This document shows positions 1 through 64,000 of a stretch of DNA of 64,000 bases, in pieces (positions within the stretch are counted from its first letter, which is position 1; every line of letters begins with the position of its first letter). The stretch is taken from positions 2,379-66,378 of the forward strand of contig MEUC01000005.1 of assembly GCA_001771545.1 (NCBI GenBank), read 5' to 3'. A model generated the notes under the pieces. The model worked only from the letters and a program-made list of their open reading frames with translations, had not been told where the DNA came from and did no database searches. Source of the DNA: a candidate division WOR-1 bacterium RIFOXYB2_FULL_42_35 (lineage in GTDB: Bacteria; Margulisbacteria; WOR-1; O2-12-FULL-45-9). A program made the position numbers and the translations under genes.

Positions 1-1127
1 CTGATACTCCTCAAAAGCTTTCAGCACGCGCTGATCAATAAGTTGATAATCGTTTTTAGTTGGATCTAAATTATTGTAAAGTTTGTAGTAAGCCGCCATC
101 TGTGGAGAAAGTTGTTTAGGAACAATTTTACCTTTAGACGCTACAAAATCATTCAGCTCTCTATAGAAAACAAAGTTTTTATTTTGGCCAACACAATCAT
201 TCAAGTCATCAGAACCAGATAAGGTCAAGAGATGAACCAGGTCTTTAACCAGCATAGTTTGCTCATAGAGCAGTTCCCCTGCCGCATAAGCCATCTCCGG
301 ATAATGGTTTTTGCCGTCTTTTGTCCATAACAGAACATACTTACCAAAATCATGGCCAGCGTAGCGGGCAGAAACAAGCCGGCCTTGTTTATCAACAGAA
401 ATATCATAATAATTATATTGCTGCTGCTCAGTCGGCGACTGCAAATCCTTAACAAGATGAGCCGGTAATTGATACCAATGTTGGTTTTCTTGATAGACCC
501 ATTGATTGTTATTTTTAACCAACCAGGCTCCAAAAGGGACAATAGTATTTTTATAATAAGCACTACTAATGTAATGGTCAGTAGCTCTCAGAATAGAATA
601 ATTACCGGCATCCGTTGGCGTGGTTAACATAAAATCCCAGCTAATTGGCTGGTTTTTCTTTACTCCAAAAGCAACCAAAAACGGCTGGTCTGGTCCTGCT
701 AAGGCTTTAACCTGGGCATAGGGCTGGTTATTAACTAAAATCAGTAATTTGTCCAGAGATGGATAAGCGATTAAACTAGTAGAATTATTTCTGAAATATT
801 GGGCTAAACCTTTAACTTCAGGCTGATTATTAATCAGACCAGCCAAATAAGGGATTCTGCTGAAATCATAAGTTGGGTCTTTTTTGTCCAGTTTATAATT
901 CATCACTCTAAATGGTGCACCCTTAGGGACAACCTGACTCAAAAGATAAATATCAGCTGGGGTTAAGTGTAAACAACCATGGCTGTCATAAGGAAAACCC
1001 AAATAATCATTAAAATAGATTGCCAAGTTGGTTTTATTAATAGTCTCAATACTTTGGTAGGTTTGAGCAAAGGCCAGTGAGGCTAAACCAAAAAGAACTA
1101 ACACTGCTAGACAAAGTTTTGTTCTCA
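1..1127 (-). CDS. Secreted protein with L,D-transpeptidase-like SHGC catalytic motif (the gene's 3' part lies beyond the window start)
   Basis: Hand translation of the minus strand from the ATG at 1127 gives MRTKLCLAVLVLFGLASLAFAQ (signal peptide), then ...PYDSHGCLHLTPADIYLLSQVVPKGAPFRV, which matches the YkuD motif SHGC(I/V)R. The frame stays open for ~375 codons to position 1. It is not in the ORF track because it runs off the edge. Confidence 0.4.
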
Positions 1128-1200
1128 TGGCATAATTCTAACTCAAAGGCTGACAGTTTGTAAGCCCAGGAGTTTTAAATTAACATTAGGAGGTATTGAG

Positions 1201-1920
1201 ATGAAAAAAGCAGTTTGTCTGGCAGTTACAGTTCTATCATTAGCAATCAGTATTGGGGTGGTTTGCTCCAATCCGGTTGAGGCCCAAAACAAGCTAATCA
1301 GAAAAACAATTACCAAGGTGATCCAACCGGAAATATCCTCTGTGTCCGCCCCAACGGTAACCACCGTTGAAGCCAACCCAACCCTATCGCCCGCACCGCC
1401 ACCACCACCAAATTATGATGTTACCCCTGTTACCGAAGATAAGGGTTTACTCGGTTGGGGACAAAACATTGACCTAGGCGGCTTCATTCAAGCCGGCAAT
1501 GGTGTTTTGGGTTTTAGGGCTAACTGGCTTTTTGCTGACCCATGGCAACTCGGTTCTAAGATCGGCTTGTCAGAAGATGCAGTTGAATACAAAGTTGGCA
1601 CTGGATTAGCTTTTGGTTCAGACCTTAACAATAATGCCATCAATACTATTCCCCTTTTCGCTGATGCAGTTGTTCATCTAAAAGAAGGCTCACTTTTTGG
1701 CCAGGATCCTTATGTTGGCGCCGGTCTAAATTACAACTTATATGGAACTGACTCAAACTTTGGCACTTGGGGCGGCCAATTTTATGGGGGAGTGCTAGTT
1801 GATTTTGGCTTTGCTTCCGGTAAAACAGGCTTAGAAATAGGTTATAGCGCTTTAAGAGTTGGAGATATCCGCTCAGCTAAAGGAATTTCTTTCTCGGTTA
1901 GGCAACCGTTAAGACTCTAA
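1201..1920 (+). CDS. Secreted Pro-linker plus Gly/aromatic-rich beta-strand protein (hypothetical, possible beta-barrel/porin-like)
   Basis: N-terminal signal peptide MKKAVCLAVTVLSLAISIGVVCSNPVEAQ, a PAPPPPPNY linker, then an alternating G/Y/F-rich C-terminal region. There is an AGGAGG RBS 6 nt upstream. Confidence 0.5.
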   Translation: MKKAVCLAVTVLSLAISIGVVCSNPVEAQNKLIRKTITKVIQPEISSVSAPTVTTVEANPTLSPAPPPPPNYDVTPVTEDKGLLGWGQNIDLGGFIQAGNGVLGFRANWLFADPWQLGSKIGLSEDAVEYKVGTGLAFGSDLNNNAINTIPLFADAVVHLKEGSLFGQDPYVGAGLNYNLYGTDSNFGTWGGQFYGGVLVDFGFASGKTGLEIGYSALRVGDIRSAKGISFSVRQPLRL

Positions 1921-1939
1921 AATTTACGATTAACTTAAA

Positions 1940-1976
1940 AAAATAGGGCAAGGGATTTTTCCCTTGCCCTTAATTT
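1940..1976. terminator. Bidirectional rho-independent terminator between convergent genes
   Basis: Perfect 9-bp stem GGGCAAGGG/CCCTTGCCC with loop ATTTTT, flanked by A-run and T-run. Confidence 0.7.
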
Positions 1977-2009
1977 ATAGGCTAAAATCGATCATAACAA
2001 TCTCCTTCT

Positions 2010-3131
2010 TTACAGTAATAAGTTGCGAACATATTCGGCAATCGCTGGTGAAGCAGTTAACCCGGGAGATTCAATGCCAATTAAATTAATAAAACCTGGC
2101 AATCCTTGTTCTTTTTCATCCTGAATCACAAAATCCCTAACACCCTCTCCCTGCCCCTGCAATTTCGGTCTTATCCCTGAAGTATCAACTCTTAAATCTT
2201 CTAATTCAACAAACGGGAGAATTTTTTTGGCCGATTCATAGAATGCTGTGGCTTTATTAGGATCAACGTCATAATTCAAATCCCTACTGTTGATATAAGT
2301 GGCATCTGGTCCCAAACGCAGCTCTCCTTGCAGATTTAAGGTAGCATGAACACCCAGCCCGGCACCCTTAACTTCTGGCACCGGATAAACCAAGTGTTTG
2401 ATTGATTTGCTTTTACCATGCCCCACACTGAAATAATCCCCTTTACAATACTTTAAATCATAACCCAGCTTCTCAACCTCAAGGCCAACATAACTGGCCA
2501 AGGTATCAGATTCTAAGCCGGCAGAATTAATTACTACCTCTGAAAAAAACGAGAACTCATCACCGTTATTGCCAACCATTACCTCATAGCCAAAAGCGAT
2601 TTTTTGTACCCCCACAACCTCACAAGAATAGGAAATCTCCGCCCCCTTGGCTTTTGCCTCTATCTCAAAGTGCTTCATCAAAGCATGGGAATCAATAATG
2701 CCTGTTGAAGTAGAATAAATAGCCGCCAGACCAGCAACGTTAGGTTCAAGTTTTTTCACTTCCGCAGCAGAAATTATTTTCAAATCGCGTACGCCATTTT
2801 TCTTAGCCTTAGCTAAAATTGCTTCCAGACAAATAACTTCTGTTTGGTTGGTGGCCACAATTAACTTGCCCAATTTTTGACAAGGAATATTATACTGCTG
2901 GCAAAGGTCATAAAGCAGCTGATTACCTTCAACACAAAGCTTAGCCTTGAGCGAACCTGGCGGATAATAAATCCCAGCATGAATAACTTCACTATTACGA
3001 CTGCTGGTTTCTTGCCCAAAAGCAGAGTGTTTTTCGAGAACGAAAACAGATTTTCTATCATCGGACAATGTTGCAGCGAGACTCAAACCAACAACCCCTG
3101 CCCCAATAATAGTTATATCAACTTTGTCCAT
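2010..3131 (-). CDS. FAD-dependent oxidoreductase, L-2-hydroxyglutarate oxidase (LhgO/YgaF)-like
   Basis: DITIIGAGVVGLS dinucleotide-binding motif and SRNSEVIHAGIYY motif. The probable start is the internal MDKVD (the track ORF extends to 3173). TAATG stop/start overlap with the upstream epimerase. Confidence 0.6.
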   Translation of the reverse strand: MDKVDITIIGAGVVGLSLAATLSDDRKSVFVLEKHSAFGQETSSRNSEVIHAGIYYPPGSLKAKLCVEGNQLLYDLCQQYNIPCQKLGKLIVATNQTEVICLEAILAKAKKNGVRDLKIISAAEVKKLEPNVAGLAAIYSTSTGIIDSHALMKHFEIEAKAKGAEISYSCEVVGVQKIAFGYEVMVGNNGDEFSFFSEVVINSAGLESDTLASYVGLEVEKLGYDLKYCKGDYFSVGHGKSKSIKHLVYPVPEVKGAGLGVHATLNLQGELRLGPDATYINSRDLNYDVDPNKATAFYESAKKILPFVELEDLRVDTSGIRPKLQGQGEGVRDFVIQDEKEQGLPGFINLIGIESPGLTASPAIAEYVRNLLL

Positions 3132-4171
3132 TAGAAGAAATGTTTGACAAGCCCTAAAATACCCTGACTCCATGGCACCCGATGAGATATTCCGGATTTA
3201 TTCTGAAAAGTATGAAGATTTTCCAAGTACCATTTATAATTACGAGTCAAAGCATCCTTATTGGAAAACTTTGGTTTAAAGCCCAAAATCTTTTCCGCCT
3301 TGTCTGTGCCAACAAAAGAATCAGTCGCTGCCGTTTCATAAACCCATTGGTAAAGTGGGGACAATTTAAAAAACTCTAAAACTTTCAAAGCCACAATAAC
3401 TGGCCAAGCAGGAAAACCGATGATCTTTTTACCAAAACCAGCTGCAGTTAAGACCGCTTGAAAATCTTCCTTCATAGTCGTAAAGTCATGCGCACCAACA
3501 TTAAAAGTGTCGTTAACAATCTTTTTATCCTTAGTCATACACAAATAGATAGCTTCACACAAATCCTCAACATCCAACAATTGGTAACGATTATTACCGC
3601 TGCCAATCATAGGAAAATTCTTGCCATCTTTGGCCCAGTCATAAAGCATGGCAAAAACACCCAAGCGTTCCGGCCCTATAAATGATTTTGGCCTGATAAT
3701 CGGCACGCATAACCCCTTGGCTCGATATTCAAGACAAGCATCTTCAGCTAAGATTTTAGCTTCGCCATAATAACCGACTCCGATCTTTTTATCATCCTCA
3801 AAGATCGGGTGATGGTCTGGCACGCCATAGACAGCAGTTGAGGAAATATGTACAAAACGATCAACTTTATGCTCAAAAGCTGCTTTAACTAAAACTTGCG
3901 TCCCTTTTACTTCTGTTGACATTATTTCTTCTTTTTCATACAGAGGTAAAGCTGCTGCCGTATGAATAACAATCTGCACTCCTTGCATGGCAGCATTAAC
4001 AGCATTTTCGTCTCTAATATCACCAACAATGATTTTGACCTTATCCCTTTCCGGATAATCAAACTCTGCTAGATCTAAGGAAACAATATCCTTAATTCCT
4101 TTATTGAACAGATATCGGATCATATTAATCCCCAGAAATCCAGAACCGCCAGTAACTAATACTTTCATCAT
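3131..4171 (-). CDS. NAD-dependent epimerase/dehydratase (SDR family)
   Basis: MMKVLVTGGSGFLG Rossmann motif. Strong AAAGGAGGA RBS 5 nt upstream of ATGATG at 4171 (the track ORF extends to 4225). Confidence 0.75.
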   Translation of the reverse strand: MMKVLVTGGSGFLGINMIRYLFNKGIKDIVSLDLAEFDYPERDKVKIIVGDIRDENAVNAAMQGVQIVIHTAAALPLYEKEEIMSTEVKGTQVLVKAAFEHKVDRFVHISSTAVYGVPDHHPIFEDDKKIGVGYYGEAKILAEDACLEYRAKGLCVPIIRPKSFIGPERLGVFAMLYDWAKDGKNFPMIGSGNNRYQLLDVEDLCEAIYLCMTKDKKIVNDTFNVGAHDFTTMKEDFQAVLTAAGFGKKIIGFPAWPVIVALKVLEFFKLSPLYQWVYETAATDSFVGTDKAEKILGFKPKFSNKDALTRNYKWYLENLHTFQNKSGISHRVPWSQGILGLVKHFF

Positions 4172-4184
4172 AGGATCCTCCTTT

Positions 4185-5171
4185 TTACAAACAAGCCAAA
4201 TTTTTTTCCAGATAGTTGCGAACATAATCGGAAACAGAAGTTTCCAGTGAGTTGAAGCGAACCGGCAAGCCAGTTTTTTTAAGCTTGCTTAAATCTGCCT
4301 GTGTAAAATATTGGTATTTATCCTTAACAATTCCTGGCATCTCAATATAGTCAATTTTTACTTCCAAGCCTAAGGCTGAAAAAATAGCTTTACCCAAATC
4401 ATTCCAGGTTCTGGCCTGCCCGGTACCAATATTATATATTCCTTTTACTTGAGGATTTTTATAGAATTCGAACATTAAGTCAACTACATCCTTAATATAG
4501 ACAAAGTCGCGCTTCTGTTCCCCATCTTTATACTCCGGTTTGTAAGATTTAAAAAGTCTAATCTTCTTATCCTTCTTAATCTGCTGATAAGCCTTAACCA
4601 CTAGACTGCGCATATCGCCTTTGTGGTACTCGTTAGGCCCATAAACATTGAAATATTTCCAACCCACAACTTTATCAACTAATTTATTATTGATCAGCCA
4701 AAAATCAAAGTTTTGTTTTGATTGACCATAGAGGTTGAGCGGTTTTAAAGTTAGGCTCTTGGCATCATCATCCGAATATCCCTGGTTTCCATCACCGTAA
4801 GTGGCAGCTGAGCTAGCGTAGAAAAAAGGAATCTCATCTTTTAGCGCCCACTCAGCGAGAGACTTGGAATATCCATAATTATTTTGGCGCAGATATTCTT
4901 CGTTCAGCTCAGTAGTTGAAGAACAAGCCCCGATGTGAAAAACGGCTTTAACATTTCCAGGCAGCTTCCCTGCCCTAACATCATTGATAAATTCGTCTTT
5001 ATCAAGACAATCAACATATTGCTTATTAGCTAGATTTTTTTTCTTGAGGTCGGAATTAAATTCATCAACAATGAGAATTTGGGTCTCCCCCCCGGAATTA
5101 AGTTTACCTAGAAAGCAGCTGCCAATAAAACCGGCTCCACCGGTTAAGACAATTAAATCTTTTTCAGACAC
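4185..5171 (-). CDS. hldD: ADP-L-glycero-D-manno-heptose 6-epimerase
   Basis: LTGGAGFIGS, GACSSTTE, YGYSKSL, ASSAATYG, YFNVYGP and YFTQADL all match HldD/RfaD hallmarks. Confidence 0.85.
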   Translation of the reverse strand: MSEKDLIVLTGGAGFIGSCFLGKLNSGGETQILIVDEFNSDLKKKNLANKQYVDCLDKDEFINDVRAGKLPGNVKAVFHIGACSSTTELNEEYLRQNNYGYSKSLAEWALKDEIPFFYASSAATYGDGNQGYSDDDAKSLTLKPLNLYGQSKQNFDFWLINNKLVDKVVGWKYFNVYGPNEYHKGDMRSLVVKAYQQIKKDKKIRLFKSYKPEYKDGEQKRDFVYIKDVVDLMFEFYKNPQVKGIYNIGTGQARTWNDLGKAIFSALGLEVKIDYIEMPGIVKDKYQYFTQADLSKLKKTGLPVRFNSLETSVSDYVRNYLEKNLACL

Positions 5172-6241
5172 TTAAGATCTTCCCCTTCCCAGTCCATTTT
5201 TAAGCGTTTTCTCTTTTTGGTCAAACTCTTGCCAAAAACATACCCGGTTAAGAGTGGCAGAGAAACACTCGGTTCAACCCAAGCCATGGCATATTTAGCC
5301 TCTTTCTTAAGTTTTCCCCAGGAGCGCGATTCACCCAAAGTTGAACCCGAAAGCCCACCATCTTGAGTAACTGCAGTTGTAACCTGAATGGCATAATCAT
5401 GACCACGATCCAAACCAAAAATATAGCCCATCACAATTGAATCGTTGATATAATTCTTAGGCACACCACCAGCAACGTAGATCGCTCCGGTTTTAGGGGA
5501 TTTAACAACAATTTGCACCAATTCAATATTATCCTGAATTGAATCAATGGCAATTCCTTGGCGGCCTTCTCTCTTGGCACGAACACGGTGTTCTGTTAAG
5601 CCAATGCCAATTGAAGAGTCATTCAAGGCTGGACAAAAAACCGGCACCCCATGCTGACGACACTGCCATAAAATTGACTCTTCATCATCAATCGCATCAG
5701 CCAAGTGTTCCAAATAGGCTCGGCTGGAATAATTACCAGGTTTCATCTTATCAGCAACTTGCCCGCAAAATAAGTCGGCTTGAAAAACTTTTTCTTCATC
5801 AATATACGTATCGTAGATGCGGTCGATCTTTAAATCCCTTAAAGTTGGGTCATCTGCATCAATACTGCCAAGATAATGGCCGTGTCCAAGAGCAGCGTAG
5901 ACATCTTGATAAATAATTGCTCCGGTTGAAACAACCACGTCAACTGCTTTGTTAACTATTAAATCACGGATAACTCTTCTTAAACCTGCAGCAATTAATG
6001 GTCCAGCTAGACCAAGCAAAACTGTAGGACGCTTTTTATCCTGATACATATTTTTGAGCACCTGGGCACACTGGCCAATATTTCTAGCTTGGATCGACAT
6101 GTCTGCCATAGCAGAAACAAGGTCGGCAACCGTGGTTTTTGAGTCTACCTTAATGTGTTTAACTCTATTCTTAAGAATGCGTCTCTTTTTGGCTTTGTCT
6201 ATCATAATAGAGACTATTTTAGCATAAAACTCACCCCCCAT
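5153..6241 (-). CDS. Deoxyhypusine synthase-like protein
   Basis: GGVPKNYI and SGSTLGESRSWGKL motifs are characteristic of the DHS family. The start is uncertain (MGGEF at 6241 or the internal MIDKAKK). Confidence 0.7.
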   Translation of the reverse strand: MGGEFYAKIVSIMIDKAKKRRILKNRVKHIKVDSKTTVADLVSAMADMSIQARNIGQCAQVLKNMYQDKKRPTVLLGLAGPLIAAGLRRVIRDLIVNKAVDVVVSTGAIIYQDVYAALGHGHYLGSIDADDPTLRDLKIDRIYDTYIDEEKVFQADLFCGQVADKMKPGNYSSRAYLEHLADAIDDEESILWQCRQHGVPVFCPALNDSSIGIGLTEHRVRAKREGRQGIAIDSIQDNIELVQIVVKSPKTGAIYVAGGVPKNYINDSIVMGYIFGLDRGHDYAIQVTTAVTQDGGLSGSTLGESRSWGKLKKEAKYAMAWVEPSVSLPLLTGYVFGKSLTKKRKRLKMDWEGEDLKCLKKI

Positions 6242-6314
6242 CTACGTAAAGGTCCCTCCCCCCCCCCTCACTTTGTAGAGGTAGGAGGGGTCCTTTTACG
6301 CAAAGACGGAGGGT

Positions 6315-6343
6315 GAGTTGATCTGACATTTTAAAGGCTCTAT
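6315..6343 (+). promoter_or_regulatory. Sigma70-type promoter (TTGATC-17-TATAAT) upstream of antiporter pseudogene
   Basis: TTGATC tgacattttaaaggctc TATAAT, lying 4 nt before the ORF at 6347. Confidence 0.5.
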
Positions 6344-6346
6344 AAT

Positions 6347-6688
6347 GTGCTTATGCAATCAATTCTAGTTGTCGGCATTATAATCTTCACCGGCTTCATC
6401 TTCGGTCAAATTGCCAACTTCTTCAAATTGCCAAGAGTAACCGGCTATATCCTGGCTGGTGTAGTTCTTAATCCGGGAATAACTCACTTAATCCCCCAAA
6501 ATTTTATTAATCACACAGACCTGGTCACAAACATTGCCCTTTCTATTATCACTTTTTCTATTGGCGGCAGTTTAGTGTAATAATTGGGGCTACAGTTTTA
6601 CACGAACTAATCGGCCCCATCTGCGCCGAGATCGCATTAAAAGCTGCTGGAGAAATTAAAAACCCTTAGAGTAATTAGCGCGGTGCCG
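6347..6688 (+). pseudogene. CPA2-family cation/proton antiporter remnant (N-terminal 77 aa plus C-terminal ~29 aa; ~300 aa of middle deleted)
   Basis: The N-terminal piece ...KLPRVTGYILAGVVLNPG is the CPA2 TM1-2 signature. After the stop at 6580 another frame reads IIGATVLHELIGPICAEIALKAAGEIKNP*, a typical CPA2 membrane-domain C-terminus. Confidence 0.6.
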
Positions 6689-6692
6689 ACTT

Positions 6693-9600
6693 TTACGCTT
6701 TTCGATGATAATCTTGCAACGCCTTAACATCAAAACCTTTTTTCTTCAGAGCATCAAGACCATTGACAGTGGCTCGGGCGCCAGAAATCGTCGTAATCAG
6801 CGGTACATTGTGCATCACGGCTAGTGAGCGGATTTTTGCTTCATCAATTTTAGTCTTCTTGCCCCCGGGAGTATTAATTAAAAAGGCAATCTCTCCTCTG
6901 TTAAGTAAATCAAGGATAGAGCCGGCTTCTTCATGAATTTTAGCTACGATTTTAACAGCGACCCCATTCTTCGTTAAAACCTTACCCGTTCCGGCCGTTG
7001 CTACAATACTATAACCAAGATCAACCAATCGTTTGGCAATCAAGATAATTGACCGTTTATCCTTATTTTTCACACTAACAAAAATCTGGCCGGATAAAGG
7101 GATCTTTTGACCTGCTGCTATCTGCGCCTTCATAAAAGCCCGGCCATAATCACTATCAATCCCCATAACCTCACCGGTTGATTTCATTTCCGGCCCCAAA
7201 ACAGCATCTGCACCAGGAAAACGATTAAAAGGAAAAACAGCTTCTTTAACCGCCACATGATCAATCTCAACTTCTTTTTCAATGCCTAACTGTTTCAAAG
7301 TTTTGCCAATCATCACCTTGGTAGCGATTTTGGCCCAGGGGATACCAGTTGCTTTACTGACAAAAGGAACTGTTCGGGAAGCGCGCGGGTTGACCTCTAA
7401 AACATACAAGGTGTCACCCTGAACTGCATATTGAATATTCATCAGGCCTTTAACTTTTAGCTCTTTTGCCAAGGCATAGGTTGATTTTTTTATCTCCTCG
7501 ATCATTTCTTCTGAGAGAGAAAAAGGCGGTATCGCACAAGCCGAATCGCCAGAATGAATGCCTGCTTCTTCAATATGCTCCATAATACCGCAGACAACGG
7601 TTTTTTTACCGTCAGAAACGGCATCAACATCAACCTCCAGGGCATCTTCAAGAAATTTGTCGACTAAAATTGGATGCTCAGGAGAGACATCAACTGCCCA
7701 ACCCATAAATTGCTCTAAAGACTTATCATCATAAACAATTTCCATGGCCCGACCACCAAGAACATAAGAAGGACGAACCAAAACCGGATAACCAATTCTT
7801 TTAGCCACCTTTTTGGCTTCAACATAAGATCTAGCCATGCCATTGGCCGGTTGTCTTAATTTTAATTTTTTAAGGATCCGTTGAAAAAGCTGCCGATCTT
7901 CCGCTCGATCAATACTTTTCGGCGAAGTCCCAATAATCTTGCCCCCGGCTTTTTCGATCGCAAAAGCCAAATTAAGCGGGGTCTGACCACCAAATTGCAC
8001 AATAATCCCGTCTGGTTTTTCTTTTTCAATAATATGGACAACGTCTTCTTTGGTTAAGGGTTCAAAATACAATTTATCAGAAGTATCGTAGTCAGTTGAA
8101 ACTGTTTCCGGATTGGAATTGACCATGATTGATTCGATCCCTTCTTCTCTCAAAGCAAAAGAAGCGTGGCAACAACAGTAATCAAATTCAATTCCTTGAC
8201 CAATCCGGTTCGGCCCTCCGCCCAAAATCAGCACCTTTTTCCTCTTCGACGGTTTTGATTCACACTCTGATTCATAAGTTGAATAATAATATGGGGTATA
8301 AGCGGGAAACTCGGCCGCACAAGTATCAACCAACTTATAAACAGGAAAAATCTTTTGCTCAACCCGTATTTTTTTGATCTCGTCTTCTGTCTTGCCCTGC
8401 AAATGAGCAATCTGGCAATCAGAAAAACCGAGTTGCTTCATTTCAAACAAAGACAGATCCTCCCGAGGAGCTTCAAGGATCTGCTTCATATTTTCTAAGA
8501 ACCAGGGGTCAACATGGGTTAACTTATAAAGCTCATCAATTGACATGCCCTGTTCAATCGCATGGCTAATATAAAAAATTCTCCGATCATTCGGTTTGCG
8601 TAAATTCTCAATAAGTTTATCCGGCTCAATAAAAGATTTACCATCATTACCCAAACCAAAACGCCCAACTTCTAGAGACCTTAATCCTTTTTGCAAAGCT
8701 TCTTTAAAGGTTCGACCAATTGCCATCGTCTCTCCAACAGACTTCATGGAAGTACCCAACACCGCTTCAGCATCTTTAAATTTTTCAAAAGTAAAACGCG
8801 GAATTTTTACAACACAGTAATCAATGGTTGGCTCAAAAGAAGCCGGGGTTTCTTTGGTGATATCATTCCTAATTTCATCCAACGTGTATCCAACTGATAA
8901 CTTCGCCGCGAACTTAGCAATAGGAAAACCTGTCGCTTTAGAGGCTAAGGCAGAGGAACGGGAAACACGTGGATTCATTTCAATAATAATCATGCGGCCA
9001 TCTTTAGGATTAACCGCAAATTGGATATTAGAACCGCCTGTCTCAACCCCAATCTCACGAATACAACGAATCGAAGCATCTCTCATAATTTGATACTCTT
9101 TGTCAGTTAAAGTCTGCGCTGGTGCAACAGTAATAGAATCTCCGGTATGAATACCCATAGCATCAAAGTTTTCAATCGAACAGACAATTACCACGTTGTC
9201 ATTTTTATCCCGCATTACTTCCAGCTCGAATTCTTTCCAGCCGGTTAAATCTTCCTCAATTAAAACTTCATGGGTTGGGGATAACTCTTGGCCATATTTC
9301 ACTATGCGCTCATATTCTTCTTCTGTGGTGGCAATCCCAGAGCCGGTACCTCCTAAGGTGAAACTAGGACGGATAATAGCCGGGAGTTTAACATACTCAA
9401 GCAACTCTTCAGCTTGCTTCCAAGTCTTAGCGGTACCACTGCGAGGCAAATCGATCTTGGCCTTTTTCATGGCGTCCTTAAATTGTTGTCGATCTTCCGC
9501 TTTTTTGATCGCCTTAAGGTCAGCCCCAATCATCTCCACACCAAATTTTTCTAAAACACCCATTTCTGCCACAGCAACTGCAGTATTTAAACCTGTTTGG

Positions 9601-9875
9601 CCCCCCAGTGTCGGCAGCAAAGCATCTGGCCGTTCTTTCTCAATAATTTTAGCGACAATTTCTGGGGTAACGGGTTCAATATAAGTGCGATCAGCCATTT
9701 CCGGATCAGTCATAATAGTGGCTGGATTAGAATTAACTAGAATAACTTCATAGCCCTCTTCTCTCAAAGCCTTGCAAGCCTGGGAACCAGAATAGTCAAA
9801 TTCACAAGCCTGACCGATTATAATCGGACCAGCACCAATGATCATGATTTTTTTTATGTCTGTTCGTTTAGGCAC
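6693..9875 (-). CDS. carB: Carbamoyl-phosphate synthase large subunit
   Basis: 1060 aa. Two ATP-grasp halves, [24 protein letters not shown], and a C-terminal MGS-like domain. Confidence 0.95.
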
Positions 9876-9891
9876 GGGAAACCTCCGGTTT

Positions 9892-9943
9892 CAATGACAA
9901 ATTAAAAATGTCAAATGACAAATGTATGTATGCCTTCGGCATG
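9892..9943. repeat. Repeat R1: conserved core CAATGACAAATTAAAAATGTCAAATGACAAATG plus GC hairpin ATGCC-TTC-GGCAT
   Basis: Shares a 25-nt block with R4 and a core plus covarying hairpin with R2 and R3. Lies between carB start and the four-helix-bundle gene stop. Confidence 0.7.
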
Positions 9944-9947
9944 TTAG

Positions 9948-10298
9948 TTATAGACTCCCTCTAGCTTTATTCGCAATCGAACTTAAAATCTTCATTAATT
10001 CATGTGATTCCTGGATCAAGTCATCCAAATTATCTTCTTTATAAATAATCTGCGCTTTTTTAATCAATCTCAACCAATATCTGGTCTCCCTAGCTTCTTT
10101 CCTTGAGATAATTACCTTATTTATAAAATCTCTCTTGGTCGCCGCTCCATCAGCCTCTTCCATGTTAGCCCCAATCGAAGTGCCTGACCTAACCAACTGT
10201 CTAGCTAATACATTTCCAGACTGAGTTTTCGGCAACTTGTCCGCAAACTTAAGTATGCGAACTCCAAATTCCAAGGTTCTATCTTGTATGTCCACCGC
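9948..10298 (-). CDS. Four-helix-bundle protein (23S rRNA intervening-sequence protein / Avd-like family, PF05635)
   Basis: ARQLVRSGTSIGANMEEADGAATKRDFINKVIISRKEARETRYWLRLI matches the family signature (RSAxSIxxNIAEG...KdFi...iArgS..E..ywL). The likely start is a GTG with GAGGAGG RBS 8 nt upstream (the track ORF starts at a TTG at 10322). Confidence 0.65.
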   Translation of the reverse strand, partial: AVDIQDRTLEFGVRILKFADKLPKTQSGNVLARQLVRSGTSIGANMEEADGAATKRDFINKVIISRKEARETRYWLRLIKKAQIIYKEDNLDDLIQESHELMKILSSIANKARGSL

Positions 10299-10316
10299 GA
10301 CCACCTCCTCAACCAA

Positions 10317-10366
10317 TGTCAAATTTCAAATGACAAATGTCAAATGAATGTGTGCCTCCGGCACAT
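10317..10366. repeat. Repeat R2: core GACAAATGTCAAATGAATGTGT plus GC hairpin GTGCC-TCC-GGCAC
   Basis: Same core-then-hairpin layout as R1. It forms an inverted-repeat pair with R3 across the TIR gene. Confidence 0.7.
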
Positions 10367-10369
10367 TAT

Positions 10370-11053
10370 TTACAAATCTCTTAAAACCTGATGACCTGAT
10401 CCCGTTAATCTCCATGTCAAAGAATCAGTCATTCCATTATAAAAGCCAATGCTCCCACCTTCTTCTATTAGATCATCATACATCAGTTTATTCGTCGCTA
10501 AGTTATATTCCTTCACAGATACCCCCAGAAATTTCTTCAAAACTTTCTGTGGCATTTCGGATTCATCAGCATTCACCAAAAGTTCAAGAATTTTTCTTTC
10601 ACTATCATTTAATTCCCTAGCCTCTCCCTTGTTCTGCTTTTTAATCCCTAAAGTAGCTTTAAATCTATCAACAATTTCTCTGATTACTTTTTTTGGATCT
10701 TTGCTCCTGTCCAAACATCTAAACTGCTCTCTCCCCTCAGTGCGGCCAAGAGGAGATACCCCATCCTCAACAATAGCAATAATTTGTTTTTTTGCATTAT
10801 CGGCACGTCCAATTTCTTGTTGGACGATCTGAGACTTATGCGCATGAAAAGTATACAAAACAACAAAAATATCCTTAGAATTGATATGGTTATTTAATTT
10901 GTCAGATAATTCTTTATCTCCCTCAGCATTCTCTGGTCGTTCCGCAATATATAAATCAATTCCCATACCGCAAAAGGCAGAAAACAATAAATCAATATAG
11001 ATTTGATCTTCTTCATGATTGCTATGGCTTAAAAAAGCTGTTTTATTTTTCAT
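10370..11053 (-). CDS. TIR-domain protein with C-terminal winged-helix DNA-binding domain
   Basis: N-terminal part AFLSHS...IDLYIAE...FVVLYTFHAHKSQIVQQEIGRA...IIAIVEDGVSP follows the TIR betaA-alphaA-betaB...betaC-alphaC pattern with a conserved Glu. C-terminal part SERKILELL...LGVSVKEYNLATNKLMYDDLIEEGG...WRLTGSG is wHTH-like. Start taken as MKNKTAF (the track ORF extends to an ATG at 11080 inside the R3 hairpin). Confidence 0.55.
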   Translation of the reverse strand: MKNKTAFLSHSNHEEDQIYIDLLFSAFCGMGIDLYIAERPENAEGDKELSDKLNNHINSKDIFVVLYTFHAHKSQIVQQEIGRADNAKKQIIAIVEDGVSPLGRTEGREQFRCLDRSKDPKKVIREIVDRFKATLGIKKQNKGEARELNDSERKILELLVNADESEMPQKVLKKFLGVSVKEYNLATNKLMYDDLIEEGGSIGFYNGMTDSLTWRLTGSGHQVLRDL

Positions 11054-11063
11054 ACAATAGTAC

Positions 11064-11113
11064 GTCGCGCAGCGACACATTCATTTGACATTTTTAATTT
11101 GACATTTGTCATT
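11064..11113. repeat. Repeat R3 (inverted relative to R1/R2): GC hairpin GTCGC-GCA-GCGAC plus core ACATTCATTTGACATTTTTAATTTGACATTTGTCATT
   Basis: Its 32-nt core differs from R4 at one position. It abuts the carA stop codon and overlaps the 5' end of the TIR gene. Confidence 0.7.
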
Positions 11114-12248
11114 ATTTATCCATTAACCTCGTAAATTCCTTAAATAGGTAGGTTGCGTCGTGTGGCCCTGGTCCAGCCTCCGGGTGATACTGAACAGAAA
11201 AGATCGGCAAGTCCTTATGCCGCATTCCTTCAACTGTTTGATCATTTAAATTAATATGGGTTAGTTCAACTTGTTTATCAGGGATGGAATCGATATCAAC
11301 AGCAAAACCATGATTCTGCGCCGTGATAGCAACTTTTCTGGTTTTTAAATCCATAACCGGCTGGTTGCCGCCATGATGACCAAACTTTAATTTATAAGTC
11401 TTGCCACCAAAAGCTAAGCCTAAAAGTTGATTGCCCAAACAAATACCAAAAATTGGCGCTTGGCCAATTAATTTTTTAATGTTTTTAATCGCATAGGTCA
11501 CAGCCGCAGGATCAGCCGGACCATTGGAGAGAAAAATCCCATCAGGCTTCATAGCCAGAACATCTTCGGCTGGAGTTTTAGCTGGGACAACCGTAACTCT
11601 ACAACCAACCCTCTCCAAATGATGCAAAATACTAAACTTAATCCCAAAATCATACGCCACAACATTGTATTTCAATTTCGGATTTTTACCTTCATTTGAC
11701 ATTTTTAATTTGTCATTTGTCATTCTAGCGAAGCTAGTCTCATTCCACACATATGGTTCTTTACAGGTCACAACTTTTACTAGATCAACACCCTCGACCC
11801 CAGGACAAGTCTTGGCTTTTTCAATCAAGCTCTTTTTAACAGTATCAACCGTTGAGATTACTCCCTTTAAAGCCCCTTGGGTGCGCAACTTTTTAGTTAA
11901 GGCTCGAGTATCTATCCCTGCAATGGCAATAATGCCATGTTTTTTGAGATATTCTGATAAGGTTTGAGTGCTCCGATAGTTAGAAGCAACCACACTGTTT
12001 TCTCGGACGACAAAACCTTCCACTTGTGGGATTGGTGACTCAATATCCTCTTCATTAACGCCATAATTACCAATAAGAGGATAAGTCATAGTAACAATTT
12101 GGCCTTTATAGGAAGGATCGGTGAGAATTTCTTGGTAACCAGTTAGCGAGGTATTGAAAACAATTTCTCCACTCTTTTCGGTTTCGGCCCCAAAAGACTG
12201 TCCCTGGAAAACTGTACCATCTTCAAGTGCGAGGATTGCTTTTGTCAC
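11112..12248 (-). CDS. carA: Carbamoyl-phosphate synthase small subunit (glutamine amidotransferase)
   Basis: [39 protein letters not shown] and [11 protein letters not shown] are CarA class-I GATase hallmarks. Confidence 0.95.
11690..11734. repeat. Repeat R4: in-frame copy of the R-family core inside the carA inter-domain linker (encodes [12 protein letters not shown])
   Basis: CATTTGACATTTTTAATTTGTCATTTGTCATT followed by CTAGC-GAA-GCTAG; it matches R3 at 31 of 32 positions. Confidence 0.65.
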
Positions 12249-12299
12249 ATGTTTTTACCTTAGTTATTATAACGAAAATTCGAGGTGGTCGCAAGGTGG

Positions 12300-12346
12300 G
12301 AAAAAACAGAAAAACACCCCCTCTCTTTAGGGGGTCGTGGTTTTAT
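12300..12346 (-). terminator. Rho-independent terminator downstream of the UPF0182 gene
   Basis: Minus-strand reading: CCCCC-taaagaga-GGGGG stem followed by TGTTTTTCTGTTTTTT. Confidence 0.65.
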
Positions 12347-12365
12347 GTGAGCGGGGTGAGTTAGA

Positions 12366-15137
12366 TTACTTCGCCAAATCTTGCAACAGCTTCTTCAGCT
12401 CATTAAGCTTTTCGCCATACGAACCAAAATTGCCTTGCTTTAAATTGGACTGCGCTTGATCAAAAACATTAAGGGCTTTTTGGGCCAGTTCTTTCGGGTT
12501 TAAATATGACTCTGTCTTCTCTTCTAATTTAACCGAGCTTCTCACCCGACCGGAAAAGACTTGAGAAAAAGCCGAGTCCAAGGATTCTCCCATAGCCACA
12601 TTATTACCATAAACCACAATTATTCTTTTTAACTGGGGCAGCTCCCCTGAAGAAGCCTCTAGATAAACCGGCTCAACATAAACAATGGAGTTTTTGATCG
12701 GAATGGCTAAAAGATTACCGCGAATAACTCGTGAACCACCTTGCCCCCACAGCGTAAACTGCTGAGAGATTTCTGTTTGTTGGTCAATCCTAGCCTCAAC
12801 CTGCATCGGCCCGTAAACCAATTTATCTTTAGGAAATTTATAAACAATTAACTTGCCATAATTAGGCATGTCTGAGCGGCCAGCCAACCAAGCAATCATG
12901 TTATCTTTATTATTAGGAGTAAACGGCAACATCAAAAGAAATTCTTCTCTTTTTTCTTTTGGCAGCCTCATTATTATATAGTAGGCTTCCATCAGCTGTT
13001 CATTGCCGGCATAAATTTCTTTGGGAATATTCCACAGGTCTTCTTGGTTGTAATAAACCTGGGGTTCATCCATATGGAAAGTTGCATACTTGTGTGCCTG
13101 GATCATAAATAAGTCGTAAGGATAACGAAGATGTTTCTTTAAGTCCTCGGGCATTTGAGCGAAAGATTTAAAAAGACCAGGATAAATCTTCTGGTAAGTC
13201 TTGGCCAAAGGATCAGCAGCATCAATAATATAAAAATCAACACTACCGTCATAAGCATTAACAACCGCCTTGACCGAGTTGCGAATATAGTTGAAGCGAG
13301 CGTAGCTTGTTCCGGTTGGGTCGGAATAGGGATAAAGATTAGAAGTTGTGTAAGCATCCTGAATCCAATAAAGTTGACCTTTGGAGATTACCAAATAAGG
13401 ATCACTGTCGTAGCTTAGAAAAGGCGCAATCGTTTTTACTCGGCCAGCGATTGAGCGGTTAAACATAATGCGGCTATCTTTGGTAATATAATCGGTTAGC
13501 AAGATTTTTAGGTCGGAGAAATTAATCGCAAAGGCCAAGCGCCGCAAGAAAGAACTAATTTGCACCCCACCCTTGCCTTGATAGGTTGAATAGACATTGC
13601 TGTCCCCTTTAGGATAATCAAATTCTTTTTCCTTGGTTTTTACAAAAACATAATTATCAGATTCTTCGCCATAATAGATCTCTGGCCGCTCAATCTTCAA
13701 ATCAGTCGAACTAACTGGCGGAATGTCTTTAACCAACAGATTAGGCAAACCATCGGAAGTCTTTTCATTTACAGGAGAGAGACAAACCCCATAACCATGG
13801 GTAAAACTCAAATGCTGGTTAACCCAGTTTTGAGCCTTGGCCGGTAGTTTAGAAATTTTTAGCTCTCGAGGAGAGAGCATGACTTCTTGATATTTGCCAT
13901 TAATTTGATAACGGTCAACATCAACATCAGCAAAGTCATAATAGAGCCGAATCCCTTGCAACTGATTGTAAGTTTTTTTGATCGGCCGCGGATCCCACAA
14001 CCTGATATTACTAATAGTTTGGGTGTTGCGACGCAAGTCCGCAAGAGAAAGGTCCTGTTCTGCCGCGAATTCTTTTTCTTCAATATTATCTAAGCCATAG
14101 GCTTGGCGAGTAAATTTAATGCCGTTGGCGATATAGGGGGACTCCATAGAAATCTCATTGGGTTTTACTTGTAGATTTTGAATAAAGGCCGGATAAATTC
14201 CCCCCATCACAACAGCAACAACTAAGTAAGTAGCCGCACCAACCAGCGGAAGCTTATAATCCTTTTGAAAAATATTGATCAAGAAAAGTGCTGACAGGAC
14301 AAATAAAACCAAGATTTGCAGATTGTAGCCCAACAACTGGGCGTTAACATCAGTATAGCCGGCACCAAAAACTATTCCACGGGCAGAGTAAAGAATTTCT
14401 AATCTTCCTAACCATAAACCCCAAGCAAACACTCCCGTCAATAAGGCCAAAAGTAATGCTAAATGGGCCTTCACCCCTCTAGCGAAAGAAACTTCAACTT
14501 GCTCAAGAGAAAAACCATTCTTGGTAAAATATATCCAGAGTGCAGCTAAACCAGAGATCATTAGCGCAGACATGATAAAACCTTGGATAAATTTCAATAA
14601 CGGGAATTGAAAAACATAAAAGCCAATATCCTTATTAAAAATAGGATCGGCAATCCCAAAGGAAGAAGCATTCAAGGCCTTGAGCACAACTTGCCATTGA
14701 GTTAAAGCAGACAGCCCCATAAAGAGAGCAACAACCAGGATCCCCAGCAACCAAAAAAGATTAGCCCTATCATGCCCTTCCGGTTGCGGCCCAACGTCTA
14801 TGATCTGGTCGTCATCATTATCGTTAGCTCCCCCCCCTTCTCCAAAAAGCTGCTCAATCATTTTTTGGATGTCAGGAGATTTTCTCCTAACCCCATTTTT
14901 TTTCAATCCTTTGGTCAAACGATTGGCAACATAAATATTAACCGCCGCAATTACCAAGAAAAGCAGGCCAAAAGCTAAGCCGGTTAAAACTTTGGCTTTA
15001 AGATTGATCCAAAAAATTGCCGAAAAACCCAGATTTTGCAGCCAGAGAAAGTTCGGATAAATAGAAATCAGGGCAGAAATAAGACTCCAAACAATAAAAA
15101 CCAAAATGATTGTAATAGCCAGGGGAAAGCGTCGCAT
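12366..15137 (-). CDS. UPF0182-family large membrane protein (COG1615-like)
   Basis: 923 aa. An N-terminal ~300 aa with multiple TM helices is followed by a large soluble domain. Size and architecture fit the UPF0182 family. Confidence 0.45.
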   Translation of the reverse strand: MRRFPLAITIILVFIVWSLISALISIYPNFLWLQNLGFSAIFWINLKAKVLTGLAFGLLFLVIAAVNIYVANRLTKGLKKNGVRRKSPDIQKMIEQLFGEGGGANDNDDDQIIDVGPQPEGHDRANLFWLLGILVVALFMGLSALTQWQVVLKALNASSFGIADPIFNKDIGFYVFQFPLLKFIQGFIMSALMISGLAALWIYFTKNGFSLEQVEVSFARGVKAHLALLLALLTGVFAWGLWLGRLEILYSARGIVFGAGYTDVNAQLLGYNLQILVLFVLSALFLINIFQKDYKLPLVGAATYLVVAVVMGGIYPAFIQNLQVKPNEISMESPYIANGIKFTRQAYGLDNIEEKEFAAEQDLSLADLRRNTQTISNIRLWDPRPIKKTYNQLQGIRLYYDFADVDVDRYQINGKYQEVMLSPRELKISKLPAKAQNWVNQHLSFTHGYGVCLSPVNEKTSDGLPNLLVKDIPPVSSTDLKIERPEIYYGEESDNYVFVKTKEKEFDYPKGDSNVYSTYQGKGGVQISSFLRRLAFAINFSDLKILLTDYITKDSRIMFNRSIAGRVKTIAPFLSYDSDPYLVISKGQLYWIQDAYTTSNLYPYSDPTGTSYARFNYIRNSVKAVVNAYDGSVDFYIIDAADPLAKTYQKIYPGLFKSFAQMPEDLKKHLRYPYDLFMIQAHKYATFHMDEPQVYYNQEDLWNIPKEIYAGNEQLMEAYYIIMRLPKEKREEFLLMLPFTPNNKDNMIAWLAGRSDMPNYGKLIVYKFPKDKLVYGPMQVEARIDQQTEISQQFTLWGQGGSRVIRGNLLAIPIKNSIVYVEPVYLEASSGELPQLKRIIVVYGNNVAMGESLDSAFSQVFSGRVRSSVKLEEKTESYLNPKELAQKALNVFDQAQSNLKQGNFGSYGEKLNELKKLLQDLAK

Positions 15138-15280
15138 AAGTAAGTACCTCCCGATTAATTTAACTCCACACGATAGATTTTAGTGTGGGGTTATTAGAGG
15201 ACTCAACTTATCACAATTCTACTTGCTTTTCAATTACACTATGTTAAGATAATGAACAAAATTGAAAAGGAGGCGACAAA

Positions 15281-15481
15281 ATGCATATTACCCCAAACGA
15301 AAGTACTCTTGACCGTTTTATTAGAATTGCCCTGGGTGGTCTTTGTATTATTACAGTTACCTACGTTAACATGTCAGCTGTTTTAGTAGCCGCACTATTA
15401 ATAATTGGAGCAATCCTACTATTAACTGCCCTAAGCGGCCACTGTTTAGTTTATAGAATATTAAAAACAAAAACCAACTAA
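15281..15481 (+). CDS. DUF2892 (YgaP-like) small membrane protein
   Basis: LDRFIRIALGGLCIIT...LLLTALSGHCLVYRIL matches the DUF2892 signature (DRxIR...G...L.T...G.CP.Y.L). AAAGGAGG RBS. Confidence 0.55.
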   Translation: MHITPNESTLDRFIRIALGGLCIITVTYVNMSAVLVAALLIIGAILLLTALSGHCLVYRILKTKTN

Positions 15482-15503
15482 TATTAATAGAATAAAAACC
15501 GTG

Positions 15504-15539
15504 CAAATCGAGGAATTAGTTTCCTCGATTTGTCTTTTC
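15504..15539 (+). terminator. Rho-independent terminator
   Basis: CAAATCGAGGA-attagtt-TCCTCGATTTG stem-loop followed by TCTTTTCT. Confidence 0.7.
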
Positions 15540-15562
15540 TAAAGTCTCTTTAAAAGAGTAAA

Positions 15563-16795
15563 ATGACAGAAGAAAACCAGATAAAAACATTCAAACATGC
15601 CAGATTTTCACACGTTCTCAGAAACAAGAATTTTCTCTGCCTCTGGCTTGACCAGCTCATGTCCCAGATAGCAGACAGATTTTTGCTTTATATTTTGCTG
15701 ATCCTTGTTTACAAACTAACAAAAAGCAACTTAGGGGTTAGTATCCCTTTACTCATTTTTGGTTTTTCTGCGGTTTTATTTGGTCCCAGCGCCGGTGTTT
15801 TTGTAGATCGCTGGAACAAAAAACATGTTATGGTTATTTCAAATCTTCTGCGGGGCGGATTGACTCTCTTGATAATTCCCTTTATGAATCATAGCCTGAT
15901 AGTTGTTTTCATAATAAGTTTTTTAATATTTACCATTTCTCAGTTTTTTGCCCCGGCAGAAACATCGAGCATCCGCCTGCTGGTGGAAAAACGTGACCTG
16001 ATTGCAGCAAATTCTCTCTTTATGATGACCTTGATGACAGCTTCTATTATTGGGATTGGTCTGGCTGCTCCCCTAACCAATTTTTTTGGAATTACATACG
16101 TGCTTATTGTTGCAGCTTTTCTTCATCTTTTATCAACCCTGGCAACACTGCTGATTTCTCTTGAACATAGAGAGAGACAAATGGCGCTTGGCTTTATTAG
16201 TTTATTCAAAGAATTACTAACGGGTTTTGAGTTTATCAGAAGAAAGGCAGTTATAAGGGGAGCACTAATAAAATTATTTTTCTCAACATCAGTGCTTGCT
16301 GCCGTATGCATGCTGTCAGTCAGTTTTTCAGAAAAAATCCTTGGGATCGGGGCGGCTAACTTTGGCTATTTGATATTTTCTACTGGGATCGGGATGGTAA
16401 TTGGGGGCTTGTTTCTGGGCCGATTTGGACATCACTTTAAAAGAAACCGCTTGGCTCACATTGGCTTTCTCTTAGCGGGGTTAGCCTTGATAACCTTAAG
16501 TCAAACACAAAATATCTGGCTAGTCTTTATTGCCATCTTTTTCCTAGGTACTGGCAATGCCTTTATCGTTACCCCCCTGCAAACCATTTTACATGAGAAA
16601 GTCCCCAAGGTTGTCCAGGGCCGCGTTTTTGGGGTGCAAAATATGTTTATTAACTCTGCCTTTACTTTTCCGGTAGTTATTTTAGGAGAGATCGCCGACC
16701 TAGTTGGCTTACACACCATTATCGCTTCGTTAGGTGTTTTAGTCTTATTAACAGGACTGCTTGATACAATTGTTAATAGAAACCAAACAGATTAA
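15563..16795 (+). CDS. MFS transporter
   Basis: 410 aa with ~12 predicted TM helices and an MFS-like N-terminal motif region (RFLLYILLILVYKLT, GPSAGVFVDRWNKK). Confidence 0.7.
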   Translation: MTEENQIKTFKHARFSHVLRNKNFLCLWLDQLMSQIADRFLLYILLILVYKLTKSNLGVSIPLLIFGFSAVLFGPSAGVFVDRWNKKHVMVISNLLRGGLTLLIIPFMNHSLIVVFIISFLIFTISQFFAPAETSSIRLLVEKRDLIAANSLFMMTLMTASIIGIGLAAPLTNFFGITYVLIVAAFLHLLSTLATLLISLEHRERQMALGFISLFKELLTGFEFIRRKAVIRGALIKLFFSTSVLAAVCMLSVSFSEKILGIGAANFGYLIFSTGIGMVIGGLFLGRFGHHFKRNRLAHIGFLLAGLALITLSQTQNIWLVFIAIFFLGTGNAFIVTPLQTILHEKVPKVVQGRVFGVQNMFINSAFTFPVVILGEIADLVGLHTIIASLGVLVLLTGLLDTIVNRNQTD

Positions 16796-18333
16796 ATTGT
16801 AATTTTCCACAATGGACACCATAATACAAAAAGCAAAATCACCAAGGCCATAAAGATCCAGAGCAGATAAACATTGAGACTTCTTCTCATAACTTTTTTT
16901 AGCATATTGCATAGTGCTTCGATTAAGGCAGCAACGCCACAATAAAACTTATCTACACTTAAATAAGACAGAAGCGTGCTATTTTCTTTCCCTCTTCCCT
17001 CTCCCACCCCCAACAACCCGAACCTAACCCCAAAAAAATAAATGGCCAGCCCTAAAAATACTGCCATTGTCGTATCAACTAACAACTTAAAATTCCAAAA
17101 CTCAAAGTGCAATAAAGCAATACCAGTTAAGGGAACAAATTTATTCAAAACCGGACCAGGAAAAAGCCCAACCACTAAACAGATCCCTGCCAAAATCAAC
17201 AGAGAAAAACACATCGGGGCAGGAACTTCATTGGTTTTTTTAAGCTGCGCCGGTAATTCACCCCAAAAAACTTGCAGAAATAATTTGAGAAAAACAGCCG
17301 TTGTCCCTGCTGCCGTGATAATTAAGGCTGTTTTGAGCCAAAGATTCCCAGCAGTCGCACTAACGATTAAAGCTTTACTGGCAAAACCATTAAAAGGCGG
17401 GATTCCAGATATCGCCAGAGCACCGATGCAAAAAGTTGCGGCAGTTATAGGCATGCGCTTGCCTAAGCCTCCTAAGTTTTTCAACTCCCTTTCCCGAGTT
17501 GCATAAATAACCGCACCCAGACAAAGAAAGAGCAGCATCTTAAATGTTGCATGGTTGAGAATATGAAAGAGCCCCCCACCTATGCCCAAGCTTGTGCCTA
17601 TGCCCATCCCCAAAAGCACATACCCCATTTGGCTTATACTCGAATAAGCCAGCAGCCTTTTAATATTAGTCTGTCTTATAGCTAAGACAACACCAAAAAT
17701 CATCGAGAGCACCCCAACCCATATTAAGAGCTGCATTCCCAGTTTAAAAATAAATAGCATTCTAATTAAGCCATAGGCACCAATTTTAATCACCAAGCCA
17801 GAAAGAAGTGCCGAGACCGGTGAGGGAGCAATCGGATGAGCATCCGGCAACCAAACGTGAAATGGCACAGCCCCAATCTCAATTAAACAACCGATTACAA
17901 AGAGAGCTAGAATAAGCTTGATTGATTCAGCCGGTAAAGTGTGCGCAACACGAGCAAATACGGCAAACTCAAAAGTCCCGGTCAGGTTATACAGCATCAA
18001 AGCTGCCACCAAAATAAACAGACCACCGGCAAACATCATAATTACATATTTAAACCCGGCAGGAAATGATTCTTTCTTAGTGTTATCAACAATTAAAAAG
18101 TAAACAGCAACAGTCATCAATTCCAAACAAATATAAAAGCTTAATAAATCCTTGGCTAAGATTGTTCCTAAAATACCGAGCAAGGCCATTAAAAGAACAA
18201 AATAGTAGCGGAATAAGTTTCGTTTTACATAAGCGAGTGAATAAACAAACACCAAAGAAAATAACATCGTAACCATAATCAACATAAAAAAACTTAAACT
18301 ATCGACCGGCCAAAATGACGTTGGAAATATCAT
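16792..18333 (-). CDS. Mrp/Mbh-type antiporter subunit D-like (NuoN/MrpD proton-pumping family)
   Basis: 513 aa polytopic protein. WLPDAHPIAPSPVSALLSG (conserved TM7/8 motif of NuoL/M/N-MrpA/D). Confidence 0.75.
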   Translation of the reverse strand: MIFPTSFWPVDSLSFFMLIMVTMLFSLVFVYSLAYVKRNLFRYYFVLLMALLGILGTILAKDLLSFYICLELMTVAVYFLIVDNTKKESFPAGFKYVIMMFAGGLFILVAALMLYNLTGTFEFAVFARVAHTLPAESIKLILALFVIGCLIEIGAVPFHVWLPDAHPIAPSPVSALLSGLVIKIGAYGLIRMLFIFKLGMQLLIWVGVLSMIFGVVLAIRQTNIKRLLAYSSISQMGYVLLGMGIGTSLGIGGGLFHILNHATFKMLLFLCLGAVIYATRERELKNLGGLGKRMPITAATFCIGALAISGIPPFNGFASKALIVSATAGNLWLKTALIITAAGTTAVFLKLFLQVFWGELPAQLKKTNEVPAPMCFSLLILAGICLVVGLFPGPVLNKFVPLTGIALLHFEFWNFKLLVDTTMAVFLGLAIYFFGVRFGLLGVGEGRGKENSTLLSYLSVDKFYCGVAALIEALCNMLKKVMRRSLNVYLLWIFMALVILLFVLWCPLWKITI

Positions 18334-19793
18334 GGCAATAACACCTTTAGGGCTGGCTGAATTAGATTAATAACCAGGGCTGGAAATATGCCGATCAACA
18401 GACATAAAAAAGCAAAAGCATAGACTGTCAGGTGCTCAAAATGTCCTACCGGGTTTGGTCTAAAGTCATGTTTATGATGGAATTCTTCCGGAGAAAAAAA
18501 CATTTGGATCACTCGAAAGTAACAAGCGGCAGTTAAAAGAATGCCTAAAAAGAGACAAAAGATGATCAGATAATTATGCTTCAATAAAACTGCCTGGATA
18601 ACAAACAATTTACTAACAAAACCATTTAAAGGCGGAATACCAATAGCCGCTAAAGATAACAAACAAAAAGTGATCGTCAGCCCGGGCATCTGCTGCCAAA
18701 CACCTTTCATCTGGTGTATTTTCCAAAACCCGGTTTGGGAAATAATAATCCCGGCACAAAAAAACAACCCTGTCTTAATCAGAGCATGATTAAAAATATG
18801 AAACAAAGCCCCTTGCAAGCCTAATTGCGTCCCCAACCCCACCCCAATTAAAATAAAACCTATTTGACTGATACTGGAATAAGCCAACATTCTCTTAATT
18901 TCAATCTGAACCAAAGCCATCGCTGAAGCAAAAATCAGCGAAACAATCCCAAAGAAAATGATTACATTGCCAACCCCATGAGTCAATAAGGTCGCGCCAA
19001 AAAACAAATAAAAGATGCGCAACATTGCATAGAGACCAACCTTAAGAATTAACCCGGAAAGAAGACCACTAACCGGCGTTGGGGCCTGAGAATGAGCCTC
19101 TGGAATCCAAGTATGCAAAGGAAACATGCCACACTTAATACCAAAACTAATCATCATCAGAGAAAAAACCACATAAACAATTTGCGGATTAGCTTGATAA
19201 ATCCCTGGGATCTGCACTGCTATAACATCCATATTCAAACTGCCGGTCAACGAATATAAAATAGCGATTGAGAGCAAAAAGAAGACCCAGGTGGCCTCGG
19301 TCATAACCAAATATTTAAAGCTGGCAATAATTGTACGTGGTTTATGCTTATAAGTAATCAAGACATAGGAAGCTACCGCTAGCATCTCAAAGAATACATA
19401 CAGATTAAAAATGTCACGAGTCAGAATAATCCCTAAGATCGACGACAAGGCTATCATCAGCAGGGAATAAAACCTTCGGGCATACAAATATATCCCCAAA
19501 GAATAAATAAGAATCAGCAAACCAACCAACATAACTAAAACCGCAAAAAAGAAACTTAATCCGTCGACTTGCAAACTGATGCCAAATGGCGCCGGCCAAC
19601 CGCCTAAGTTATATTTGATAACCTGGCCAGCCAAAACCGAACGAGCCGTTGTGGAAAGCACAAAAGCAGAGGCCAGCCAGGCAAAAATGGCAACCAACTC
19701 GGCCCCCCTTTTCACTTTAGTATACTTAGTCAAGTGAGTTAAGAAGGCCGCTAAAAGAGGAATAGATATAATTAGTATTGGTGCATTTATCAT
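18330..19793 (-). CDS. Mrp/Mbh-type antiporter subunit D/A-like (MbhH/MrpD family)
   Basis: 487 aa; WIPEAHSQAPTPVSGLLSG motif; second MrpD paralog. Confidence 0.75.
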   Translation of the reverse strand: MINAPILIISIPLLAAFLTHLTKYTKVKRGAELVAIFAWLASAFVLSTTARSVLAGQVIKYNLGGWPAPFGISLQVDGLSFFFAVLVMLVGLLILIYSLGIYLYARRFYSLLMIALSSILGIILTRDIFNLYVFFEMLAVASYVLITYKHKPRTIIASFKYLVMTEATWVFFLLSIAILYSLTGSLNMDVIAVQIPGIYQANPQIVYVVFSLMMISFGIKCGMFPLHTWIPEAHSQAPTPVSGLLSGLILKVGLYAMLRIFYLFFGATLLTHGVGNVIIFFGIVSLIFASAMALVQIEIKRMLAYSSISQIGFILIGVGLGTQLGLQGALFHIFNHALIKTGLFFCAGIIISQTGFWKIHQMKGVWQQMPGLTITFCLLSLAAIGIPPLNGFVSKLFVIQAVLLKHNYLIIFCLFLGILLTAACYFRVIQMFFSPEEFHHKHDFRPNPVGHFEHLTVYAFAFLCLLIGIFPALVINLIQPALKVLLP

Positions 19794-19846
19794 TTTATTT
19801 ATTGATGCTTATCCGCCGAAGTCTGCCGTAGGCAGACGAAGGAGGA

Positions 19847-20197
19847 TTAGTCATTTTGTTTGTTAATTAAATCCTTTACATCCAGAGTTTTATACTCTTC
19901 ATATATTTTTAAGGCTAAGGCCAGCGCCAGGGAAGTTATCACCAGACCAATCACAATGGAAGTCAACATCACCGCCTGAGGCAGCGGATCAACCATCGGC
20001 AGAAGAGTTCTGCCATGATCAAAAATAGCCGCCTGGCCAGAGACTACATACCCAAGGCTGACAAAAAACAAAATCACTCCGGAGTTCATCACATAGAGGC
20101 ACATGATTATTTTTATAGTATTTCTTTTGGTCAGAACTCCAAAAAGTCCCAACAAAATAATAATTATTCCTACCGTAATCCCATTAAAGCCGATCAT
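19847..20197 (-). CDS. mrpC: Mrp antiporter subunit C (NuoK-like)
   Basis: 116 aa, 3 TM, NuoK/MnhC-like. Confidence 0.7.
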   Translation of the reverse strand: MIGFNGITVGIIIILLGLFGVLTKRNTIKIIMCLYVMNSGVILFFVSLGYVVSGQAAIFDHGRTLLPMVDPLPQAVMLTSIVIGLVITSLALALALKIYEEYKTLDVKDLINKQND

Positions 20198-20622
20198 TCT
20201 TCACTCCCAAATTTAATTAGGCGATAAAAAACCACGGCAATCCCTGTTCCCACCATAAAACCAATGGTCAAGTTAAGAAAAAAAATTAAGCCGGCACTTG
20301 GCACTGTCCCAATCTCTCCCCTGGGCATAAAGTCCGAGAGAAAAGCCCGGCCGAAAAACATGCTCATAAAACCCATCAGCAGAAAAACCAGCATACCAAT
20401 ATTTTTTATTAAAGAAAGAGCTTTCTCTTGAAAACGGTTTTCTGCCTCCTTAATCCCTTCAACCAAACCCAAAAGGATAATGGCTGAACCAAAGATTACT
20501 CCACCCTGAAAGCCACCTCCCGGAGAGAGATGGCCATGAGAAATCAAATAACAGCCATAAAGCAACATAAAAGGAAAGAGTTTTCTGGTAAAAATACTGA
20601 CAATTTCAGACGTTCGCTTCAA
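20194..20622 (-). CDS. mrpB: Mrp antiporter subunit B (MnhB/MbhF-like)
   Basis: HGHLSPGGGFQGG motif characteristic of MnhB. Confidence 0.7.
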   Translation of the reverse strand: MKRTSEIVSIFTRKLFPFMLLYGCYLISHGHLSPGGGFQGGVIFGSAIILLGLVEGIKEAENRFQEKALSLIKNIGMLVFLLMGFMSMFFGRAFLSDFMPRGEIGTVPSAGLIFFLNLTIGFMVGTGIAVVFYRLIKFGSEE

Positions 20623-20888
20623 TCCTTTTCTCCTTCACCTGGTTTTCTCAGCAACATAAAAACCCCCAAAGCTGCTGCGAAGAAAACAGTTGCTTCTCCC
20701 AGCGTATCATAGGCCCGATAATCCAGATAGATGGCCGTGACAATGTTAAGTGCCCCTGTATCAGCAACTCCATGGTTAAGATAATATTGCGACAGCCCTG
20801 TTTTAGGCTGGCCAAAATTTATTTTTATGGCACTAAGAAGAAAAAAGGCCAAGAGCAACAACAGAATTATCGGTACAATTCTTTTCAA
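20619..20888 (-). CDS. MnhB-domain small subunit (MbhE-like; split MrpA C-terminal part)
   Basis: GALNIVTAIYLDYRAYDTLGEATV is the MnhB-domain signature. Confidence 0.6.
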   Translation of the reverse strand: MKRIVPIILLLLLAFFLLSAIKINFGQPKTGLSQYYLNHGVADTGALNIVTAIYLDYRAYDTLGEATVFFAAALGVFMLLRKPGEGEKD

Positions 20889-21118
20889 TTTTCTCTTCTC
20901 CTGGTTTTACTGATCGCCACCACAAAAAGAACTGTTGAGACCCCTGCCCCAATGGCAGCTTCTGCCATGGCAAGATCTAAAGCATGGAGGTTAAAGAAAA
21001 GAAAGGTCAGCACCAAGCTGAAGGCGGCTAAAATAATGACTGAATTCAAGAGATCTTTCATCTCAATTGCCAGTAATGCCGTGACAATTAACATAATTAA
21101 AAAAACGTCATTAATCAT
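20885..21118 (-). CDS. DUF4040/MbhD-like small membrane subunit (split MrpA C-terminal part)
   Basis: ALDLAMAEAAIGAGVSTVLFVVAI. The likely start is the internal MINDVF (the track ORF extends to 21181, overlapping mrpG). Confidence 0.55.
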   Translation of the reverse strand: MINDVFLIMLIVTALLAIEMKDLLNSVIILAAFSLVLTFLFFNLHALDLAMAEAAIGAGVSTVLFVVAISKTRRREN

Positions 21119-21410
21119 TTTTAGCTTCCCACGGTTTAATCCCCGATTCAAGCGCACCCCTAGCAATGGCATGTGAAGCAACCGGGCTAGTAATCAAGAT
21201 AAACACGGCAATCAGAAAAATGCGCCAAGAAAAATGACTCAAGCCAGAATAAATCATTAAACCAATAAAAATAGACAGTACCCCACCCGTGCCTGCCTTA
21301 CCAGCGGGATGGAGACGGGTATAGACATCGGGAAAACGCATAATGCCTATAACCCCAAAAGAGATAAATAACATTCCCAAAGCAAAAAAAACATCAGCAA
21401 CTATAATCAT
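21111..21410 (-). CDS. mrpG: Mrp antiporter subunit G
   Basis: GVIGIMRFPDVYTRLHPAGKAGTGG is the MnhG/PhaG signature. Confidence 0.7.
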   Translation of the reverse strand: MIIVADVFFALGMLFISFGVIGIMRFPDVYTRLHPAGKAGTGGVLSIFIGLMIYSGLSHFSWRIFLIAVFILITSPVASHAIARGALESGIKPWEAKND

Positions 21411-21670
21411 CGGTGCAACTCCCGACCGGTTAAATACTTCGCAATAGCAATCACAGAAACATAACCCAAAATAGCATAAACCAGGGCCACGTCCAAATAG
21501 ACCAAGTAATTATAATGCACCGCCATTATGACAATTATTACCGTAATGTTGGTGACCATGAGATTAAGGCCGATTAAGCGATCAAAATGCGTTGGCCCAC
21601 TGACAATCCTAACCAAACACAAGAATGATGTCACAGACAAAATATAGGCCATAATCAAAAACCAGTTCAA
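21407..21670 (-). CDS. mrpF: Mrp antiporter subunit F
   Basis: RIVSGPTHFDRLIGLNLM is the MnhF signature. Confidence 0.65.
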   Translation of the reverse strand: MNWFLIMAYILSVTSFLCLVRIVSGPTHFDRLIGLNLMVTNITVIIVIMAVHYNYLVYLDVALVYAILGYVSVIAIAKYLTGRELHR

Positions 21671-22179
21671 TAGAAGATCCTCCTTAGTTGGGCTTCTGTT
21701 CGGCCTTTAATGATTCTGGCTGCCTGATGAACATTTTGTCTTTTAACGTTTAAGCAATGAACCAATAATTCTTTTTCCTGCAAATCAACGGTCACGGTTC
21801 CAGGAGTTAAAGTAATCGAATTAGCTAAAAGCGCTCGAGCAAACCGGGATTTCAAACGTGTTTTTATTCTTACAAACCCAGGCTTTATTTTCATAGAAAG
21901 AACATAATAGACAACCATGAAACTGCCTAAATATATCTCAAACAGCAACACAAAAATATAAGCAAAAGAATATTGAAAACGGGGCAATTGACCATCTTGA
22001 ATCTTTTCCTCTTTATCAATAAAAAGATCATAGGTAAAAACAGCAATCACAAAAGAGAAGAGTACTCCAAGCAGTAAAGAAAAAGCGTCTAAGCTAAAAG
22101 TGAAGAGCAGCCAGACCAGCAAAAGAAAAACAAAAGTAATGATTATCTTTTGAGTTTCTCCGGGTCGTGTTATCCTCAT
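21667..22179 (-). CDS. mrpE: Mrp antiporter subunit E
   Basis: ANSITLTPGTVTVDL motif of MnhE. Confidence 0.65.
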   Translation of the reverse strand: MRITRPGETQKIIITFVFLLLVWLLFTFSLDAFSLLLGVLFSFVIAVFTYDLFIDKEEKIQDGQLPRFQYSFAYIFVLLFEIYLGSFMVVYYVLSMKIKPGFVRIKTRLKSRFARALLANSITLTPGTVTVDLQEKELLVHCLNVKRQNVHQAARIIKGRTEAQLRRIFY

Positions 22180-23201
22180 GCTTTATTTAAATCCCCAACC
22201 AACTCAAGCAACCGGCCATAACTCATGCGGTCAAACTTAAGGCAGAGTCGAGGCAGGCTAAGAAATTCTTTATTGCGCACTTCTACAGGCAGCGGACCAC
22301 TTGGTTTTATTTCCCCTTCAATAACATCTTGATATTTACAACTTAGCTTTTGCAAGTATTGCTCAGAGATCTTGTGGTTAAGCCTAATTATAGTAATATC
22401 CCTAGCGTAACGAATGGAATGATAATTCTTATAAAATTCTGTCACAGCCTTAACCGCTGCTTGCGCCGAATTAACAATTCTAAAAAGATTTAAATCAATT
22501 TCCCGAACATAGCCTCCCTTAATCAACTCTTTCTTAACAAAAGCCAACCAGGTTTTCCAGTAACTCTTGCCTGGGGTTTCCACTAAGACGATGGGACGAG
22601 GAGCTGCTTTGCCGGTTTGCATCAGAGTTAAGATTTCAAAACCTTCGTCATGGGTACCAAATCCACCGGGAAAAAGCACGGTGGCTTCCGATTCTTTTAT
22701 AAAAGCCAGCTTTCTGGTAAAGAAATAATTTACATTGAGCAGTTTTTCGCCCTGAGCAATATATTGATTTGGTTGAACTTCCAAAGGAAGTTTAATTTTG
22801 ATAGCAAAGCCTTCCTTTCCCGCGCCCTTATTGCCGGCCTCCATCACCCCACCACCTCCACCAGTGATAACCATAAACCCTTGCTCAACTATTCCTTTGG
22901 CAAAGTCTTCAACCATTTTATATTCCAGACTGTCGGCAGGTGTCCGGTGAGAGCCAAAAATAACCACTTTTCTTTTAGCTCGATATTTGGCAAAAGTGCG
23001 AAAGATATGCCGCAGCTCTTTGATGGTTGTGTTAAGCAGAAACAAGTCTCTTTCATCCGCTCCATCTAAATGAAGCTTTATTACGGTGGTCAAAAGTTGG
23101 CGAATATAATCACGTGTGTGCGGAGTGCTGTATTTTTTCGCCAACGCTGCTATTTCCTGATCGGTTTGAGGATTGTCGGTTTGATATGTTTTGTGGTTCA
23201 T
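22176..23201 (-). CDS. LOG-family (TIGR00730 / lysine-decarboxylase-like) nucleotide 5'-monophosphate nucleosidase-like protein with terminal extensions
   Basis: VITGGGGGVMEAGNKGA and LFPGGFGTHDEGFEIL (PGGxGTxxE) motifs. Confidence 0.7.
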   Translation of the reverse strand: MNHKTYQTDNPQTDQEIAALAKKYSTPHTRDYIRQLLTTVIKLHLDGADERDLFLLNTTIKELRHIFRTFAKYRAKRKVVIFGSHRTPADSLEYKMVEDFAKGIVEQGFMVITGGGGGVMEAGNKGAGKEGFAIKIKLPLEVQPNQYIAQGEKLLNVNYFFTRKLAFIKESEATVLFPGGFGTHDEGFEILTLMQTGKAAPRPIVLVETPGKSYWKTWLAFVKKELIKGGYVREIDLNLFRIVNSAQAAVKAVTEFYKNYHSIRYARDITIIRLNHKISEQYLQKLSCKYQDVIEGEIKPSGPLPVEVRNKEFLSLPRLCLKFDRMSYGRLLELVGDLNKA

Positions 23202-23396
23202 TAAACTTTACACCTTACATTTTAAACCTTCCACAGTTTACCAACAATTTATTCGACTGACAACTTCTATTCCTTGGTTCTATTCCTTGGTCACAAAAGG
23301 TGACTCTTTTTTGACTTCTCACCGGAAAGGTTGAAAATTCTTAATCGAGCGAAATTTCCTGCAAAAACTGCAGATAAAGTGACAGGGTCAATTATC

Positions 23397-25457
23397 ATGA
23401 AAATACAAGGCAATGTTCCCCAAGCTTTAAGAAAACATCTTCCTCCAGAAGGAGCCAGTTCAATTCTTTTGGTGGTTCCCCGATATACACGTTTGGCCAT
23501 GCCCAGACACAGTGTGCGTTACCTGGCAGGCACATTAGTCGATCATAATCTAATGCAAAGAATTGCGCAAAACTCAAAGATTAAGGGCTTAAACGATGTT
23601 GCACCACCAGAACTTCACGTGCGAATACTAGATTTAAGTGTTGCTCCAAAAGATTTTGATTTGGCCGGATTCTTGACTTCTTTTTCTCCTTCAGTTTTAG
23701 GAGTCACTGTTGATGCCCACTCAGCTGGAGCTGCTTTTGAGATTGCTAAACTAGCCCCTAGTCATACTTTGAAAGTAGCTGGCGGCTACTTCCCTTCTGC
23801 CCAACCTTCATCCACCCTTAAGGGAGGTTTTGACATTGCAGTTATTGGTGCCGGTGAAGAAACTTTGGGAGAGATTGTCCTAGCTCAACATTTTCTTGCT
23901 TATGGACAATTTAAAGATGTTCTAGAAGAAATCCCAGGAATCTCATACAAAACAAATAGTAAAACCACAGCAAGAAACGAAAACAGAATTCCACAGATCC
24001 ACCTAGACGACCTGCCTTTCCCTCATAACGCTGATCCTCTCCTCATCTTTAATCGTTTTCCCCAGCTAGAGGGATTAACACAAGCATCCATAGTTGGATC
24101 AAGGGGTTGCGGTAATAGGTGTTTATACTGTTCTGGCCATTCAGTTACGTTAGGAAAAGTTAGATCTAGATCAGCAGCAAATATTTTGGCTGAAGTAGCC
24201 GCTCTTTATCAATCTGGAACTCGCACAATAGTTTTCGATGAAGAAGATTTCATGTTATTACATCCCAGAGCAGAAATGACAAAATTACTGGCTGGCTTAA
24301 GGACTTTAAAAGAGCAAGATCCAACTTTTGGCTGGGTTATAGAAACTCGTGGGGATAGACTTTCTCCTGAATCAATAATAGCCATGGCCGCCGCTGGACT
24401 TAAGATATTAGCTTTTGGAGTTGAAACACTAGATCAACCACTCGCCAGAACATTAAAAGCTGATCCAAGATTATCAATTGACAACTTAAATGAAGCAACA
24501 AGAACTGCGCAGGCTGCCGGGATTGAAGTTTATTACAACTTAATAATTGGCACTCCTGGCTACGGCTGGCAACAAGCCTTATCAACCGCAAAAGAGTTAC
24601 TTAAACAACCACCAGACAAAGCTGCGGTTGGTAGATACAAACTTTATCCTGGCTCTCCTTTTTACGAGCAAAGTTCCACAGCAGATCGCTTGGCAGTGGA
24701 AACCAGACAATTAAGAATTGTTAATCCAGACAAAGATTATCCGACTCTCCCTACAGCAGCAATGACGGCAGCAGAAATAAAACAATTGGAGGACGAACTG
24801 GAAATTTTTGTTTTTGGTTTAACCATAGCGAGGGCTTTCCCACCGGTCAGGCAACAATGGCTCGTCGCACTTCAAGGAATTATAGAAGCTTTTAGAATCA
24901 ATGCCATTTATGATTTGTTTTTAAACTCCGAAGAACCACCGCTGCCAAGAGAAAAGTTGCTGCAATCTTTACCAAAAGATCTTCAAACCTTTTCCGGAAA
25001 AAGACAACAAGGCAGCAAAGGTTTTCGTTGCGAAGAAGCACTGGGTAACATGGAAACGAGAAAAAAAGTCCTCAACTATCTCCCTGCCCTTATTTCTCTA
25101 CAGCTTCCAGAAGAAAGCACTAAATTAATTGATTCCCTTTTAGAAAACACCACCGTACAAGGAGGCCGTCAACTTGCTAGTCTCCCTCTTAATCAAATGA
25201 AAGATTTCCTAACAGGCGTTCTTATAATGCTTCAACTTTCACAGAAAAGGCATGGGCAAATATTTACTCGTGTAATTATAAATGATCCAGAAAATATTTA
25301 TGCAATTGCGAAAAGGAAACCAACCCTTGATAACAATCGACTCGCTCTTCAGGCCGAGCGCTTCTTAAAAGGGGAAAGCAATAAGATAGAAATCTTTGGC
25401 TATAATTTGGAAATAAACAACGAAGCCCAAACCCTAACAATTAGTCCGGCAAGTTAA
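23397..25457 (+). CDS. B12-binding-domain radical SAM protein with ~300 aa C-terminal extension
   Basis: N-terminal ILLVVP...YLAGTL B12-binding fold and a SRGCGNRCLYCSG CxxxCxxC cluster. The probable start is the internal MKIQGNV (the track ORF starts at a TTG at 23331). Confidence 0.7.
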   Translation: MKIQGNVPQALRKHLPPEGASSILLVVPRYTRLAMPRHSVRYLAGTLVDHNLMQRIAQNSKIKGLNDVAPPELHVRILDLSVAPKDFDLAGFLTSFSPSVLGVTVDAHSAGAAFEIAKLAPSHTLKVAGGYFPSAQPSSTLKGGFDIAVIGAGEETLGEIVLAQHFLAYGQFKDVLEEIPGISYKTNSKTTARNENRIPQIHLDDLPFPHNADPLLIFNRFPQLEGLTQASIVGSRGCGNRCLYCSGHSVTLGKVRSRSAANILAEVAALYQSGTRTIVFDEEDFMLLHPRAEMTKLLAGLRTLKEQDPTFGWVIETRGDRLSPESIIAMAAAGLKILAFGVETLDQPLARTLKADPRLSIDNLNEATRTAQAAGIEVYYNLIIGTPGYGWQQALSTAKELLKQPPDKAAVGRYKLYPGSPFYEQSSTADRLAVETRQLRIVNPDKDYPTLPTAAMTAAEIKQLEDELEIFVFGLTIARAFPPVRQQWLVALQGIIEAFRINAIYDLFLNSEEPPLPREKLLQSLPKDLQTFSGKRQQGSKGFRCEEALGNMETRKKVLNYLPALISLQLPEESTKLIDSLLENTTVQGGRQLASLPLNQMKDFLTGVLIMLQLSQKRHGQIFTRVIINDPENIYAIAKRKPTLDNNRLALQAERFLKGESNKIEIFGYNLEINNEAQTLTISPAS

Positions 25458-25481
25458 TGTTGAAAGCATAAAAACAGCTGA

Positions 25482-26066
25482 TCATTCTTGCAAATTAAAG
25501 GTCAAGCCAACAAAAGCACCAAAAAGAGCAATCCTGGCTCCATCATAATATTGCTCACTATATTTCAAACCAAACTCTAAATATTTTGCAAGATGCCCTT
25601 GGTTCCCCACCCTCATCTCGGTACTAATAGAAACTCCCCAGCTAAAACCTGATAGAGTTTCGAAGTCATAAAGAGTTTTATGTTTGGGATCCCGCACAGT
25701 TGCTTGACCAAACAAATAGCCAACATCAACCCCTGTCTTGACCATATTCCATCTAAGACCATTAGGTAAGGTCTTAGTAAAAAGGGCATAATCTATTTCC
25801 AGACCAAAATAATTAAACAAAGAGGAAATTTCATAGCTATTATTCTCTGATCCCTGCCACTCAAAGATTTGCAAATCATAAACAGCGGCAATCTTTAGGT
25901 CACTTAGCCTTAAATCAATACCCAAGCCAAATCCCAGGGAATAGCCAGGGCCAGTGATAAAGCCTTTTAACCCATTACTAACAACATCAGTTACATCATG
26001 CAAAGGGAAAGCACCAGCAAGGCTTATTCTAGGCTGTAAACCAAGCGAAACCGGAAAATCAGTCAT
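25482..26066 (-). CDS. Hypothetical Gly/aromatic-rich beta-strand protein (paralog-like to the 1201..1920 protein)
   Basis: Shares the LFGQ and YLEFGLKYS (cf. GLEIGYSAL) blocks with the secreted 239 aa protein. No evident signal peptide. Confidence 0.4.
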   Translation of the reverse strand: MTDFPVSLGLQPRISLAGAFPLHDVTDVVSNGLKGFITGPGYSLGFGLGIDLRLSDLKIAAVYDLQIFEWQGSENNSYEISSLFNYFGLEIDYALFTKTLPNGLRWNMVKTGVDVGYLFGQATVRDPKHKTLYDFETLSGFSWGVSISTEMRVGNQGHLAKYLEFGLKYSEQYYDGARIALFGAFVGLTFNLQE

Positions 26067-26216
26067 GTTAACTTCCTTATATAGACAACGTTCGTTCCAA
26101 ATATCTATCTATAAGATATGGAATAAATTTCAGGAAAGATCAGTATTTAAGCAACAAAATCTGAACGTCGGTAAATCTATCTTGCTTATAAAAAACAATC
26201 CGGCTATAATCCGTTC

Positions 26217-27614
26217 ATGAACCTGGAAACAATAAGGAACCTTATTCTTCTAACCGGTTGGCCGGTCTTGATAATCGGCAGCATCTTTTTAACTTACAAA
26301 GCCTTCCAATTCTACAACAGTGTTAATCGTGTTGTCTTTGGCAAACTCGTAATGATTATGACCGGCGGCTGGCTGCTGACCATGTACTCACTGGGCATTG
26401 TGGCAACAGTAGCCATGTATGCCAACATCCAAAGCGGGGTTTACGTTGTTTTACCTATTTTCATCGTCTGGGCAACTACAATGGTTATTTTAACGGTTAT
26501 TGATCTGTCCTGGCAAAAGGAAGCGGTAACAATTAATGAGTTCTATCAAGACATTGAAAGAAAGTATCAGTCCATCTTTGAGTTTTCTCCTGAAGCAATA
26601 TTACTGCTTGATACTACCGGAATCATCCTAGCCTCAAACGACCGCTTGCAAGAATGGCTGGACTTTAAAACCAAAGATATTGTCGGTAAAAACATTGTGG
26701 TACTCCCCTTCTTAACCGAAGAGAGTAAAGCTAACATCATGAAAAACTTCGCCGAACGACTCATGGGCAAAGACTCAGCCTCCTACCAGGTAGAGTTTTT
26801 CAACAAACAAGGCGGACGCATGTTTGGTCAAGTTGTGGCTGCCACAGTTAGAGATAAGGCTGGCAATATCATTAGAAACTTAACCATGATTAGCGATGTT
26901 ACTGAACGGGTAAAACTGGAAAAACTAAGAGATGACCTGACTCACATGATTGCTCATGATTTAAAGAATCCAATTGTTAGTATCTCTAGTTCAACCAGTC
27001 TCTTAATTGAGGATATCGGCCAACAAATTTCCGGGCAGCAAAAATCCCTCCTTAACAACATCTTAATTACCTGCAAGAAATTATCCAATCTGATTATGGA
27101 TTTACTGCAAATAAAAAATGTTGAAGACAATAAGTTGACCCTAAAAAAAGAAAAGTTCAATCCACAGGAGCTGGTAGCCGGTCTAACCTGGATAAAAGAT
27201 TTAGCTAGCCAGAAAGAGCTCAACCTTGAAATCAATGCTAGCGCGGATCTGTGGCTGGAAGCAGATAAAGACTTGATCGGTCGAACTATTGAGAACTTAC
27301 TCTCTAATGCGATTAAACATACTCCACCAAAAGGTCAAATCACCTTAAACATCAAAGAAGAATCTGGTCAGCTCTTGTTTGAGGTCATTGATAATGGCCA
27401 AGGCATTCCTAAACAATATATCCCCATGGTCTTTGATAAGTTTTTTAAAGTTGAAGATCAAAACCAAGGATCCTGGCTTGATACAGGCTTGGGTTTAACT
27501 TTTTGCAAGCTCGCAGTTGAGGCCCACGGCGGTAAAATCGGGGTAGAAAGCGAGCCGACTAAAGGAGCCAGGTTTTTCTTCACTATTCCACAACAAGCAG
27601 GGGTCAATTTTTAG
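26217..27614 (+). CDS. Sensor histidine kinase (TM - PAS - HisKA - HATPase_c)
   Basis: LTHMIAHDLKNPI H-box; GLGLTFCKLAVEAHGGKIGVESEP G2 box; N-terminal TM helices; PAS region. Confidence 0.85.
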   Translation: MNLETIRNLILLTGWPVLIIGSIFLTYKAFQFYNSVNRVVFGKLVMIMTGGWLLTMYSLGIVATVAMYANIQSGVYVVLPIFIVWATTMVILTVIDLSWQKEAVTINEFYQDIERKYQSIFEFSPEAILLLDTTGIILASNDRLQEWLDFKTKDIVGKNIVVLPFLTEESKANIMKNFAERLMGKDSASYQVEFFNKQGGRMFGQVVAATVRDKAGNIIRNLTMISDVTERVKLEKLRDDLTHMIAHDLKNPIVSISSSTSLLIEDIGQQISGQQKSLLNNILITCKKLSNLIMDLLQIKNVEDNKLTLKKEKFNPQELVAGLTWIKDLASQKELNLEINASADLWLEADKDLIGRTIENLLSNAIKHTPPKGQITLNIKEESGQLLFEVIDNGQGIPKQYIPMVFDKFFKVEDQNQGSWLDTGLGLTFCKLAVEAHGGKIGVESEPTKGARFFFTIPQQAGVNF

Positions 27615-28014
27615 GCTTCAACTCCACTGGGGCTTTCCTGGCAATGGCATGCTTAATTGTCCGAATTAAGATAATTGAATCATATTCACCCTTAACCAAA
27701 TAATCCTGTACCCCGTCACTAATGGCCTTGAGAGCTAAGTCATTTTCTTCTTTAATGGTTAAGATAATTATTGGGGTTGTTCCACATTTAGACAAGACTT
27801 TTTGGGCCGTATCTATCCCTTTGGAATCAGAGAGATTTAAGTCTAGCAGAATAACATCTAGTCTGTTTTCCTCAATAATTTTCAGGGCTGTAGCCAAATC
27901 CCAAGCATGAAGCAAACTATGCTCTTCTGGCAGCTTATCTAACATGTATTTTGCTATCTTGGCATACTCCGGGGTATCTTCTACCAACAAGATATTCAAT
28001 TGCTTATCGTTCAC
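27604..28014 (-). CDS. Stand-alone response-regulator receiver (CheY-like)
   Basis: ILLVEDTPEY...VILLDLNLSD...PIIILT...K: Asp-pocket and conserved Lys pattern. Confidence 0.8.
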   Translation of the reverse strand: MNDKQLNILLVEDTPEYAKIAKYMLDKLPEEHSLLHAWDLATALKIIEENRLDVILLDLNLSDSKGIDTAQKVLSKCGTTPIIILTIKEENDLALKAISDGVQDYLVKGEYDSIILIRTIKHAIARKAPVELKPKN

Positions 28015-28090
28015 AAATTACTCCTCCTGTTTCAGACCAAAGAACAAATACAAGGAGATAAAAATCCTCCCCTTTGTTCGGATTTTTATC

Positions 28091-28163
28091 TAGCCCCAAG
28101 GGGAATCGAACCCCTATCTCGACCTTGAGAGGGTCGCGTCCTAACCGTTAGACAATGGGGCCA
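28091..28163 (-). tRNA. tRNA-Glu: tRNA-Glu (anticodon CTC)
   Basis: GGCCCCATTGTCTAACGGTTAGGACGCGACCCTCTCAAGGTCGAGATAGGGGTTCGATTCCCCTTGGGGCTA folds as a cloverleaf. 7-bp acceptor stem, anticodon stem CGACC/GGTCG with loop CTCTCAA, TTCGATT T-loop; no CCA encoded. Confidence 0.85.
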
Positions 28164-28208
28164 AGCGAATCTAGATTATAGCACAAAAAAATGTTATAAT
28201 TGAATACG

Positions 28209-29675
28209 ATGGCCTCAGAAGAAGACCTAAAAAAGCTCATTGAAGACAAGTTAAAAGGCTATAAATTCGTGGCGGTCTCCAACCGTGAGCCCTACATCCA
28301 CAAAGTCAGCGGCGATAAAATCAAATTCTTCCAGCCGGCTTCCGGTGTTGTCACAGCCCTTGATCCTGTTTTGCAAGCTTGTCATGGTTTATGGGTTGCC
28401 CACGGTAGCGGGGACGCTGACCGCAAGGTTGTTGACGATAAAAGCCGCATTCAAGTGCCCCCCAATGATCCCCAATATACACTTAAGCGTGTCTGGTTAA
28501 CCAAAGCCGAAGAAACCGGTTATTATTATGGTTTCGCTAATGAAGCCCTCTGGCCACTTTGCCACATCGTTTATACCAAACCAAAATTTAGCGAATCCGA
28601 CTGGAACTATTATAAATTGGTTAACGAACGCTTTGCCAAGGCTATTTTGGAAGAAATTGGCGATCAGGAAACCCTCTTATTCATCCAGGATTATCATTTT
28701 ATGCTGCTGCCCAAACTGATTAAAGACGCAAACCCAAAAGCTAAGATTGCGCTTTTCTGGCATATCCCCTGGCCCAACCCGGAAGTCTTTCGTATCTGCC
28801 CCTGGAAAAAAGAGCTCCTGGAAGGCTTACTTGGCGCCGATTTACTTGGGTTCCACCTCCGTTATCACGTTGATAATTTTTTGGAGACCATTAACCATAA
28901 TCTAGAAGCCAAGGTTGATAAGGTCGCCTCAAGTGTAACTTATAAAGGTATGGAAACTCTGGTCCGACCATATCCAATCAGTATTGATTTTGAAAAAATC
29001 GCTAAAGAAGCGGCCTCAAAAGCAACTCAGGATGATATTAAAAAGGTAAAAGAAGACTTAGGTATTACTTGTGAACTAATTGGGGTTGGGACAGATCGAA
29101 TTGATTACACTAAAGGGATTATAGAAAAATTTACTGCTATTGATCGTTTCCTGGAAAAATATCCGGAATATCAAGGCCGCTTTGTCTACATTCAAATTGG
29201 CTCCCTCAGCCGCATCCACCTTGATACCTACAAAAAACTTAACGATGATATTAATAGTTTGGTAGAAAGGATTAACTGGAAGTACTCTTCGGATCATTGG
29301 TCGCCGATTATTTTGATTCGCAAATATTTCACTCCTCAAGAACTTTTGGCCATTTATCGGATGGCTAATATTTGTTTGGTTACTTCCCTGCACGATGGCA
29401 TGAACCTGGTCGCTAAAGAATTTATCGCAGCTTGTTCTAAAGATAAAAGCATGTTGGTCTTATCACAATTTGCCGGCGCTGCCAGAGAACTAACCGACGC
29501 AGTTACTTTTAACCCCTATAATCCAGAAGAGTGCGCAGACGCGATAAGAACCGCCCTAACCATGCCGGCGGAAGAGAGAGAACAACGTGTCGAGAGAATG
29601 AAAGCAGTTGTAAAAGAAAACAATATCTATAATTGGGCTGCAAAAATCATCCAGGCCCTACTTAGATTGTCCTGA
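28209..29675 (+). CDS. otsA: Alpha,alpha-trehalose-phosphate synthase (UDP-forming), GT20
   Basis: VAVSNREPY, WVAHGSG, LLFIQDYHFMLLP, FFWHIPWP, GADLLGFH and LVTSLHDGMNLVAKEF are OtsA hallmarks. ATG at 28209. Confidence 0.9.
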   Translation: MASEEDLKKLIEDKLKGYKFVAVSNREPYIHKVSGDKIKFFQPASGVVTALDPVLQACHGLWVAHGSGDADRKVVDDKSRIQVPPNDPQYTLKRVWLTKAEETGYYYGFANEALWPLCHIVYTKPKFSESDWNYYKLVNERFAKAILEEIGDQETLLFIQDYHFMLLPKLIKDANPKAKIALFWHIPWPNPEVFRICPWKKELLEGLLGADLLGFHLRYHVDNFLETINHNLEAKVDKVASSVTYKGMETLVRPYPISIDFEKIAKEAASKATQDDIKKVKEDLGITCELIGVGTDRIDYTKGIIEKFTAIDRFLEKYPEYQGRFVYIQIGSLSRIHLDTYKKLNDDINSLVERINWKYSSDHWSPIILIRKYFTPQELLAIYRMANICLVTSLHDGMNLVAKEFIAACSKDKSMLVLSQFAGAARELTDAVTFNPYNPEECADAIRTALTMPAEEREQRVERMKAVVKENNIYNWAAKIIQALLRLS

Positions 29676-30385
29676 TGAAATATCTGCTGCTCCTTGACTA
29701 TGATGGAACTTTAACCCCAATAGTCAGCCGTCCAGAACTAGCCACTCTAACTCCAGAGAGAAGAAAGCTCCTCAAGCAATTAGCCAACAACAAAAACTTT
29801 AAAATAGCCTTGGTCTCTGGTCGCACTTTATCAAGCTTAAAAGCCATCGTCAAAATCCCGGGACTGATCTACATCGGCAATCACGGTTTTGAAATAAACT
29901 TTAAAAACAAACTAATCGTTCAACCGGAAGCTGCCAAAGCTATTCCCACTTTGAAACTCATTCTAAAAAAACTCAAAGAAGAACTAAGACCAATTATTGG
30001 CGTCATTGTTGAAGACAAAAAATATACTCTCAGCTTTCATTTTCGCTCGGTCGAAGCAAAAATGGTTCCCAAAGTAAAAAAGATTTTCTGGCAAGTCGTC
30101 AAACCATATCTAAAGAAAATTAGAGTAACAAAAGGCAAAAAGGTTTTCGAAGTCCGCCCTCCCCTTGATTGGCATAAAGGCCAAGCCGTGCTTTGGTTGC
30201 TCAAACAATTAAAAGGGGGATATTTACCTATCTATATTGGCGACGACGTAACTGACGAGGATGCGTTTAAGGCCATAAAACAGAGCTATCGCGTCGGCAG
30301 AAAGAAGAAAAGTTATGCCAGGCACACGCTAAGAAATGTCACGGAAGTCTACAGATTTCTTGGAACTCTAGTCAACTCCGCGTAG
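29675..30385 (+). CDS. otsB: Trehalose-6-phosphate phosphatase (HAD family)
   Basis: LLLDYDGTLTP DxDGT motif; IGDDVTDEDAF; ATGA overlap with otsA. Confidence 0.85.
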   Translation: MKYLLLLDYDGTLTPIVSRPELATLTPERRKLLKQLANNKNFKIALVSGRTLSSLKAIVKIPGLIYIGNHGFEINFKNKLIVQPEAAKAIPTLKLILKKLKEELRPIIGVIVEDKKYTLSFHFRSVEAKMVPKVKKIFWQVVKPYLKKIRVTKGKKVFEVRPPLDWHKGQAVLWLLKQLKGGYLPIYIGDDVTDEDAFKAIKQSYRVGRKKKSYARHTLRNVTEVYRFLGTLVNSA

Positions 30386-30448
30386 GAGAGCCTCTTAGGC
30401 TCTCCGTCTTAAGGTCAAACGGCAGAGGCTAAGAGCCTCAGCTACGCG
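30379..30448 (+). other. Structured three-stem element / complex terminator overlapping the otsB stop
   Basis: Outer stem CGCGTAG...CTACGCG encloses two hairpins, GGAGAGCC-tctta-GGCTCTCC and GAGGCT-aag-AGCCTC, followed by TTTGG. Confidence 0.45.
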
Positions 30449-30584
30449 TTTGGAGAAAAATTTCCCCCTCTTCCAATTTCCTCCAGCTATGCTAGTATTC
30501 TAGCAATGGAACAAATAATTAACAAGGAAGAAGGGATTGAAATTCCCTTCCCGATCAGGACCATAGTCACGAAAGGATCACAAC

Positions 30585-31322
30585 ATGTCTAAAATTAAAA
30601 AAGCCCAGAAACCCTTTACTTTTTTTAGCACTTCTTTACTGGTTGAGATTACCGGCAAAAAGGCCCATCACCTAAAAGAATTCATTGAAGTCTTGAAAAC
30701 CATTGATGAAAGTTCAATTTTTTACCATGTCCACCATTCGTTCCGGGAATATAACTTTGCCCCTGGCAAATATTCCAATGATTTTGCCCGCTGGGTTGCC
30801 GATGTATTAGAAGAAAACAGCCTGGCAGAAAAACTGGCCGCCATTAACATTGCTGATTTCACCTGTTTAGCTGGCTTACGTGATCGTCTGGTAGAAATTA
30901 TCACCAACCATCTTAATGCCAGCGTGGAAATCAGGAAAGCCAGCCCGGGCAGGGAATTCTATTTTCTACGTGCAGTGGCAATAATAAACCCTAGTTCCTA
31001 CCAGGCTTGGACACTGGGCCAATTTACCGAATGCCTGCAAAAAGTTGGTATGCGCTCCCTCTACCACCACTTCTTTGATGCCAGACTAAGGTTGGGACAT
31101 AAAACCAATGACTTTTCCAATTGGATAGATACAGCCTTAGGCAGAAAGGAACTTGCCCAAAAGATCGAACAGCTTGACCCATATTTTATGACCATGGACC
31201 AACTCAAAGGAAAAATTATCGAACTTTGTCTGGCCGAAGAAGAAAAAGAATATCACCTTCTCGATCTAACCAGATTTGTTGCCAAAAAAATTATCAACAA
31301 AGTCATTAGGAAACAATCATGA
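30585..31322 (+). CDS. Conserved hypothetical protein translationally coupled to treT
   Basis: 245 aa with no recognisable catalytic motif. ATGA overlap with the downstream TreT-like gene. 5' UTR hairpin GAAGGGA-ttgaaat-TCCCTTC. Confidence 0.4.
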   Translation: MSKIKKAQKPFTFFSTSLLVEITGKKAHHLKEFIEVLKTIDESSIFYHVHHSFREYNFAPGKYSNDFARWVADVLEENSLAEKLAAINIADFTCLAGLRDRLVEIITNHLNASVEIRKASPGREFYFLRAVAIINPSSYQAWTLGQFTECLQKVGMRSLYHHFFDARLRLGHKTNDFSNWIDTALGRKELAQKIEQLDPYFMTMDQLKGKIIELCLAEEEKEYHLLDLTRFVAKKIINKVIRKQS

Positions 31323-32548
31323 AAAAAATTAGCTTAAAAGATTACGCCGCAGTAACTCGAACACAAAACTTAGAAGAGATCGCCCTACTGGCAGAAAAGC
31401 TCAGCGGCCTAACCGTTAAAATGGTCAACTCCACTTCAATGGGCGGTGGAGTCGCGGAAATGCTCCATCGCACAGTCCCTCTCTTTAACGAGCTAGGGCT
31501 AAAGGTCCAGTGGGATGTAATTAAGGGCACCGGCGCCTTTTTTAATGTCACCAAAGCCTTTCACAATGGTCTGCATGGTAACGAGGTTGAGATTGACGAT
31601 AAGATGTTTGAGGTCTTCCTGGATGCCAATGAAAGTAATGCCAGTAACATGCGCTTTGATGAAGACATCATCGTTATCCATGATCCCCAACCTGCTGCCT
31701 TGATCAAAGAAAAAAACAAGACCTCGGCTAAATGGGTCTGGCGCTGTCATATAGATACCGCCACCCCCAACCTGCGCATTTGGAACTTCCTCCAACAGTT
31801 TATTAACAAATATGATGCTTCGATTTTTTCTGCTCCCAGCTTTGCTAAGGAGCTCCCTATCCCCCAATATATGATTTACCCGGCTATTGACCCGTTTGCC
31901 GATAAAAATAGGGATCTGACCAAACAAGAAATAGAAGATGTACTCAGAAAATACCAGGTTCCCACCAATAAACCTATCGTCCTGCAAATCTCACGCTTTG
32001 ACCGGCTTAAAGATCCCCTTGGCATATTTGAAACTTATAAGTTGGTTAAAAAACATGCTAATTGTCGTTTTGTTTATGCGGGAGGAACTGCAGACGATGA
32101 CCCGGAAGGAACAGCCGTACTGGCAGAACTACAAGAAAAAGCTGCCGGAGAAGAAGATTTTCAGATCATCCTGCTGCCCCCTTTTGCCGACATTGCCGTC
32201 AATGCCCTGCAGCGCACCGCAACAATAGTAATGCAAAAATCTTTGCGTGAGGGGTTTGGTTTAACGGTTACCGAAGCACTTTGGAAGTCAAAGCCGGTAA
32301 TTGCCAGCGCTGTTGGCGGGATTCCCCTGCAAATAATCAACGGCTTAACCGGCCAGTTGGTTCACTCTGTGGAAGGGGCTGCTTACCAGGTCAGGTATTT
32401 GCTTAACAATCCTCAAGTGGCTAAAAAACTGGGGCAATACGGCAAAGAACACGCTCGAGAGAAATTTTTACTTACCAGGGTTATCCGCAATTACCTCTTA
32501 CTCTTTATTGCCCTCCAGCACCCCGGCAAAAATATTATTGAGCTATAA
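31319..32548 (+). CDS. treT: Trehalose glycosyltransferring synthase TreT-like (GT4)
   Basis: VNSTSMGGGVAEMLHRTVPL..., VIHDPQPAAL, WVWRCHIDT, ISRFDRLKDP and the GT4 C-terminal EGFGLTVTEAL resemble archaeal/bacterial TreT. Confidence 0.6.
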   Translation: MKKISLKDYAAVTRTQNLEEIALLAEKLSGLTVKMVNSTSMGGGVAEMLHRTVPLFNELGLKVQWDVIKGTGAFFNVTKAFHNGLHGNEVEIDDKMFEVFLDANESNASNMRFDEDIIVIHDPQPAALIKEKNKTSAKWVWRCHIDTATPNLRIWNFLQQFINKYDASIFSAPSFAKELPIPQYMIYPAIDPFADKNRDLTKQEIEDVLRKYQVPTNKPIVLQISRFDRLKDPLGIFETYKLVKKHANCRFVYAGGTADDDPEGTAVLAELQEKAAGEEDFQIILLPPFADIAVNALQRTATIVMQKSLREGFGLTVTEALWKSKPVIASAVGGIPLQIINGLTGQLVHSVEGAAYQVRYLLNNPQVAKKLGQYGKEHAREKFLLTRVIRNYLLLFIALQHPGKNIIEL

Positions 32549-32592
32549 GAATTAGTTTCCCTCAAGAAATACAGTAGCCCACAAAAAAGATC

Positions 32593-32637
32593 AAGCCCTA
32601 TAAGCAAAGATAAACTATTGCCTATAGGGCTTTTGGC
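32593..32637. terminator. Bidirectional rho-independent terminator between treT and the wza-like gene
   Basis: 10-bp stem AAGCCCTATA/TATAGGGCTT with T-run on plus side and TCTTTTTT on minus side. Confidence 0.65.
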
Positions 32638-32642
32638 CTTAA

Positions 32643-35171
32643 CTATTTATTGGCTGTTATGTAGAGCAGATAAACTGAGACCAGTGAGGTCGTAAGGCTG
32701 GCCAGGGTTTTGGCCACATCACCAGCCGTCCCCCAGAATTGATTCCAGTCAAAAGGTTTTTGGTATCTGGTTAAACTGAGGGGCTTGGTCGGCACAAAAA
32801 TCGTGTCTCCTGGTTTAACAGCCATAGTCCAGTTAATCTTTTCTGTTTTGCCGCTAACTCGCAAGACACGAGTTTCCTTAAAATCGGCAAAAGTAGTTTC
32901 TCCGCCACAAGCATTAACATAATCATTAACCGTTTTACCTTTTTCATACAAAATAGTGGCCGGAGAATATATTTCTCCCAACACAATTACCCCCATTTCC
33001 TTATTAGGAATAGTTAAGCTGTCCCCTGCCTGTAAAACTATATCCTGGTCACTGCCGGTCTTAAGATTGCCTAGTTGTATCACCACTCGACCGGGAATAT
33101 CCATTTCTAATTTTCTCAGGGCAAAGTCATATTCCCGATTGATTGATCCGGCACGAAACTCCGCTTCTCCTGAAGGCAACCCATAAGGAATTTCACTTAA
33201 TTCACGTCTCTTATTCTCAGCAAACTCTTTCTTAACCTTCTCAATCTCACTAAGCTGTTTTGCTTTCAATGCTTCACGGATAAAAACAGCCCCTTCCAGA
33301 AAAGCCTTGTCGGTAAAACCGCCGGCTCTGTCTATTACCGAGCTTAGGTGTTCACCCTTATGAAGAATATAGTTGCCGGGATATAACACATTGCCCTTTA
33401 AGGTAACGATATTAACAGAAAAATAATCGGGGTCTATACGAACAAACAAATAATCGTTCTTTTGCAAAAGAAGATCTTCGTTTTTGTCTTTATCGGTTAA
33501 AATTCTTTTTAAATCAAGGGTATAAATAACAACTTGATTCTTTTCATTACGAATCAACTCAGCCTTGTGAAAGGCACTCTCTTTCAGTCCACCTGCCTGG
33601 AAGATTAAATCAGAGACATGCATTCCTTGAGTTAAAGGGAAAGAAGAATCACCGTCATTAATTTCTCCATTAACATAAACAGTTGGACTCCCTTCAAGCT
33701 CGGTCTTAGAAAAAATACGGATTTTATCAAACTCTTTTAGATAGGGATTATTCTCTACCTCCCCCGCTTTCAATAAAGATAAATCAATTGCCATAATTTT
33801 CGGACGCATATCCGGAGGAACCAACCTAATAATTTGAGCCCGCTGCATATAGGTCTCCGGCGCCAGACCTTGTGCCTTCGCCAACAAATCACCTAGACGC
33901 ATCCCTGACTCCAGCTCATAACGCCCGGGTCTGATCACATTGCCTTGCAAATAAACAACATTTTTAATGGTTGAAGTAATTGAAAAAACCGTAATGTAGT
34001 CTAGATTGCTAAGGTAGACCGGTTGGCTATCTTTTGTTTTGAGATAATCGGCATAATCAATATCAATAGCTGTTTCTGCACGATTGTCTTTTTTGCGCTC
34101 TATTTGTAAACGCTGAAGATAAGTGGTTGGGGTTATCCCTCCGGCTAAGCCAACAATAAAATCATTCAAGTCTGTTTTTCCTTTTAACTCGTAGATAGCC
34201 GGCCGCCGAACATTACCACTAATAGCAATCGTCTCTCCTATAGGAGGGATCTGGACAACATCACCACTTTTCATGATAACATCACCTGGTTTTTTGCCAT
34301 GCAGAATAAACTGATAAAGGTCAACAGCTTGAATAACCTGGTTATTGCGGAGTAACTTTATGTTCCGTAAAGAGCCCACTCGTGTTGGCCCTCCGGCCAT
34401 AAAAATAGCATCATAAAGAGTGTTATTGGATTTTATTGTATAGGCCCCAGGATTGGCAACCTCACCAATAACATAAATCTTAATCGAGCCAATTTCTTTA
34501 AGAGTCAAATCAAGATTAAAGTCCGCCACATAAGTCTCTGCCAGCCTTTGCGTCAGGATATCTTTGGCTTTGGCAAGGCTATAGCCGGCCAACTGGATTA
34601 CCCCAACCTTAGGTAAGGTCACTGTACCACGCTCATCAACCTCCAAAGCATAGGTATCATTGATGTTCCCCCAAATAGTCACAACCAACTGGTCACCGGT
34701 GTTGATATTATAGTCAACCCCTAAAGGGATCCCTGCTGTTGAGCTAAAACGTTGGCCAACTGTCTTACTAAAGACATTATAACCAAACTGCCTTAAAGTT
34801 GTGGATTGATCGCCAACCTGACGGGTAAACCCCTGTTCAATAGCAGAAAGTTCCGCTGCAACCGCAGCTTCTTTTTGGTCACCAGGCACAATAGTCTCAT
34901 CGTCTTTTAAAGTGGTTTGCTCAAGATCCACTGCCTGTTTTACAACAGGCTTAGTTGTGCCACTGGCAGACGGTTGAGGAGTATCAAATCCCAAAGCCTT
35001 CTTAATTTCATCTTTTTGTTGAGGTGTTAAATTTTTAACTTCCTCCTTTTGTTGGGGAGTCAGATTATTTATAGTTGTTGTGACATCCGCTGCCAAGGCT
35101 GGCAAGGGACAAATTGTATTTAATAAACAGATCACCAAAAAAACACTTATCCTCTTAAGCACAAATTTCAT
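32643..35171 (-). CDS. Polysaccharide export protein (Wza-like, multiple SLBB domains)
   Basis: Signal peptide, repeated SLBB beta-grasp units (G.V..PG.Y.L..g.tL.dai..AGG) and a C-terminal TM helix. Confidence 0.7.
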   Translation of the reverse strand: MKFVLKRISVFLVICLLNTICPLPALAADVTTTINNLTPQQKEEVKNLTPQQKDEIKKALGFDTPQPSASGTTKPVVKQAVDLEQTTLKDDETIVPGDQKEAAVAAELSAIEQGFTRQVGDQSTTLRQFGYNVFSKTVGQRFSSTAGIPLGVDYNINTGDQLVVTIWGNINDTYALEVDERGTVTLPKVGVIQLAGYSLAKAKDILTQRLAETYVADFNLDLTLKEIGSIKIYVIGEVANPGAYTIKSNNTLYDAIFMAGGPTRVGSLRNIKLLRNNQVIQAVDLYQFILHGKKPGDVIMKSGDVVQIPPIGETIAISGNVRRPAIYELKGKTDLNDFIVGLAGGITPTTYLQRLQIERKKDNRAETAIDIDYADYLKTKDSQPVYLSNLDYITVFSITSTIKNVVYLQGNVIRPGRYELESGMRLGDLLAKAQGLAPETYMQRAQIIRLVPPDMRPKIMAIDLSLLKAGEVENNPYLKEFDKIRIFSKTELEGSPTVYVNGEINDGDSSFPLTQGMHVSDLIFQAGGLKESAFHKAELIRNEKNQVVIYTLDLKRILTDKDKNEDLLLQKNDYLFVRIDPDYFSVNIVTLKGNVLYPGNYILHKGEHLSSVIDRAGGFTDKAFLEGAVFIREALKAKQLSEIEKVKKEFAENKRRELSEIPYGLPSGEAEFRAGSINREYDFALRKLEMDIPGRVVIQLGNLKTGSDQDIVLQAGDSLTIPNKEMGVIVLGEIYSPATILYEKGKTVNDYVNACGGETTFADFKETRVLRVSGKTEKINWTMAVKPGDTIFVPTKPLSLTRYQKPFDWNQFWGTAGDVAKTLASLTTSLVSVYLLYITANK

Positions 35172-35932
35172 CTAGAACTCTCCTTTTTAATATTAACATT
35201 GTTAAGCAGAGAAAGACTCTTTATGTAATTTAAAAAGAAAGCAAACATAATGCCGATAATCAGGGCTACAACGCCGGAAAATACTATTTTTTTCGACCCC
35301 CCCCTGCCAACAGCAAACCTTGGGGAGACTGCTGGGTCAAGGGGCTGGAGAGACAAACCTAGGGAATTTTTCAATGAATATTCTTGCAACTTTTTCACAT
35401 AGGTGTTAGCAATAATGTCTACCAACTTAGGGTCAGAAGAAGTCGCGGTAACGCGTAACAACCTGCCTTTAAGATCGCTTTTTACAGAACCCTTCACCAA
35501 ACCAACTATTACTTCTTCTGATGAACTGGCTTTGATTCCCTCAAACCCCTGACCATTAATCTTGCTTTTTTTATCATATTTAGCTAACCATTCGTCCAAA
35601 AAGCCCTTTTGCTTCAAGTCCTGCGCTACTGCCACGGCTAATATGCGACTATCAATAATAACATCTAGCACCGTATCACTACTCTGGCCAGAACGGCCGA
35701 AGAAAGAGGCAAATAGATTATTAATATTACTAGAAAACTCTTCCTTTGATTGCAGGACTAAAACAGTGGCTTCTGCCTCATAGACACTAGGCTGGCTAAG
35801 CCCCTGCCAGGTAGATACAGCAATAGCTAGAATGACTAAAGTCATAATCAGGAACTTATATTTATTTAGAACCTTAAGTAAATCAATTATATTGATTTCA
35901 TCTTCCATAATCAGCTCCTCAGAAACAACCAT
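35168..35932 (-). CDS. Polysaccharide chain-length determinant (Wzz/PCP-type, two TM)
   Basis: N-terminal IDLLKVLNKYKFLIMTLVILAIAVS TM helix plus a C-terminal TM (IVFSGVVALIIGIMFAFFL), with a periplasmic domain between. Confidence 0.6.
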   Translation of the reverse strand: MVVSEELIMEDEINIIDLLKVLNKYKFLIMTLVILAIAVSTWQGLSQPSVYEAEATVLVLQSKEEFSSNINNLFASFFGRSGQSSDTVLDVIIDSRILAVAVAQDLKQKGFLDEWLAKYDKKSKINGQGFEGIKASSSEEVIVGLVKGSVKSDLKGRLLRVTATSSDPKLVDIIANTYVKKLQEYSLKNSLGLSLQPLDPAVSPRFAVGRGGSKKIVFSGVVALIIGIMFAFFLNYIKSLSLLNNVNIKKESSR

Positions 35933-36054
35933 TATACTTCAGATCAATCAAACACTCAAGACTGCTGCGGACTACTCGACGAATAAACTTCTATTTTTAA
36001 CAAAAAAAAGGCTCCAAAATAATTAAGCATTGGAAAACATTACAAAAATATAAA

Positions 36055-37104
36055 TTATTTTACCACCATAGAACGAACAGCAGAAGATACTCCTGGGCCA
36101 AAAGCAGCTGATTGCTCAATCTTAGCCCAATTATCTTTAAACCATTTGATAGTCTCATCTAGTCCTTCATCAAAATCTGTCTGAGGATTATACCCCACCA
36201 ACTTGCGGGCTTTTTCAACAGAAGCAAGCAAGCGACTCTTAGTATCCCACTTTCTTTTCGGAGAAAATTTAATGCCGGCAGGATTCCCGGTTAAGGCATT
36301 AATTTTTTCGGCCAACTCTTTAATCATTGTCTCGCGCTCCGAAGCCAGATTAAACTCTTGCCCAATCGCCGCTTCAATTACTCCTGCCCGTAATAAACCA
36401 TCAACAATATCACCTACAAAAGTAAAATCCCTGGTTTCCTCCCCGGTCCCTGTAATTGGTAAAGGCATTTTCTTGAGCGCCCAATATATGAAATTAGGTA
36501 TCACATTGCGATACTGCCCGGGAATCTCTCCCGGCCCATAAGAATTGAAGAACCTGGTTTTAACCACCGGAACCTCATAGTGGTGGTGGAAAAAATTGCA
36601 ATACAACTCCCCCAACATCTTGGTAATTTGATATGGAGTAGTGAGATGCATCGACATAAACTCTTCTTTTAATGGCAAGGGCGCTTTAGACCCGTAAATG
36701 GAACAACCGGAAGAAGCATAGACAAAACGTTTTACTTTGGCCTTAGTCAGAGTAGCATATTCAAGTAATTTAAGGGTCCCCTGTCCATTAACATCCAAAT
36801 CTTCTTCCGGATGATCAACAGAGTTTTGGTTAGCAAAAAAAGCTGCTAAATGAAAGATATATTCCGGTTCTTCAAAAAAGACTCGTTTTAACTTAATTTC
36901 ATTCCGAATATCACCTTCGACAAATAAAACATTAGGTAAAGAAGGGATGTTCCAACGCTCGGCAGAGGAAAGGTTGTCTAAAATGATCACCTTGGCAGCG
37001 CCAGCCTCAGCTAAGGCCTTAACTAAGTTACTGCCAATGGCCCCAGCCCCTCCAGTAACTAAGACTGTTGCTCCTTGATAAGCCTTTAAATATTCTGTAG
37101 TCAT
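36055..37104 (-). CDS. NAD-dependent sugar epimerase/dehydratase (SDR, UDP-glucuronate decarboxylase / 4,6-dehydratase-like)
   Basis: VLVTGGAGAIGSNLV, YASSGCSIYG and YxxxK (YQITKMLGE). Confidence 0.8.
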   Translation of the reverse strand: MTTEYLKAYQGATVLVTGGAGAIGSNLVKALAEAGAAKVIILDNLSSAERWNIPSLPNVLFVEGDIRNEIKLKRVFFEEPEYIFHLAAFFANQNSVDHPEEDLDVNGQGTLKLLEYATLTKAKVKRFVYASSGCSIYGSKAPLPLKEEFMSMHLTTPYQITKMLGELYCNFFHHHYEVPVVKTRFFNSYGPGEIPGQYRNVIPNFIYWALKKMPLPITGTGEETRDFTFVGDIVDGLLRAGVIEAAIGQEFNLASERETMIKELAEKINALTGNPAGIKFSPKRKWDTKSRLLASVEKARKLVGYNPQTDFDEGLDETIKWFKDNWAKIEQSAAFGPGVSSAVRSMVVK

Positions 37105-38348
37105 TACTTTACCGCCTCTTTAATGATATTTTCGAAAGATGTCACACAAGCTTCACGAGAGAAGTACTTTTCTGCGGCTTGCCGCCCATTCTGACCCATC
37201 TCGTCCCGCAACTTTTTATCATTATATAGTTTCAAGACCGCTTGCGCAAGCTCAGCCGGGTTTTCGGCCTCAACACTTAGGCCACAGTTATGTTCTGCCA
37301 CAATCTTAACTGCATCACTTTTACAAGAGACGCTGACAATTGCAGGAAGTCCTGCAGCCATAATGCTTAAAAGCTTACTAGGCACAACAGGAGTAGCCAG
37401 GGCTTTACGAAGTGTTACCAAAGAAACATCTGAACTATGAAGAATTAAAGGATAAAGGTTATGTGGTTGGGTTGGTACAAAAAGGACATTTGTAAGACCA
37501 AGTTCTTTAACTTGAGCCTCCAAAGCTGGCTTCTTGACCCCATCACCGACTAAAACAAATTTGATATTATCGGTCCTGAGTCTTGTGTCCTGAATCTTGT
37601 GTCTTTGCAAAATCTCCGCCGCTCTAACAACAACATCAAGTCCCTGAGCAAACCCCATTACCCCGGCAAAAGAGACCACAAACTTGTCTTTTAAATCATA
37701 TTTACGGCTGAAATCATTATCTCTGGCTCCAGGTTGGATAGCTAAAGTATTAACCCAGTTATGAGCAATCTTTACCCGCTCCTCTTTGGCCCCTTTAGTG
37801 ACGACATAATCCTTATTGCCGGCAGAATGAACCGCAACATAATCGGACTTTTTATAAACGAACTTTTCCATAATTTGAGAAAGCTTAATCAATGATTTAT
37901 TATTTAACAAACCCAGATCAATCACAGTTTGCGGATAAAGATCCTGGATATTACTAATCAAGGGGCTTCTTTTCATCCTTCCCAGCCAATACCCGGCAAG
38001 TCCCAAAGTAAGTGGCGGCGAATAGATCAGAATGGCATCCACTTTTTTCACCCTTAAGCCGCCAAGAAAGAAAATTATGGCCAAAAGAAAATGCTCAACC
38101 CCACGAAAGAAAGGACTTGTCCTCACTAAAGGTGGGGTTTGATAACGAAAAACATTTATGCCGGCAATTGTTTCCCTGTTAGGCAAAGCCTTAAGATCCG
38201 TCCCTTCGGCAACATTATAAAGAGGCTTGCGAGTCACCACAGAAACTTTATGGCCCCGTCTAACCAGTGATTCTGCCAATTCAAAAAAAAGGGTGGCACA
38301 GGATTTTGTTTCCGGAGGGAAAGCCTCAGATAAAATAAGTAGATGCAT
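37104..38348 (-). CDS. Glycosyltransferase family 4
   Basis: GT-B fold with C-terminal GT1-type motif. The probable start is MHLLILSEAFPP (the track ORF extends to 38393). Confidence 0.7.
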   Translation of the reverse strand: MHLLILSEAFPPETKSCATLFFELAESLVRRGHKVSVVTRKPLYNVAEGTDLKALPNRETIAGINVFRYQTPPLVRTSPFFRGVEHFLLAIIFFLGGLRVKKVDAILIYSPPLTLGLAGYWLGRMKRSPLISNIQDLYPQTVIDLGLLNNKSLIKLSQIMEKFVYKKSDYVAVHSAGNKDYVVTKGAKEERVKIAHNWVNTLAIQPGARDNDFSRKYDLKDKFVVSFAGVMGFAQGLDVVVRAAEILQRHKIQDTRLRTDNIKFVLVGDGVKKPALEAQVKELGLTNVLFVPTQPHNLYPLILHSSDVSLVTLRKALATPVVPSKLLSIMAAGLPAIVSVSCKSDAVKIVAEHNCGLSVEAENPAELAQAVLKLYNDKKLRDEMGQNGRQAAEKYFSREACVTSFENIIKEAVK

Positions 38349-40542
38349 TGATTGTTTGTGGGACTCCTGTTTTGATTGATTCAATAATGGCAAAGGTAGT
38401 TAAAGTTGTATAAATATGGTCTTTAAGAGGCACAGCTTCCCGACTACTCTTAACCGCAGCAAAAAAAGCTTCAAACTCTCCTTCGTAACCACGATCAAGG
38501 TTAAAGGATTTTTTCTTTTGACCCCTACCATCTTTAGCAAAAAATAATGATTTAAAGTTATCAATTACACAAACTGACTTGCCGGAAAACACTTCAATTC
38601 TTTCTCTGGGAAGAAGTTTATCGCCTTGAGAAGCGTAAAGGATTGTCGCAATCGAACCATTGTGCATTTTAAGCGTAATAACTAAATTGTCTTCCCCTTT
38701 TTCTGTGGCAGCCTGAGCAAAAACACTTTCGGGCAATGAGCCGGATAAAGCTTGAACCAAATCAACAAAGTGACAAACCTCGCCAACAACCCTGCCCCCA
38801 CCCTCCGCTGCATCGTGAACCCAACTTTCAGCCGGGACAAACCCAGCATTAACTCGACAATTGATAACCAGGTTTGAACCAGAACCGAGCAATTCTTTGG
38901 CCTTCAAGGTCAAGGGAGCAAAACGACGGTTAAAACCTACCATCAGGAGCCGTGGATCGGGGTTCGCCGTGCCTGCCGGCAGGCAGGTGGTTCGTGAATA
39001 GATATCGATTATTGATTTAAGTTCTGAATCATTCATGCACAAAGGTTTTTCTACAAAGACGTGCTTACCAGCCTTAAGGGAATCAATCACCATCTGGGCA
39101 TGAAGATTATGCCTAGTTGCAATTAAAATCGTATTAATATTTGGATCTTTTAATAATTCCTGATAGTCGGCCACACAATACTCAAACCCATATTTTTTAC
39201 CTGTGTGACGACCCTTAAAACCTTCCGCATCTGCAAGCCCAACCAATTTAATATTTTTGAACTTTTTTAGAATGGGGAGCATGCTAGTGTTGGCGTGGAG
39301 GCCTGCGCCGATCAGCCCTATTTTGACCTGCTCCAACTGTCTGCTGTCTGCTGTCTGCTTTCTACTATCTAATAAGCTTATCTTCTTCGACCCAGGACCC
39401 ATGACCCCAGACCCAAGACCATCCCCATATTCTAACAAAACCCCAAGATACGGCACTCCCCCCTTTAAAATCATCTCATACCCGGCTAGAGCTTCTGCCA
39501 ACTTAAAGCGATGGCTAATAAGCTTTTCTAGTTCAACCTTTCCTTCAGCTACCAAATCAAGGAAACAAGCCATATTGCGTTGAGTGGTCCAACGAACATA
39601 AGGCAAAGGATAATCTTGCCCTTTATTTTCATAAAGGGGATCAAATTTACCGGGGCCGGTGGCGCGAGAAACAATGACACTTAATTCTTTTTTGAAGAAG
39701 TCTTGTCTGGGCACATCCAAAGAAACCATACCACAAGCAACAATACGGCCCTTATCCCGGGAAATTTCCGCAGCCATTTCAATCGGTTTATTATCTTGAG
39801 AGCCTGCCATAATAATAACGGCATCAGCCCCAACTCCGCCAGTAAAGTCAGCTACAACTTGATTAATATCATCTCTACCAATTAAGGCAACTTGATCAAC
39901 TCCAAATTCCCTGGCCATTTTTAGTTTGGCCTCGGAGATATCAACCCCAATAACTTTACAGCCAAAGGCTTTAAGCATCTGAACCGTTAACTGTCCCAAC
40001 AGCCCTAACCCAAGAACAACGACATTTTCACCAAAAGTTAAGTTGGCAACCCGAATAGCATTCAAAGCAATCGAACCTAAACCGACAAACGAGGCTTCTT
40101 CAAAAGAAACCCCTTGAGGAATTTTGACCAGCATATTTTTTGGCACATAACTTAGTTCGGAATGAGTGGCAAACCCATCGCCAAAACAGGCGATTCTATC
40201 GCCAACTTTGACACCATAAATCCCCTCTCCAACCTCTCTAACCAGACCGGCTGAACTGTAGCCAAGAGTAACAGGAGTATCTAAACGGCTCATGACAGCT
40301 TTATAAGTATCTAATAAACCGTCAACTTTAATTTTGTTGATAACCTGTTTAACCAGGTCAGGACGAGCCAGGACTTTTCCCAAATAACCTTTTTGAGCCA
40401 GACTGATCATTAGCTTCTCCGTGCCAACGCTGACAAGGGAATTTTTTGTTTCCAACAAAACCCCACCAGAACGCAAAAGAGGATCCGGAACTTCCACTAA
40501 CTGAAGCTCCCCTGATTTATAGTTTTGGATTATCTGTTTCAT
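38326..40542 (-). CDS. Bifunctional oxidoreductase: N-terminal Zn-dependent alcohol dehydrogenase (MDR) domain fused to C-terminal Gfo/Idh/MocA domain
   Basis: N-terminal MDR fold (GDRIACFGDG..., VVLGLGLLGQL). C-terminal IGLIGAGLHAN...EKPLC Gfo/Idh/MocA Rossmann domain. They are joined by a low-complexity repeat-encoded linker. Confidence 0.7.
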   Translation of the reverse strand: MKQIIQNYKSGELQLVEVPDPLLRSGGVLLETKNSLVSVGTEKLMISLAQKGYLGKVLARPDLVKQVINKIKVDGLLDTYKAVMSRLDTPVTLGYSSAGLVREVGEGIYGVKVGDRIACFGDGFATHSELSYVPKNMLVKIPQGVSFEEASFVGLGSIALNAIRVANLTFGENVVVLGLGLLGQLTVQMLKAFGCKVIGVDISEAKLKMAREFGVDQVALIGRDDINQVVADFTGGVGADAVIIMAGSQDNKPIEMAAEISRDKGRIVACGMVSLDVPRQDFFKKELSVIVSRATGPGKFDPLYENKGQDYPLPYVRWTTQRNMACFLDLVAEGKVELEKLISHRFKLAEALAGYEMILKGGVPYLGVLLEYGDGLGSGVMGPGSKKISLLDSRKQTADSRQLEQVKIGLIGAGLHANTSMLPILKKFKNIKLVGLADAEGFKGRHTGKKYGFEYCVADYQELLKDPNINTILIATRHNLHAQMVIDSLKAGKHVFVEKPLCMNDSELKSIIDIYSRTTCLPAGTANPDPRLLMVGFNRRFAPLTLKAKELLGSGSNLVINCRVNAGFVPAESWVHDAAEGGGRVVGEVCHFVDLVQALSGSLPESVFAQAATEKGEDNLVITLKMHNGSIATILYASQGDKLLPRERIEVFSGKSVCVIDNFKSLFFAKDGRGQKKKSFNLDRGYEGEFEAFFAAVKSSREAVPLKDHIYTTLTTFAIIESIKTGVPQTINASTYFI

Positions 40543-41380
40543 GTTTTTGACAATACTGATCTATTATAGCAGAATAATTCTCCAAAAAGTTATTGATGCT
40601 GTTAGTATCCTCAATAAAATTAACCAAATCGAGAAAAAGATTGTTTTTTTTGATTTTTCCGGCCTTGAGATGAATCTCTTTTAGCATTTGCGACCATGAC
40701 ATCCCGCTATATTTAGTATCGGCAAAGAGGAGCTTCAAGCTTTTGGCGCCAGGTATAATGTCCTTACCCATATACCAAACCAGGTCATACATATCGCGGC
40801 CTTTAAAATCAATTTCCTTGGCTTTACCTTTGTAAAACAAACGGGTCAGAAAAGCGTGAACTTTGCCGGCCATTAAATCCGCCAATGAATATCTTTTTAG
40901 AAAATAAGTCCTGCCCCCCTTTTCCACTAAGGCAGTTTCCAACACAGCCTCCGGCAAGTTAACCTGGGCAATTTCTACTTTTAGCAAAAGTGTAAATGAT
41001 TGTTGAAAATCAAGGCCCAGTTGCTTTAAGAAAGGGAACTTGAGATAAATTTTATTATTTTGGCCCTTAAGCGCAAAATCAATCTCCTGGTATTTAAGGG
41101 TTTGCCGAAACATATTTTTAAGATCCCCGGCTATCTTTTGATGGTCTAATTTTACCGCACAATCAAAATCAAGGTCTTCGGACAAACGCGGCAGGTTAAA
41201 GCAAAACCGCAAGCATGTCCCGCCGGTAAAAATCAGCTTATGGTTAAGCTCTTTATTGCCATAGATATATTCTAAAACGATATTCTGGAGATGCTCCTTA
41301 ATCAAATTGATTATATAACCGGTTCTCACCTTTTTCTGCTTAGCTTCACTAACAATAGCTTTTAATTGCTCAAAAAGCAT
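40517..41380 (-). CDS. Nucleotidyltransferase AbiEii/AbiGii toxin family protein (DUF1814)
   Basis: LIFTGGTCLRFCFNLPRLSEDLDFD matches the AbiEii motif (KGGTAL...RfSeDiDf). Confidence 0.65.
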   Translation of the reverse strand: MLFEQLKAIVSEAKQKKVRTGYIINLIKEHLQNIVLEYIYGNKELNHKLIFTGGTCLRFCFNLPRLSEDLDFDCAVKLDHQKIAGDLKNMFRQTLKYQEIDFALKGQNNKIYLKFPFLKQLGLDFQQSFTLLLKVEIAQVNLPEAVLETALVEKGGRTYFLKRYSLADLMAGKVHAFLTRLFYKGKAKEIDFKGRDMYDLVWYMGKDIIPGAKSLKLLFADTKYSGMSWSQMLKEIHLKAGKIKKNNLFLDLVNFIEDTNSINNFLENYSAIIDQYCQKHETDNPKL

Positions 41381-42005
41381 GCTTGCTCCTCAAGGCCTGA
41401 TAAATCCGACGCATTTTTTCACTTCGGGCAATAGCCAAATAATCTTCAAATTCCCGCCAATCGGCCGAGGAAAAACCCTCCAAATTTAATCTTAGTTCGG
41501 CCACGGTTTTTGCGTTGGCATGTTTAATGGTTCGTTTGGCAAAATAAAGGTAATCAAATAAAGCCTTACTCTTGGAAGCGATATCATAGTTTTTGCCTTC
41601 AAATTGCGCCCGGCTAAAACCGCAAAACAACTGTCGCTTGATTTTGGCATAACTGAAATTAGCAATTTTAGAGCTGTAGTTTTTGGTTGCCCTGCCGGTA
41701 ATTGAAGCGACACCAAAAACAGCTTCGGATAAAACACCGTATCGGGCCAAAACGGTCTCTTTGCTGACATAAGAAGGTTGGTCCAAGAGAGAAGCAAGAT
41801 AGTTGAGATACTCATCTTTGTTGGCACAATTTTGCCAATATTCTTCCGGCACATAAAAGCCTCTCTTGAGCTTAATCAGTTTACCGGCTTTTAACCAGTT
41901 TTTGACGTTCTGGTCAAAAGAAGCCGGTTTAATATCAGGGAATAAAAGGGCAAGATTATCTTTTCTCACGTAAGGCAGTTTTATTATTTGCTCTGAAATG
42001 CTCAT
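41370..42005 (-). CDS. AbiEi-family antitoxin-like protein (type IV TA)
   Basis: N-terminal wHTH ending KAGKLIKLKRGFYV (AbiEi L.R.G.Y motif). Encoded immediately upstream of AbiEii with an overlapping stop/start. Confidence 0.55.
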   Translation of the reverse strand: MSISEQIIKLPYVRKDNLALLFPDIKPASFDQNVKNWLKAGKLIKLKRGFYVPEEYWQNCANKDEYLNYLASLLDQPSYVSKETVLARYGVLSEAVFGVASITGRATKNYSSKIANFSYAKIKRQLFCGFSRAQFEGKNYDIASKSKALFDYLYFAKRTIKHANAKTVAELRLNLEGFSSADWREFEDYLAIARSEKMRRIYQALRSKHAF

Positions 42006-42047
42006 TTGTTTTGGTTAGGGTAACAAGGCTTGTACTTATCTGGTACA

Positions 42048-42076
42048 AATATACATCTTAATCAGGCAATTGTCAA
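42048..42076 (-). promoter_or_regulatory. Sigma70-type promoter for abiEi (TTGACA-17-TATATT)
   Basis: Minus-strand reading: TTGACA attgcctgattaagatg TATATT, about 40 nt upstream of the ATG. Confidence 0.45.
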
Positions 42077-42089
42077 ATTTTAGGTCTAC

Positions 42090-42126
42090 TCACGTACCGG
42101 CTTTTTGCGAAAGGTGTACATTATCT
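42090..42126 (-). pseudogene. Fragment A: decayed copy of the DUF362 gene 3' end (encodes IMYTFRKKPVRE*)
   Basis: CTTTTTGCGAAAGGTGTACATTATC is homologous to 44240..44265 inside the DUF362 gene. It follows the DUF2283 stop in the same frame. Confidence 0.6.
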
Positions 42127-42355
42127 ATTTTTTCGCTTTTACTTTCTGACGCATGAGTTCAAAGGTCATATGGTAAAATTGCGATTTGGGTTCAGGCAGG
42201 TTCTTAGAGGCATCGAGAATTTCAATGCCAAGAACTTTGCCTTTTTTATCGTAATCAAAAATTATGCCCTCCTTGACCTCATCACTTTCATAATAACGGC
42301 TATCACCAAACCTTATATACATTGCATCACTTTTTTCGTCGTAATTAACCTTCAT
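42125..42355 (-). CDS. DUF2283-family protein (putative antitoxin-like partner)
   Basis: MKVNYDEKSDAMYIRFGD...GKVLGIEIL matches the DUF2283 pattern. Confidence 0.6.
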   Translation of the reverse strand: MKVNYDEKSDAMYIRFGDSRYYESDEVKEGIIFDYDKKGKVLGIEILDASKNLPEPKSQFYHMTFELMRQKVKAKK

Positions 42356-42614
42356 TATAGACCTCCCTTAAATATTTTTTAATTTTACTTGTCCTATAAG
42401 CTGTAATCACGATTTTGGTCGTATTTTCAATTGCATAAACGACCCGATATAAAAATCTTTTACCACCTTTTGATAAAATTTTCTGGGCGACCTGACGGCC
42501 CGGAATGCCAGTCGTTAAAACTTGGTGGGGTTTATTTATTACACGCTCTACCTCAGCTTTAGCAATGCCGCGCTCCGTTAATTGTTTCTCCGCATGGGGA
42601 TGATAAACTAACAT
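42345..42614 (-). CDS. DUF4258-family protein (putative toxin-like partner)
   Basis: HAEKQLTERGI...RVVY...KIVITAYR matches the DUF4258 pattern. Overlaps the DUF2283 gene start. Extended -10 (TGATATAAT) 9 nt upstream of the ATG suggests a leaderless transcript. Confidence 0.6.
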   Translation of the reverse strand: MLVYHPHAEKQLTERGIAKAEVERVINKPHQVLTTGIPGRQVAQKILSKGGKRFLYRVVYAIENTTKIVITAYRTSKIKKYLREVYNEG

Positions 42615-42671
42615 CTTATTGGCATTATATCATGAATTCAACCAGATGGGCTCTAAACTTTAAGCTCCCTC

Positions 42672-42755
42672 GACAGGTTTTTTGCGGAATGTATACATAA
42701 TCTTATGCAGCAAATCGGCAAACATTGACTCGTAAAAAAGTGGTTGATGGCTGGA
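42672..42755 (-). pseudogene. Fragment B: decayed copy of the DUF362 gene 3' end (encodes ...SHQPLFYESMFADLLHKIMYTFRKKPVEGA*)
   Basis: An ~85-nt block >85% identical to 44229..44314; in-frame with the upstream HepT-like stop. Confidence 0.7.
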
Positions 42756-43223
42756 TTAAAGTTTTGACAAAAAGTTAATAAAAGCCTTAAGCTGAAGGTC
42801 AACCTCTTTATAAAGAGCCGGTAAATTCTCGGCTAAATTCTGGCAGCGCTGCCATTTTAATTCAAAACCATAAATATGTCTAAAAAGGTGTCTAAAGCTT
42901 AAATATTCGTTCAAGTTTTCCCCTAATTCAACTGATAAAACTGCGGGCCGGCGGTTAGGCACATTAGCCAACATGCGCCGCAAAATTTGAGTATGCCAGC
43001 CCTCGCCCTCCGGCAGGCCACCATCAACGGCATAGGCAATCCTTTCAAAGATCTTTTCCAGTCCGGTATAAAAGTCATGCAAAATACTGCCTGCCGCCCT
43101 AATTAGGGTGGTATCCGGCTGATCCTTGATGCTTTTTAGCGCCAATTGCATTTCATCAACCAAGCGGCCAAGGTTCTTATTTTCTAAACTGATATCTGTT
43201 ATCAAGCCGGCAAATTTAGCCAT
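42756..43223 (-). CDS. HEPN-fold toxin-like protein (HepT / nucleotidyltransferase-substrate-binding HI0074-like)
   Basis: R-x4-H-x-Y motif (FRHLFRHIYGF). Overlaps the upstream MNT gene by 8 nt. Confidence 0.5.
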   Translation of the reverse strand: MAKFAGLITDISLENKNLGRLVDEMQLALKSIKDQPDTTLIRAAGSILHDFYTGLEKIFERIAYAVDGGLPEGEGWHTQILRRMLANVPNRRPAVLSVELGENLNEYLSFRHLFRHIYGFELKWQRCQNLAENLPALYKEVDLQLKAFINFLSKL

Positions 43224-43581
43224 AAATTAATTGCCCTTTTTTTTGGATTAAATCTTTTAACTTAGGGGCCGCGTCTTCCAAGGGAACCAGATCAACACTT
43301 ACTTTACCGGCAAAAAGCCGGGATATCTTACTTAAAGCAGAAATATATTCTTGGGGTTGTATCCCCTCTACAGCCAAATCAAGGTCAGAATGTTTATGGA
43401 AAAGCTCACCATCAATTATTGATCCGAACAAAAAAACCTTTTTAGCGCCAAATTGCCTGCCCAGCATCTGCGCTGCTTTGGCAGCAGAAAGTTTTAGGGA
43501 TTTAATCAGTAACTGTTTAGCTTGATATTCCTTTTCAAATTGTTTTTTCCAGAATTTCTGGTAATTTCTTAGACTTGCCAT
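43216..43581 (-). CDS. Minimal nucleotidyltransferase (MntA-like antitoxin)
   Basis: LFGSIIDGELFHKHSDLDLAV matches the GS-x9-13-DxD MNT motif. Confidence 0.65.
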   Translation of the reverse strand: MASLRNYQKFWKKQFEKEYQAKQLLIKSLKLSAAKAAQMLGRQFGAKKVFLFGSIIDGELFHKHSDLDLAVEGIQPQEYISALSKISRLFAGKVSVDLVPLEDAAPKLKDLIQKKGQLIYG

Positions 43582-43590
43582 AATGGTTAA

Positions 43591-43619
43591 ATTGTATCAG
43601 ATGTTTTAGGGGATAACAA
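43591..43619 (-). promoter_or_regulatory. Sigma70-type promoter for mntA-hepT (TTGTTA-17-TACAAT)
   Basis: Minus-strand reading: TTGTTA tcccctaaaacatctga TACAAT ttaaccatt ATG (near-leaderless). Confidence 0.5.
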
Positions 43620-43686
43620 ATTAAATTTACTTTGTGAATCGTGAACGGTGAGGCGTAACAGCCCACATTAATTCGGCATTATTCTT

Positions 43687-43762
43687 CCACAGGTTTTTTA
43701 CGGAAGGTGTACATGATTTTGTGGAGCAGAGCTGCAAGCATCGATTAGCAAAAAAGATAAGC
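43687..43762 (-). pseudogene. Fragment C: decayed copy of the DUF362 gene 3' end (encodes MLAALLHKIMYTFRKKPVEE*)
   Basis: CCACAGGTTTTTTACGGAAGGTGTACATGATTTTGTGGAGCAG... is ~70% identical to the D copy. It follows the MNT109 stop directly. Confidence 0.65.
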
Positions 43763-43763
43763 A

Positions 43764-44093
43764 TCAAACCAGGCGGATACCTTTTTGGATAATTTGCCTG
43801 ACCAGGCTGACTTCTTTTTTCTTTTTAGCAAATTCCTGTGGCGTATAACATAAAAAGTCAATATCAGGCAATTCTTTATCTGACCAGGTTTTTAGCTGTT
43901 TGGCCACTTCCGCCCCTCTTTTGATAAACCTGTATTTATCAAACTCCTTGGAAACAAGTGCAATATCAAGATCGCTATTTTCATTGGGCTGGCCATAAGC
44001 GTATGAACCCCACAACCAAATTTCCTGCGGCTTAAAAATTTTTTTTAATTGTTCCAAATATCTGGCCAAAAAAGTTTCCACAGTTATATTCAT
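43764..44093 (-). CDS. Orphan minimal nucleotidyltransferase (MNT) translationally coupled to the DUF362 gene
   Basis: LWGSYAYGQPNENSDLDIALVS MNT motif. Its ATG overlaps the DUF362 stop (AAATGA). No HEPN partner follows it, only fragment C. Confidence 0.6.
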   Translation of the reverse strand: MNITVETFLARYLEQLKKIFKPQEIWLWGSYAYGQPNENSDLDIALVSKEFDKYRFIKRGAEVAKQLKTWSDKELPDIDFLCYTPQEFAKKKKEVSLVRQIIQKGIRLV

Positions 44094-45193
44094 TTTACCG
44101 TCTCACCCGTTATAAGTTTTTTAATTATTTCTGCCTTACTTAATCCTTCTCTAGCATCTTCCGGACTACAATTTTCGTATGGCATAACATCAGAAATATC
44201 AGGATAACGTAAAACCTGATAATATTTTTCCACAGGTTTTTTGCGAAAGGTGTACATAATCTTATGCAACAGGTCAGCAAACATTGATTCATAAAAAAAG
44301 TGGTTGATCGCCGGGTGAACCCAAGCAAAAAGCGCTAAATAATTCCAGTGATCGCGCTTAAGATAAAATTTATTGGAAACAAACTTGTGATAATCCTGAT
44401 TCATTTCAATCTCTGCTTCCTTTGGCACCAAGCCATTCCTATAAGCCAAGTAATAATGTCTGATCTTCTTAAGATCAACACCCATCATCTTGGCGGTGAT
44501 TAAGTCAGCCGCCTCAAAACTATCTGAGGCAATCAGCCAGCCTAATTTGAAGGAATCTCCCACCATCGGACCGCTGCGAGTTAAACCATAAGTACCGTCA
44601 ATTATCGTGTACTTGTTCTTGATGGCTTGGTTGATAGCAAAAATCGCTTCGTTAAAAACAGGATGATAGCGCAAGCGCATCACATTGGGCACACAACCCC
44701 ACTGATTTTTGTAAGAAAGAGAAATCTGCGTCATAGCATGCACTTTGGGGACCGGCAAAGTAATAAAAGCGTCAATCTCATGCAGTAAAATCTTGGGCAT
44801 TTCAATTTTAAAATCACGACCAAATTTATGGACAGTTAAAAACTCAAAAGGAAGCTGAGAAAGATTAACAACCCTGATGCCATATTTCTTTTCCAAATCA
44901 TAGAGCCCATAATCGTGAAAGGCATCTTTGACTTCGTAGGAATTGTACCCTCCGTCCGATTCCCCCACTATCACCTTACAGCCATAATCTCTTAAAATTT
45001 TTATTAAAGCTTCCAAGAGTTGCGGTGTGGTAGTAACTCCAGGCTTAAACTTAGGATGGCCTAAATTGGGCTTTAAAAAAACGCGATACCCAGGTTTCAG
45101 CTTGTTTTTTAAACCGATAAAGTCAAGAGCTTGGCCCAATAACTCTTCAATTTGATTAACCCTCAAATCATAAATATAAAGACGAGCCGTCAT
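44090..45193 (-). CDS. DUF362-domain protein (polysaccharide-locus enzyme of unknown function); its 3' region is the source of repeats A-C
   Basis: RVFLKPNLGHPKF...TTTPQLLEALIKILRDYG...VIVGESDG is a DUF362-type N-terminus. The C-terminal ...FYESMFADLLHKIMYTFRKKPVE (44229..44314) is followed by a 45 aa tail. Confidence 0.55.
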   Translation of the reverse strand: MTARLYIYDLRVNQIEELLGQALDFIGLKNKLKPGYRVFLKPNLGHPKFKPGVTTTPQLLEALIKILRDYGCKVIVGESDGGYNSYEVKDAFHDYGLYDLEKKYGIRVVNLSQLPFEFLTVHKFGRDFKIEMPKILLHEIDAFITLPVPKVHAMTQISLSYKNQWGCVPNVMRLRYHPVFNEAIFAINQAIKNKYTIIDGTYGLTRSGPMVGDSFKLGWLIASDSFEAADLITAKMMGVDLKKIRHYYLAYRNGLVPKEAEIEMNQDYHKFVSNKFYLKRDHWNYLALFAWVHPAINHFFYESMFADLLHKIMYTFRKKPVEKYYQVLRYPDISDVMPYENCSPEDAREGLSKAEIIKKLITGETVK

Positions 45194-45245
45194 TCTTCGG
45201 TCTGCTCCTTAATTGCTTGTGTTGCACCTATGGCTTTTGATCATT

Positions 45246-46394
45246 TTATTGAAAAACAAGTTTTGTAAACAGATCCACAAAAGCTTGCTCGTATTTTTGA
45301 GCAGTAAAGCCTTGTTTGATTTTGTTAATGTTTTCCTCAGCCATATTAGCGCACAATAAGTGGTCGGAAAAAAGTTCTTTTATTGCTTGAACCAATTTTT
45401 CCGGCGCTTGAGCCGGCACAAAAAAACCATTAACACGATCAAGAACAACATCAGGAATCCCACCCTGCATAGTTGTGATAATTGGCAAACCAGCAGCCAT
45501 GGCTTCCAAAATAGCTATCGGCAACCCCTCATAAGGGTAATAAGTAGGAAAGACAAAAAGGTCACTATCCCAAAGCAATTGTTTTTTTTCTGTTCCTTTT
45601 ACAAATCCAACAAATTGCACATTAGTAGTAAGGTTATTTGCCTTAACATAGTTCTCAGCCGCATTTTTCTCTAATAAGCTTGGCCAACTACCAGCAAAAA
45701 TAAATTCAAGAGGAAAGCTTTGTTGCTTTAAAATTGCAGCTGCTCGCAATATATCAAAAAAACCTTTAGAGACAAGCAAGTTGTTAAGGAATAAAACCTT
45801 AAAGTTGCTTCTGCCTCCAAATTTAATGCTGGTAAGCTTAGCCTCAACCTCAGACTCTGTAGGCAATAATTCATTAACTACAAAATTAGTAACAACCACA
45901 ATTTTCTCTTCTGCAACTAACCCCCTAAAAACATCCCGTAGGGAACTGGTTAAAACTATAGCCAGGTCAAGCTGAGACAAGGTCATTTTGATCCACAGCT
46001 TTAATGGCCAACCAGAATTTTCATAGAGCACCCTAAAATACCCGCCATGCAGATGTATAACACATTTTTTGCGACAAATCTTAGCTAGTAAAATAAACAA
46101 GCTATCCCGAAGAAATCCTAGCCTAGTTTGCGCGATTGCCAAGTAGACTATTTTAGGTCTAAATACTATCATCTGCCAGCCTAAAGCGAAAAAAGATAAA
46201 ATATCCTTAAGGAATTTAATTGGTCTAAACTTGCCAATATTTAAATCCGTTATCAACCTTGCTCCACTAGTATTAATATTTTTGACACAAAAAGCCCTGT
46301 TTAAAACCTTGGAATTCGCCAATTGTTCTAAGGCAATAGAAGTGCCATGATATGGAGGAGGAAAAGAACCAATTAAAACAACTCTATTTTTCAT
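45246..46394 (-). CDS. Glycosyltransferase family 4
   Basis: EGLPIAILEAMAAGLPIITT GT1-type C-terminal motif. Confidence 0.75.
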   Translation of the reverse strand: MKNRVVLIGSFPPPYHGTSIALEQLANSKVLNRAFCVKNINTSGARLITDLNIGKFRPIKFLKDILSFFALGWQMIVFRPKIVYLAIAQTRLGFLRDSLFILLAKICRKKCVIHLHGGYFRVLYENSGWPLKLWIKMTLSQLDLAIVLTSSLRDVFRGLVAEEKIVVVTNFVVNELLPTESEVEAKLTSIKFGGRSNFKVLFLNNLLVSKGFFDILRAAAILKQQSFPLEFIFAGSWPSLLEKNAAENYVKANNLTTNVQFVGFVKGTEKKQLLWDSDLFVFPTYYPYEGLPIAILEAMAAGLPIITTMQGGIPDVVLDRVNGFFVPAQAPEKLVQAIKELFSDHLLCANMAEENINKIKQGFTAQKYEQAFVDLFTKLVFQ

Positions 46395-46419
46395 AACAAG
46401 TTTGATTTTTTTCTTCTCA

Positions 46420-47511
46420 TTAACCTACAACTCTCCTCTTCGTTTTATGACAAAAAACCACCAGGCTAACAATTAACAAGGGAATCATTGAAAACAAGAA
46501 AGTTAATTGCTTGTTTGGCAAAGGGAATAGCCCGTAAGTGTTATGGAAACTGGCAAAAAAAACAGAAACAAAGATAAGTAATAATATGGTTTTATGAGGA
46601 TAAACATATTCTTCAATGATTTCAGTAATAAGCCAGTAGAAAACGATAAACGTCGGAGCCATAAGTCTTTCATAATTACTACCAAACAACGTGGAAACAA
46701 TAACTAGCGAAAGATAAACTAAAAGATACCGATGCTCCTTAAAAAAAGACACTGTTTTATTTAGAAAAATGAGAGGAAGAAGGCTGAGCGGAATAAAAGC
46801 ATTAATAAAAGATCTAAACCAGGCTTCAGGCAAAGAAAACTTACCTCCATGACGCAAAAAAGCCTGGAACAAATTTAACCCTCCCACAGGATTAATGAAC
46901 AACCTAAGCAGTAAAAAAACTAATATTCCCGGGGTAACAGCTAAGACTATTTTCTTGGATTCTGATCTTAACTTCTTTTTCTCTAGCAAAAAAAAGAAGC
47001 TTACTGGCACCATAATCATAACAGTTTCTCTAGTTAAGGCCCCAATAAACAAGACAAAGGCAAACACTCCCCAGCGACACCCCAACATTGCCCAAAACAA
47101 CACTATAATAAAAATTAACGAAAGGGTATCATTTATTTGAAAATAGTTCCAAGCTAAATAACCAAATAAATACTTATTCAAAACAAATAGGCTAACAACA
47201 AAAAAAGCAATAAAGCCTTGTCGGGCAGAAACATATAAAAGAAAAAAATAGCAACTGATAGCCAGGACAACTAAGGAAAGAAAAGCAAAAACATAAAAAC
47301 CCAAAGGGGTTGCTACGGGGAACAAACCAACAATATATGGACCTAACATTCTATAAGCAAAAGGTTGCTGTACCTCCGCCGCTATGCCAGGAGCTGCCAA
47401 AGCAATCTTTTGGTAGTCAGCCAAATCCCACGCAGAGAAAGGCTCAGAGGCAAAAGGGATCTTCCCATATAAAATTATCATCAAGACAGTTATAACAACC
47501 AAGAGAATCAA
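46420..47511 (-). CDS. Polytopic membrane protein (possible GT-C-like / polysaccharide polymerase-type)
   Basis: 363 aa with ~10 TM helices and no soluble domain; sits in the polysaccharide locus. Confidence 0.3.
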   Translation of the reverse strand: MILLVVITVLMIILYGKIPFASEPFSAWDLADYQKIALAAPGIAAEVQQPFAYRMLGPYIVGLFPVATPLGFYVFAFLSLVVLAISCYFFLLYVSARQGFIAFFVVSLFVLNKYLFGYLAWNYFQINDTLSLIFIIVLFWAMLGCRWGVFAFVLFIGALTRETVMIMVPVSFFFLLEKKKLRSESKKIVLAVTPGILVFLLLRLFINPVGGLNLFQAFLRHGGKFSLPEAWFRSFINAFIPLSLLPLIFLNKTVSFFKEHRYLLVYLSLVIVSTLFGSNYERLMAPTFIVFYWLITEIIEEYVYPHKTILLLIFVSVFFASFHNTYGLFPLPNKQLTFLFSMIPLLIVSLVVFCHKTKRRVVG

Positions 47512-47575
47512 ATGTTTTTTATTAATGCTAATTTTAGATCCCTTTCAGTAATTTCATATACTCAACAGCAACAGC

Positions 47576-48751
47576 TTAGTTGCGATAACAAATCAGAAAA
47601 TTATTATTAATCGCCTGCCAATTAAATTGTTCTTCAATAACTTTCCGACCATTTGCACCAAGCACTGCTCTTAAGTCTTTATCATTAACTAATAATCTTA
47701 ATTTTCCCGTTAGCTCCTCTTTTTTAGTCTCGTCGTAAATTAGACCATTATTAAAAGAAAGCCTCTCCTTAACCGCAGGAATATTTGAGCCAATCACAGG
47801 TAAATTGCAAGCCATAGCATCAAGCATGGAAACAGAACACTCTTTGGGCCAGACACCAACATCGGCCGCACAATAATATTGCGGTAAATCCTTATTAAGG
47901 ATAGCATCAAGCCAAAGTATTTTACTACTAACTCCTTGGATCTCAATCCGACTTCTCATTTGTTGAACATATTCTCCCTGCCCGCCACCAAGAAATAAGA
48001 GAAAAATATTTTCATTCTCAGACATTAAGGAACAAACAGCCTCCAACAAAACGTGTGGCCCCTTGTTGGGAATTAATTTGCCCACATAAATTATTAAGAT
48101 ATCCCTATCTTTTAACCCCAAAAATCCTCGACACAATTGTCTTTGCCGCGGGTTAAAACGAAACAATTCATGATCAACTCCCAAGGGAATCACTTTGATT
48201 TTATTTAAAGGAAAGCCATAACTCACATGCATAAACTCCTTGGTTGATTCAGTCACACCAATTAGACAATCAGCTTGTTGCTCAATGAGTTTTAAAAAAG
48301 TGCCCCTGAATAAGGGGTATAAATATTTTAGGGGATTACGGCTAGCACAAGCAACCATATGGTCATCATAAAGAAGTCTAAATTGTGTTTTTCCTTTTTT
48401 TAGGCAAGCTACTCTTATAGCTGTAAAAGTTACAATACCATGAACATGAATTACATCAGGATTGAACTCTCTAATTTTCGTTTCTAAACCTTGCAACCAA
48501 ACCCGTCCATTAATCTCAAAGAGGGTTTTTAACCTATGCACCTGTATCCCGTCAAAATCAAACGAGCCTGTTTCCTGCAATCTTTTTCCCAATACGGCTA
48601 CAGAGGCCCTTCCTTTGAAAAGGATAGGGGCATACCGCTCCGAACAAATAACAGCGACTGCATGCCCTTGTTTTTTTTGCTCTTTAGCTAGAAAAGTTTC
48701 CTGATAGCCTAATTCAGGCTGAAAATAATCTATCACATGCAAAATTTTCAT
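47576..48751 (-). CDS. Glycosyltransferase family 4
   Basis: SMLDAMACNLPVIGSNIP motif. Confidence 0.75.
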   Translation of the reverse strand: MKILHVIDYFQPELGYQETFLAKEQKKQGHAVAVICSERYAPILFKGRASVAVLGKRLQETGSFDFDGIQVHRLKTLFEINGRVWLQGLETKIREFNPDVIHVHGIVTFTAIRVACLKKGKTQFRLLYDDHMVACASRNPLKYLYPLFRGTFLKLIEQQADCLIGVTESTKEFMHVSYGFPLNKIKVIPLGVDHELFRFNPRQRQLCRGFLGLKDRDILIIYVGKLIPNKGPHVLLEAVCSLMSENENIFLLFLGGGQGEYVQQMRSRIEIQGVSSKILWLDAILNKDLPQYYCAADVGVWPKECSVSMLDAMACNLPVIGSNIPAVKERLSFNNGLIYDETKKEELTGKLRLLVNDKDLRAVLGANGRKVIEEQFNWQAINNNFLICYRN

Positions 48752-48756
48752 TTAGA

Positions 48757-50196
48757 CTAGTGCTCCCCTTTCAGAACAAATCGAATGGCTGGCTTTTTTA
48801 CAGCAAACTTATCCGCATATAACAACCTCATAACAACTGTTAATCCAACAATTAAAAAGAGTTGTTTTTCGGTCAAGAGACTATCAAACAAGCTTTGAAA
48901 AAGAAAAACCACTAAAGCGATTTGAACAGCAATTGAGAAATTTCTTATTTTGATATCTCCGGCCACATTAGCAATATCCGCAACCCGTCTTAAATCAACA
49001 AAGCAACAGCCAATTAATAAGACATAAATAATGAGACCAAATAACCCTAATTCTGTTAATATCTGTACATACACATTATGAGGATCAAATTTATTACCAT
49101 TCGTATACTTGGCCACATGTTCACAAAAATTCCCCATTCCAACCCCTAAGGGATTCTCCAAAAAAACCGGCATAACACCATGGAAAATACTACTTCTAGC
49201 CAGAACAGAACCATCCCTGCCGCTAAATGCCATATTCATACGAGCCCAGAAACCAGCCCCAGCCAAAGCTCCAACACCAGAAAATAGTAACACAAATATT
49301 ATCGCTAATACTACCATTGATTTAGCAGAAAACCGCTCAAAAATAAAGACCGAAAGTATCACCCCAATGACCAAACCACCAAAGGCTGCCCTAGATAAAG
49401 AAAAAAGCGCTCCAAGTGCCACAATAATAAGAATAACTGAATAAGCGGTCTTCCATAAAAAGTTTCTAGAGTTATAAATTAGAGAAAAAATAAACGGGAT
49501 AAAAAAGGTCGCATATCCACCCCAAATCCCCACATTACGAACTAGTCCTCCCGCTCTAAGACGCGCATAGGGATTATTTATGTCGGGCAAAATCCCACTA
49601 GCTGTCATGAAGGTAGGATCAACAAGATACTGATAAAAAACCACCAAAGACATAATAAAACCAGACAAGACTATGGCAATAATGACCTGCTCCATAAAAA
49701 TCTTGTCGTTAACAACATTGACAAAACAAACAACGAATAAAGACATGGCAAAAATGGTAAAAAGCAATTGGGTGCTATTTTTAATATTAACAGCAAACAA
49801 GAGACTGGTCAGCATAGCAATGGTAACCAAAGCAAACAATAAGATTAATTCAGGAAAATAAAGTTTGATCTTTTTATTAGTCAAGAGTAGTTTTATAAGC
49901 CAAACAAACAAAAACACAAAGCCAAATATTTTAAAAGGTGTGGTACTATATACTTTGGACAACGACTTCAAACCCGGCAAAACCTGAATTGGTAACAGAA
50001 GCATCAAAAACAAAAAGAACCACCTGGATCTATTATAAAACAACAGAAAAAATATACCCCCAATAATTAACAGAGCCAACAACAAGAAGGAAAAAGAAGC
50101 GAACAGGGTTGGGGAGCACAGAATCAATACCCAAAAAACAATAAACAAGCTGATCAGCAATGGCTCATTTTTAAACAACCAATTAAGTCTTGTCAT
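48757..50196 (-). CDS. O-antigen ligase/polymerase family membrane protein (Wzy_C)
   Basis: About 12 TM helices and LFSLSRAAFGGLVIGVIL (Wzy_C signature). Confidence 0.65.
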   Translation of the reverse strand: MTRLNWLFKNEPLLISLFIVFWVLILCSPTLFASFSFLLLALLIIGGIFFLLFYNRSRWFFLFLMLLLPIQVLPGLKSLSKVYSTTPFKIFGFVFLFVWLIKLLLTNKKIKLYFPELILLFALVTIAMLTSLLFAVNIKNSTQLLFTIFAMSLFVVCFVNVVNDKIFMEQVIIAIVLSGFIMSLVVFYQYLVDPTFMTASGILPDINNPYARLRAGGLVRNVGIWGGYATFFIPFIFSLIYNSRNFLWKTAYSVILIIVALGALFSLSRAAFGGLVIGVILSVFIFERFSAKSMVVLAIIFVLLFSGVGALAGAGFWARMNMAFSGRDGSVLARSSIFHGVMPVFLENPLGVGMGNFCEHVAKYTNGNKFDPHNVYVQILTELGLFGLIIYVLLIGCCFVDLRRVADIANVAGDIKIRNFSIAVQIALVVFLFQSLFDSLLTEKQLFLIVGLTVVMRLLYADKFAVKKPAIRFVLKGEH

Positions 50197-50197
50197 A

Positions 50198-51361
50198 TTA
50201 ATTAACCAGCCCCTGATAAACCACTAGTAGTTTCTCAAAGTTTTGATTCCAATCAATCCTCTCCTCTGCAATCAGTAAATTTTTCTGTCTCATTTTTTCC
50301 ATCAATGGCTTATCTCTTAAGAGTCGCCCTATTTTTTCGGCCAAGACAACAGGATTTTTTTGGGAGGAAAAATAACCATTTATACCATCTTCAATCCAAT
50401 CGTGATAAGCAGGAACATCACTAACAACTACTGGTAACCCACAAGACATTGCTTCTAAGAGAGATAGAGAAGTTCCATCACTCAACGAACTGCTAACATA
50501 AATATCAGCACACTGATAATATAAAGGAAGGTCTTTATTATCAACACGCCCAAGAAAACTAATTTGCTCAAAGACTCCCAATTGCTTCGCTAATTGCTGC
50601 ATCGAATCAAACAAACTCCCTCCACCTATAAGAACAGTCCGAATGGGCTGCCCTATCTCTATTTTTGAGGCCAAAGCTCTAACAAAAAACTCAACCCCAT
50701 AAACTGGCTCAAAATGCCTGGTCATAACTAAAACTTTATCTTGGCTAAATCCCAGTTTTTCTTTGAGCCGCTGTTTTTCCTCCATACTCACAGGAAAAAA
50801 CTGCTGACGGTCTATGCCTAATTGAGGAAAAACAATTGTTTTACCAAAACATTTTGGGCAAATATTAATGACCCTATTTTTCACTTCTTCACAATCAGAA
50901 TATACCATTGAGGCCTGACTCAAGACAAATTTTGTTAAATAAAACCAGAATTTACTCTTTTTAGGTTCAAGTAAAATATCCGACCCCCAAGTCATTATTA
51001 ACAAAGGTTTAGCCCCAGCCAAAACAGCATACAAGCTATCCGTTTGAACCCAACCGGAGTGAACAACATCTGGCTTGATCTGGCTAATTTTCTGTCTTAA
51101 ATAATTCGCCCGGCGAAAAACTTCCAACACTATTGGCAAACGCTTGCCACGAGAAAAGTCTTTATAATGGTGAATTAACAAACATGGCAGTGAGATGATT
51201 TCCTGAAACATGTATTTGGAATTGGTTTCAGCCAGTGGATTAAGAAATGAAATCAAATGGATCTCGTTTTTTGATGAACTTAACTTGGTTAAAAACCTAT
51301 AGTCATGAATACCAAAGGTTGAAGTAACATAGAAAATTTTCATCTTGACTTCCCTAACCAC
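50198..51361 (-). CDS. Glycosyltransferase family 4
   Basis: GTSLSLLEAMSCGLPVVVSD motif. Confidence 0.75.
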   Translation of the reverse strand: MVREVKMKIFYVTSTFGIHDYRFLTKLSSSKNEIHLISFLNPLAETNSKYMFQEIISLPCLLIHHYKDFSRGKRLPIVLEVFRRANYLRQKISQIKPDVVHSGWVQTDSLYAVLAGAKPLLIMTWGSDILLEPKKSKFWFYLTKFVLSQASMVYSDCEEVKNRVINICPKCFGKTIVFPQLGIDRQQFFPVSMEEKQRLKEKLGFSQDKVLVMTRHFEPVYGVEFFVRALASKIEIGQPIRTVLIGGGSLFDSMQQLAKQLGVFEQISFLGRVDNKDLPLYYQCADIYVSSSLSDGTSLSLLEAMSCGLPVVVSDVPAYHDWIEDGINGYFSSQKNPVVLAEKIGRLLRDKPLMEKMRQKNLLIAEERIDWNQNFEKLLVVYQGLVN

Positions 51362-52200
51362 TCACAATATTTCCTTATCCCTTCATCCAAGCCAACCTGC
51401 GGTAGCCAATTAAGCTCCTGAAAAGCCAAATCAAGCCCCTTAATCTCTCCACTATAATCGTCATTTCTGGGAGTATCAGCAAGAAACTTAATAACTGGTT
51501 CTGACTTAAAAATCTTCTTTATTAGCTCAGCCAGTTCCTTAATTGCAACAGAAGACTTCCCGGCAAGGACATAAGTCTTGTTTTCAGCCACTGATTGCAA
51601 TGCCGCGACACTGCCAAAGGCCAAATCCTCAACATAAATAAAATTTCTCCTTTGCTGCCCGGAGCCATGGATAATTAATTCTTCTCCTTTTAAGGCTTTA
51701 GCCACAAAGAGGGAAATCACATCTGCCTGCCTGCTCCTGGGACCATAGACTGTGCCATAGCGCAAAATAGTATATGGCAACCCATACAACAGAGAAAAAT
51801 TCTTACATAACATTTCAGCGGCTAGCTTAGAAGTTGTGTAAAGGTGACCCTTTTCATCATGCACATAAACACTACTAGCAAAAATAAAACGCCTTATCCC
51901 GTTCTTTCTGGCGGCATCCAAGAGATAAGTGGTTCCTAAAACATTTAATCTTATTACCTCTACCGGATTAGCCTTAGCCAAATCTATATTAGAAAATCCA
52001 CCAATATGATAAATAACTTCTATGCCCTGCAAAGTTTTTTCAACAACAGCTTGATCCACAAAACTCCCTTGAACAAATTCTAGATCATTCCGCTGAGGGG
52101 GTTTAACATCTAAAATTCGAACATCATGACCAGCTACAACTAATTTATCAACTACCTGGCTGCCAATAAAACCACTGCCACCAGTAACTAAAATCTTCAT
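51340..52200 (-). CDS. NAD-dependent epimerase/dehydratase (short SDR)
   Basis: MKILVTGGSGFIGSQVV, YTTSKLAAE (YxxxK). Confidence 0.8.
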   Translation of the reverse strand: MKILVTGGSGFIGSQVVDKLVVAGHDVRILDVKPPQRNDLEFVQGSFVDQAVVEKTLQGIEVIYHIGGFSNIDLAKANPVEVIRLNVLGTTYLLDAARKNGIRRFIFASSVYVHDEKGHLYTTSKLAAEMLCKNFSLLYGLPYTILRYGTVYGPRSRQADVISLFVAKALKGEELIIHGSGQQRRNFIYVEDLAFGSVAALQSVAENKTYVLAGKSSVAIKELAELIKKIFKSEPVIKFLADTPRNDDYSGEIKGLDLAFQELNWLPQVGLDEGIRKYCEWLGKSR

Positions 52201-53333
52201 GAAAGAACCTTCTTTAACGAATCAGCAATATAATCAAGTTCATCATCTTTTAAGCTAGGATATAAGGGCAAACAAATTTGCCTGGAGCAAACATAATCTG
52301 CATTAGGAAAAAGATCACCTTCAGCATTAACCATAGTATCAGGATAACGCTGAAAAACTGGCTGTGAATGGCAAGCATCAGAATAAACTTCCCCAGGCAA
52401 AGCCACTCCAAATTTTTCTCTCATGGTTCTTTTCACCACAGCTCTATCAAACTTATCATCCAAGTAAAGGATATATTTGTAATAAGCACACTGCATCTCT
52501 TTAGGGAAAGGCAATAATTTAATACCCTTTAAATTAGCTAGTTTTTTATCATACAATTTGGCCAACCTGCGACGTTCCGCTATAATATAATCAACCTTAC
52601 GCATTTGCTGTAAGCCCAAGAGGGCATGAATCTCAGAAAAACGCCAATTATAACCAAATTCAGTATGGACATTAACATTATGGTCAGGTTTGCCATGTTC
52701 ACGCAGGGTTAAGGCCATCTTATAGATATTCTCATCATTAGTGGTTATCATCCCCCCTTCAGCAGTTGTTAATATTTTAGTTGGATAAAAAGAAAAAGAT
52801 CCTCCAATACTTAAGGCTCCTGCCTTAACACCATTGAGCGAACTACCATGGGCATGGGCTGCATCTTCAATTAAAAATAAGCCCATGTCTTTACAGATTT
52901 TTTCAATCTCTTGATAATGAGAAGAAATAATCCCGCCAATATGCACAATAATTACGCCAGCAGTATCTGGTGCAATTTTTCTTTTTAAATCTTCTGGATC
53001 AATTGAGAGATCTTCTTTTGTCACATCAACAAAAGCAACTTTACCACCAGCATGAATTACAGAAATTGGTGTCGCCATAAAAGTAACCGTGGGAACAATA
53101 ACTGTTTTTCCCTTTACACCAAAGGATCGCAACATAATTTCCAGAGAGCTGGTTCCACTATTAACCGCTACCGCATATTTGGTACCAATATATTTTGCAA
53201 ATTCCGCTTCAAACTCCTCAACCTTTTTACCCATGGTCAAATAACCACTTTTAATAACGTCAAGAATCCCTTTTTGGATATAATCAATATCCTCATCAGA
53301 GTAATCAAGCCTTAAGAGGGGGATATTCTTCAT
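52197..53333 (-). CDS. DegT/DnrJ/EryC1/StrS-family PLP-dependent sugar aminotransferase
   Basis: DAAHAHGS...SFYPTKILTTAEGGMITT (Lys-containing motif). Confidence 0.85.
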   Translation of the reverse strand: MKNIPLLRLDYSDEDIDYIQKGILDVIKSGYLTMGKKVEEFEAEFAKYIGTKYAVAVNSGTSSLEIMLRSFGVKGKTVIVPTVTFMATPISVIHAGGKVAFVDVTKEDLSIDPEDLKRKIAPDTAGVIIVHIGGIISSHYQEIEKICKDMGLFLIEDAAHAHGSSLNGVKAGALSIGGSFSFYPTKILTTAEGGMITTNDENIYKMALTLREHGKPDHNVNVHTEFGYNWRFSEIHALLGLQQMRKVDYIIAERRRLAKLYDKKLANLKGIKLLPFPKEMQCAYYKYILYLDDKFDRAVVKRTMREKFGVALPGEVYSDACHSQPVFQRYPDTMVNAEGDLFPNADYVCSRQICLPLYPSLKDDELDYIADSLKKVLS

Positions 53334-54697
53334 ATTCTTGCTCCTTTCGAAACTGTTTCATTTAATTTTAAAAACTCATCAACCACAGCAAGACTTAAAC
53401 CATCATTTAAAATCATATCTCCACTTTGGTGAAAGAAATACTCCCAATGTTCTTTGTCTAACTTGTCCTTAACTTCCTCGTATATTTCTGTCCCATAGTA
53501 CGGAGCCAGAACACTTAAACTGTAATAATCAGCCTGCAACTCTTTGGCAAACTCAATAGTTTCTCTTAAGTCCGCATCTGTTTCTCCTGGAAAACCGGCC
53601 ATAAGATAGACGGTTAAAGAAATCCCCGCCGCCTTAATCAATCTGGCTGCCCGCATCATTACTTCTTTAGTAGCATTTTTCTTAATTTGTTTAATGATTC
53701 TTTCGCTGCCAGATTCAACCCCAATTTTGGCACAAATACACCCAGCCCACTTCATTAATTTAACCAATTCTTCATCCAAGCAATCCGCCCGAGTATCACA
53801 TTTCCACTTGAAGTTATAACCCCGCTCAATGATTTGTCGGCAAATTTCCTTGGCACGGTCCTTTTTAAGGGTAAAGGTGTCATCAACAAAATAAATGATC
53901 GTTGTTGGATTATCCTTAAGGACCATTTCGATTTCTCTCAAAACACTTTCAACAGATCTAAATCTAGTTTTTCGTTTCCAGATAGCCGGACTAGCACAAA
54001 AAGTGCAACAAAACGGACATCCCCTACCAGTTAAAATATACCCCAGATCCAATTTCTTTAACCCCTGACCATTATTCCAAAAAAGATCTCTACTAGGCAA
54101 AGGAATAGAATCTAAATTCTCAATAAAAGGACGGTCTGGGTTATGAATAATTTTAGTTCCCTTTCTATAACTTAAACCCAAAATTGATTGGGTTTCTTTC
54201 CCGCTCAATAATTCTAGAAAATTTTCCTCCCCTTCCCCACGAATGGCCAAATCAAAATCTTGGCATTGCAATGTTCCTTCTGCATCTAAAGTTGGGTGTG
54301 GACCACCAACAATAACCAGGATTTTTTCGTTGACAGCTTTAATCATTCTAGCAATATTCTTAGAACTCTTAATTGCTGCCGTATAGACGGAAATTCCTAC
54401 AACGTCTGGAGAAAAAGCCTTAATAGCATCACTAACTTCCTCCCAAATGGGATGATTAAGATCATTAAGCGCTTCCTTATATGCCCCATAATGTTGAAAA
54501 ATTTCCCTTTGATTAAGATAAGAATCTGTATCCAAATAATCAGCATTATAAATCCTGACTTCGTGACCCTGCTGTTGTAACACCGCAGCAATATAAGACA
54601 AGCCAAGATTAAGCCCATTGAAATGACTGCCCATTAAACGGTAAAACGGCGGCGAAATAAGTAAAATTCTTTTTTTCTCTTTTATTTGATTATTCAT
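53330..54697 (-). CDS. B12-binding-domain radical SAM protein (class B; likely sugar C-methyltransferase or epimerase type)
   Basis: N-terminal B12-binding Rossmann fold and GRGCPFCCTFC (CxxxCxxC). Confidence 0.75.
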   Translation of the reverse strand: MNNQIKEKKRILLISPPFYRLMGSHFNGLNLGLSYIAAVLQQQGHEVRIYNADYLDTDSYLNQREIFQHYGAYKEALNDLNHPIWEEVSDAIKAFSPDVVGISVYTAAIKSSKNIARMIKAVNEKILVIVGGPHPTLDAEGTLQCQDFDLAIRGEGEENFLELLSGKETQSILGLSYRKGTKIIHNPDRPFIENLDSIPLPSRDLFWNNGQGLKKLDLGYILTGRGCPFCCTFCASPAIWKRKTRFRSVESVLREIEMVLKDNPTTIIYFVDDTFTLKKDRAKEICRQIIERGYNFKWKCDTRADCLDEELVKLMKWAGCICAKIGVESGSERIIKQIKKNATKEVMMRAARLIKAAGISLTVYLMAGFPGETDADLRETIEFAKELQADYYSLSVLAPYYGTEIYEEVKDKLDKEHWEYFFHQSGDMILNDGLSLAVVDEFLKLNETVSKGARI

Positions 54698-55871
54698 ACA
54701 ACTTTACTCCAAGAAGATCATTGTACACAAGCAAGTAACGTTCGGCAACACTGCTAATTGAGAATTTCTTTTCTATTTTCCGACGTGCTTGCCCACCCAT
54801 TTGAGAAGCCAACTTTTCATTAGATAAAAGTTTTGTTAGTGCTACTGTAAAAGCAGCACTATCCCCAGGGGGAATCAGGAACCCTTCCTGGCCAGAAGCA
54901 ACAATCGCTTCCGTAATCCCCTGGATATTAGAAACTACAACAGGCAAACCACAAGCCATTGCCTCAACTAAAGCATTGGGAAAACCTTCTCTTAAAGAAG
55001 CAAAGACAAAAACATCAGCAATTTTCAAAAAGTCTTCAACATTATCTGTTTTACCGATAAAAACAAGCCGCTTGTCCCCACCCCACTGATGAACTTTCTG
55101 CTTTATTTCGGTTAAATAATCCTCATCTTCAACAGGACCAACTAAAACCAAACTGACAGACTGATCATTTTGAGCCACCCGACTAAAAACATCGACCAGA
55201 AAATCAACCCCTTTTCTTTTGCAAATTGCCCCAACAAAAACAAGAATTTTACAATTCAAATCAAACCCCAATTGTTTTTTTGATTTTTGTTTCTGTTCTA
55301 AACTTTCAAGGGGACTAAATTTTTGAGTATCTACACCATTGGGAATTTGTGAATAAGCTTTTGAAGGCAACCCTGTTTTAAGGTAAGAATGTCTAAAAAC
55401 TTCACTTAAACCAATAATTCGATTTACCCAAGAAAGAACCCTTAAAAATATTTTGCCGCAGCGCCGCTGACTTAAAGAATAAGGATCATCATCTCCGAAT
55501 AAAGTTAATTTGACAACAATTTTCTTGCCAAATAATCTAGCTGCCAAAATCGCTGCATAGGTAAACGGGGTACAAGCTCCATGGATATGAACAATATCAT
55601 ATTGTCGCCTTTTTTGAAATAAAGCCACAAATATCTTTGGGGCAAAATCAAGGCCCTTATTGCAAGGCGAAGAGTTAACGGCCAAGCGATAAACCTTGAT
55701 ACCCTCAATGTCTTCTTCTTTCTGACAAGCACCAGCCTTAGTTGTGATGACAAAAACATTAACACCTTGCTTCTTCAATTCCTTGGCCAAAGACAAGGCT
55801 TGCTGCCCTGCTCCCGTAAAAAGGGGCGGAAAACTGCCTAAAACAAAACAAACATTTTGGTTATTTTTCAT
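54690..55871 (-). CDS. Glycosyltransferase family 4
   Basis: EGFPNALVEAMACGLPVVVSN motif. Confidence 0.75.
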   Translation of the reverse strand: MKNNQNVCFVLGSFPPLFTGAGQQALSLAKELKKQGVNVFVITTKAGACQKEEDIEGIKVYRLAVNSSPCNKGLDFAPKIFVALFQKRRQYDIVHIHGACTPFTYAAILAARLFGKKIVVKLTLFGDDDPYSLSQRRCGKIFLRVLSWVNRIIGLSEVFRHSYLKTGLPSKAYSQIPNGVDTQKFSPLESLEQKQKSKKQLGFDLNCKILVFVGAICKRKGVDFLVDVFSRVAQNDQSVSLVLVGPVEDEDYLTEIKQKVHQWGGDKRLVFIGKTDNVEDFLKIADVFVFASLREGFPNALVEAMACGLPVVVSNIQGITEAIVASGQEGFLIPPGDSAAFTVALTKLLSNEKLASQMGGQARRKIEKKFSISSVAERYLLVYNDLLGVKLYE

Positions 55872-57841
55872 AACAAGCTCTCTTGCTGCTCTGATAGTTT
55901 GGGAACATTAGCCTGATCAACATGAACCCTTAGCCAATATTCCAAAACGACAAAAGACCAAATATCTATCTCGGAAACAAAATAATTCCCTTTTAAAAAC
56001 TGCTTGTGTATTTTTTTCATCCACTTATAATCAAAGAGGCCTCTTTTCTTTATCGTCTCCTCAGAAAACACGTCATCGACAAAAGATTTCAACTCGTGCT
56101 TTATCCATTTTTCAAATGGGATACCAAAAGATGCCGACGGTTTCTGCGCAAGTTCTCGAGGCAAATAAGAATCCATGGCTCTTCTTAATAAAAACTTATC
56201 CTTTTTTAGATTATTTGGTAGACATAAACACATCCGAATCATGTCCAGACTTAAAAAGGGTAAGCTCACCTCTGCTTCAAAGTGAGAAGAAACGCTATAA
56301 AATGAGGGGAGCTGCTGATTACTTTGGTAAGTCTTTAAAGTAAGATAGGTGTTCTGAGTTGAAGTCTGTCCTAAGTTCAAGCCAGCAACCATATCTCTAT
56401 ACCCCTTAGCAACTACATCTGGATCAAAACTGGCGGGGGGATCACTAAAAATCTTGTTGAGATGTTTTTCATCTATTGTTGATCCTTTCCACTTAAACAA
56501 TCCCAATTTATTGGTTAGGTAAGTATAAAAAAACAGGACCCCCTTCCGCTTCCTTGTTAAAGAGAAAGCACATAACTGGGCAAAACGATCCCTCAGAAAG
56601 GAAAGAAAACACAACCTGACTGATTTCGGCACACGCTGTGAAAAAGCAATTGATTTATCAACTCGATCAAATAGTTGCCAAGCAGAATTTAACCCAAAGA
56701 TAGAGTCCGCACCTTCACCACAAAAATACTGACTAATATTGTATTTTTTACCAAGAGAAGCAACCAAATACATCATATAACCACTATTAGCTACAGGCAG
56801 GTCAAGTCCCTTTAGGTAATCAATAAAAACATCTGAAAGTTTCTCTGCACTGAATAAAATCTCATGGTGATTTATTTTTTTATTTTCCGCCATTAATCGG
56901 CCAAAATATCGTGCCGGATCATTATCATCAAAATAAATAGTAAAACTATGCAAAGGATTTGGCGATATTTCCTTTAACAATGACGCTAAAACACACGAAT
57001 CAACACCCCCACTAAGCAAAAGCCCTAACGGCCGGCTATCGTCATCAATATTATCTTGAAGATTTTTTTTCAAGATATCCAACATTTTTAGGCTCAGAGT
57101 TTCTACTTTCTCTTCCTCAACTATCTGAGCAAACAATAAACGTAGATCCCAAAAGGAATATACTCTTGTCACCCCAGAAGCATATTTAAAAACTTGGGCA
57201 GGAAGAAGGCTGCGTATTCCTTTTATAGGGGTCAGGGGTTGTTCAAAGGCTTTCATAAGCAAATATGAATATATTGCTTCCACATCCAACACTTTATCTA
57301 CCAAATTAGTTCTTAATATCAGCTTCAAACTATTAGCTAAACAGATTACCTCTCGATCACAAAAATAATAAATAGCACACTGTCCAATTTTATCTCTGGC
57401 AGCAAAAATAACCTCGCGATGCAAAAGCACAAAGCTGAACACACCCTCAAAATGTTCCACACATTTCTCCCCATAGACCCGATAAGCATCAATAATAAGC
57501 TCTCCATCACAACTCGCACGAGAAATGACTCCTTTGGCCGCTAACTGTTGCTTTAGCTTCTCTTTACTGTAAATGCGTGCATGATAGAAAACCATATATT
57601 GCTCACTACTATCTGAAGAAAAAAAATAATTAGATTGGTCGGCAAAAGCCAGTAGCTCTTTATTACCATCAAAATCAATCCTTTTAATTAAAGCCATCCC
57701 CATATTGTCAGCAACAAAAGGCACCACTTTGGGTTTTAAGCAAATCAGATAGCTCATCTTTATCTTTCTATATGCCCTCGCCAACCATCGGCTGGCACGA
57801 AACGAAGATTTTCTAGCTGTTGATATCCCCTGTTTTCCCAT
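55868..57841 (-). CDS. Asparagine synthase-family amidotransferase-like protein (no evident N-terminal Cys nucleophile)
   Basis: LLSGGVDSCVLASL SGGxDS PP-loop. The N-terminal region lacks an MCG start. Confidence 0.7.
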   Translation of the reverse strand: MGKQGISTARKSSFRASRWLARAYRKIKMSYLICLKPKVVPFVADNMGMALIKRIDFDGNKELLAFADQSNYFFSSDSSEQYMVFYHARIYSKEKLKQQLAAKGVISRASCDGELIIDAYRVYGEKCVEHFEGVFSFVLLHREVIFAARDKIGQCAIYYFCDREVICLANSLKLILRTNLVDKVLDVEAIYSYLLMKAFEQPLTPIKGIRSLLPAQVFKYASGVTRVYSFWDLRLLFAQIVEEEKVETLSLKMLDILKKNLQDNIDDDSRPLGLLLSGGVDSCVLASLLKEISPNPLHSFTIYFDDNDPARYFGRLMAENKKINHHEILFSAEKLSDVFIDYLKGLDLPVANSGYMMYLVASLGKKYNISQYFCGEGADSIFGLNSAWQLFDRVDKSIAFSQRVPKSVRLCFLSFLRDRFAQLCAFSLTRKRKGVLFFYTYLTNKLGLFKWKGSTIDEKHLNKIFSDPPASFDPDVVAKGYRDMVAGLNLGQTSTQNTYLTLKTYQSNQQLPSFYSVSSHFEAEVSLPFLSLDMIRMCLCLPNNLKKDKFLLRRAMDSYLPRELAQKPSASFGIPFEKWIKHELKSFVDDVFSEETIKKRGLFDYKWMKKIHKQFLKGNYFVSEIDIWSFVVLEYWLRVHVDQANVPKLSEQQESLL

Positions 57842-59244
57842 TCTTTAACATTAGAAACAATATCAACATTTTCCAACCAAGAAATTTCTTTCACAAAATA
57901 ATGACTATCAAGGGCATTTCTGATTGTTGGAATCTTGTCGAAATCAAACCCCATTATAAAGCTGGCAACAGCATCTAAAATAGCTGCGTTCCCTCCCCCC
58001 AACAATAAACCTGCTTTGCGAGGCACAGGTTCCAACGGACCATTCCCTTCGCCAGCCCAGATACCATCAATAATAGACAGATATTTTCTCTGGGGGTTTT
58101 CTTTTATTTCCCCTTTATTATCAGAAAATCTTAGAATCAAATTCAAATCCAGCGTAGTTCTCCAAATCGTATCATTGCCATACCAAGCCCCATCACGGTT
58201 AATTGTAAAAGCAAAAGATTTCTTCTTAAATCTGTTTTTAGTTTTTCTGATAAAAAATCGAAAAGGGACATATAAGTATTTAAGCAAAAATTGACCAAAT
58301 TTAACCCTGCTAAACAGATCTATTAAATATTGACCAAGTTTATAATCAACTCCTAACTCATCCCCAAACATATCCCCTCCATTTGCAGGAGAACCTATCC
58401 GATGATGAGGCAACCCTCTCTTCTCATTAGTTATGCCTACCATATTTTTAAGGCCCAAAGTAATCCCTGCCTTACAATGAGTTTTTAATTTGGACACACT
58501 AATAATCACATCACTTTTTAACAATGTCTTAGGGATCGAATAGATATGCTTCCCAGGCTGATGAAACTTTGGCACAAAGTTTTCATAAACCCCAGCCGTG
58601 CTTCTATATCTATTACAATGCTTATCGACAGGAGCTAAAAAACTTTTCTTTTTTAAATCTACCAACTGATAACCCAAAAAATCCCCCTGTTGCTTTCTTG
58701 AAGCAATAATTACATCGTTTTCATCTCTGAGCGCCACGAGGTCCCTAAAATCTACAGTTTCAAATTCAATTCCCGTATTATTTGAATAAAAATCTCTAAT
58801 CTTATCCAAGCCAGTAAACTCAATTAACTTAGCAAAATCCACTTCCTTGATTGGGGAATCAGCAATAATTATCCGCCCTCTCCCCTTTAAGGCAATATAA
58901 ACATAATCAACAATTGCCCTAATTAAAGATCCATGAGCAATTGTCGAAAACAAACCAATCTCACCCAAGGAATGTTCAAAAACAACCAAATTTGGTTTTA
59001 TTAACACTTGCTGTCCAGGTTGAATTAATGATCCTAAGGGGTTCCAGCCTTGTTGTCCATAATTTTCAATATCCAATTGTAACTTAGCCAAAAGTAGCCG
59101 AAACTCTTCATAACAAGAATTGTCCTGGTAAGCCCCGACATTCTTGAACGGGTACTCAGGAAACTCTTTTCCAGGATGAAAAGGCGGAACCTTAGCATAA
59201 TCCCCATCACATTTAATAATAGCAACCCTGTTTTCTATCGACAT
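57760..59244 (-). CDS. DUF362-domain protein (second copy)
   Basis: QVLIKPNLV...HGSLIRAIVDYV...IIIADS, a DUF362-type core; 494 aa. Confidence 0.55.
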   Translation of the reverse strand: MSIENRVAIIKCDGDYAKVPPFHPGKEFPEYPFKNVGAYQDNSCYEEFRLLLAKLQLDIENYGQQGWNPLGSLIQPGQQVLIKPNLVVFEHSLGEIGLFSTIAHGSLIRAIVDYVYIALKGRGRIIIADSPIKEVDFAKLIEFTGLDKIRDFYSNNTGIEFETVDFRDLVALRDENDVIIASRKQQGDFLGYQLVDLKKKSFLAPVDKHCNRYRSTAGVYENFVPKFHQPGKHIYSIPKTLLKSDVIISVSKLKTHCKAGITLGLKNMVGITNEKRGLPHHRIGSPANGGDMFGDELGVDYKLGQYLIDLFSRVKFGQFLLKYLYVPFRFFIRKTKNRFKKKSFAFTINRDGAWYGNDTIWRTTLDLNLILRFSDNKGEIKENPQRKYLSIIDGIWAGEGNGPLEPVPRKAGLLLGGGNAAILDAVASFIMGFDFDKIPTIRNALDSHYFVKEISWLENVDIVSNVKEWENRGYQQLENLRFVPADGWRGHIER

Positions 59245-59326
59245 AAGTAATAGCCCCCCTTAGTATTTGGTATTTCTTTGATTAAATTTCACAAAACCTC
59301 TTGATTATTAAAATTATAAATGCCAA

Positions 59327-61246
59327 CTATGCCACACATACATTTTCCTTGGCTAATTTTTCAATCAGAGCCTTCATCCGATCAATACTTCCAGATCGAA
59401 GATCGTTAACATAATTATGCAAAAACACTTGTCTGCCCTTAGCCAATCTCTCCAAAACTTCCCCATCAGCTGACAATATTTTCCATAAAGCTGCCGCAAG
59501 TTCTTGTTTGTTTTGAACTTTTAAGGCTGCCCCATCCTGAACAAAAGGCATTGAAAAGACAGCCTTAAAATAATCAAGGGAAACAACAGGCTTACCAACA
59601 ACAATTCCATCAACTGCAGTGGTCGAGCCTAAAACAAGAAGACAATCTGCAGCTTTGATCAATTCCCACATATCACAATTCGACAACAAAATAGCATTAA
59701 CATTTTTTCCCTTAATCATTAGCTTGTATTTATTATGCAAATTCTGATCAGTCATGGGATGTAATTTTACAATCAAAACAACATCTGGCATATCCCCCAC
59801 AACATCTAGCAAGTCGGAAAGCAAATACATATGCCACGGATACACTGCCAATGGCGTGAAAATATGATGATCAGGGGGAGCATATAAAATAATTTTTTGA
59901 GTGGGGCTTATGCCTAAGCATTTCAATATCTCTTCCTTCTCTCCGCTTCTTGATAATACTCTATTTAGATCATCGTAAACCATTGAACCAACAGGCTGAC
60001 ATTTATTATGATTTTCTTTATTAAGCCTTTCAAACTCATCTTTTTCTTTATGCCCCCAGGTTGCGTAAAAATCAACATGGATCATATCTGAGGAGATTTT
60101 TGAACTATTCATTATCCCATGTTGCAAAGCCAGGGAGGGAATGTCTTTCTTGCGCGCCAGATCAATTAAAATCCTCTGCTGGGTATCAACATAACTGGCT
60201 AAAACTATCACCTGGGGACTAGAAACATTTAACAAACTGTCTATCTGTTGGATTTGCTTTTTCAAAGAAACAAACCTGTTTAACATTATGTTTGCAAACA
60301 TCACCAAGACATATTTCCCCCAATTTATTCCAACAAAACAAAACTGGTCAGCAGAGACAATTTGAGATTTTACCTGCCGCCAAAGGGATTGATAGACCTG
60401 CTGCGCCACAGAGTCGTTCACTTTTGTATACCGCCGCAAACTGCAGGGCTTCAAGTTAGTGTCCCAATATTTTAAGCGTGTTTTGTAATCAAGAGGAGAA
60501 ACAGTCACCAAAACATTATAGTGAAAATTGTTTTTCAAATTTTCCAGCAGAGAAAGAGAAATCCTATGTTCTTCAACTAAAAGAGAGATACTGTCAGCCT
60601 GTTTTCTTCTAACGAGAGCTTCCCAAACGGTGCGCCCATAATCAATTAATCTGCATAATAAATATAAAGACAGTTTTTTGACTTTATCAGGCCAGCTTGT
60701 TATAAAACTCTGCTTGGGAAGTGGTAATAGCAACATTTCTCCCACAACACAACTAATTTGCTGAACACCACAAACATCTTGAAAAAGCTCAACATCCCGT
60801 GCCGTTAAAAGCAAACCAAAAACACTCTGGTAGCTTTTAGTTATCTGCCTAAAAACCACTAAATCCCTGATTAAACCAACAATCTCTAGAATTACTTCCA
60901 ACTCAAGAACCACCCCCATATTCACACCCATAACAGTGAATTGGTCAGTAAATTCGACAAACGGAGGCCGTTTAAACCAGTTTCTGGCAAAATCATAACA
61001 ATAGTTATGGGCTTTCAGCAGCTCCTGGGTATCTACACAAGCAGTATAAAAATTAAACTCTAAATCAAAATTCTTATTGTCTTTGTATTTATCTTCAAGA
61101 TATTTCAACAACAAGTGGTCGCAACAAACAATTTTGAAAGGAACCCCAACACTCAAAACCTTACCAAGTTCAGCCTCAACTTGAGCAGCATAATCTGTCG
61201 TTATATTAGGACCAATAAATATTAATTTTCTTCTATTGGTTAACAT
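59327..61246 (-). CDS. CDP-glycerol glycerophosphotransferase (TagF/TagB)-family protein
   Basis: C-terminal domain with IVKLHPMTDQ (KxHP motif). N-terminal ~300 aa unassigned. Confidence 0.5.
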   Translation of the reverse strand: MLTNRRKLIFIGPNITTDYAAQVEAELGKVLSVGVPFKIVCCDHLLLKYLEDKYKDNKNFDLEFNFYTACVDTQELLKAHNYCYDFARNWFKRPPFVEFTDQFTVMGVNMGVVLELEVILEIVGLIRDLVVFRQITKSYQSVFGLLLTARDVELFQDVCGVQQISCVVGEMLLLPLPKQSFITSWPDKVKKLSLYLLCRLIDYGRTVWEALVRRKQADSISLLVEEHRISLSLLENLKNNFHYNVLVTVSPLDYKTRLKYWDTNLKPCSLRRYTKVNDSVAQQVYQSLWRQVKSQIVSADQFCFVGINWGKYVLVMFANIMLNRFVSLKKQIQQIDSLLNVSSPQVIVLASYVDTQQRILIDLARKKDIPSLALQHGIMNSSKISSDMIHVDFYATWGHKEKDEFERLNKENHNKCQPVGSMVYDDLNRVLSRSGEKEEILKCLGISPTQKIILYAPPDHHIFTPLAVYPWHMYLLSDLLDVVGDMPDVVLIVKLHPMTDQNLHNKYKLMIKGKNVNAILLSNCDMWELIKAADCLLVLGSTTAVDGIVVGKPVVSLDYFKAVFSMPFVQDGAALKVQNKQELAAALWKILSADGEVLERLAKGRQVFLHNYVNDLRSGSIDRMKALIEKLAKENVCVA

Positions 61247-61260
61247 ACTTAACTGTTATC

Positions 61261-62730
61261 CTATGCCCCTTTCCCATTCTTTCGAAACATCACAATTAAG
61301 TTAAGCCCAATCTGCTCAGCTCTTTTAATAAAAACAACAACCAGGGGGGAAATAATTAAACTAAAAAACAATAGCTTTGAAGCAATTTGACTCCCCAAGG
61401 TAAGAAAAACCAGCTGTGGCAAAAGTAAATTATAAAAACCGACAACCATTATTACCACGTAAATCAAAGGAAAATAGATTTGATAAAGATAAAACAGCGA
61501 ACCGGAAAAAGACTTTTTCAAATACCACAAAGTAAAACCAGCATTAATGACTTTATAAGTAATAAAAGCCACGGCCGTCCCTATCGCCACACCAACTATA
61601 CCCCAACCCATTAGTATTAATAGCCAGCTAACCAACAAATTAATGGTGATCGCCAAAACCTGAATCGAGAGGTAAATAAACTGGCGGTTAATGGTGTTAA
61701 AGATATTAGCAGTCATCACACAAACCCCAATCATTAATATCAGGGCCGAAGAAACACCATTTTGATACTGCGGCAAAATAAGCTTAACTATATCACCTAA
61801 AAACATCAGTCCACCTCCCAACATAACAGCCATAATAATTGATAATAAAAGTTGTGGCTGAAGTGCATGTCGCTCCAAAGACTCGAAGGAATTATGTTTA
61901 CCATATTGCTCGTTTAACCGTGGGTAGATCACATTGCCAATGGAGGAAGGGATCATTTGCATAAAACCAACTACCATCAAACCAAGGCCATAATAGCCCA
62001 ATTGGGTTAAATCTAAAAATTTTAAAATCAAAACACGATCAACAGTAGTCAAAATTAAAAAGGCAAAACCAACCAACATTATAGGGAAACCAACCTTAAT
62101 CAAACCCCAAATTTGTTTAAGGGAATATTCCCAGTGAAATCTAAGCTTGGAAAAAAACAAGGTTAAACAAACCATAATTACCTGAAAACACAACAAAGCC
62201 CACAAATGGCCGTAGATTTGAAACTTGATCACTAAAATAATATCAATAACAAAAAATATTATTGATCCGGTAATCGTTAATATAGAGACTAACACAAAGC
62301 GCTTATAGGATTCCAAGACACGAAACAAAAGAGCATAAATCATACCAACAAAAACAGTCATACTAGATATCCTTAGGGCAAAAGCTAGCAATGTATCATG
62401 AGCGAAAAAAGAATAAATAAAAATCCCCAGAGAAACCAATAATGGCAAGGTAAACATTTGGCTAAAGGCCAGGTTTTTAATCTGTTCAGCTTTCTTTTCC
62501 TCTCCCTTGCCTATATACAAAGGAATATCCCTTGACATGCCATTTTGCGTACCCAGAGTAGAAAACTGATGATACTGTTGGATTAATTCTACTGCCTTCC
62601 AAAAACCAAAATTAGTGGGGCCCAAAAAACGGGCAACAATAATTCCCCGAACAAAACTAAAAACAAAAGAAAAAATCGAGCTAAAATAAACACTCAACGC
62701 ATCAATAACTGTAGCTTTTTTTTCACTCAT
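61261..62730 (-). CDS. Polysaccharide flippase (Wzx, MOP superfamily)
   Basis: 489 aa with ~12-14 TM helices; Wzx-like N-terminus (FSFVRGIIVARFLGPTNFG). Confidence 0.7.
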   Translation of the reverse strand: MSEKKATVIDALSVYFSSIFSFVFSFVRGIIVARFLGPTNFGFWKAVELIQQYHQFSTLGTQNGMSRDIPLYIGKGEEKKAEQIKNLAFSQMFTLPLLVSLGIFIYSFFAHDTLLAFALRISSMTVFVGMIYALLFRVLESYKRFVLVSILTITGSIIFFVIDIILVIKFQIYGHLWALLCFQVIMVCLTLFFSKLRFHWEYSLKQIWGLIKVGFPIMLVGFAFLILTTVDRVLILKFLDLTQLGYYGLGLMVVGFMQMIPSSIGNVIYPRLNEQYGKHNSFESLERHALQPQLLLSIIMAVMLGGGLMFLGDIVKLILPQYQNGVSSALILMIGVCVMTANIFNTINRQFIYLSIQVLAITINLLVSWLLILMGWGIVGVAIGTAVAFITYKVINAGFTLWYLKKSFSGSLFYLYQIYFPLIYVVIMVVGFYNLLLPQLVFLTLGSQIASKLLFFSLIISPLVVVFIKRAEQIGLNLIVMFRKNGKGA

Positions 62731-63998
62731 TTTTTAAGGTTCCCAACTGGCCTAAGAATATATTTAGAGATAATTCTCTGCTCTTTATCGTTTTCTACAA
62801 ATGTCTCATCCAATTCCTGGGCCGAGTACTGCAAACGCAGAAAATACTGGTCCCCACCCATAGGAACATAATAAACAGAAGGAATTAAGGCTGACTCGGA
62901 CTGATCGTGACTGATCAACAACTGCTTCTGTCTATCACCAACAACAACCAAGCCCTGGGTTGCGCCTAAACCATGTTTAGCTGATATTAGAGCAGATAAG
63001 CTTTGCGCATGATTGATTAGTTGATCTTCAAGCGGAAAAACTTCTAGTTCATTTCCGCCATTATGAGTAGCAAAGAAAACACTCTCTCGCTCAAAACCAG
63101 TAGGCAAGAAAGTTAAATTAAGGGGATGAATAATTCTTCGTTTTCTTCCTTGCAACAAAACTAACTCTGTATTAATTTTCAACTCTTCAGTATCTGCACA
63201 ATATTGATATTCTTTCTTAATTATTCCCCCATTAAAATCATGAGAAAAGCTGATTCGGAGCACTTGATTAGTTTCCTGAACAATAAGAGGCTGGCAACAA
63301 ACCAAATCAGTAATCTTATGCTGGCCTTCTTTCTCAATAATCAAATGGCCAGAGAAGAAATCAGCCCCAAAGGAGATATCATCATAATATCCATGGGGCA
63401 AGGTTCCTAATAATGGTTTTGAGAAAACATTCTTAAACCAAAGTTTATCGATTGCTAACCCCTTTAATTTATTAAAAATACATTTAATTGTTTTCGATTC
63501 AACAATCAACCAACGGTCATCCTCATGATATTGAAAAGCAGCCTTGTCCATCTGTTTAACAGACAGAATTTGTGTCGCCAAAGATAAAGGCCTTGGCTTA
63601 ACTACTTTTTTGTAGCAACAATCTAACCTCTCTTGATACTTCTGCCATCTTTTTTCCCCAATATGCGTCCTAAAATCACTTGACCATAAATAGCAAAGTT
63701 CTTGCCAGTCTTGGGCGGTAGTATTTTTCAGCCGTTCTAATGTTGCATAGATCTCAAAACATTTGGTATTAATTTCCAAATCTGCTCGCCCTGTTAATGC
63801 CCAGCGATTGATATTGTATTTTTCCTGTTTTTTAACCGGGATAGGCTGCTGGGCAGATTCAAGTCGGATTACATTGCCAGCAAATTCATGTCCCAAAGAA
63901 AACAAAATTTGCGATGGTAAAACCAAGCTAAAATTACTATCAGCTCCCAACTTTTCAAACAAAGCAAAAATACGCTGCCATTCTTTTTTCGTTCCCAA
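62727..63998 (-). CDS. Hypothetical protein (the gene's 5' part lies beyond the window end)
   Basis: Open frame runs to the window edge. No recognised motif. First gene of the minus-strand polysaccharide gene series within the window. Confidence 0.4.
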   Translation of the reverse strand: MGTKKEWQRIFALFEKLGADSNFSLVLPSQILFSLGHEFAGNVIRLESAQQPIPVKKQEKYNINRWALTGRADLEINTKCFEIYATLERLKNTTAQDWQELCYLWSSDFRTHIGEKRWQKYQERLDCCYKKVVKPRPLSLATQILSVKQMDKAAFQYHEDDRWLIVESKTIKCIFNKLKGLAIDKLWFKNVFSKPLLGTLPHGYYDDISFGADFFSGHLIIEKEGQHKITDLVCCQPLIVQETNQVLRISFSHDFNGGIIKKEYQYCADTEELKINTELVLLQGRKRRIIHPLNLTFLPTGFERESVFFATHNGGNELEVFPLEDQLINHAQSLSALISAKHGLGATQGLVVVGDRQKQLLISHDQSESALIPSVYYVPMGGDQYFLRLQYSAQELDETFVENDKEQRIISKYILRPVGNLKK

Positions 63999-64000
63999 CA

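What the first reader, a model, noticed from the sequence alone, without database searches (positions are those of the whole stretch)
9892..11113. carA-carB operon split by a TIR-wHTH gene and a four-helix-bundle gene bounded by a repeat family with covarying hairpins
carA and carB are normally adjacent and translationally coupled. Here they are separated by ~1.2 kb containing two same-strand genes. Three copies of a conserved AT-rich core flank these genes: R1 at 9892..9943, R2 at 10317..10366 and R3 at 11064..11113. Each core is attached to a GC hairpin whose stem sequence differs (ATGCC/GGCAT, GTGCC/GGCAC, GTCGC/GCGAC) while pairing is preserved, which suggests a structured DNA/RNA element. 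R2 and R3 are in inverted orientation around the TIR gene, like terminal inverted repeats. R1 has the same orientation as R2. The architecture resembles hairpin-ended mobile cassettes (IS200/IS605 PATE-like or MITE-like) mobilised in trans. Alternatively the copies could be operators bound by the wHTH of the TIR protein. TIR domains with a catalytic Glu are typical of antiphage NADase systems.
Basis: partly seen in the sequence, partly recalled or inferred. Interest (0 to 1): 0.8.

Follow-up and report, generated by a model that had tools for sequence, protein, structure and literature searches.

The report
IVS-like gene cassette splitting carAB
A 1.2-kb selfish cassette of the kind known from ribosomal-RNA intervening sequences, here also carrying an immune-type TIR gene, sits exactly between two normally overlapping biosynthesis genes, and its ends (five 7-base repeats plus a small hairpin) turn out to be a widespread, barely described hallmark of this gene family.

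Summary
carA (11112-12248) and carB (6693-9875), both on the minus strand, are separated by a 1,241-bp insert (9877-11117). It holds a TIR-domain gene and a PF05635 four-helix-bundle (4HB, S23p/Avd-like) gene.

Each repeat core is five heptads (AATGWCA) with a 5-6 bp GC hairpin on its inner side. A fourth copy lies in frame inside carA.

Four close relatives have uninterrupted, overlapping carA/carB. Three others carry a 4HB gene directly upstream of carB: two (L212, L215) between carA and carB with a different small ORF, one (L206) on a contig that starts just upstream. Near-identical 4HB units sit at purQ|purL and iscS|iscU junctions.

Across 71 metagenomic 4HB genes, flanking inverted repeats and period-7 arrays are strongly enriched (p about 1e-23 and 1e-12). 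The Coxiella 23S rRNA intervening sequence, the classic S23p element, also has GACAGAT heptamers before its ORF, and RNase III cuts at the first one.

I therefore read this as an IVS-type selfish cassette in an mRNA operon, with the TIR gene as cargo. IS200/IS605-like transposition and wHTH operators are not supported. How the cassette moves is unknown. My best guess is that the pentameric 4HB binds the arrays and/or that the arms form an RNase III stem.

The parts
11112..12248 (-). carA (carbamoyl-phosphate synthase small subunit). Its last codon (K) and its stop codon are supplied by the insert.
   Evidence: ORF and Pfam CPSase_sm_chain + GATase. C-terminus compared with empty sites.
11690..11724 (-). 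R4: solo forward five-heptad array, in frame inside carA. It encodes [12 protein letters not shown] in the linker between the N-terminal and GATase domains.
   Evidence: 31/32 match to the R3 core. The same array-encoded peptide is present in several relatives' CarA and absent in others.
9877..11117 (-). Inserted segment (1,241 bp) relative to the uninterrupted carA/carB overlap of relatives. No target-site duplication.
   Evidence: L211 (CarA 88% identical) reads ...ATGGAT|CGTGCCTAA. The window reads ...ATGGAT[insert]CGTGCC. GC is 36.6% against 39.7% for the window.
11079..11113 (-). R3 array (left arm): AATGACA AATGTCA AATTAAA AATGTCA AATGAAT. It overlaps the carA stop codon (TAATG).
11064..11076 (-). 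R3 inner hairpin GTCGC-TGC-GCGAC, 10 nt before the TIR start codon.
   Evidence: DNA fold z = -2.15
10370..11053 (-). Cargo gene: TIR-domain protein (227 aa). ThsB-like TIR at residues 1-140 with invariant Glu80, plus an orphan C-terminal extension.
   Evidence: Pfam and PADLOC. Only one close relative in 5.8e9 proteins. 218 remote hits, all to the TIR part only. AF2 model plus Foldseek TIR matches. Conserved residues.
10351..10365 (+). R2 inner hairpin TGTGCC-TCC-GGCACA (GGA loop on the gene strand), 5 nt after the TIR stop codon.
10315..10349 (+). R2 array (middle arm, reverse orientation relative to the genes). It ends just 5' of the 4HB ribosome-binding site.
9948..10295 (-). 4HB gene (115 aa): PF05635 / TIGR02436 four-helix-bundle protein (S23p, Avd-like).
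   Evidence: Pfam E 7e-21. TIGR02436 E 1.8e-28. PDB 2RLD E 4e-33, 5 chains. More than 4,000 homologs.
9930..9942 (+). R1 inner hairpin ATGCC-TTC-GGCAT (GAA loop on the gene strand). It is identical to the hairpin after the 4HB genes of L117, L205 and L208.
9893..9927 (+). R1 array (right arm, reverse orientation).
9877..9892 (-). Right-end tail GAAACCGGAGGTTTCC of the insert. It supplies a GGAGG Shine-Dalgarno (9882-9886) 6 nt before the carB GTG.
   Evidence: Absent from the empty sites, where the carB start lies inside carA.
6693..9875 (-). carB (large subunit), intact.
12266..12294 (-). Only good sigma-70-like promoter match upstream of carA (TTGCGA-17-TATAAT). No comparable match inside the insert on this strand, so the insert is probably co-transcribed with carA.
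   Evidence: consensus scan only

Best explanation
This is a selfish cassette of the S23p / 23S-rRNA-intervening-sequence (IVS) type, lodged in an mRNA operon instead of an rRNA helix.

Anatomy:
- The constant core is a PF05635 four-helix-bundle (4HB) gene.
- The ends are inverted arrays of about five heptads (AATGWCA), each capped on the inside by a short GC hairpin followed by ATTAT.
- The layout here is forward arm | slot | reverse arm | 4HB | reverse arm. The slot holds an orphan TIR-domain gene as cargo. In relative L208 the same slot is empty.

Insertion (shown by comparison with empty sites):
- The cassette inserted 1 nt upstream of the carB start codon, inside the carA/carB overlap.
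- It brings its own stop codon for carA and its own Shine-Dalgarno for carB.
- It lies on the operon strand with no evident promoter of its own, so it is probably co-transcribed and the operon still works.

How it works (inferred):
- In the transcript the arms can pair. R3 pairs with R1 in the minimum-free-energy fold. This gives an IVS-like stem that RNase III could cut, as shown experimentally for the Coxiella IVS, where the cut falls at the first heptamer.
- The arrays are most likely iterated binding sites for the pentameric 4HB protein, one heptad per protomer. The 4HB gene is the only protein-coding gene recurrently found between arms.
- The enzyme that moves the DNA is unknown.
For: Insertion:
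- Empty sites with overlapping carA/carB in L211 (CarA 88% identical), L213 (80%, same UPF0182-carA synteny), L214 and L216.
- Occupied sites with other cargo in L212 and L215, and a 4HB gene directly upstream of carB in L206.

Same unit at other loci:
- purQ|purL in L117, L208, L209 and L210; iscS|iscU in L205.
- The left arm abuts the upstream stop codon. The right arm ends just before the downstream ribosome-binding site.
- 4HB identity does not follow the insertion site.

Family-wide statistics:
- Inverted-repeat score of the flanks of 71 4HB genes: median 16, against 8 for 162 control ORFs, p = 2.6e-23.
- Period-7 arrays occur in 30% of 4HB flanks against 4% of control flanks, OR 9.5, p = 1e-12. 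36 of the 39 arrays have period 7, with a median of 4.4 copies.
- Inverted array pairs fall into classes: 42-105 nt apart (empty), about 380-550 nt apart (one 4HB gene), or larger with cargo.

Link to the IVS:
- The Coxiella IVS has an S23p ORF, a 28-bp terminal inverted-repeat stem cut by RNase III, and 3-4 GACAGAT heptamers before the ORF. The 5' cut falls at the first repeat (PMC4990558).
- GACAGAT differs by one base from GACAAAT, the window heptad read in that register.

Protein and folds:
- The 4HB matches PDB 2RLD at E 4e-33, with five chains in the entry. The S23p of Xanthomonas is a homopentameric toroid (PMC4990558).
- The RNA MFE of the insert pairs R3 with R1 and keeps the local hairpins.
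- Two of three empty units fold as long stems tipped by GC hairpins, z about -5.5 (L096, L208); the third, L014, does not (z -1.5).
Against: - No target-site duplication at the window junction.
- No transposase, integrase or reverse transcriptase within 10 kb either side, nor in any ORF bracketed by array pairs elsewhere.
- No further array copy in the 64-kb window outside this locus.
- Mismatches between arms show no G-U bias on the sense strand (42 against 38) and are mostly transversions. This argues against strong selection for RNA pairing.
- The arms here are only 74-85% complementary over 46 nt.
- GC hairpins are not enriched in the wider, more distant 4HB set: 16% against 11-12%. The hairpin is therefore a feature of one sub-lineage.
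- Only 2 of the 119 loci found through the array pattern hold a 4HB gene, so arrays also exist independently of 4HB genes.
- 4HB binding to arrays and RNase III cleavage are untested here.
Confidence: 0.72

Rival explanations
1. The heptad arrays are primarily cis-regulatory leader elements. They would be A-rich 5'-UTR or intercistronic modules that end in a Shine-Dalgarno-like GAAGG, comparable to the unexplained intergenic TAACTGA heptamer repeats. The 4HB protein would be their trans-acting RNA- or DNA-binding regulator. The two genes would have entered the operon by recombination between dispersed arrays rather than by transposition.
For: - In Saganbacteria/Margulisiibacteriota loci, 13 of 26 forward arrays lie directly at the 5' end of a same-strand ORF.
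- Arrays often end in AATGAAGG about 10 nt before the ATG.
- Only 2 of 119 array loci contain a 4HB gene.
- TAACTGA repeats in Beggiatoaceae are likewise forward-oriented just upstream of start codons (PMC4679880).
- Arm mismatches look like variation within a binding-site consensus.
Against: - Arrays also occur in frame inside ORFs and in reverse orientation inside signal-peptide regions.
- R1 and R2 precede their genes in the reverse, U-rich orientation.
- Empty inverted pairs with no gene exist.
- The occupied/empty polymorphism has sharp boundaries.
Confidence: 0.25
2. A conventional MITE or mobile-insertion-cassette: a non-autonomous DNA transposon with terminal inverted repeats, moved in trans by a transposase encoded elsewhere in the genome. 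The 4HB and TIR genes would both be passengers.
For: - About 50-nt inverted ends.
- Gene-less 'empty' units of about 105-130 nt that fold as long hairpins.
- Insertion polymorphism.
Against: - No target-site duplication.
- No transposase sharing these ends in any fetched locus.
- The 4HB gene is bracketed far too consistently, across phyla and with lineage-specific heptads, to be a random passenger.
Confidence: 0.15
3. One reading: an IS200/IS605-type (PATE-like) single-strand transposition cassette recognised through its subterminal hairpins.
For: Small GC hairpins near both ends with covarying stems. GNA/CGAAG-type loops of the kind that form stable single-strand mini-hairpins (the stability is from my own knowledge).
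Against: - The ends are inverted, not same-strand direct copies.
- The hairpins lie inside the arrays rather than at cleavage sites.
- No TnpA or TnpB within 10 kb either side.
- No conserved tetra- or pentanucleotide target is seen at the junctions.
Confidence: 0.04
4. The repeats are operators for the C-terminal (putative wHTH) domain of the TIR protein, which would make this a self-regulated defence gene.
For: The arrays flank the TIR gene. The TGACA/TGTCA half-sites are palindromic.
Against: - The TIR protein is an orphan with a single 85%-identical relative.
- The arrays and hairpins are found around 4HB genes in dozens of unrelated contigs and with other cargo.
- The wHTH is unconfirmed: no Pfam hit, pLDDT 36-57.
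Confidence: 0.03
5. The two genes are an old, vertically inherited part of the carAB operon in this lineage, and the repeats are just local intergenic duplications.
For: A 4HB gene lies directly upstream of carB in at least three other lineages (L206, L212, L215).
Against: - The closest relatives (CarA 88% and 80% identical, same synteny) have the overlapping, uninterrupted junction.
- The cargo differs between occupied sites.
- The 4HB of the window is closer to copies at purQ|purL and iscS|iscU (70-77%) than to the carAB copy in L212 (66%).
- The same arms occur at other loci.
Confidence: 0.05

Closest known systems
23S/16S rRNA intervening sequences (IVS) carrying an S23p ORF (Coxiella burnetii, Leptospira, Brucella, Xanthomonas; also CPR rRNA insertions)
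   Same: - PF05635 ORF of about 115-125 aa.
- Terminal inverted repeats that can form a stem.
- Tandem heptamers directly before the ORF. Coxiella has GACAGAT x3-4; the window has GACAAAT in the same register.
- AT-richer than the host.
- Sporadic distribution that suggests mobility; described as a 'selfish element' (PMC4990558; PMC11270868).
   Different: - It sits in a protein-coding operon junction, not an rRNA helix. No rRNA was found next to 40 related units.
- It has three arms rather than two.
- It carries an extra cargo gene.
- It supplies a stop codon and a Shine-Dalgarno for its neighbours.
- RNase III processing is not shown here.
PF05635 (23S_rRNA_IVP) genes noted between cas genes, e.g. 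cmr3|cmr2 in Pleurocapsa (Zhang and Ye 2013, PMC3936711)
   Same: The 4HB gene is wedged between two genes of one functional operon.
   Different: That report treated the genes as possible Cas-associated functions. It did not describe flanking repeats, hairpins, or empty versus occupied sites.
Avd, the accessory protein of diversity-generating retroelements
   Same: Homologous pentameric four-helix-bundle fold; a nucleic-acid-binding cofactor (PMC10053308; binding properties from my own knowledge).
   Different: No reverse transcriptase and no template/variable repeat pair within 10 kb either side.
MITEs, mobile insertion cassettes, foldback elements and REPINs
   Same: - Inverted ends.
- Gene-less short derivatives that fold into long hairpins.
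- Passenger genes without a transposase.
   Different: - No target-site duplication.
- No cognate transposase or RAYT found.
- The ends are built from tandem heptads of near-fixed number (4-5).
Rickettsia palindromic elements (own knowledge; not examined here)
   Same: Short repeats that insert in frame into protein-coding genes and are tolerated as extra peptide segments, as R4 is in carA.
   Different: Unrelated sequence. RPEs are palindromic units of about 100-150 bp, not 35-nt heptad arrays.
Intergenic heptamer direct repeats (TAACTGA in Beggiatoaceae and cyanobacteria; STRR in Nostocales)
   Same: Tandem heptamers, mostly forward-oriented just upstream of start codons; function unknown (PMC4679880). 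Nostocales contain long (AATGACA)n runs.
   Different: Here the copy number is essentially fixed at five. The arrays occur as inverted pairs with hairpins and bracket a specific gene family.
Thoeris ThsB-type TIR defence proteins
   Same: The TIR domain matches ThsB models and keeps the conserved Glu.
   Different: No ThsA-type effector or any other defence gene is adjacent. The neighbours are carA, the 4HB gene and carB.

Membership tests
S23p-type intervening-sequence (IVS) element | Encodes a PF05635 / S23p four-helix-bundle ORF | tested here: met
   PF05635 E 7.1e-21; TIGR02436 E 1.8e-28; PDB 2RLD E 4e-33.
S23p-type intervening-sequence (IVS) element | Terminal inverted repeats able to form a closing stem | tested here: met
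   R3/R2 85% complementary over 46 nt, R3/R1 96% over 26 nt. The MFE of the 1,271-nt transcript pairs R3 with R1.
S23p-type intervening-sequence (IVS) element | Tandem heptamers directly upstream of the ORF (as reported for Coxiella) | tested here: met
   Five AATGWCA heptads per arm. Coxiella has GACAGAT x3-4.
S23p-type intervening-sequence (IVS) element | Located inside a 23S or 16S rRNA helix | tested here: not met
   It lies between carA and carB. Rfam finds nothing in 9000-12500.
S23p-type intervening-sequence (IVS) element | Excised from the transcript by RNase III | not testable with these tools
   Needs RNA end-mapping. Only a thermodynamic prediction is available.
IS200/IS605 / PATE | Same-strand subterminal hairpins at both ends, with no terminal inverted repeats | tested here: not met
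   The ends are inverted copies, arrays and hairpin flanks included.
IS200/IS605 / PATE | TnpA (Y1 HUH) and/or TnpB encoded in the element or nearby | tested here: not met
   No such Pfam family among the called genes within 10 kb either side.
MITE / mobile insertion cassette | Terminal inverted repeats | tested here: met
MITE / mobile insertion cassette | Target-site duplication | tested here: not met
   Occupied versus empty junction: ATGGAT|...|CGTGCC, with no duplicated bases.
MITE / mobile insertion cassette | A parent element with a transposase sharing the same ends | tested here: inconclusive
   None among the ORFs bracketed by array pairs in about 210 fetched loci. Whole genomes were not searched.
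Integron gene cassette | attC site with GTTRRRY core sites, and an IntI integrase | tested here: not met
   The arms lack such cores. No integrase within 10 kb either side.
Diversity-generating retroelement (Avd) | Adjacent reverse transcriptase and a template/variable repeat pair | tested here: not met
   The neighbours are carA, the TIR gene and carB. No RT among the called genes.
Thoeris defence system | ThsB TIR protein | tested here: met
   PF08937 37.8 bits against a cut-off of 21.2; PADLOC ThsB models E 4e-9; TIR fold.
Thoeris defence system | Adjacent ThsA-type effector (SIR2/Macro-SLOG or TM) | tested here: not met
   None in the locus.
STRR / free heptamer microsatellite | Long, variable-length tandem runs | tested here: not met
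   All four window copies have exactly five heptads. Near 4HB genes the copy number is tightly 3.3-5.1.

The most novel reading that the evidence does not exclude
PF05635/S23p pentamers are the sequence-specific partner of the 4-5-heptad arrays, one protomer per heptad. Together they define a phylum-spanning class of insertion cassettes with no conventional transposase. These cassettes target transcribed junctions: stop/start overlaps in operons, sites upstream of tRNA genes, and rRNA helix tips. They keep their hosts functional by supplying stop codons and ribosome-binding sites, or by RNase III excision. They have a hairpin-bounded slot that captures cargo such as TIR defence genes. They may be mobilised through an RNA intermediate, with the Avd-like protein acting as cofactor. 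That would finally give the 30-year-old rRNA IVS ORF a function.
Probability: 0.25. Interest if true: 0.9.

Novelty: new variant of a known kind. Interest (0 to 1): 0.68.

Why it matters
S23p/PF05635 proteins are very numerous: more than 4,000 homologs at E below 1e-10 for this one query. They include the DGR cofactor Avd, yet the stand-alone and IVS-encoded members have had no known function since the early 1990s.

What this locus and its relatives show:
- The genes come wrapped in a defined nucleic-acid architecture: inverted arrays of about five heptads, often with a covarying GC hairpin.
- They move between operon junctions without disabling the operons.
- They can carry cargo.

This gives a direct, cheap experiment: pentamer plus 35-nt array. 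It links rRNA intervening sequences, the 'odd' 4HB genes inside cas and biosynthetic operons, and unexplained intergenic heptamer repeats. It also points to a new route by which orphan defence-type genes (here a TIR protein) spread into core metabolic operons.

For annotation, it explains array-encoded peptide inserts such as [12 protein letters not shown] in CarA and HLSFVICHLSF-type segments in predicted signal peptides.

Tried and rejected
- Rfam at a permissive threshold on 9000-12500: nothing.
- Phage DNA similarity for the insert: none.
- TIR protein word-indexed search: only itself and one relative. The exhaustive HMMER search found only TIR-domain homologs and none for the C-terminal part.
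- Single-sequence AF2 model of the TIR protein was unusable, pLDDT 40. The alignment-based model confirmed the TIR fold but not a wHTH.
- Cargo ORFs of L117, L205, L212 and L215 have no Pfam, PADLOC or NCBIfam family.
- Search for a transposase between array pairs: only housekeeping genes (trigger factor, Fic, oxidoreductase, amidohydrolase) or ORFans.
- Sense-strand G-U bias test for RNA pairing: null, 42 against 38.
- Hairpin enrichment in the wider 4HB set: not significant.
- Co-orientation of 4HB genes with both neighbours: 68% against 53%, p = 0.13.
- Leader-peptide reading of the arrays ([11 protein letters not shown]...): rejected, because pure AATGACA arrays contain an in-frame TGA and the ORF is not conserved.
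- Sigma-70 promoter reading of the arrays (TTGACA in reverse orientation): no properly spaced -10 element.
Copy numbers per genome, and the window's own genome, could therefore not be assessed.
- Literature: seven full-text searches found no paper describing inverted heptad arrays as a general feature of PF05635 genes. Only the Coxiella heptamers and the cas-locus observation came up.
Full report
**1. What is in the window**

All genes in 6.7-15 kb lie on the minus strand: UPF0182, carA (11112-12248), a 227-aa ORF (10370-11053), a 115-aa ORF (9948-10295) and carB (6693-9875).

- The 227-aa protein matches ThsB_TIR (PF08937, E 2.6e-9).
- The 115-aa protein matches PF05635 '23S rRNA-intervening sequence protein' (E 7e-21) and TIGR02436 'four helix bundle protein'.
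- The contig is METW01000005.1 of GCA_001772415.1, a Rifle-aquifer candidate division WOR-1 (Saganbacteria) MAG. The identical locus is present in four other assemblies.

**2. The repeats are real and more regular than described**

Each copy is five tandem heptads (consensus AATGWCA; TGACA and TGTCA are reverse complements). The heptads are followed within 1-2 nt by a 5-6 bp GC hairpin with a 3-nt loop.

| Copy | Array | Hairpin | Orientation on the gene strand |
|---|---|---|---|
| R3 | 11113-11079 | 11076-11064 | forward; overlaps the carA stop (TAATG) |
| R2 | 10315-10349 | 10351-10365 | reverse |
| R1 | 9893-9927 | 9930-9942 | reverse |
| R4 | 11724-11690 | none | forward; in frame inside carA |

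- R2 and R1 are each 'hairpin then reverse array', placed between a stop codon and the next ribosome-binding site.
- R4 is 31/32 identical to R3 and encodes [11 protein letters not shown].
- No other copy exists in the 64 kb. Chance expectation is zero.

**3. It is an insertion**

- CarA homologs at 88%, 80%, 78% and 77% identity (L211, L213, L216, L214) have carA and carB overlapping, in the form ...GTGCCTAA / ATGCCTAA....
- L213 shares the UPF0182-carA synteny of the window.
- Aligning L211 with the window puts the insert at 9877-11117 (1,241 bp), between ...ATGGAT and CGTGCC, 1 nt before the carB GTG. There is no target-site duplication.
- The insert replaces the last two carA codons with K-stop. 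It ends in GAAACCGGAGGTTTCC, which gives carB a new GGAGG Shine-Dalgarno.
- In a second synteny group (RRM-carA), L212 and L215 are occupied by different 97-aa ORFans plus a 4HB gene with AATKTCC arrays. L214 and L216 are empty.
- Two independent gains at the same junction are more parsimonious than repeated exact deletions that restore the overlap.

**4. The same unit occurs at other operon junctions**

The closest 4HB homologs (70-80% identity) sit in the following places.

- **purS-purQ|purL:** L208, L209/L210 and L117.
- **iscS|iscU:** L205.
- **Upstream of carB:** L206.

Features of these units:
- L209 is the minimal form: stop codon, forward array, hairpin, 4HB, hairpin, reverse array, ribosome-binding site.
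- L208 has the window's three-arm layout, but only 16 nt where the window has the TIR gene.
- L117, L205, L212 and L215 have other ORFans in or next to that slot.
- The hairpin after the 4HB gene (ATGCC-GAA-GGCAT) is identical in the window, L117, L205 and L208.
- 4HB identity does not follow insertion site. The window protein is 66% identical to the carAB copy of L212, but 70-77% identical to the purQL and iscSU copies.
- Gene-less 'empty' units (forward array, one or two hairpins, reverse array; 105-130 nt) occur in L096, L014, L208 and others. L096 and L208 fold as long branched stems (z about -5.5); L014 does not (z -1.5).

**5. The architecture generalises to the gene family**

I scanned JGI metagenomes with a 31-sequence 4HB alignment. 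The scan returned 80 loci with 45-75% identity and GC of 33-66%.

| Measure | 4HB genes | Controls | Statistic |
|---|---|---|---|
| Inverted-repeat score of 150-nt flanks | median 16 (71 genes) | median 8 (162 ORFs) | Mann-Whitney p = 2.6e-23 |
| Share with score 18 or more | 38% | 0.6% | |
| Flanks with a tandem array | 30% | 4% | OR 9.5, p = 1e-12 |

- 36 of the 39 arrays near 4HB genes have period 7, with a median of 4.4 self-similar copies, mostly 3.3-5.1.
- The unit sequence is lineage-specific: AATGWCA, AATKTCC, AATKACT, AATKCAA, AAGGCAA, AGAATTT and others. The period and the inverted layout persist.
- The reverse does not hold. Only 2 of these loci contain a 4HB gene.
- Solo arrays in the relatives lie mostly right at the 5' end of same-strand ORFs (13 of 26). 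Some lie in frame inside ORFs or in reverse orientation inside N-terminal signal-peptide regions.
- The CarA linker peptide encoded by R4 is shared, in diverged form, by several relatives and is absent in others. R4 is therefore an older solo insertion.

**6. Hairpins**

- In 29 homologous arms from the window and related loci, the four inner stem pairs are always Watson-Crick. Three of the pairs switch identity (U-A/C-G, G-C/C-G, C-G/G-C), giving 27 double-change cells against 8.6 in shuffles.
- Left and right hairpins of one element usually differ, so local folding rather than arm-to-arm identity is what is conserved.
- Caveat: the arms were selected for having a hairpin. In the wider 4HB set, hairpins are not enriched (16% against 11-12%). 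This is therefore a sub-family feature.
- The flanks (G)GTG...(C)ATTAT are conserved.

**7. Link to known biology**

- PF05635 proteins are the S23p ORFs of rRNA intervening sequences.
- The Coxiella IVS is a 428-nt 'selfish element' with a 28-bp terminal inverted-repeat stem cut by RNase III.
- Its 5' part contains three or four tandem GACAGAT heptamers before the ORF, and the 5' cut falls at the first repeat (PMC4990558). GACAGAT differs by one base from GACAAAT, the window's heptad in that register.
- The S23p of Xanthomonas is a homopentameric toroid and Avd is a homolog. The nearest solved relative, 2RLD (E 4e-33), has five chains.
- 23S_rRNA_IVP genes wedged between cas genes have been noted without explanation (PMC3936711).
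- None of 40 related units examined lies in rRNA, but five sit 40-75 nt upstream of a tRNA gene.

**8. How it probably works**

Shown:
- The cassette is an insertion.
- It is transcriptionally aligned with the operon and has no good promoter match of its own on that strand.
- It supplies a stop codon and a Shine-Dalgarno.
- Its arms can close the whole insert in the predicted RNA fold while the GC hairpins persist.

Inferred:
- RNase III-type processing at the array stem, by analogy with Coxiella.
- Binding of the pentameric 4HB to the roughly five-heptad arrays. The 4HB gene is the only protein-coding gene recurrently found between arms, and arm differences look like variation within a binding-site consensus: mostly G/T and A/T swaps, with no sense-strand G-U bias (42 against 38).

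Unknown:
- The DNA mobilisation chemistry. There is no transposase, integrase or RT within 10 kb either side, nor between array pairs elsewhere.

**9. The TIR gene**

- Residues 1-140 form a confident TIR-type fold (pLDDT above 90). Foldseek matches SPARTA TIR-APAZ, SARM1, AbTir and SpbK.
- F7, S9, S74 and E80 are invariant among 25 homologs.
- The exhaustive search finds 218 homologs at E of 1e-3 or better. Apart from one close relative (85% identity by BLASTP) that also covers the C-terminal part, they all match the TIR part only.
- The C-terminal 80 residues have no family and low model confidence, so the 'wHTH' is unverified.
- GC is 35%, against 40-42% for the flanking genes.
- No ThsA or other defence partner is present.
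- I treat it as captured cargo whose function (possibly an NADase) is untested.

**10. Verdict**

The mechanism proposed was wrong (not IS200/IS605, not wHTH operators), and the key player, the 4HB gene, was missed.

The element is a new variant of a known kind: an S23p/IVS-type element in an mRNA operon, with a cargo slot. The family-wide heptad-array architecture, glimpsed only in Coxiella, appears not to have been described in the literature I could search.

Noticed in passing
window 11690-11724 (-): A fourth five-heptad array lies in frame inside carA and encodes [12 protein letters not shown] in the interdomain linker. Diverged versions of the same peptide occur in several Saganbacteria CarA proteins and are absent from others.
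   Followed up: yes
L084 6397-6424; L030 7651-7678; L014 7131-7246: Reverse-orientation arrays are translated as HLSFVICHLSF / HLSFDIFHLSF-type hydrophobic segments at the N-termini of predicted secreted proteins. The repeats therefore seem to be exapted as signal-peptide or TM coding sequence.
   Followed up: partly
L134 4388-4458; L140 1762-1832; L143 1414-1485; L145 1181-1251; L163 1080-1150: Five of 40 metagenomic 4HB units have a co-oriented tRNA gene just downstream; four of them lie 40-75 nt away (L163 is about 380 nt away). None is inside an rRNA gene.
   Followed up: partly
L206 1-330: The contig starts with at least five tandem copies of a 66-nt unit. Each copy contains a forward heptad array (AATTACAAATGACAAATTTCAAATGTCAAATTAAGGA), directly upstream of a 4HB-carB pair. 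This may be real amplification or an assembly artefact at the contig end.
   Followed up: no
L008, L022, L025, L027, L105 (Chlamydiae MAG NC_groundwater_819): One Chlamydiae MAG carries at least five near-identical gene-less inverted array units on different contigs (AATTTCAAATGTCAAATGAAT GACCAATGA...CCAATTGG...). This looks like a burst of the 'empty' form.
   Followed up: no
L006, L021, L042, L043, L054, L077, L086, L089, L100, L109, L118 (Nostocales): Nostoc, Calothrix and Desmonostoc genomes contain long (AATGACA)n tandem runs, STRR-like. These use the same heptad as the fixed five-unit arrays of the sister phyla.
   Followed up: no
L007 4911-4938; L015 6886-6913; L050 2721-2748; L079 4283-4310: Further in-frame forward arrays inside ORFs of relatives (L007 in an ORF running off the contig end, L015, L050, L079), analogous to R4 in carA.
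   Followed up: partly
L212 6199-6492; L215 3294-3587: The carA|carB cassettes of two related metagenomic lineages each carry a 97-aa ORFan with a C-terminal hydrophobic helix. The two have almost no sequence similarity to each other: either fast-evolving or replaced cargo.
   Followed up: partly
L209 3858-3931; L011 1036-1070; L014 7166-7200: Some arms carry a longer hairpin variant containing a conserved CTTTCG / CGAAAG centre (e.g. GTGCCTAACTTTCGTTCGGCAC) instead of the 5-bp/3-nt mini-hairpin.
   Followed up: no

Follow-up and report, generated by a model that had tools for sequence, protein, structure and literature searches.

The TIR effectors SPARTA, Cat1 and TIR-STING become active when a sensor drives their assembly. 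In ThsB proteins the TIR domain is accompanied by further parts that vary, and the genes of the Thoeris system, to which they belong, normally lie adjacent to one another. The biology of the S23p/IVS elements has, to our knowledge, been obscure since the 1990s. S23p ORFs sit in the intervening sequences of 23S rRNA, which have terminal inverted repeats and are excised by RNase III (PMC4990558). In the type II effectors of retrons an NDT-like domain is joined to a winged helix at the C-terminus (PMC7736814).

The locus described here lies in a stretch of 64,000 nucleotides (the window), in which a cassette with the order repeat-TIR-repeat-four-helix-bundle-repeat stands between carA and carB and is co-directional with both genes. 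Its features and those of the flanks are as follows.

6693..9875, minus strand: carB, flanking host gene
9891..9948, plus strand: R1, with hairpin ATGCCTTCGGCAT; second right-hand inverted repeat
9948..10295, minus strand: four-helix-bundle / 23S rRNA-intervening-sequence (S23p-type) gene, likely start GTG 10295 (MDIQDRTLEF)
10313..10371, plus strand: R2, with hairpin GTGCCTCCGGCAC; right-hand inverted repeat bounding the TIR cargo
10370..11053, minus strand: gene for the TIR plus orphan C-terminal domain protein, 227 aa from MKNKTAF on, coordinates including the stop codon
10373..10615, minus strand: orphan C-terminal domain, aa 147-227 (~81 aa), pI 4.7, no homologue
10616-10648, minus strand: short basic linker, aa 136-146
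10649..11053, minus strand: predicted TIR domain, aa 1-135, from Pfam ThsB_TIR, PADLOC ThsB models, invariant residues and a profile search of the PDB
11058..11114, minus strand: R3, on the coding strand heptads AATGWCA/AATTAAA and then hairpin GTCGCTGCGCGAC; left inverted repeat, by nhmmer
11112..12248, minus strand: carA, flanking host gene

On the coding strand R3 immediately precedes the TIR gene, R2 separates the stop codon of that gene from the start of the four-helix-bundle gene, and R1 immediately precedes the ribosome-binding site of carB. A further heptad array is found in frame inside carA, at 11687-11725.

The TIR gene is an uninterrupted minus-strand ORF (10370-11080) that encodes 236 aa if counted from the first ATG. 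This ATG, at 11080, sits within the heptad/hairpin repeat R3, and a downstream ATG at 11053 opens the 227-aa form beginning with MKNKTAF. The ambiguity between the two, pointed out in an earlier sequence-only reading of this DNA, is real, and we settle it for 11053, which appears the better start because the N-termini of the homologues lie 2-5 residues ahead of the FLSHS strand in the alignment with relatives, the NCBI and JGI gene calls both give the 227-aa form, and MCRCATYYC, the extra peptide of the 236-aa form, has a counterpart in none of the relatives. A Shine-Dalgarno sequence was looked for before both starts of the TIR gene and is absent from both; one is present for the four-helix-bundle gene (GAGGAGG) and for carB (GGAGG). 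The longest form of the four-helix-bundle gene spans 9948-10322. GAGGAGG precedes its GTG at 10295, the JGI call is of 115 aa, and the starts of its homologues were also compared. Its product matches Pfam 23S_rRNA_IVP at 74.9 bits and TIGR02436 at 98.5 bits.

The TIR domain and its C-terminal module

Judged by its sequence, the N-terminal part of the protein is a bona fide TIR domain, as had been proposed. Pfam ThsB_TIR (PF08937) matches it above the curated cutoff of 21.2 bits (37.7 bits, E = 2.8e-09), TIR_2 (PF13676) reaches 26.3 bits, slightly below its cutoff of 28, and ten PADLOC ThsB models match the domain, the ThsB1 models at 2.6e-09 and 4.8e-09. A subfamily profile, built from the alignment with 31 relatives and compared with the PDB, matches AbTir (3.3e-09) and Cat1 (9.4e-09), then SARM1, plant TIRs and SPARTA TIR-APAZ, while the NDT-like CMP hydrolases give a far weaker match (about 7e-4); in none of the profile searches was the domain assigned to a non-TIR flavodoxin-like fold. 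The same alignment (32 sequences with the window protein) has only three invariant columns, Ser9, Ser74 and Glu80, and all the nearly invariant residues of the subfamily are kept in the window protein. The catalytic-type Glu80 (227-aa numbering, codon 10814-10816) is the Glu of SQIVQQEIG that the sequence-only reading had singled out as conserved. In the profile-versus-PDB alignment the Glu of the corresponding 'VnqEIG' stands opposite the Glu of AbTir 'WTNYELD', which we take to be the catalytic Glu of that enzyme. Being invariant in the relatives and aligned with the AbTir residue, the Glu of SQIVQQEIG is a conserved residue of the active-site type. The TIR domain is thus competent-looking in its catalytic residues and is predicted to be an NAD+-processing enzyme. 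The full-length single-sequence AlphaFold model is of low confidence (mean pLDDT 39.4).

The protein finds its best Pfam and PADLOC matches in ThsB models, and ThsB proteins are known to have variable parts besides the TIR domain. It could thus be a Thoeris-like ThsB, in which case the TIR would act as a sensor and produce a cADPR-type signal for a ThsA-like effector whose gene lies elsewhere in the genome. We consider this improbable, however, since the gene has carA, the four-helix-bundle gene and carB as its immediate neighbours, where Thoeris genes would normally be adjacent, and since it came in alone, as a cargo of one gene. Moreover, among the 25 families listed from a PADLOC scan of 50 window ORFs (E <= 1e-5) there are AbiE, PDC and ThsB models and no ThsA. 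Membership in Thoeris was rejected on these grounds: a ThsB-type TIR is present, an adjacent ThsA is absent, and with no ThsA-like partner nearby the locus is not a Thoeris system.

When the full set of 1.84 billion representatives was scanned with HMMER, 218 matches were obtained at E <= 1e-3, and all of the listed matches are limited to residues ~6-150 of the window protein. Most of the relatives are ~160-aa TIR proteins with a C-terminal hydrophobic transmembrane helix; the closest ones (P0003, P0004 and P0033, with 44-48% identity) have CxxC...CxxC zinc-ribbon-like tails. From these tails it follows that members of the subfamily join a TIR domain to a small C-terminal module that can be exchanged, and by sequence comparison the module of the window protein is a unique domain of ~81 aa. 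The layout is therefore non-standard, as had been claimed, in that the TIR domain is joined to a separate C-terminal module found in no other protein among the databases searched. The gene of P0033 adjoins hsdR/hsdM of a type I restriction system and a gene for an unannotated 1094-aa protein, a neighbourhood that lends modest support to a defence-island association; the neighbourhoods of two other relatives are uninformative.

The C-terminal ~90 aa had been described as a wHTH domain, a claim that found no statistical support: Pfam, NCBIfam, PHROGs and a sequence search of the PDB gave no match up to E = 10. The domain likewise has no match in a word-indexed search of 5.8 billion clusters, in the listed matches of the HMMER scan of 1.84 billion representatives, by tblastn in six-frame translations of phages and plasmids, or by phmmer --max against the ~10,000 ORFs of the fetched repeat loci. 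Compared with E. coli MarR (an approximate query), BLASTP gave E = 0.37 over an irrelevant segment. Structure prediction did not help the claim either: the domain-only single-sequence AlphaFold model has a pLDDT of 52.9, and the two low-confidence models disagree, the full-length one showing H-H-H-E-E in this region and the domain-only one not. Foldseek against the PDB found no match for the domain (best E = 1.9).

A marginal, non-significant match was obtained with the PADLOC model PRTase_III-A (E = 0.006 with the full-length protein, 0.03 with the domain alone). The matched part of this model, positions ~259-351 out of 393, lies in its C-terminal third, which corresponds to the fused C-terminal winged helix of the type III-A retron PRTases (Mestre et al. 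2020, PMC7736814). By eye, the domain also appears to follow a MarR-like pattern, L-x3-E-x2-IL-x2-L ... LG-V-S ... DLIE ... W-x-LT-x-G. Its acidity (pI 4.7, net charge -5) argues against a generic DNA-binding surface, without excluding DNA binding. The wHTH call is plausible but unproven, because the marginal PRTase_III-A match is its only computed hint. Whether the fold is a winged helix is, in our estimate, evenly balanced; sequence-specific DNA binding by the domain is a prediction that we hold to be doubtful.

A retron effector was also considered and rejected, as the flanking genes are carA and carB, a reverse transcriptase is absent and Rfam has no match in 9700-11900.

The annotation of candidate division WOR-1 (Saganbacteria) bacterium RIFOXYB2_FULL_42_35 contains an exact copy of the protein, as hypothetical protein A2291_02855. 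The protein is seen only in assemblies of one population from one aquifer site (Rifle), and it is a singleton in all databases searched, without conserved orthologues, so that selection on the fusion of the TIR and C-terminal domains is not measurable. No viral relative of the TIR protein was found in the viral search. One allele, P0002, carries an in-frame deletion of 99 nt that removes 33 residues of the TIR core (87-119), and the end points of the deletion lie at two CAAAAAAA runs inside a 31-nt direct repeat. Counter-selection against a toxic gene may have produced it, or relaxed selection, or it may be an artefact of assembly; no contigs encoding P0002 are on record. The singleton status of the protein, the absence of a Shine-Dalgarno sequence and this deletion would all agree with a gene that is inert or in decay, a hitch-hiker which the cassette picked up and which is of no use to the host. 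Yet the ORF is intact and identical across five independent assemblies, and all invariant and nearly invariant residues of the subfamily, including Glu80, are retained, and we regard a hitch-hiker of this sort as unlikely.

The palindromic cassette and its repeats

The TIR gene is a foreign, horizontally acquired cargo in a palindromic repeat cassette. That it was acquired follows from its lower GC (35.2%, GC3 29.4%, versus 39.7% and 41.6% for the window), from the restriction of the protein to one Rifle population and from the three states in which the carA/carB site is found. In a Saganbacteria MAG (L184; carA 79% identical) the site holds only an empty pair of repeats, in a second locus (L115; carA 73% and carB 82.5% identical) it holds repeat-four-helix-bundle-repeat, and in the window the TIR gene and a third repeat are present in addition. 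With an empty state, a state with the four-helix-bundle gene only and a state with both genes at hand, gain and loss of the cassette are directly testable, and so are the roles that the repeats and the four-helix-bundle protein play.

Each R element is made of four to five heptads (AATGWCA or AATTAAA), followed by GAAKGTRT and then by a short GC hairpin. R2 and R3 show 85% complementarity over 46 nt. The computed RNA duplex of R3 with R2 has an energy of -48.7 kcal/mol versus -15.9 +/- 3.4 for shuffles, that of R3 with R1 -38.1 kcal/mol versus -13.4 +/- 3.5, and in the minimum-free-energy fold the whole insert is closed by a 29-bp R3:R1 stem.

The distribution of the repeats was surveyed by scans of metagenome and genome collections and then by nhmmer; the first search pattern for the metagenomes was too loose, about three quarters of its matches being due to chance. 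The census comprises 176 heptad+hairpin elements in 128 fetched loci. Their hosts are mostly Saganbacteria and Margulisiibacteriota, the others being Patescibacteria, Desulfobacterota (including the isolate Desulfosarcina cetonica), Omnitrophota, Nitrospiraceae and others. The heptads are kept almost base for base, and the hairpin stems vary in sequence while being constant in position; a hairpin of -6 kcal/mol or better is found in 41% of the distinct elements versus 8% of shuffles. No Rfam family matches the repeats, the heptad sequence was not found in a relevant context in the literature searched, and a viral scan with the element pattern returned one match, by chance.

The census bears on the proposal, put forward in the sequence-only reading, that the protein recognises the repeats. 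A cassette-specific DNA-binding regulator, whose wHTH would bind the heptads of R1-R3 and whose TIR-like domain would act as a ligand sensor, or else an NADase triggered by the R-core, would fit the presence of heptad arrays on both sides of the gene, the wHTH-like pattern of the C-terminus and its marginal match to the wHTH part of PRTase_III-A, and it would have a parallel in the NDT-like domain and C-terminal winged helix joined in the retron type II effectors (PMC7736814). We nevertheless think it very improbable. None of the 128 loci encodes the window protein, its C-terminal domain or a TIR of any kind, and the C-terminal domain is without a homologue in all searches, acidic (pI 4.7) and without fold support from the AlphaFold models and Foldseek. 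Because the elements occur in more than 100 loci of several phyla without the protein, they are not its private operator, and the R-core repeats are unlikely to be its specific DNA ligand; the idea of the R-core as ligand or trigger is thus weakened.

The commonest form among the fetched loci is the empty convergent pair (22 cases), and at least 7 cassettes carry a cargo. A four-helix-bundle gene stands within the pairs of L115 and of four other loci (L122, L149, L205 and L047), and small membrane proteins are the cargo of several more (L092, L164, L209; L101, L029; L100; L143). In L092 the order repeat-cargo-repeat-four-helix-bundle-repeat recurs between purQ and purL with a cargo unrelated to TIR. 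Wherever the flanking genes are visible, the cargo is co-directional with them. The sequence-only reading had treated the TIR and four-helix-bundle genes as a two-gene cassette, but they are not a dedicated system: the four-helix-bundle gene is found alone between repeats at L115 and elsewhere, and in other cassettes it is paired with unrelated small membrane proteins. It belongs to the element and is not a dedicated partner of the TIR protein. The cargos of the other cassettes match no Pfam or PADLOC family and no known defence family, so that it is not established that these cassettes carry defence genes in general.

An integron cassette was rejected, an integrase being absent and the repeats being devoid of attC features (by inspection only).

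Proposed function and significance

As the single most likely explanation, to which we would give an even chance, we propose that the protein is a conflict NADase, serving defence or addiction, which was acquired horizontally as the TIR cargo of a palindromic, IVS-like cassette. A conflict-system flavour is suggested at the sequence level by the position of P0033, the closest TIR relative, beside hsdR/hsdM and by the best profile matches, which are ThsB models and TIR NADases. The absence of a Shine-Dalgarno sequence, the singleton status of the protein, the deletion allele P0002 and the cargos of the other cassettes, none of which matches a known defence family, count against it.

The conflict NADase could operate as follows. 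The cassette would be transcribed together with carAB by operon read-through, and the inverted repeats would form long RNA stems around the insert, open to processing by RNase III if the analogy with IVS elements holds. The host operon may tolerate the insert because the stem allows such processing. By analogy with known TIR effectors, the C-terminal module may sense a ligand or partner, or localise the protein, and thereby control the self-association of the TIR domain, which in turn would switch on NAD+ cleavage or cyclisation. The outcome would be anti-phage defence or an addiction phenotype.

Taken alone, the protein is one more TIR architecture, whose orphan module could reveal a new switch of TIR NADases. 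Its context matters more, as a TIR gene of the immune type has come to lie inside an essential biosynthetic operon by way of a palindromic cassette related to S23p/IVS elements, and we consider the cassette to be a more novel object than the protein it carries. We suggest, tentatively and as a possibility only, that the heptad+hairpin repeats are undescribed, cross-phylum IVS-like elements that proliferate as empty pairs, insert between housekeeping genes or in frame within them and serve as a platform for cassettes, with the TIR gene as their first recognisable conflict cargo, expressed by read-through and released by RNase III.

Comparison with known systems

The nearest likenesses of the window protein are among the TIR proteins of the P0003/P0004/P0033 type, with which it shares the N-terminal FLSHSNH motif and the order of TIR domain, short linker and small C-terminal module. 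Their C-terminal modules, however, are unrelated to that of the window protein, and P0033 is encoded beside a type I restriction-modification system, not within a repeat cassette. ThsB and stand-alone bacterial TIR NADases such as AbTir resemble it in the above-threshold match of ThsB_TIR, in the Ser...Glu motif aligned with AbTir and in the similar size of the TIR core. Unlike ThsB in Thoeris, the window protein has no adjacent ThsA effector, and it lacks the coiled-coil N-terminal part of AbTir; it differs from both in its unique C-terminal domain and in its location in a repeat cassette of a housekeeping operon.

With the PRTase and NDT effectors of retrons (PMC7736814) it has in common a nucleotide-processing domain followed by a small, putatively nucleic-acid-binding C-terminus. 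Here, however, there is no adjacent reverse transcriptase or ncRNA, and the N-terminus is a TIR, not an NDT or PRTase domain. In SPARTA TIR-APAZ, Cat1 CARF-TIR, TIR-STING and TIR-SAVED, several of which are matched by the TIR profile, a sensor module controls TIR oligomerisation and NADase activity, as we propose for the window protein. Their sensor modules are unrelated to the C-terminal domain described here, and their partner genes (pAgo, CRISPR, cyclases) are absent from this locus.

The cassette itself can be compared with the S23p intervening sequences of Coxiella and Leptospira (PMC4990558). It differs from them in being inserted in an mRNA operon, carAB, instead of 23S rRNA, and rRNA is likewise absent from the 18 element-bearing loci checked. 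Its repeats are heptad arrays with small GC hairpins, it carries an extra cargo gene, the TIR gene, and its excision by RNase III is only presumed by analogy. Like them, it has an S23p-type ORF bounded by terminal inverted repeats that form a long stem, a GC content below that of the host and a sporadic, horizontal-looking distribution. If the tentative view of the heptad+hairpin repeats given above is true, these elements are the mRNA-operon counterpart of the S23p-carrying intervening sequences of 23S rRNA.

A widespread family of heptad+hairpin elements

The inverted repeats in the carA|carB gap, which surround the TIR gene and the four-helix-bundle gene, lie in the window at three positions:

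9891-9948, heptad+hairpin inverted-repeat element
10313-10371, heptad+hairpin inverted-repeat element
11058-11114, heptad+hairpin inverted-repeat element

These repeats are members of a widespread family. The 128 loci fetched, which represent several phyla (L092, L115, L122, L143, L149, L164, L184, L209, and about 120 more), contain 176 copies. Some of the elements form palindromic pairs with nothing between them, some are shells enclosing genes of the S23p/four-helix-bundle type (S23p, 23S-rRNA-intervening-sequence-type protein), and others make up cassettes with small membrane proteins as cargo; in every case the setting is a housekeeping operon. No matching family was found in Rfam and no matching paper among those searched.

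In loci from Desulfobacterota (Desulfobacteraceae/Desulfosarcina; L159, L175, L178, L183, and L149), the heptads are unchanged, but a different conserved tail, GTATTCTGCCGATTTTT, comes after them in place of a GC hairpin. One of these organisms, Desulfosarcina cetonica JCM 12296, is an isolate, and in it a four-helix-bundle gene lies between heptad arrays.

Comparison of the window (9925-9945 and 11064-11076) with the related empty site L184 (5360-5415) showed that the carA-side and carB-side hairpin sequences are swapped between the two, as though through inversion or replacement of the palindromic element.

A deletion allele of the TIR protein and possible defence genes

The TIR protein also exists as another allele, P0002, which carries D46G and a 99-nt in-frame deletion (aa 87-119) bounded by two CAAAAAAA runs inside a 31-nt direct repeat; the region concerned is window 10668-10797, in the TIR gene. 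This deletion would remove the TIR fold core.

The window also contains a toxin-antitoxin or abortive-infection pair (40517-42005) and, near it, two small ORFs:

41370-42005 (-), AbiEi
40517-41380 (-), AbiEii
43216-43581 and 43764-44093, nucleotidyltransferase-like ORFs, PADLOC PDC-S09 matches

In L216 (2662-6941), P0033, the closest TIR relative, which has a zinc-ribbon tail, lies between a 1094-aa protein that carries no annotation and an ORF of 77 aa, and the group adjoins hsdR/hsdM; the three genes may constitute an uncharacterised TIR defence system.

Element copies translated within genes

In-frame copies of the element are also present within protein-coding genes:

carA, window 11687-11725, in-frame heptad array, translated as part of the CarA inter-domain linker
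purL, L092 5905-5961, complete in-frame element with hairpin, PurL translation ...NRAIGAHIHLTFDIGNLSLRKD

In being translated within carA and purL, these copies resemble the in-frame palindromic elements of Rickettsia.

Follow-up and report, generated by a model that had tools for sequence, protein, structure and literature searches.

Why an essential enzyme should carry, within its own reading frame, a copy of a repeat that also lies just past its stop codon is the question raised by the carA gene of a candidate division WOR-1 bacterium (378 aa; 11112..12248, minus strand, of the 64-kb stretch of DNA analyzed here, which we call the window). The repeat inside carA, as reported in a first-pass annotation of the sequence, is real: R4 (11688..11724, minus strand; nhmmer E=7e-8) is identical to the extragenic copy R3 (11077-11113) at 35/37 positions, and its 34-nt pattern (11691-11724) matches 11080-11113 with one mismatch and finds no match in 100 shuffles. 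In gene sense R4 reads AATGACA AATGACA AATTAAA AATGTCA AATGAAG GT, its 12-residue translation being preceded by (R). It is abutted by an outer hairpin, CTAGC-TTC-GCTAG in gene sense (11725..11737, minus strand), which codes for T-S-F-A-R and places Phe where empty alleles have an ancestral Trp; the annotation had noted this hairpin, read as CTAGC-GAA-GCTAG, but since it runs to 11737 it extends 3 nt past the end coordinate of 11734 given there, and the motif downstream of the insert is YNVVAYDFG in the carA translation, not HVVAYDFG. On the other side, the tail AAAAATCCGAAATTG (11673..11687, minus strand; K-N-P-K-L) occupies the spot of the inner hairpin GTCGC-TNC-GCGAC (V-A-x-R-R) of relatives. 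The segment sits between the Pfam domains CPSase_sm_chain (residues 6-131) and GATase (198-373), and its 45-nt size and unbroken frame rule out an intein, an intron, or a programmed frameshift.

R4 is one of four heptamer units in the window (9893-9929, 10315-10351, 11077-11113, and 11688-11724), all inside 1.9 kb, and a profile search found no fifth arm in the 64 kb. Every unit is made up of five heptamers (ACATTCA TTTGACA TTTTTAA TTTGWCA TTTGTCA), and R1-R3 each have a 13-nt hairpin on the side opposite to that of R4's hairpin; both features had escaped the first reading. R3 (11064..11113, minus strand) combines its heptamers with the inner hairpin GTCGC-TGC-GCGAC (11064-11076); the TAA stop of carA (11112-11114) falls within its first heptamer, and it lies immediately 5' of a 227-aa cargo ORF with a ThsB-like TIR domain (10370..11053, minus strand). 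This ORF is enclosed between R3 and the inverted arm R2 (10315..10364, plus strand; heptamers 10315-10351, hairpin GTGCC-TCC-GGCAC at 10352-10364), with which R3 forms an inverted repeat of 46 nt that is 85% complementary. A second cargo ORF of 115 aa (9948..10295, minus strand) encodes a 23S_rRNA_IVP/S23p four-helix-bundle protein (PF05635, E=5.7e-21), which we take to be a relative of the Avd protein of diversity-generating retroelements (DGRs). Upstream of the cargo start codons there is a TATAAT-like spacer. The inverted arm R1 (9878..9942, plus strand) comprises an outer hairpin, GAAACC-TCC-GGTTTC (9878-9892), heptamers (9893-9929), and an inner hairpin, ATGCC-TTC-GGCAT (9930-9942), and on the gene strand the outer hairpin holds the Shine-Dalgarno sequence GGAGG of carB (6693..9875, minus strand). 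An assembly artefact is ruled out because three independent assemblies contain the identical allele and an NCBI MAG has the same arrangement. Rfam searches returned no match to the arms or to anything else in 9700-12400; over the whole window the sole match was one tRNA, and there is no rRNA. The idea of a canonical promoter in arm A was dropped because sigma-70 sites were no commoner than in shuffles and none fell within the arms, while the matches of a "terminator-like" scan were the mini-hairpins themselves.

To see what the arms belong to, it is useful to compare the carA-carB junction among relatives, whose loci we number with an L prefix. The two genes are adjacent in five of them, overlapping in L004, L137, L138, and L139 and 22 nt apart in L006. 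Relative to L004, which is 92% identical, the window has a 1.2-kb block exactly between ...TTAATGGAT and CGTGCCTAAACGA, the block between carA and carB being a derived insertion. At this one junction, compared filled versus empty, there is no target-site duplication, and the gene tables of the fetched loci list no transposase, integrase, or reverse transcriptase near any cassette; we infer the mobility of the elements from their distribution alone. The organization recurs elsewhere: a four-helix-bundle gene, in some cases accompanied by one extra ORF, lies between two inverted arms, and these cassettes sit at junctions within operons, where they give the upstream gene a stop codon and the downstream gene a Shine-Dalgarno sequence. 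Four-helix-bundle ("23S rRNA intervening-sequence") genes were arm-flanked in 11/11 cases examined. Among arm-bearing metagenome loci (393 kb), which were picked with a pattern built from the arms themselves, 8/8 such genes were arm-flanked, and the control of 820 kb, consisting of CarA loci of distant relatives (at most 65% identity among the matches listed, none of them from WOR-1; Omnitrophota, Nitrospirota, and others), contained zero four-helix-bundle genes and zero arms; three more homologues (77, 69, and 60% identity), chosen regardless of arms, were all arm-flanked. Arms also surround four-helix-bundle genes beside purQ/purL. The other cargo ORFs had no significant Pfam match, and many contigs with four-helix-bundle homologues are only 0.5-3 kb long. 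We consider it likely that R4 is a solo arm of this type of element, that is, of small selfish S23p/four-helix-bundle cassettes with heptamer-hairpin arms that resemble 23S rRNA intervening sequences (IVSs) but reside outside rRNA.

The arm itself is well defined. The family comprises 53 distinct-context matches on 50 metagenome contigs, with no match in a phage database, and an arm is composed of a variable outer hairpin, about five heptamers of the AATGACA/AATGACC/AATTAAA type, and a covarying 5-bp inner hairpin. Two stem pairs of the inner hairpin were not fixed by the search pattern, and 46/53 and 49/53 matches, respectively, have Watson-Crick pairs there (expected, 0.41 and 0.54), with C:G to G:C swaps indicating covariation; the loop is TNC (GNA on the opposite strand), occurring as TTC (32), TGC (7), TCC (4), and TAC (3). 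At the outer end, a hairpin with a perfect stem of at least 5 bp directly abuts 15/82 distinct arms, compared with 2.7% at random, a ~7-fold excess, so that the hairpin adjoining R4 is probably a genuine part of the arm architecture, as initially proposed. Inverted arm pairs are present in L102, L113, L117, and L128, an inverted doublet with two arms 13 nt apart occurs in L099, and L099 and the upstream element of L142 contain composite units with terminal inverted repeats.

The near-identity of R4 and R3 had been read as evidence of recent transposition or gene conversion, by which R4 would have been copied from R3, 611 bp away. The two arms are indeed near each other and in the same orientation, R4 also has a perfect 26-nt stretch in common with R1 in inverted orientation, and in L005 the array within carA (AAATGAA/AAATTAA) is unlike that genome's extragenic arms (TGACCAA type), so that the internal/external likeness in the window does not hold everywhere and might be due to local conversion. 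However, four unrelated metagenome contigs have arms to which R4 is equally 35/37 identical, and its identity to the family consensus is 34/37; because R3 is no closer to R4 than these arms from unrelated genomes are, recent transposition is unsupported. In addition, the same codon position is filled in the carA genes of many relatives at 72-80% identity, R4 has the junction GAAGGT, the form common in the family, whereas R3 has GAATGT, and R4 lacks the inner hairpin of R3, having instead a hairpin-less tail, GGT-ARW-AAT-CCG-AAA-TTR, that is common only to the carA genes of the window and L005. A recent copy from R3 thus seems unlikely. As a solo cassette arm, R4 would have been gained by carA long ago in the WOR-1/Margulisbacteria lineage and would since have lost its inner hairpin, and its likeness to R3 and R1 would stem from conservation of the family sequence, possibly with conversion among copies, and not from a fresh jump.

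The opposite direction of copying, in which the extragenic copies are duplicated carA linker coding sequence, might be suggested by the recurrence of the peptide motif among CarA orthologues. Against this, the family is dispersed, as the annotation had supposed, and since many genomes contain many extragenic copies it is not derived from carA: most members are in unrelated contexts with no carA nearby, in-frame arms also occur in valS (L094), which is a hot spot for arms in CPR bacteria, and in a ygiQ-like gene (L091), and others surround the four-helix-bundle genes beside purQ/purL. Furthermore, empty carA alleles keep the ancestral W-x4-W of E. coli and outgroups. We regard an origin in carA as extremely improbable.

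The carA linker is, on the other hand, a long-standing hot spot for arms. When CarA orthologs are aligned, which had been recommended as a check, members of the family appear at the same codon position in many relatives (L006, L114, L138, and L139 among them), and other relatives have no arm; MTN-type peptides occur in 17-19 CarA homologues among the matches listed. On the carA strand only the ATG-ACA-AAT-GAC frame is open, and therefore surviving in-frame copies read M-T-N-D.... The linker varies in length among homologues in the alignment, and the AF2 model of CarA (pLDDT 89, pTM 0.90) falls below a pLDDT of 50 only at residues 179-188 and 358-362, so the inter-domain loop holding the arm is predicted to be disordered. 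Alignment and model agree with the earlier view that the in-frame copy occupies a variable, structurally permissive linker; the related claim that a 45-nt insertion is tolerated there is correct as to permissiveness but not as to a plain addition, given that the E. coli CarA linker has about the same length. Indeed, in a close filled/empty pair 66 nt replace 33 unrelated nt of the empty allele, and the ancestral Trp beside the insert is gone in all filled alleles, which simple insertion does not predict. Among relatives with 92-96% identity outside the linker, filled and empty alleles are intermixed, and a single old insertion followed by vertical descent is therefore too simple; in a neighbor-joining tree, too weak to count events, the filled alleles do not form a single clade. 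At the carA site L004, the nearest relative, has another heptamer, (GATCCAA)4, indicating some in-place array turnover. These observations suggest that the site repeatedly gains, rewrites, and loses such arrays, and that the arm may add nothing to CarA function, staying because it would be harmless there. An ARG-box or PyrR-type site, suggested by the TGACA-N9-TGTCA symmetry, was rejected, as different species have different heptamers at the carA site.

The different heptamers of L004 and L005 could also be taken to mean that the carA array is a local heptamer repeat, produced by slippage in an unconstrained linker in the manner of cyanobacterial STRRs, and that it resembles other copies by convergence on favored heptamers. 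The window has three short-period arrays with a period of 7 and none with periods of 4-6 or 8-11, a second in-frame period-7 site lies at 39332-39420, and plain AATGACA/AATGACC arrays are found in Nostoc plasmids. Slippage does not, however, remake the same ordered five unlike units, together with their junction and hairpin, in different genes and across dozens of contigs, and it leaves the inverted pairs around four-helix-bundle genes unexplained; we judge this account very unlikely.

The inverted arrangement of the arms has consequences at the RNA level. Computed arm-arm RNA duplex energies range from -38 to -49 kcal/mol, compared with about -18 for shuffles, and by analogy with rRNA IVSs the arms of the carA-carB transcript should pair into long duplexes and be cut there by RNase III, freeing the cassette RNA; on the same analogy, R4 might also pair with R1 or R2. 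One could accordingly ask whether the carA arm is a working cis-regulatory RNA, in which R4, by pairing with R1 or R2, provides either an RNase III site or a switch responsive to translation and so adjusts carA expression relative to that of carB. Duplexes of -39.2 (R4:R1) and -39.6 kcal/mol (R4:R2) are predicted, versus about -17 for shuffles, R4:R1 has 26 perfect pairs and nests around R3:R2, and RNase III cuts rRNA IVS stems that are built in the same way (PMC4990558). The carA array and hairpin are also conserved far above synonymous sites in several species, with Ks near saturation. Yet L006, L114, L138, and L139 have the carA arm but neither a cassette nor an inverted partner at the carA-carB junction, other relatives have no arm or only decayed or unrelated arrays, the arms lack an Rfam match, and a cut inside carA would destroy the message. 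A regulatory role is, in our view, quite improbable.

If R4 is a solo cassette arm, its structure offers hints as to how it entered. Both the conserved GNA-loop mini-hairpins and the hairpins that incorporate host codons at the flanks suggest a process guided by hairpins. More speculatively, and with considerable doubt, we suggest that heptamer-hairpin-armed S23p cassettes could be an unrecognized cross-phylum mobile class (WOR-1/Margulisbacteria, CPR/Patescibacteria), of which rRNA IVSs would be the rRNA-resident members, with hairpin-guided entry and the four-helix-bundle protein as the class's own factor. Such a class would have entered repeatedly at operon junctions and at loops of CarA, ValRS, and YgiQ, and hairpin-guided insertion would remodel flanking host codons into the stem, which would account for the replacement of W by Y/F beside the insert. 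The origin, mobility, and purpose of S23p IVSs have been questions since the 1990s, and their architecture (four-helix-bundle ORF, inverted ends, heptamers) is now seen in dispersed cassettes within protein operons, with solo arms in frame in essential enzymes of uncultured bacteria (CarA, ValRS, ygiQ-like). Filled and empty alleles in close relatives provide natural before/after pairs for studying insertion, and the arms are a defined DNA/RNA candidate ligand for the four-helix-bundle protein. For annotation, MTNDQ-type, KSQKSK-type, and similar odd peptides in uncultured lineages are to be read as translated repeat DNA and not as functional motifs; the arms probably also cause breaks in metagenome assemblies, as the short contigs with four-helix-bundle homologues illustrate.

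Several known systems have features in common with these elements. REP/REPIN elements, which are mobilized by RAYT transposases (Bertels and Rainey 2011, PMC3116915), and MITEs are likewise short, palindromic, hairpin-forming noncoding repeats, single or in inverted doublets (as in L099), that are conserved within and between genomes; heptamer arrays, however, are foreign to REPs, the arms here have cargo genes between them, and the gene tables of the fetched loci contain neither a RAYT nor an IS transposase. Terminal inverted repeats are shared with MITEs, whereas the lack of a target-site duplication (one junction) is not. Unlike integron attC arrays, the arms of the TIR ORF are inverted and not in the same orientation, and there is no integrase in the window's neighborhood.

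Rickettsia palindromic elements (RPEs) were reportedly described by Ogata et al. 2000 as in-frame selfish repeats in protein-coding genes. As with RPEs, the arm family is both intergenic and in frame within conserved genes, adding a peptide while the host ORF is kept, and the insert occupies a surface or variable segment that leaves the predicted fold undisturbed. It is set apart by architecture: RPEs are 100-150-bp palindromes without heptamers or ORF cassettes in another host lineage, and here a single arm (37-66 nt) is inserted. The RPE work is cited in a MITE review (PMC10969869). A second parallel lies in tandem heptamers of period 7. The STRR heptamer repeats of cyanobacteria are said to go back to Mazel et al. 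1990. Intergenic heptamer direct repeats have units TGACAAA/TGACCAA (MacGregor 2015, PMC4679880), and a composite query of a plasmid database retrieved only AATGACA/AATGACC arrays, in two Nostoc plasmids (33 nt, 94%). Those are plain tandem runs, in contrast to the fixed order of unlike units found here, bracketed by hairpins and inverted around genes; STRRs occur in heterocystous cyanobacteria whereas the host here is WOR-1, although WOR-1/Margulisbacteria are placed as sibling lineages of Cyanobacteria in a preprint (bioRxiv 10.1101/328856).

The closest known system is the S23p-encoding 23S rRNA IVS, found in Coxiella, Leptospira, and others, which consists of an S23p ORF, terminal inverted repeats, and tandem heptamers (GACAGAT repeats in Coxiella) and is excised by RNase III (Warrier et al. 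2016, PMC4990558). The present cassettes differ in lying between protein genes of operons (carA|carB, purQ|purL) and not in a 23S rRNA helix, in their added mini-hairpins, in sometimes having a TIR-like second ORF, and in solo arms translated inside proteins, R4 itself being such an arm without an ORF; excision by RNase III is established for the IVS, and here the duplexes are predicted. They agree with it in being small selfish cassettes with one ~120-aa four-helix-bundle ORF (Pfam 23S_rRNA_IVP), in terminal inverted repeats able to make a long stem, in tandem heptamers by the ORF (variable in number in the IVS, and different in unit sequence from Coxiella), and in leaving intact the essential transcription unit into which they are inserted.

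Exact-motif and profile searches of the 64 kb window recovered four heptamer arms, all inside 1.9 kb: R1 (9893-9929), R2 (10315-10351), R3 (11077-11113) and R4 (11688-11724). Each comprises 5 × 7 + 2 nt (in gene sense AATGACA AATGWCA AATTAAA AATGTCA AATGAAK GT), and no short period other than 7 forms arrays in the window. R3 and R4 point one way and R2 and R1 the other, with the inverted R3/R2 pair 85% complementary over 46 nt. Directly after the ...AATG(A/T)ATGT end, R1-R3 each carry a 5-bp/3-nt inner hairpin (ATGCC-TTC-GGCAT, GTGCC-TCC-GGCAC and GTCGC-TGC-GCGAC, respectively); R4 lacks it, its own hairpin sitting at the opposite, outer end. An outer hairpin, GAAACC-GGA-GGTTTC (9878-9892), is present on R1 too and includes the GGAGG Shine-Dalgarno preceding the carB start. 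A direct repeat of 31-76 nt at 42096-44298 (three to four copies, 74-90% identity, spacings of 543-1016 nt) probably represents paralogous coding repeats.

The carA gene (11112-12248, minus strand, GTG start) encodes 378 aa with Pfam CPSase_sm_chain (residues 6-131) and GATase (residues 198-373) domains. R4 and the CTAGC-GAA-GCTAG hairpin directly beyond it (11725-11737) are translated in frame within CarA; the searches and the translation confirm the in-frame copy of the repeat family reported by the first-pass annotation. A second copy of the 34-mer 11691-11724, differing by one mismatch, lies at 11080-11113 (0 matches in 100 shuffles), and as 37-nt units R4 and R3 are 35/37 identical. An assembly artifact was considered as the source of R4 and ruled out, since three independent metagenome assemblies contain an identical CarA in the same gene neighborhood. 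In an AlphaFold2 model built on a 56-sequence alignment (mean pLDDT 89, pTM 0.90), pLDDT falls below 50 only at residues 179-188 and 358-362, and the R4-encoded insert is predicted to be a disordered surface loop. This loop and the family matches bear out the proposal that R4 belongs to a mobile family and occupies a permissive linker; the E. coli CarA linker is of nearly the same length.

One metagenome scan with the pattern AATGWCMAATGWAKGWRTNNCNNNGNNAY, hairpin interior unconstrained, yielded 53 distinct-context matches on 50 contigs. At the two stem pairs that the pattern left free, 46/53 and 49/53 matches show Watson-Crick pairing, against expected fractions of 0.41 and 0.54 if columns were independent, and C:G to G:C exchanges occur at both. 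There are at least seven inner-hairpin stem variants, and the loops (TTC 32, TGC 7, TCC 4, TAC 3) correspond to GNA on the opposite strand; C-GNA-G loops form unusually stable DNA mini-hairpins. The hairpin is followed by an AT-rich spacer (ATTATTATAAT...) and often, beyond it, by another hairpin plus an array in inverted orientation, giving palindromic units of ~120 nt (contigs L099 and L142). Between genomes with proteins that diverge by 20-28%, and apparently between phyla too, arms keep 93-95% identity. Outer hairpins of unrelated sequence, counted only where the stem is perfect and 5 bp or longer, abut the array in 15/82 distinct arms versus 2.7% at random positions; CTAGC-GAA-GCTAG, assigned to the R4 element at first pass, is therefore probably a real component of the arm, but its 5' half overlaps codons conserved in CarA. 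Six loci (L095, L111, L115, L121, L131 and L123, the last of which shares its sample of origin with the window) have arms immediately 5' of, or running into the beginning of, genes for one family of ~340-aa proteins, putative outer-membrane beta-barrels; there, inverted heptamers read as hydrophobic H-L-T-L-V-I-G-H-L stretches at the expected position of a signal peptide.

The first-pass annotation had taken the likeness of R4 to R3 as a sign of recent transposition or conversion. By sequence comparison, however, this identity is nothing special: R4 is equally close (35/37) to arms on L128, L100, L095 and L092, and matches the consensus of non-window arms at 34/37 positions, so that a recent jump from R3 is neither needed nor indicated. 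Filled and empty carA alleles (linkers with and without an arm-type insert) are interleaved among close relatives: outside the linker, filled P0005 is 96.2% identical to empty P0027, filled P0003, P0007 and P0012, with three different arrays, are 94-96% identical to empty P0029, and filled P0034 is 92% identical to empty P0058. Together, the equal closeness to unrelated arms and the interleaved alleles suggest that the site has long been occupied in this lineage and is turning over, by a route that may be re-acquisition, conversion or allelic recombination. Empty alleles retain the W-x4-W motif (SPWADK) common to E. coli and outgroups, and all filled alleles have the second Trp replaced by Y, F, H or another residue. 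A plain 45-nt addition is likewise not borne out: between filled L139 and empty L140 (86.7% DNA identity), 66 nt replace 33 unrelated nt. Contig L141 has an empty allele, yet an arm directly after the carA stop.

On the forward strand, ATG-ACA-AAT-GAC is the only heptamer frame free of TGA, which explains the recurrent M-T-N-D... peptide. Family members occupy the same carA codon position in L006, L114, L138 and L139; a perfect GTCGC-TNC-GCGAC, read V-A-x-R-R, persists in L006, L114 and L139, and the L138 copy is decayed. Judged by peptide, 17-19 CarA homologues among those listed carry such a copy. The hairpin-less tail GGT-ARW-AAT-CCG-AAA-TTR is common to the window and L005 carA and absent from the other loci compared. 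Other relatives have different repeat-like peptides at this site (NSKYEILNTKQ; PLPEGEG..RVRG; VEATFRSP..GGLKTAAT), some a short empty linker, and the nearest, L004, (GATCCAA)4. The L006 carA arm holds a nested 21-nt insertion, TCCCTCGATTTCGCTCGGGGT (SLDFARG), inside its array (10536-10556). Arms with hairpins also lie in frame in a ygiQ-like radical-SAM gene (L091) and in valS of L094 (...PVYYRKREMSNDQLPMTNEGVASRQDLYVG...), whose ValRS is closest to CPR/Patescibacteria sequences. Among the latter (within P0121-P0240), an insertion hot spot directly after WGHRIPVWY holds heptamer-derived peptides (IFNSQFSISN, KSQKSKVKS, NKLKIKNEKLK, MSNDQLPMTN) or, in a few sequences, whole extra domains; in one class, VYYRKQ... 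is the translated palindrome GTTTAC-TATC-GTAAAC, with W changed to Y. In L094 valS (region 2190-2420), the 5' half of a 10-bp stem, TCCCGTTTAC-TATC-GTAAACGGGA, is conserved F-P-V-Y coding sequence. In CarA and ValRS alike, host codons beside the insert become part of the hairpin and a Trp is lost. The window has a second in-frame heptamer site at 39332-39420, within ORF 38326-40542 (minus strand), where (CTGTCTG)3-CTTTCTA-CTATCTA and GACCCAG-GACCCAT-GACCCCA-GACCCAA flank the palindrome ATAAGCTTAT; their translation, ...GLGSGVMGPGSKKISLLDSRKQTADSRQ..., separates the halves of a 738-aa protein, which judged from sequence are putative ADH-like and Gfo/Idh/MocA-like domains.

Comparison with relatives shows that the block at the carA-carB junction is an insertion. 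The two genes overlap in L004, L137, L138 and L139 and are 22 nt apart in L006; relative to L004, whose CarA is 92% identical outside the linker, the window has ~1.2 kb extra exactly between ...TTAATGGAT and CGTGCCTAAACGA, with no target-site duplication seen at this junction. The block starts with AAATAATGACAAATG, the source of the carA TAA stop (11112-11114), which falls in the first heptamer of R3, and finishes with ...TTTGTCATTGAAACCGGAGGTTTCC, the source of the carB Shine-Dalgarno (within 9875-9892); arms in L128, L142 and L143 likewise finish in a Shine-Dalgarno plus start codon belonging to the host gene downstream. Inverted R3/R2 enclose a 227-aa ThsB-like TIR ORF (10370-11053, minus strand; Pfam ThsB_TIR 2.6e-9, PADLOC ThsB 4e-9), with no ThsA in the vicinity. 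The TIR ORF starts only a few nucleotides past the TACTAT box that follows the hairpin, with no Shine-Dalgarno seen there. Between R2 and R1 is a 115-aa four-helix-bundle (4HB) ORF of the 23S_rRNA_IVP family. L005 has an analogous block at the same junction, ORF97 and a 4HB gene between arms, and L006 a second carA-carB-like pair 6 kb downstream on the same contig (17265-21161).

Elsewhere, inverted arms enclose a 4HB gene alone (L117), a 4HB gene with an unknown ORF (L113, L128, L005) or an unknown ORF alone (L102). Across 393 kb of loci with arms, 8/8 4HB genes are flanked by arms on both sides; the control set, carA loci of other phyla totalling 820 kb, contains 0 arms and 0 4HB genes. Three further 4HB homologues (77, 69 and 60% identical), picked solely for their long contigs, are also arm-flanked on both sides (3/3), two of them between purQ and purL; arm-bearing 4HB cassettes split purQ|purL in purS-purQ-purL operons of L142 (2863-3417), L143 (2881-3488) and L144. 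Like carA|carB, this junction joins two genes that encode subunits of a single enzyme. At the cassette 5' end, ...GAAGGT and a GTCGC-type hairpin precede the cargo, whose start codon follows a TATAAT-like spacer by 3-10 nt; at the 3' end, ...ATTAAAAATGWCAAATGAATGT and an ATGCC-type hairpin follow the 4HB gene. The carA-internal copies belong to the 5'-end type. Many close homologues of the window's 4HB protein (among P0241-P0360) are on very short contigs (0.5-3 kb), consistent with repeats that disrupt metagenome assembly; one homologue cluster names candidate division WOR-1 bacterium RIFOXYB2_FULL_42_35 as its source.

Overall, the first-pass reading is partly supported: R4 is a member of a mobile family and sits in a permissive linker, but is neither recent nor a simple 45-nt addition. 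Of more interest is the wider context, in which IVS-like 4HB cassettes with heptamer-hairpin arms colonize operon junctions and protein loops.

Solo arms inside genes behave like Rickettsia palindromic elements, and their arrays are reminiscent of cyanobacterial STRR heptamers. Among plasmids, a composite query matched only AATGACA/AATGACC arrays in two from Nostoc, and a phage database gave no match to the arms. The Nostoc arrays (TAATGACAAATGAC(A/C)AATGAC..., intergenic; L148 1501-1545, L149 1501-1548) share heptamer units with the arms but are plain tandem repeats without hairpins. Unlike MITEs, the one junction compared, carA|carB, has no target-site duplication, and the gene tables of the loci examined showed no RAYT, IS or integrase partner. 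Among described systems, the nearest is the S23p-encoding intervening sequence (IVS) of 23S rRNA genes. The Coxiella IVS, a selfish element of 428 nt, has an S23p (4HB) ORF, 28-bp terminal inverted repeats and, before the ORF, tandem GACAGAT heptamers of variable number, and it is excised by RNase III (PMC4990558). Window-type cassettes lie in protein-coding operons, whereas the IVS lies in rRNA genes; this location, the missing duplication and the lack of a RAYT, IS or integrase partner place them outside these families. They nonetheless have the same parts as the IVS. Predicted arm duplexes (R3:R2 -48.7, R4:R2 -39.6, R4:R1 -39.2 and R3:R1 -38.1 kcal/mol, versus ~-17 to -19 for shuffles) suggest that paired arms in the carA-carB transcript would form RNase III-type stems.
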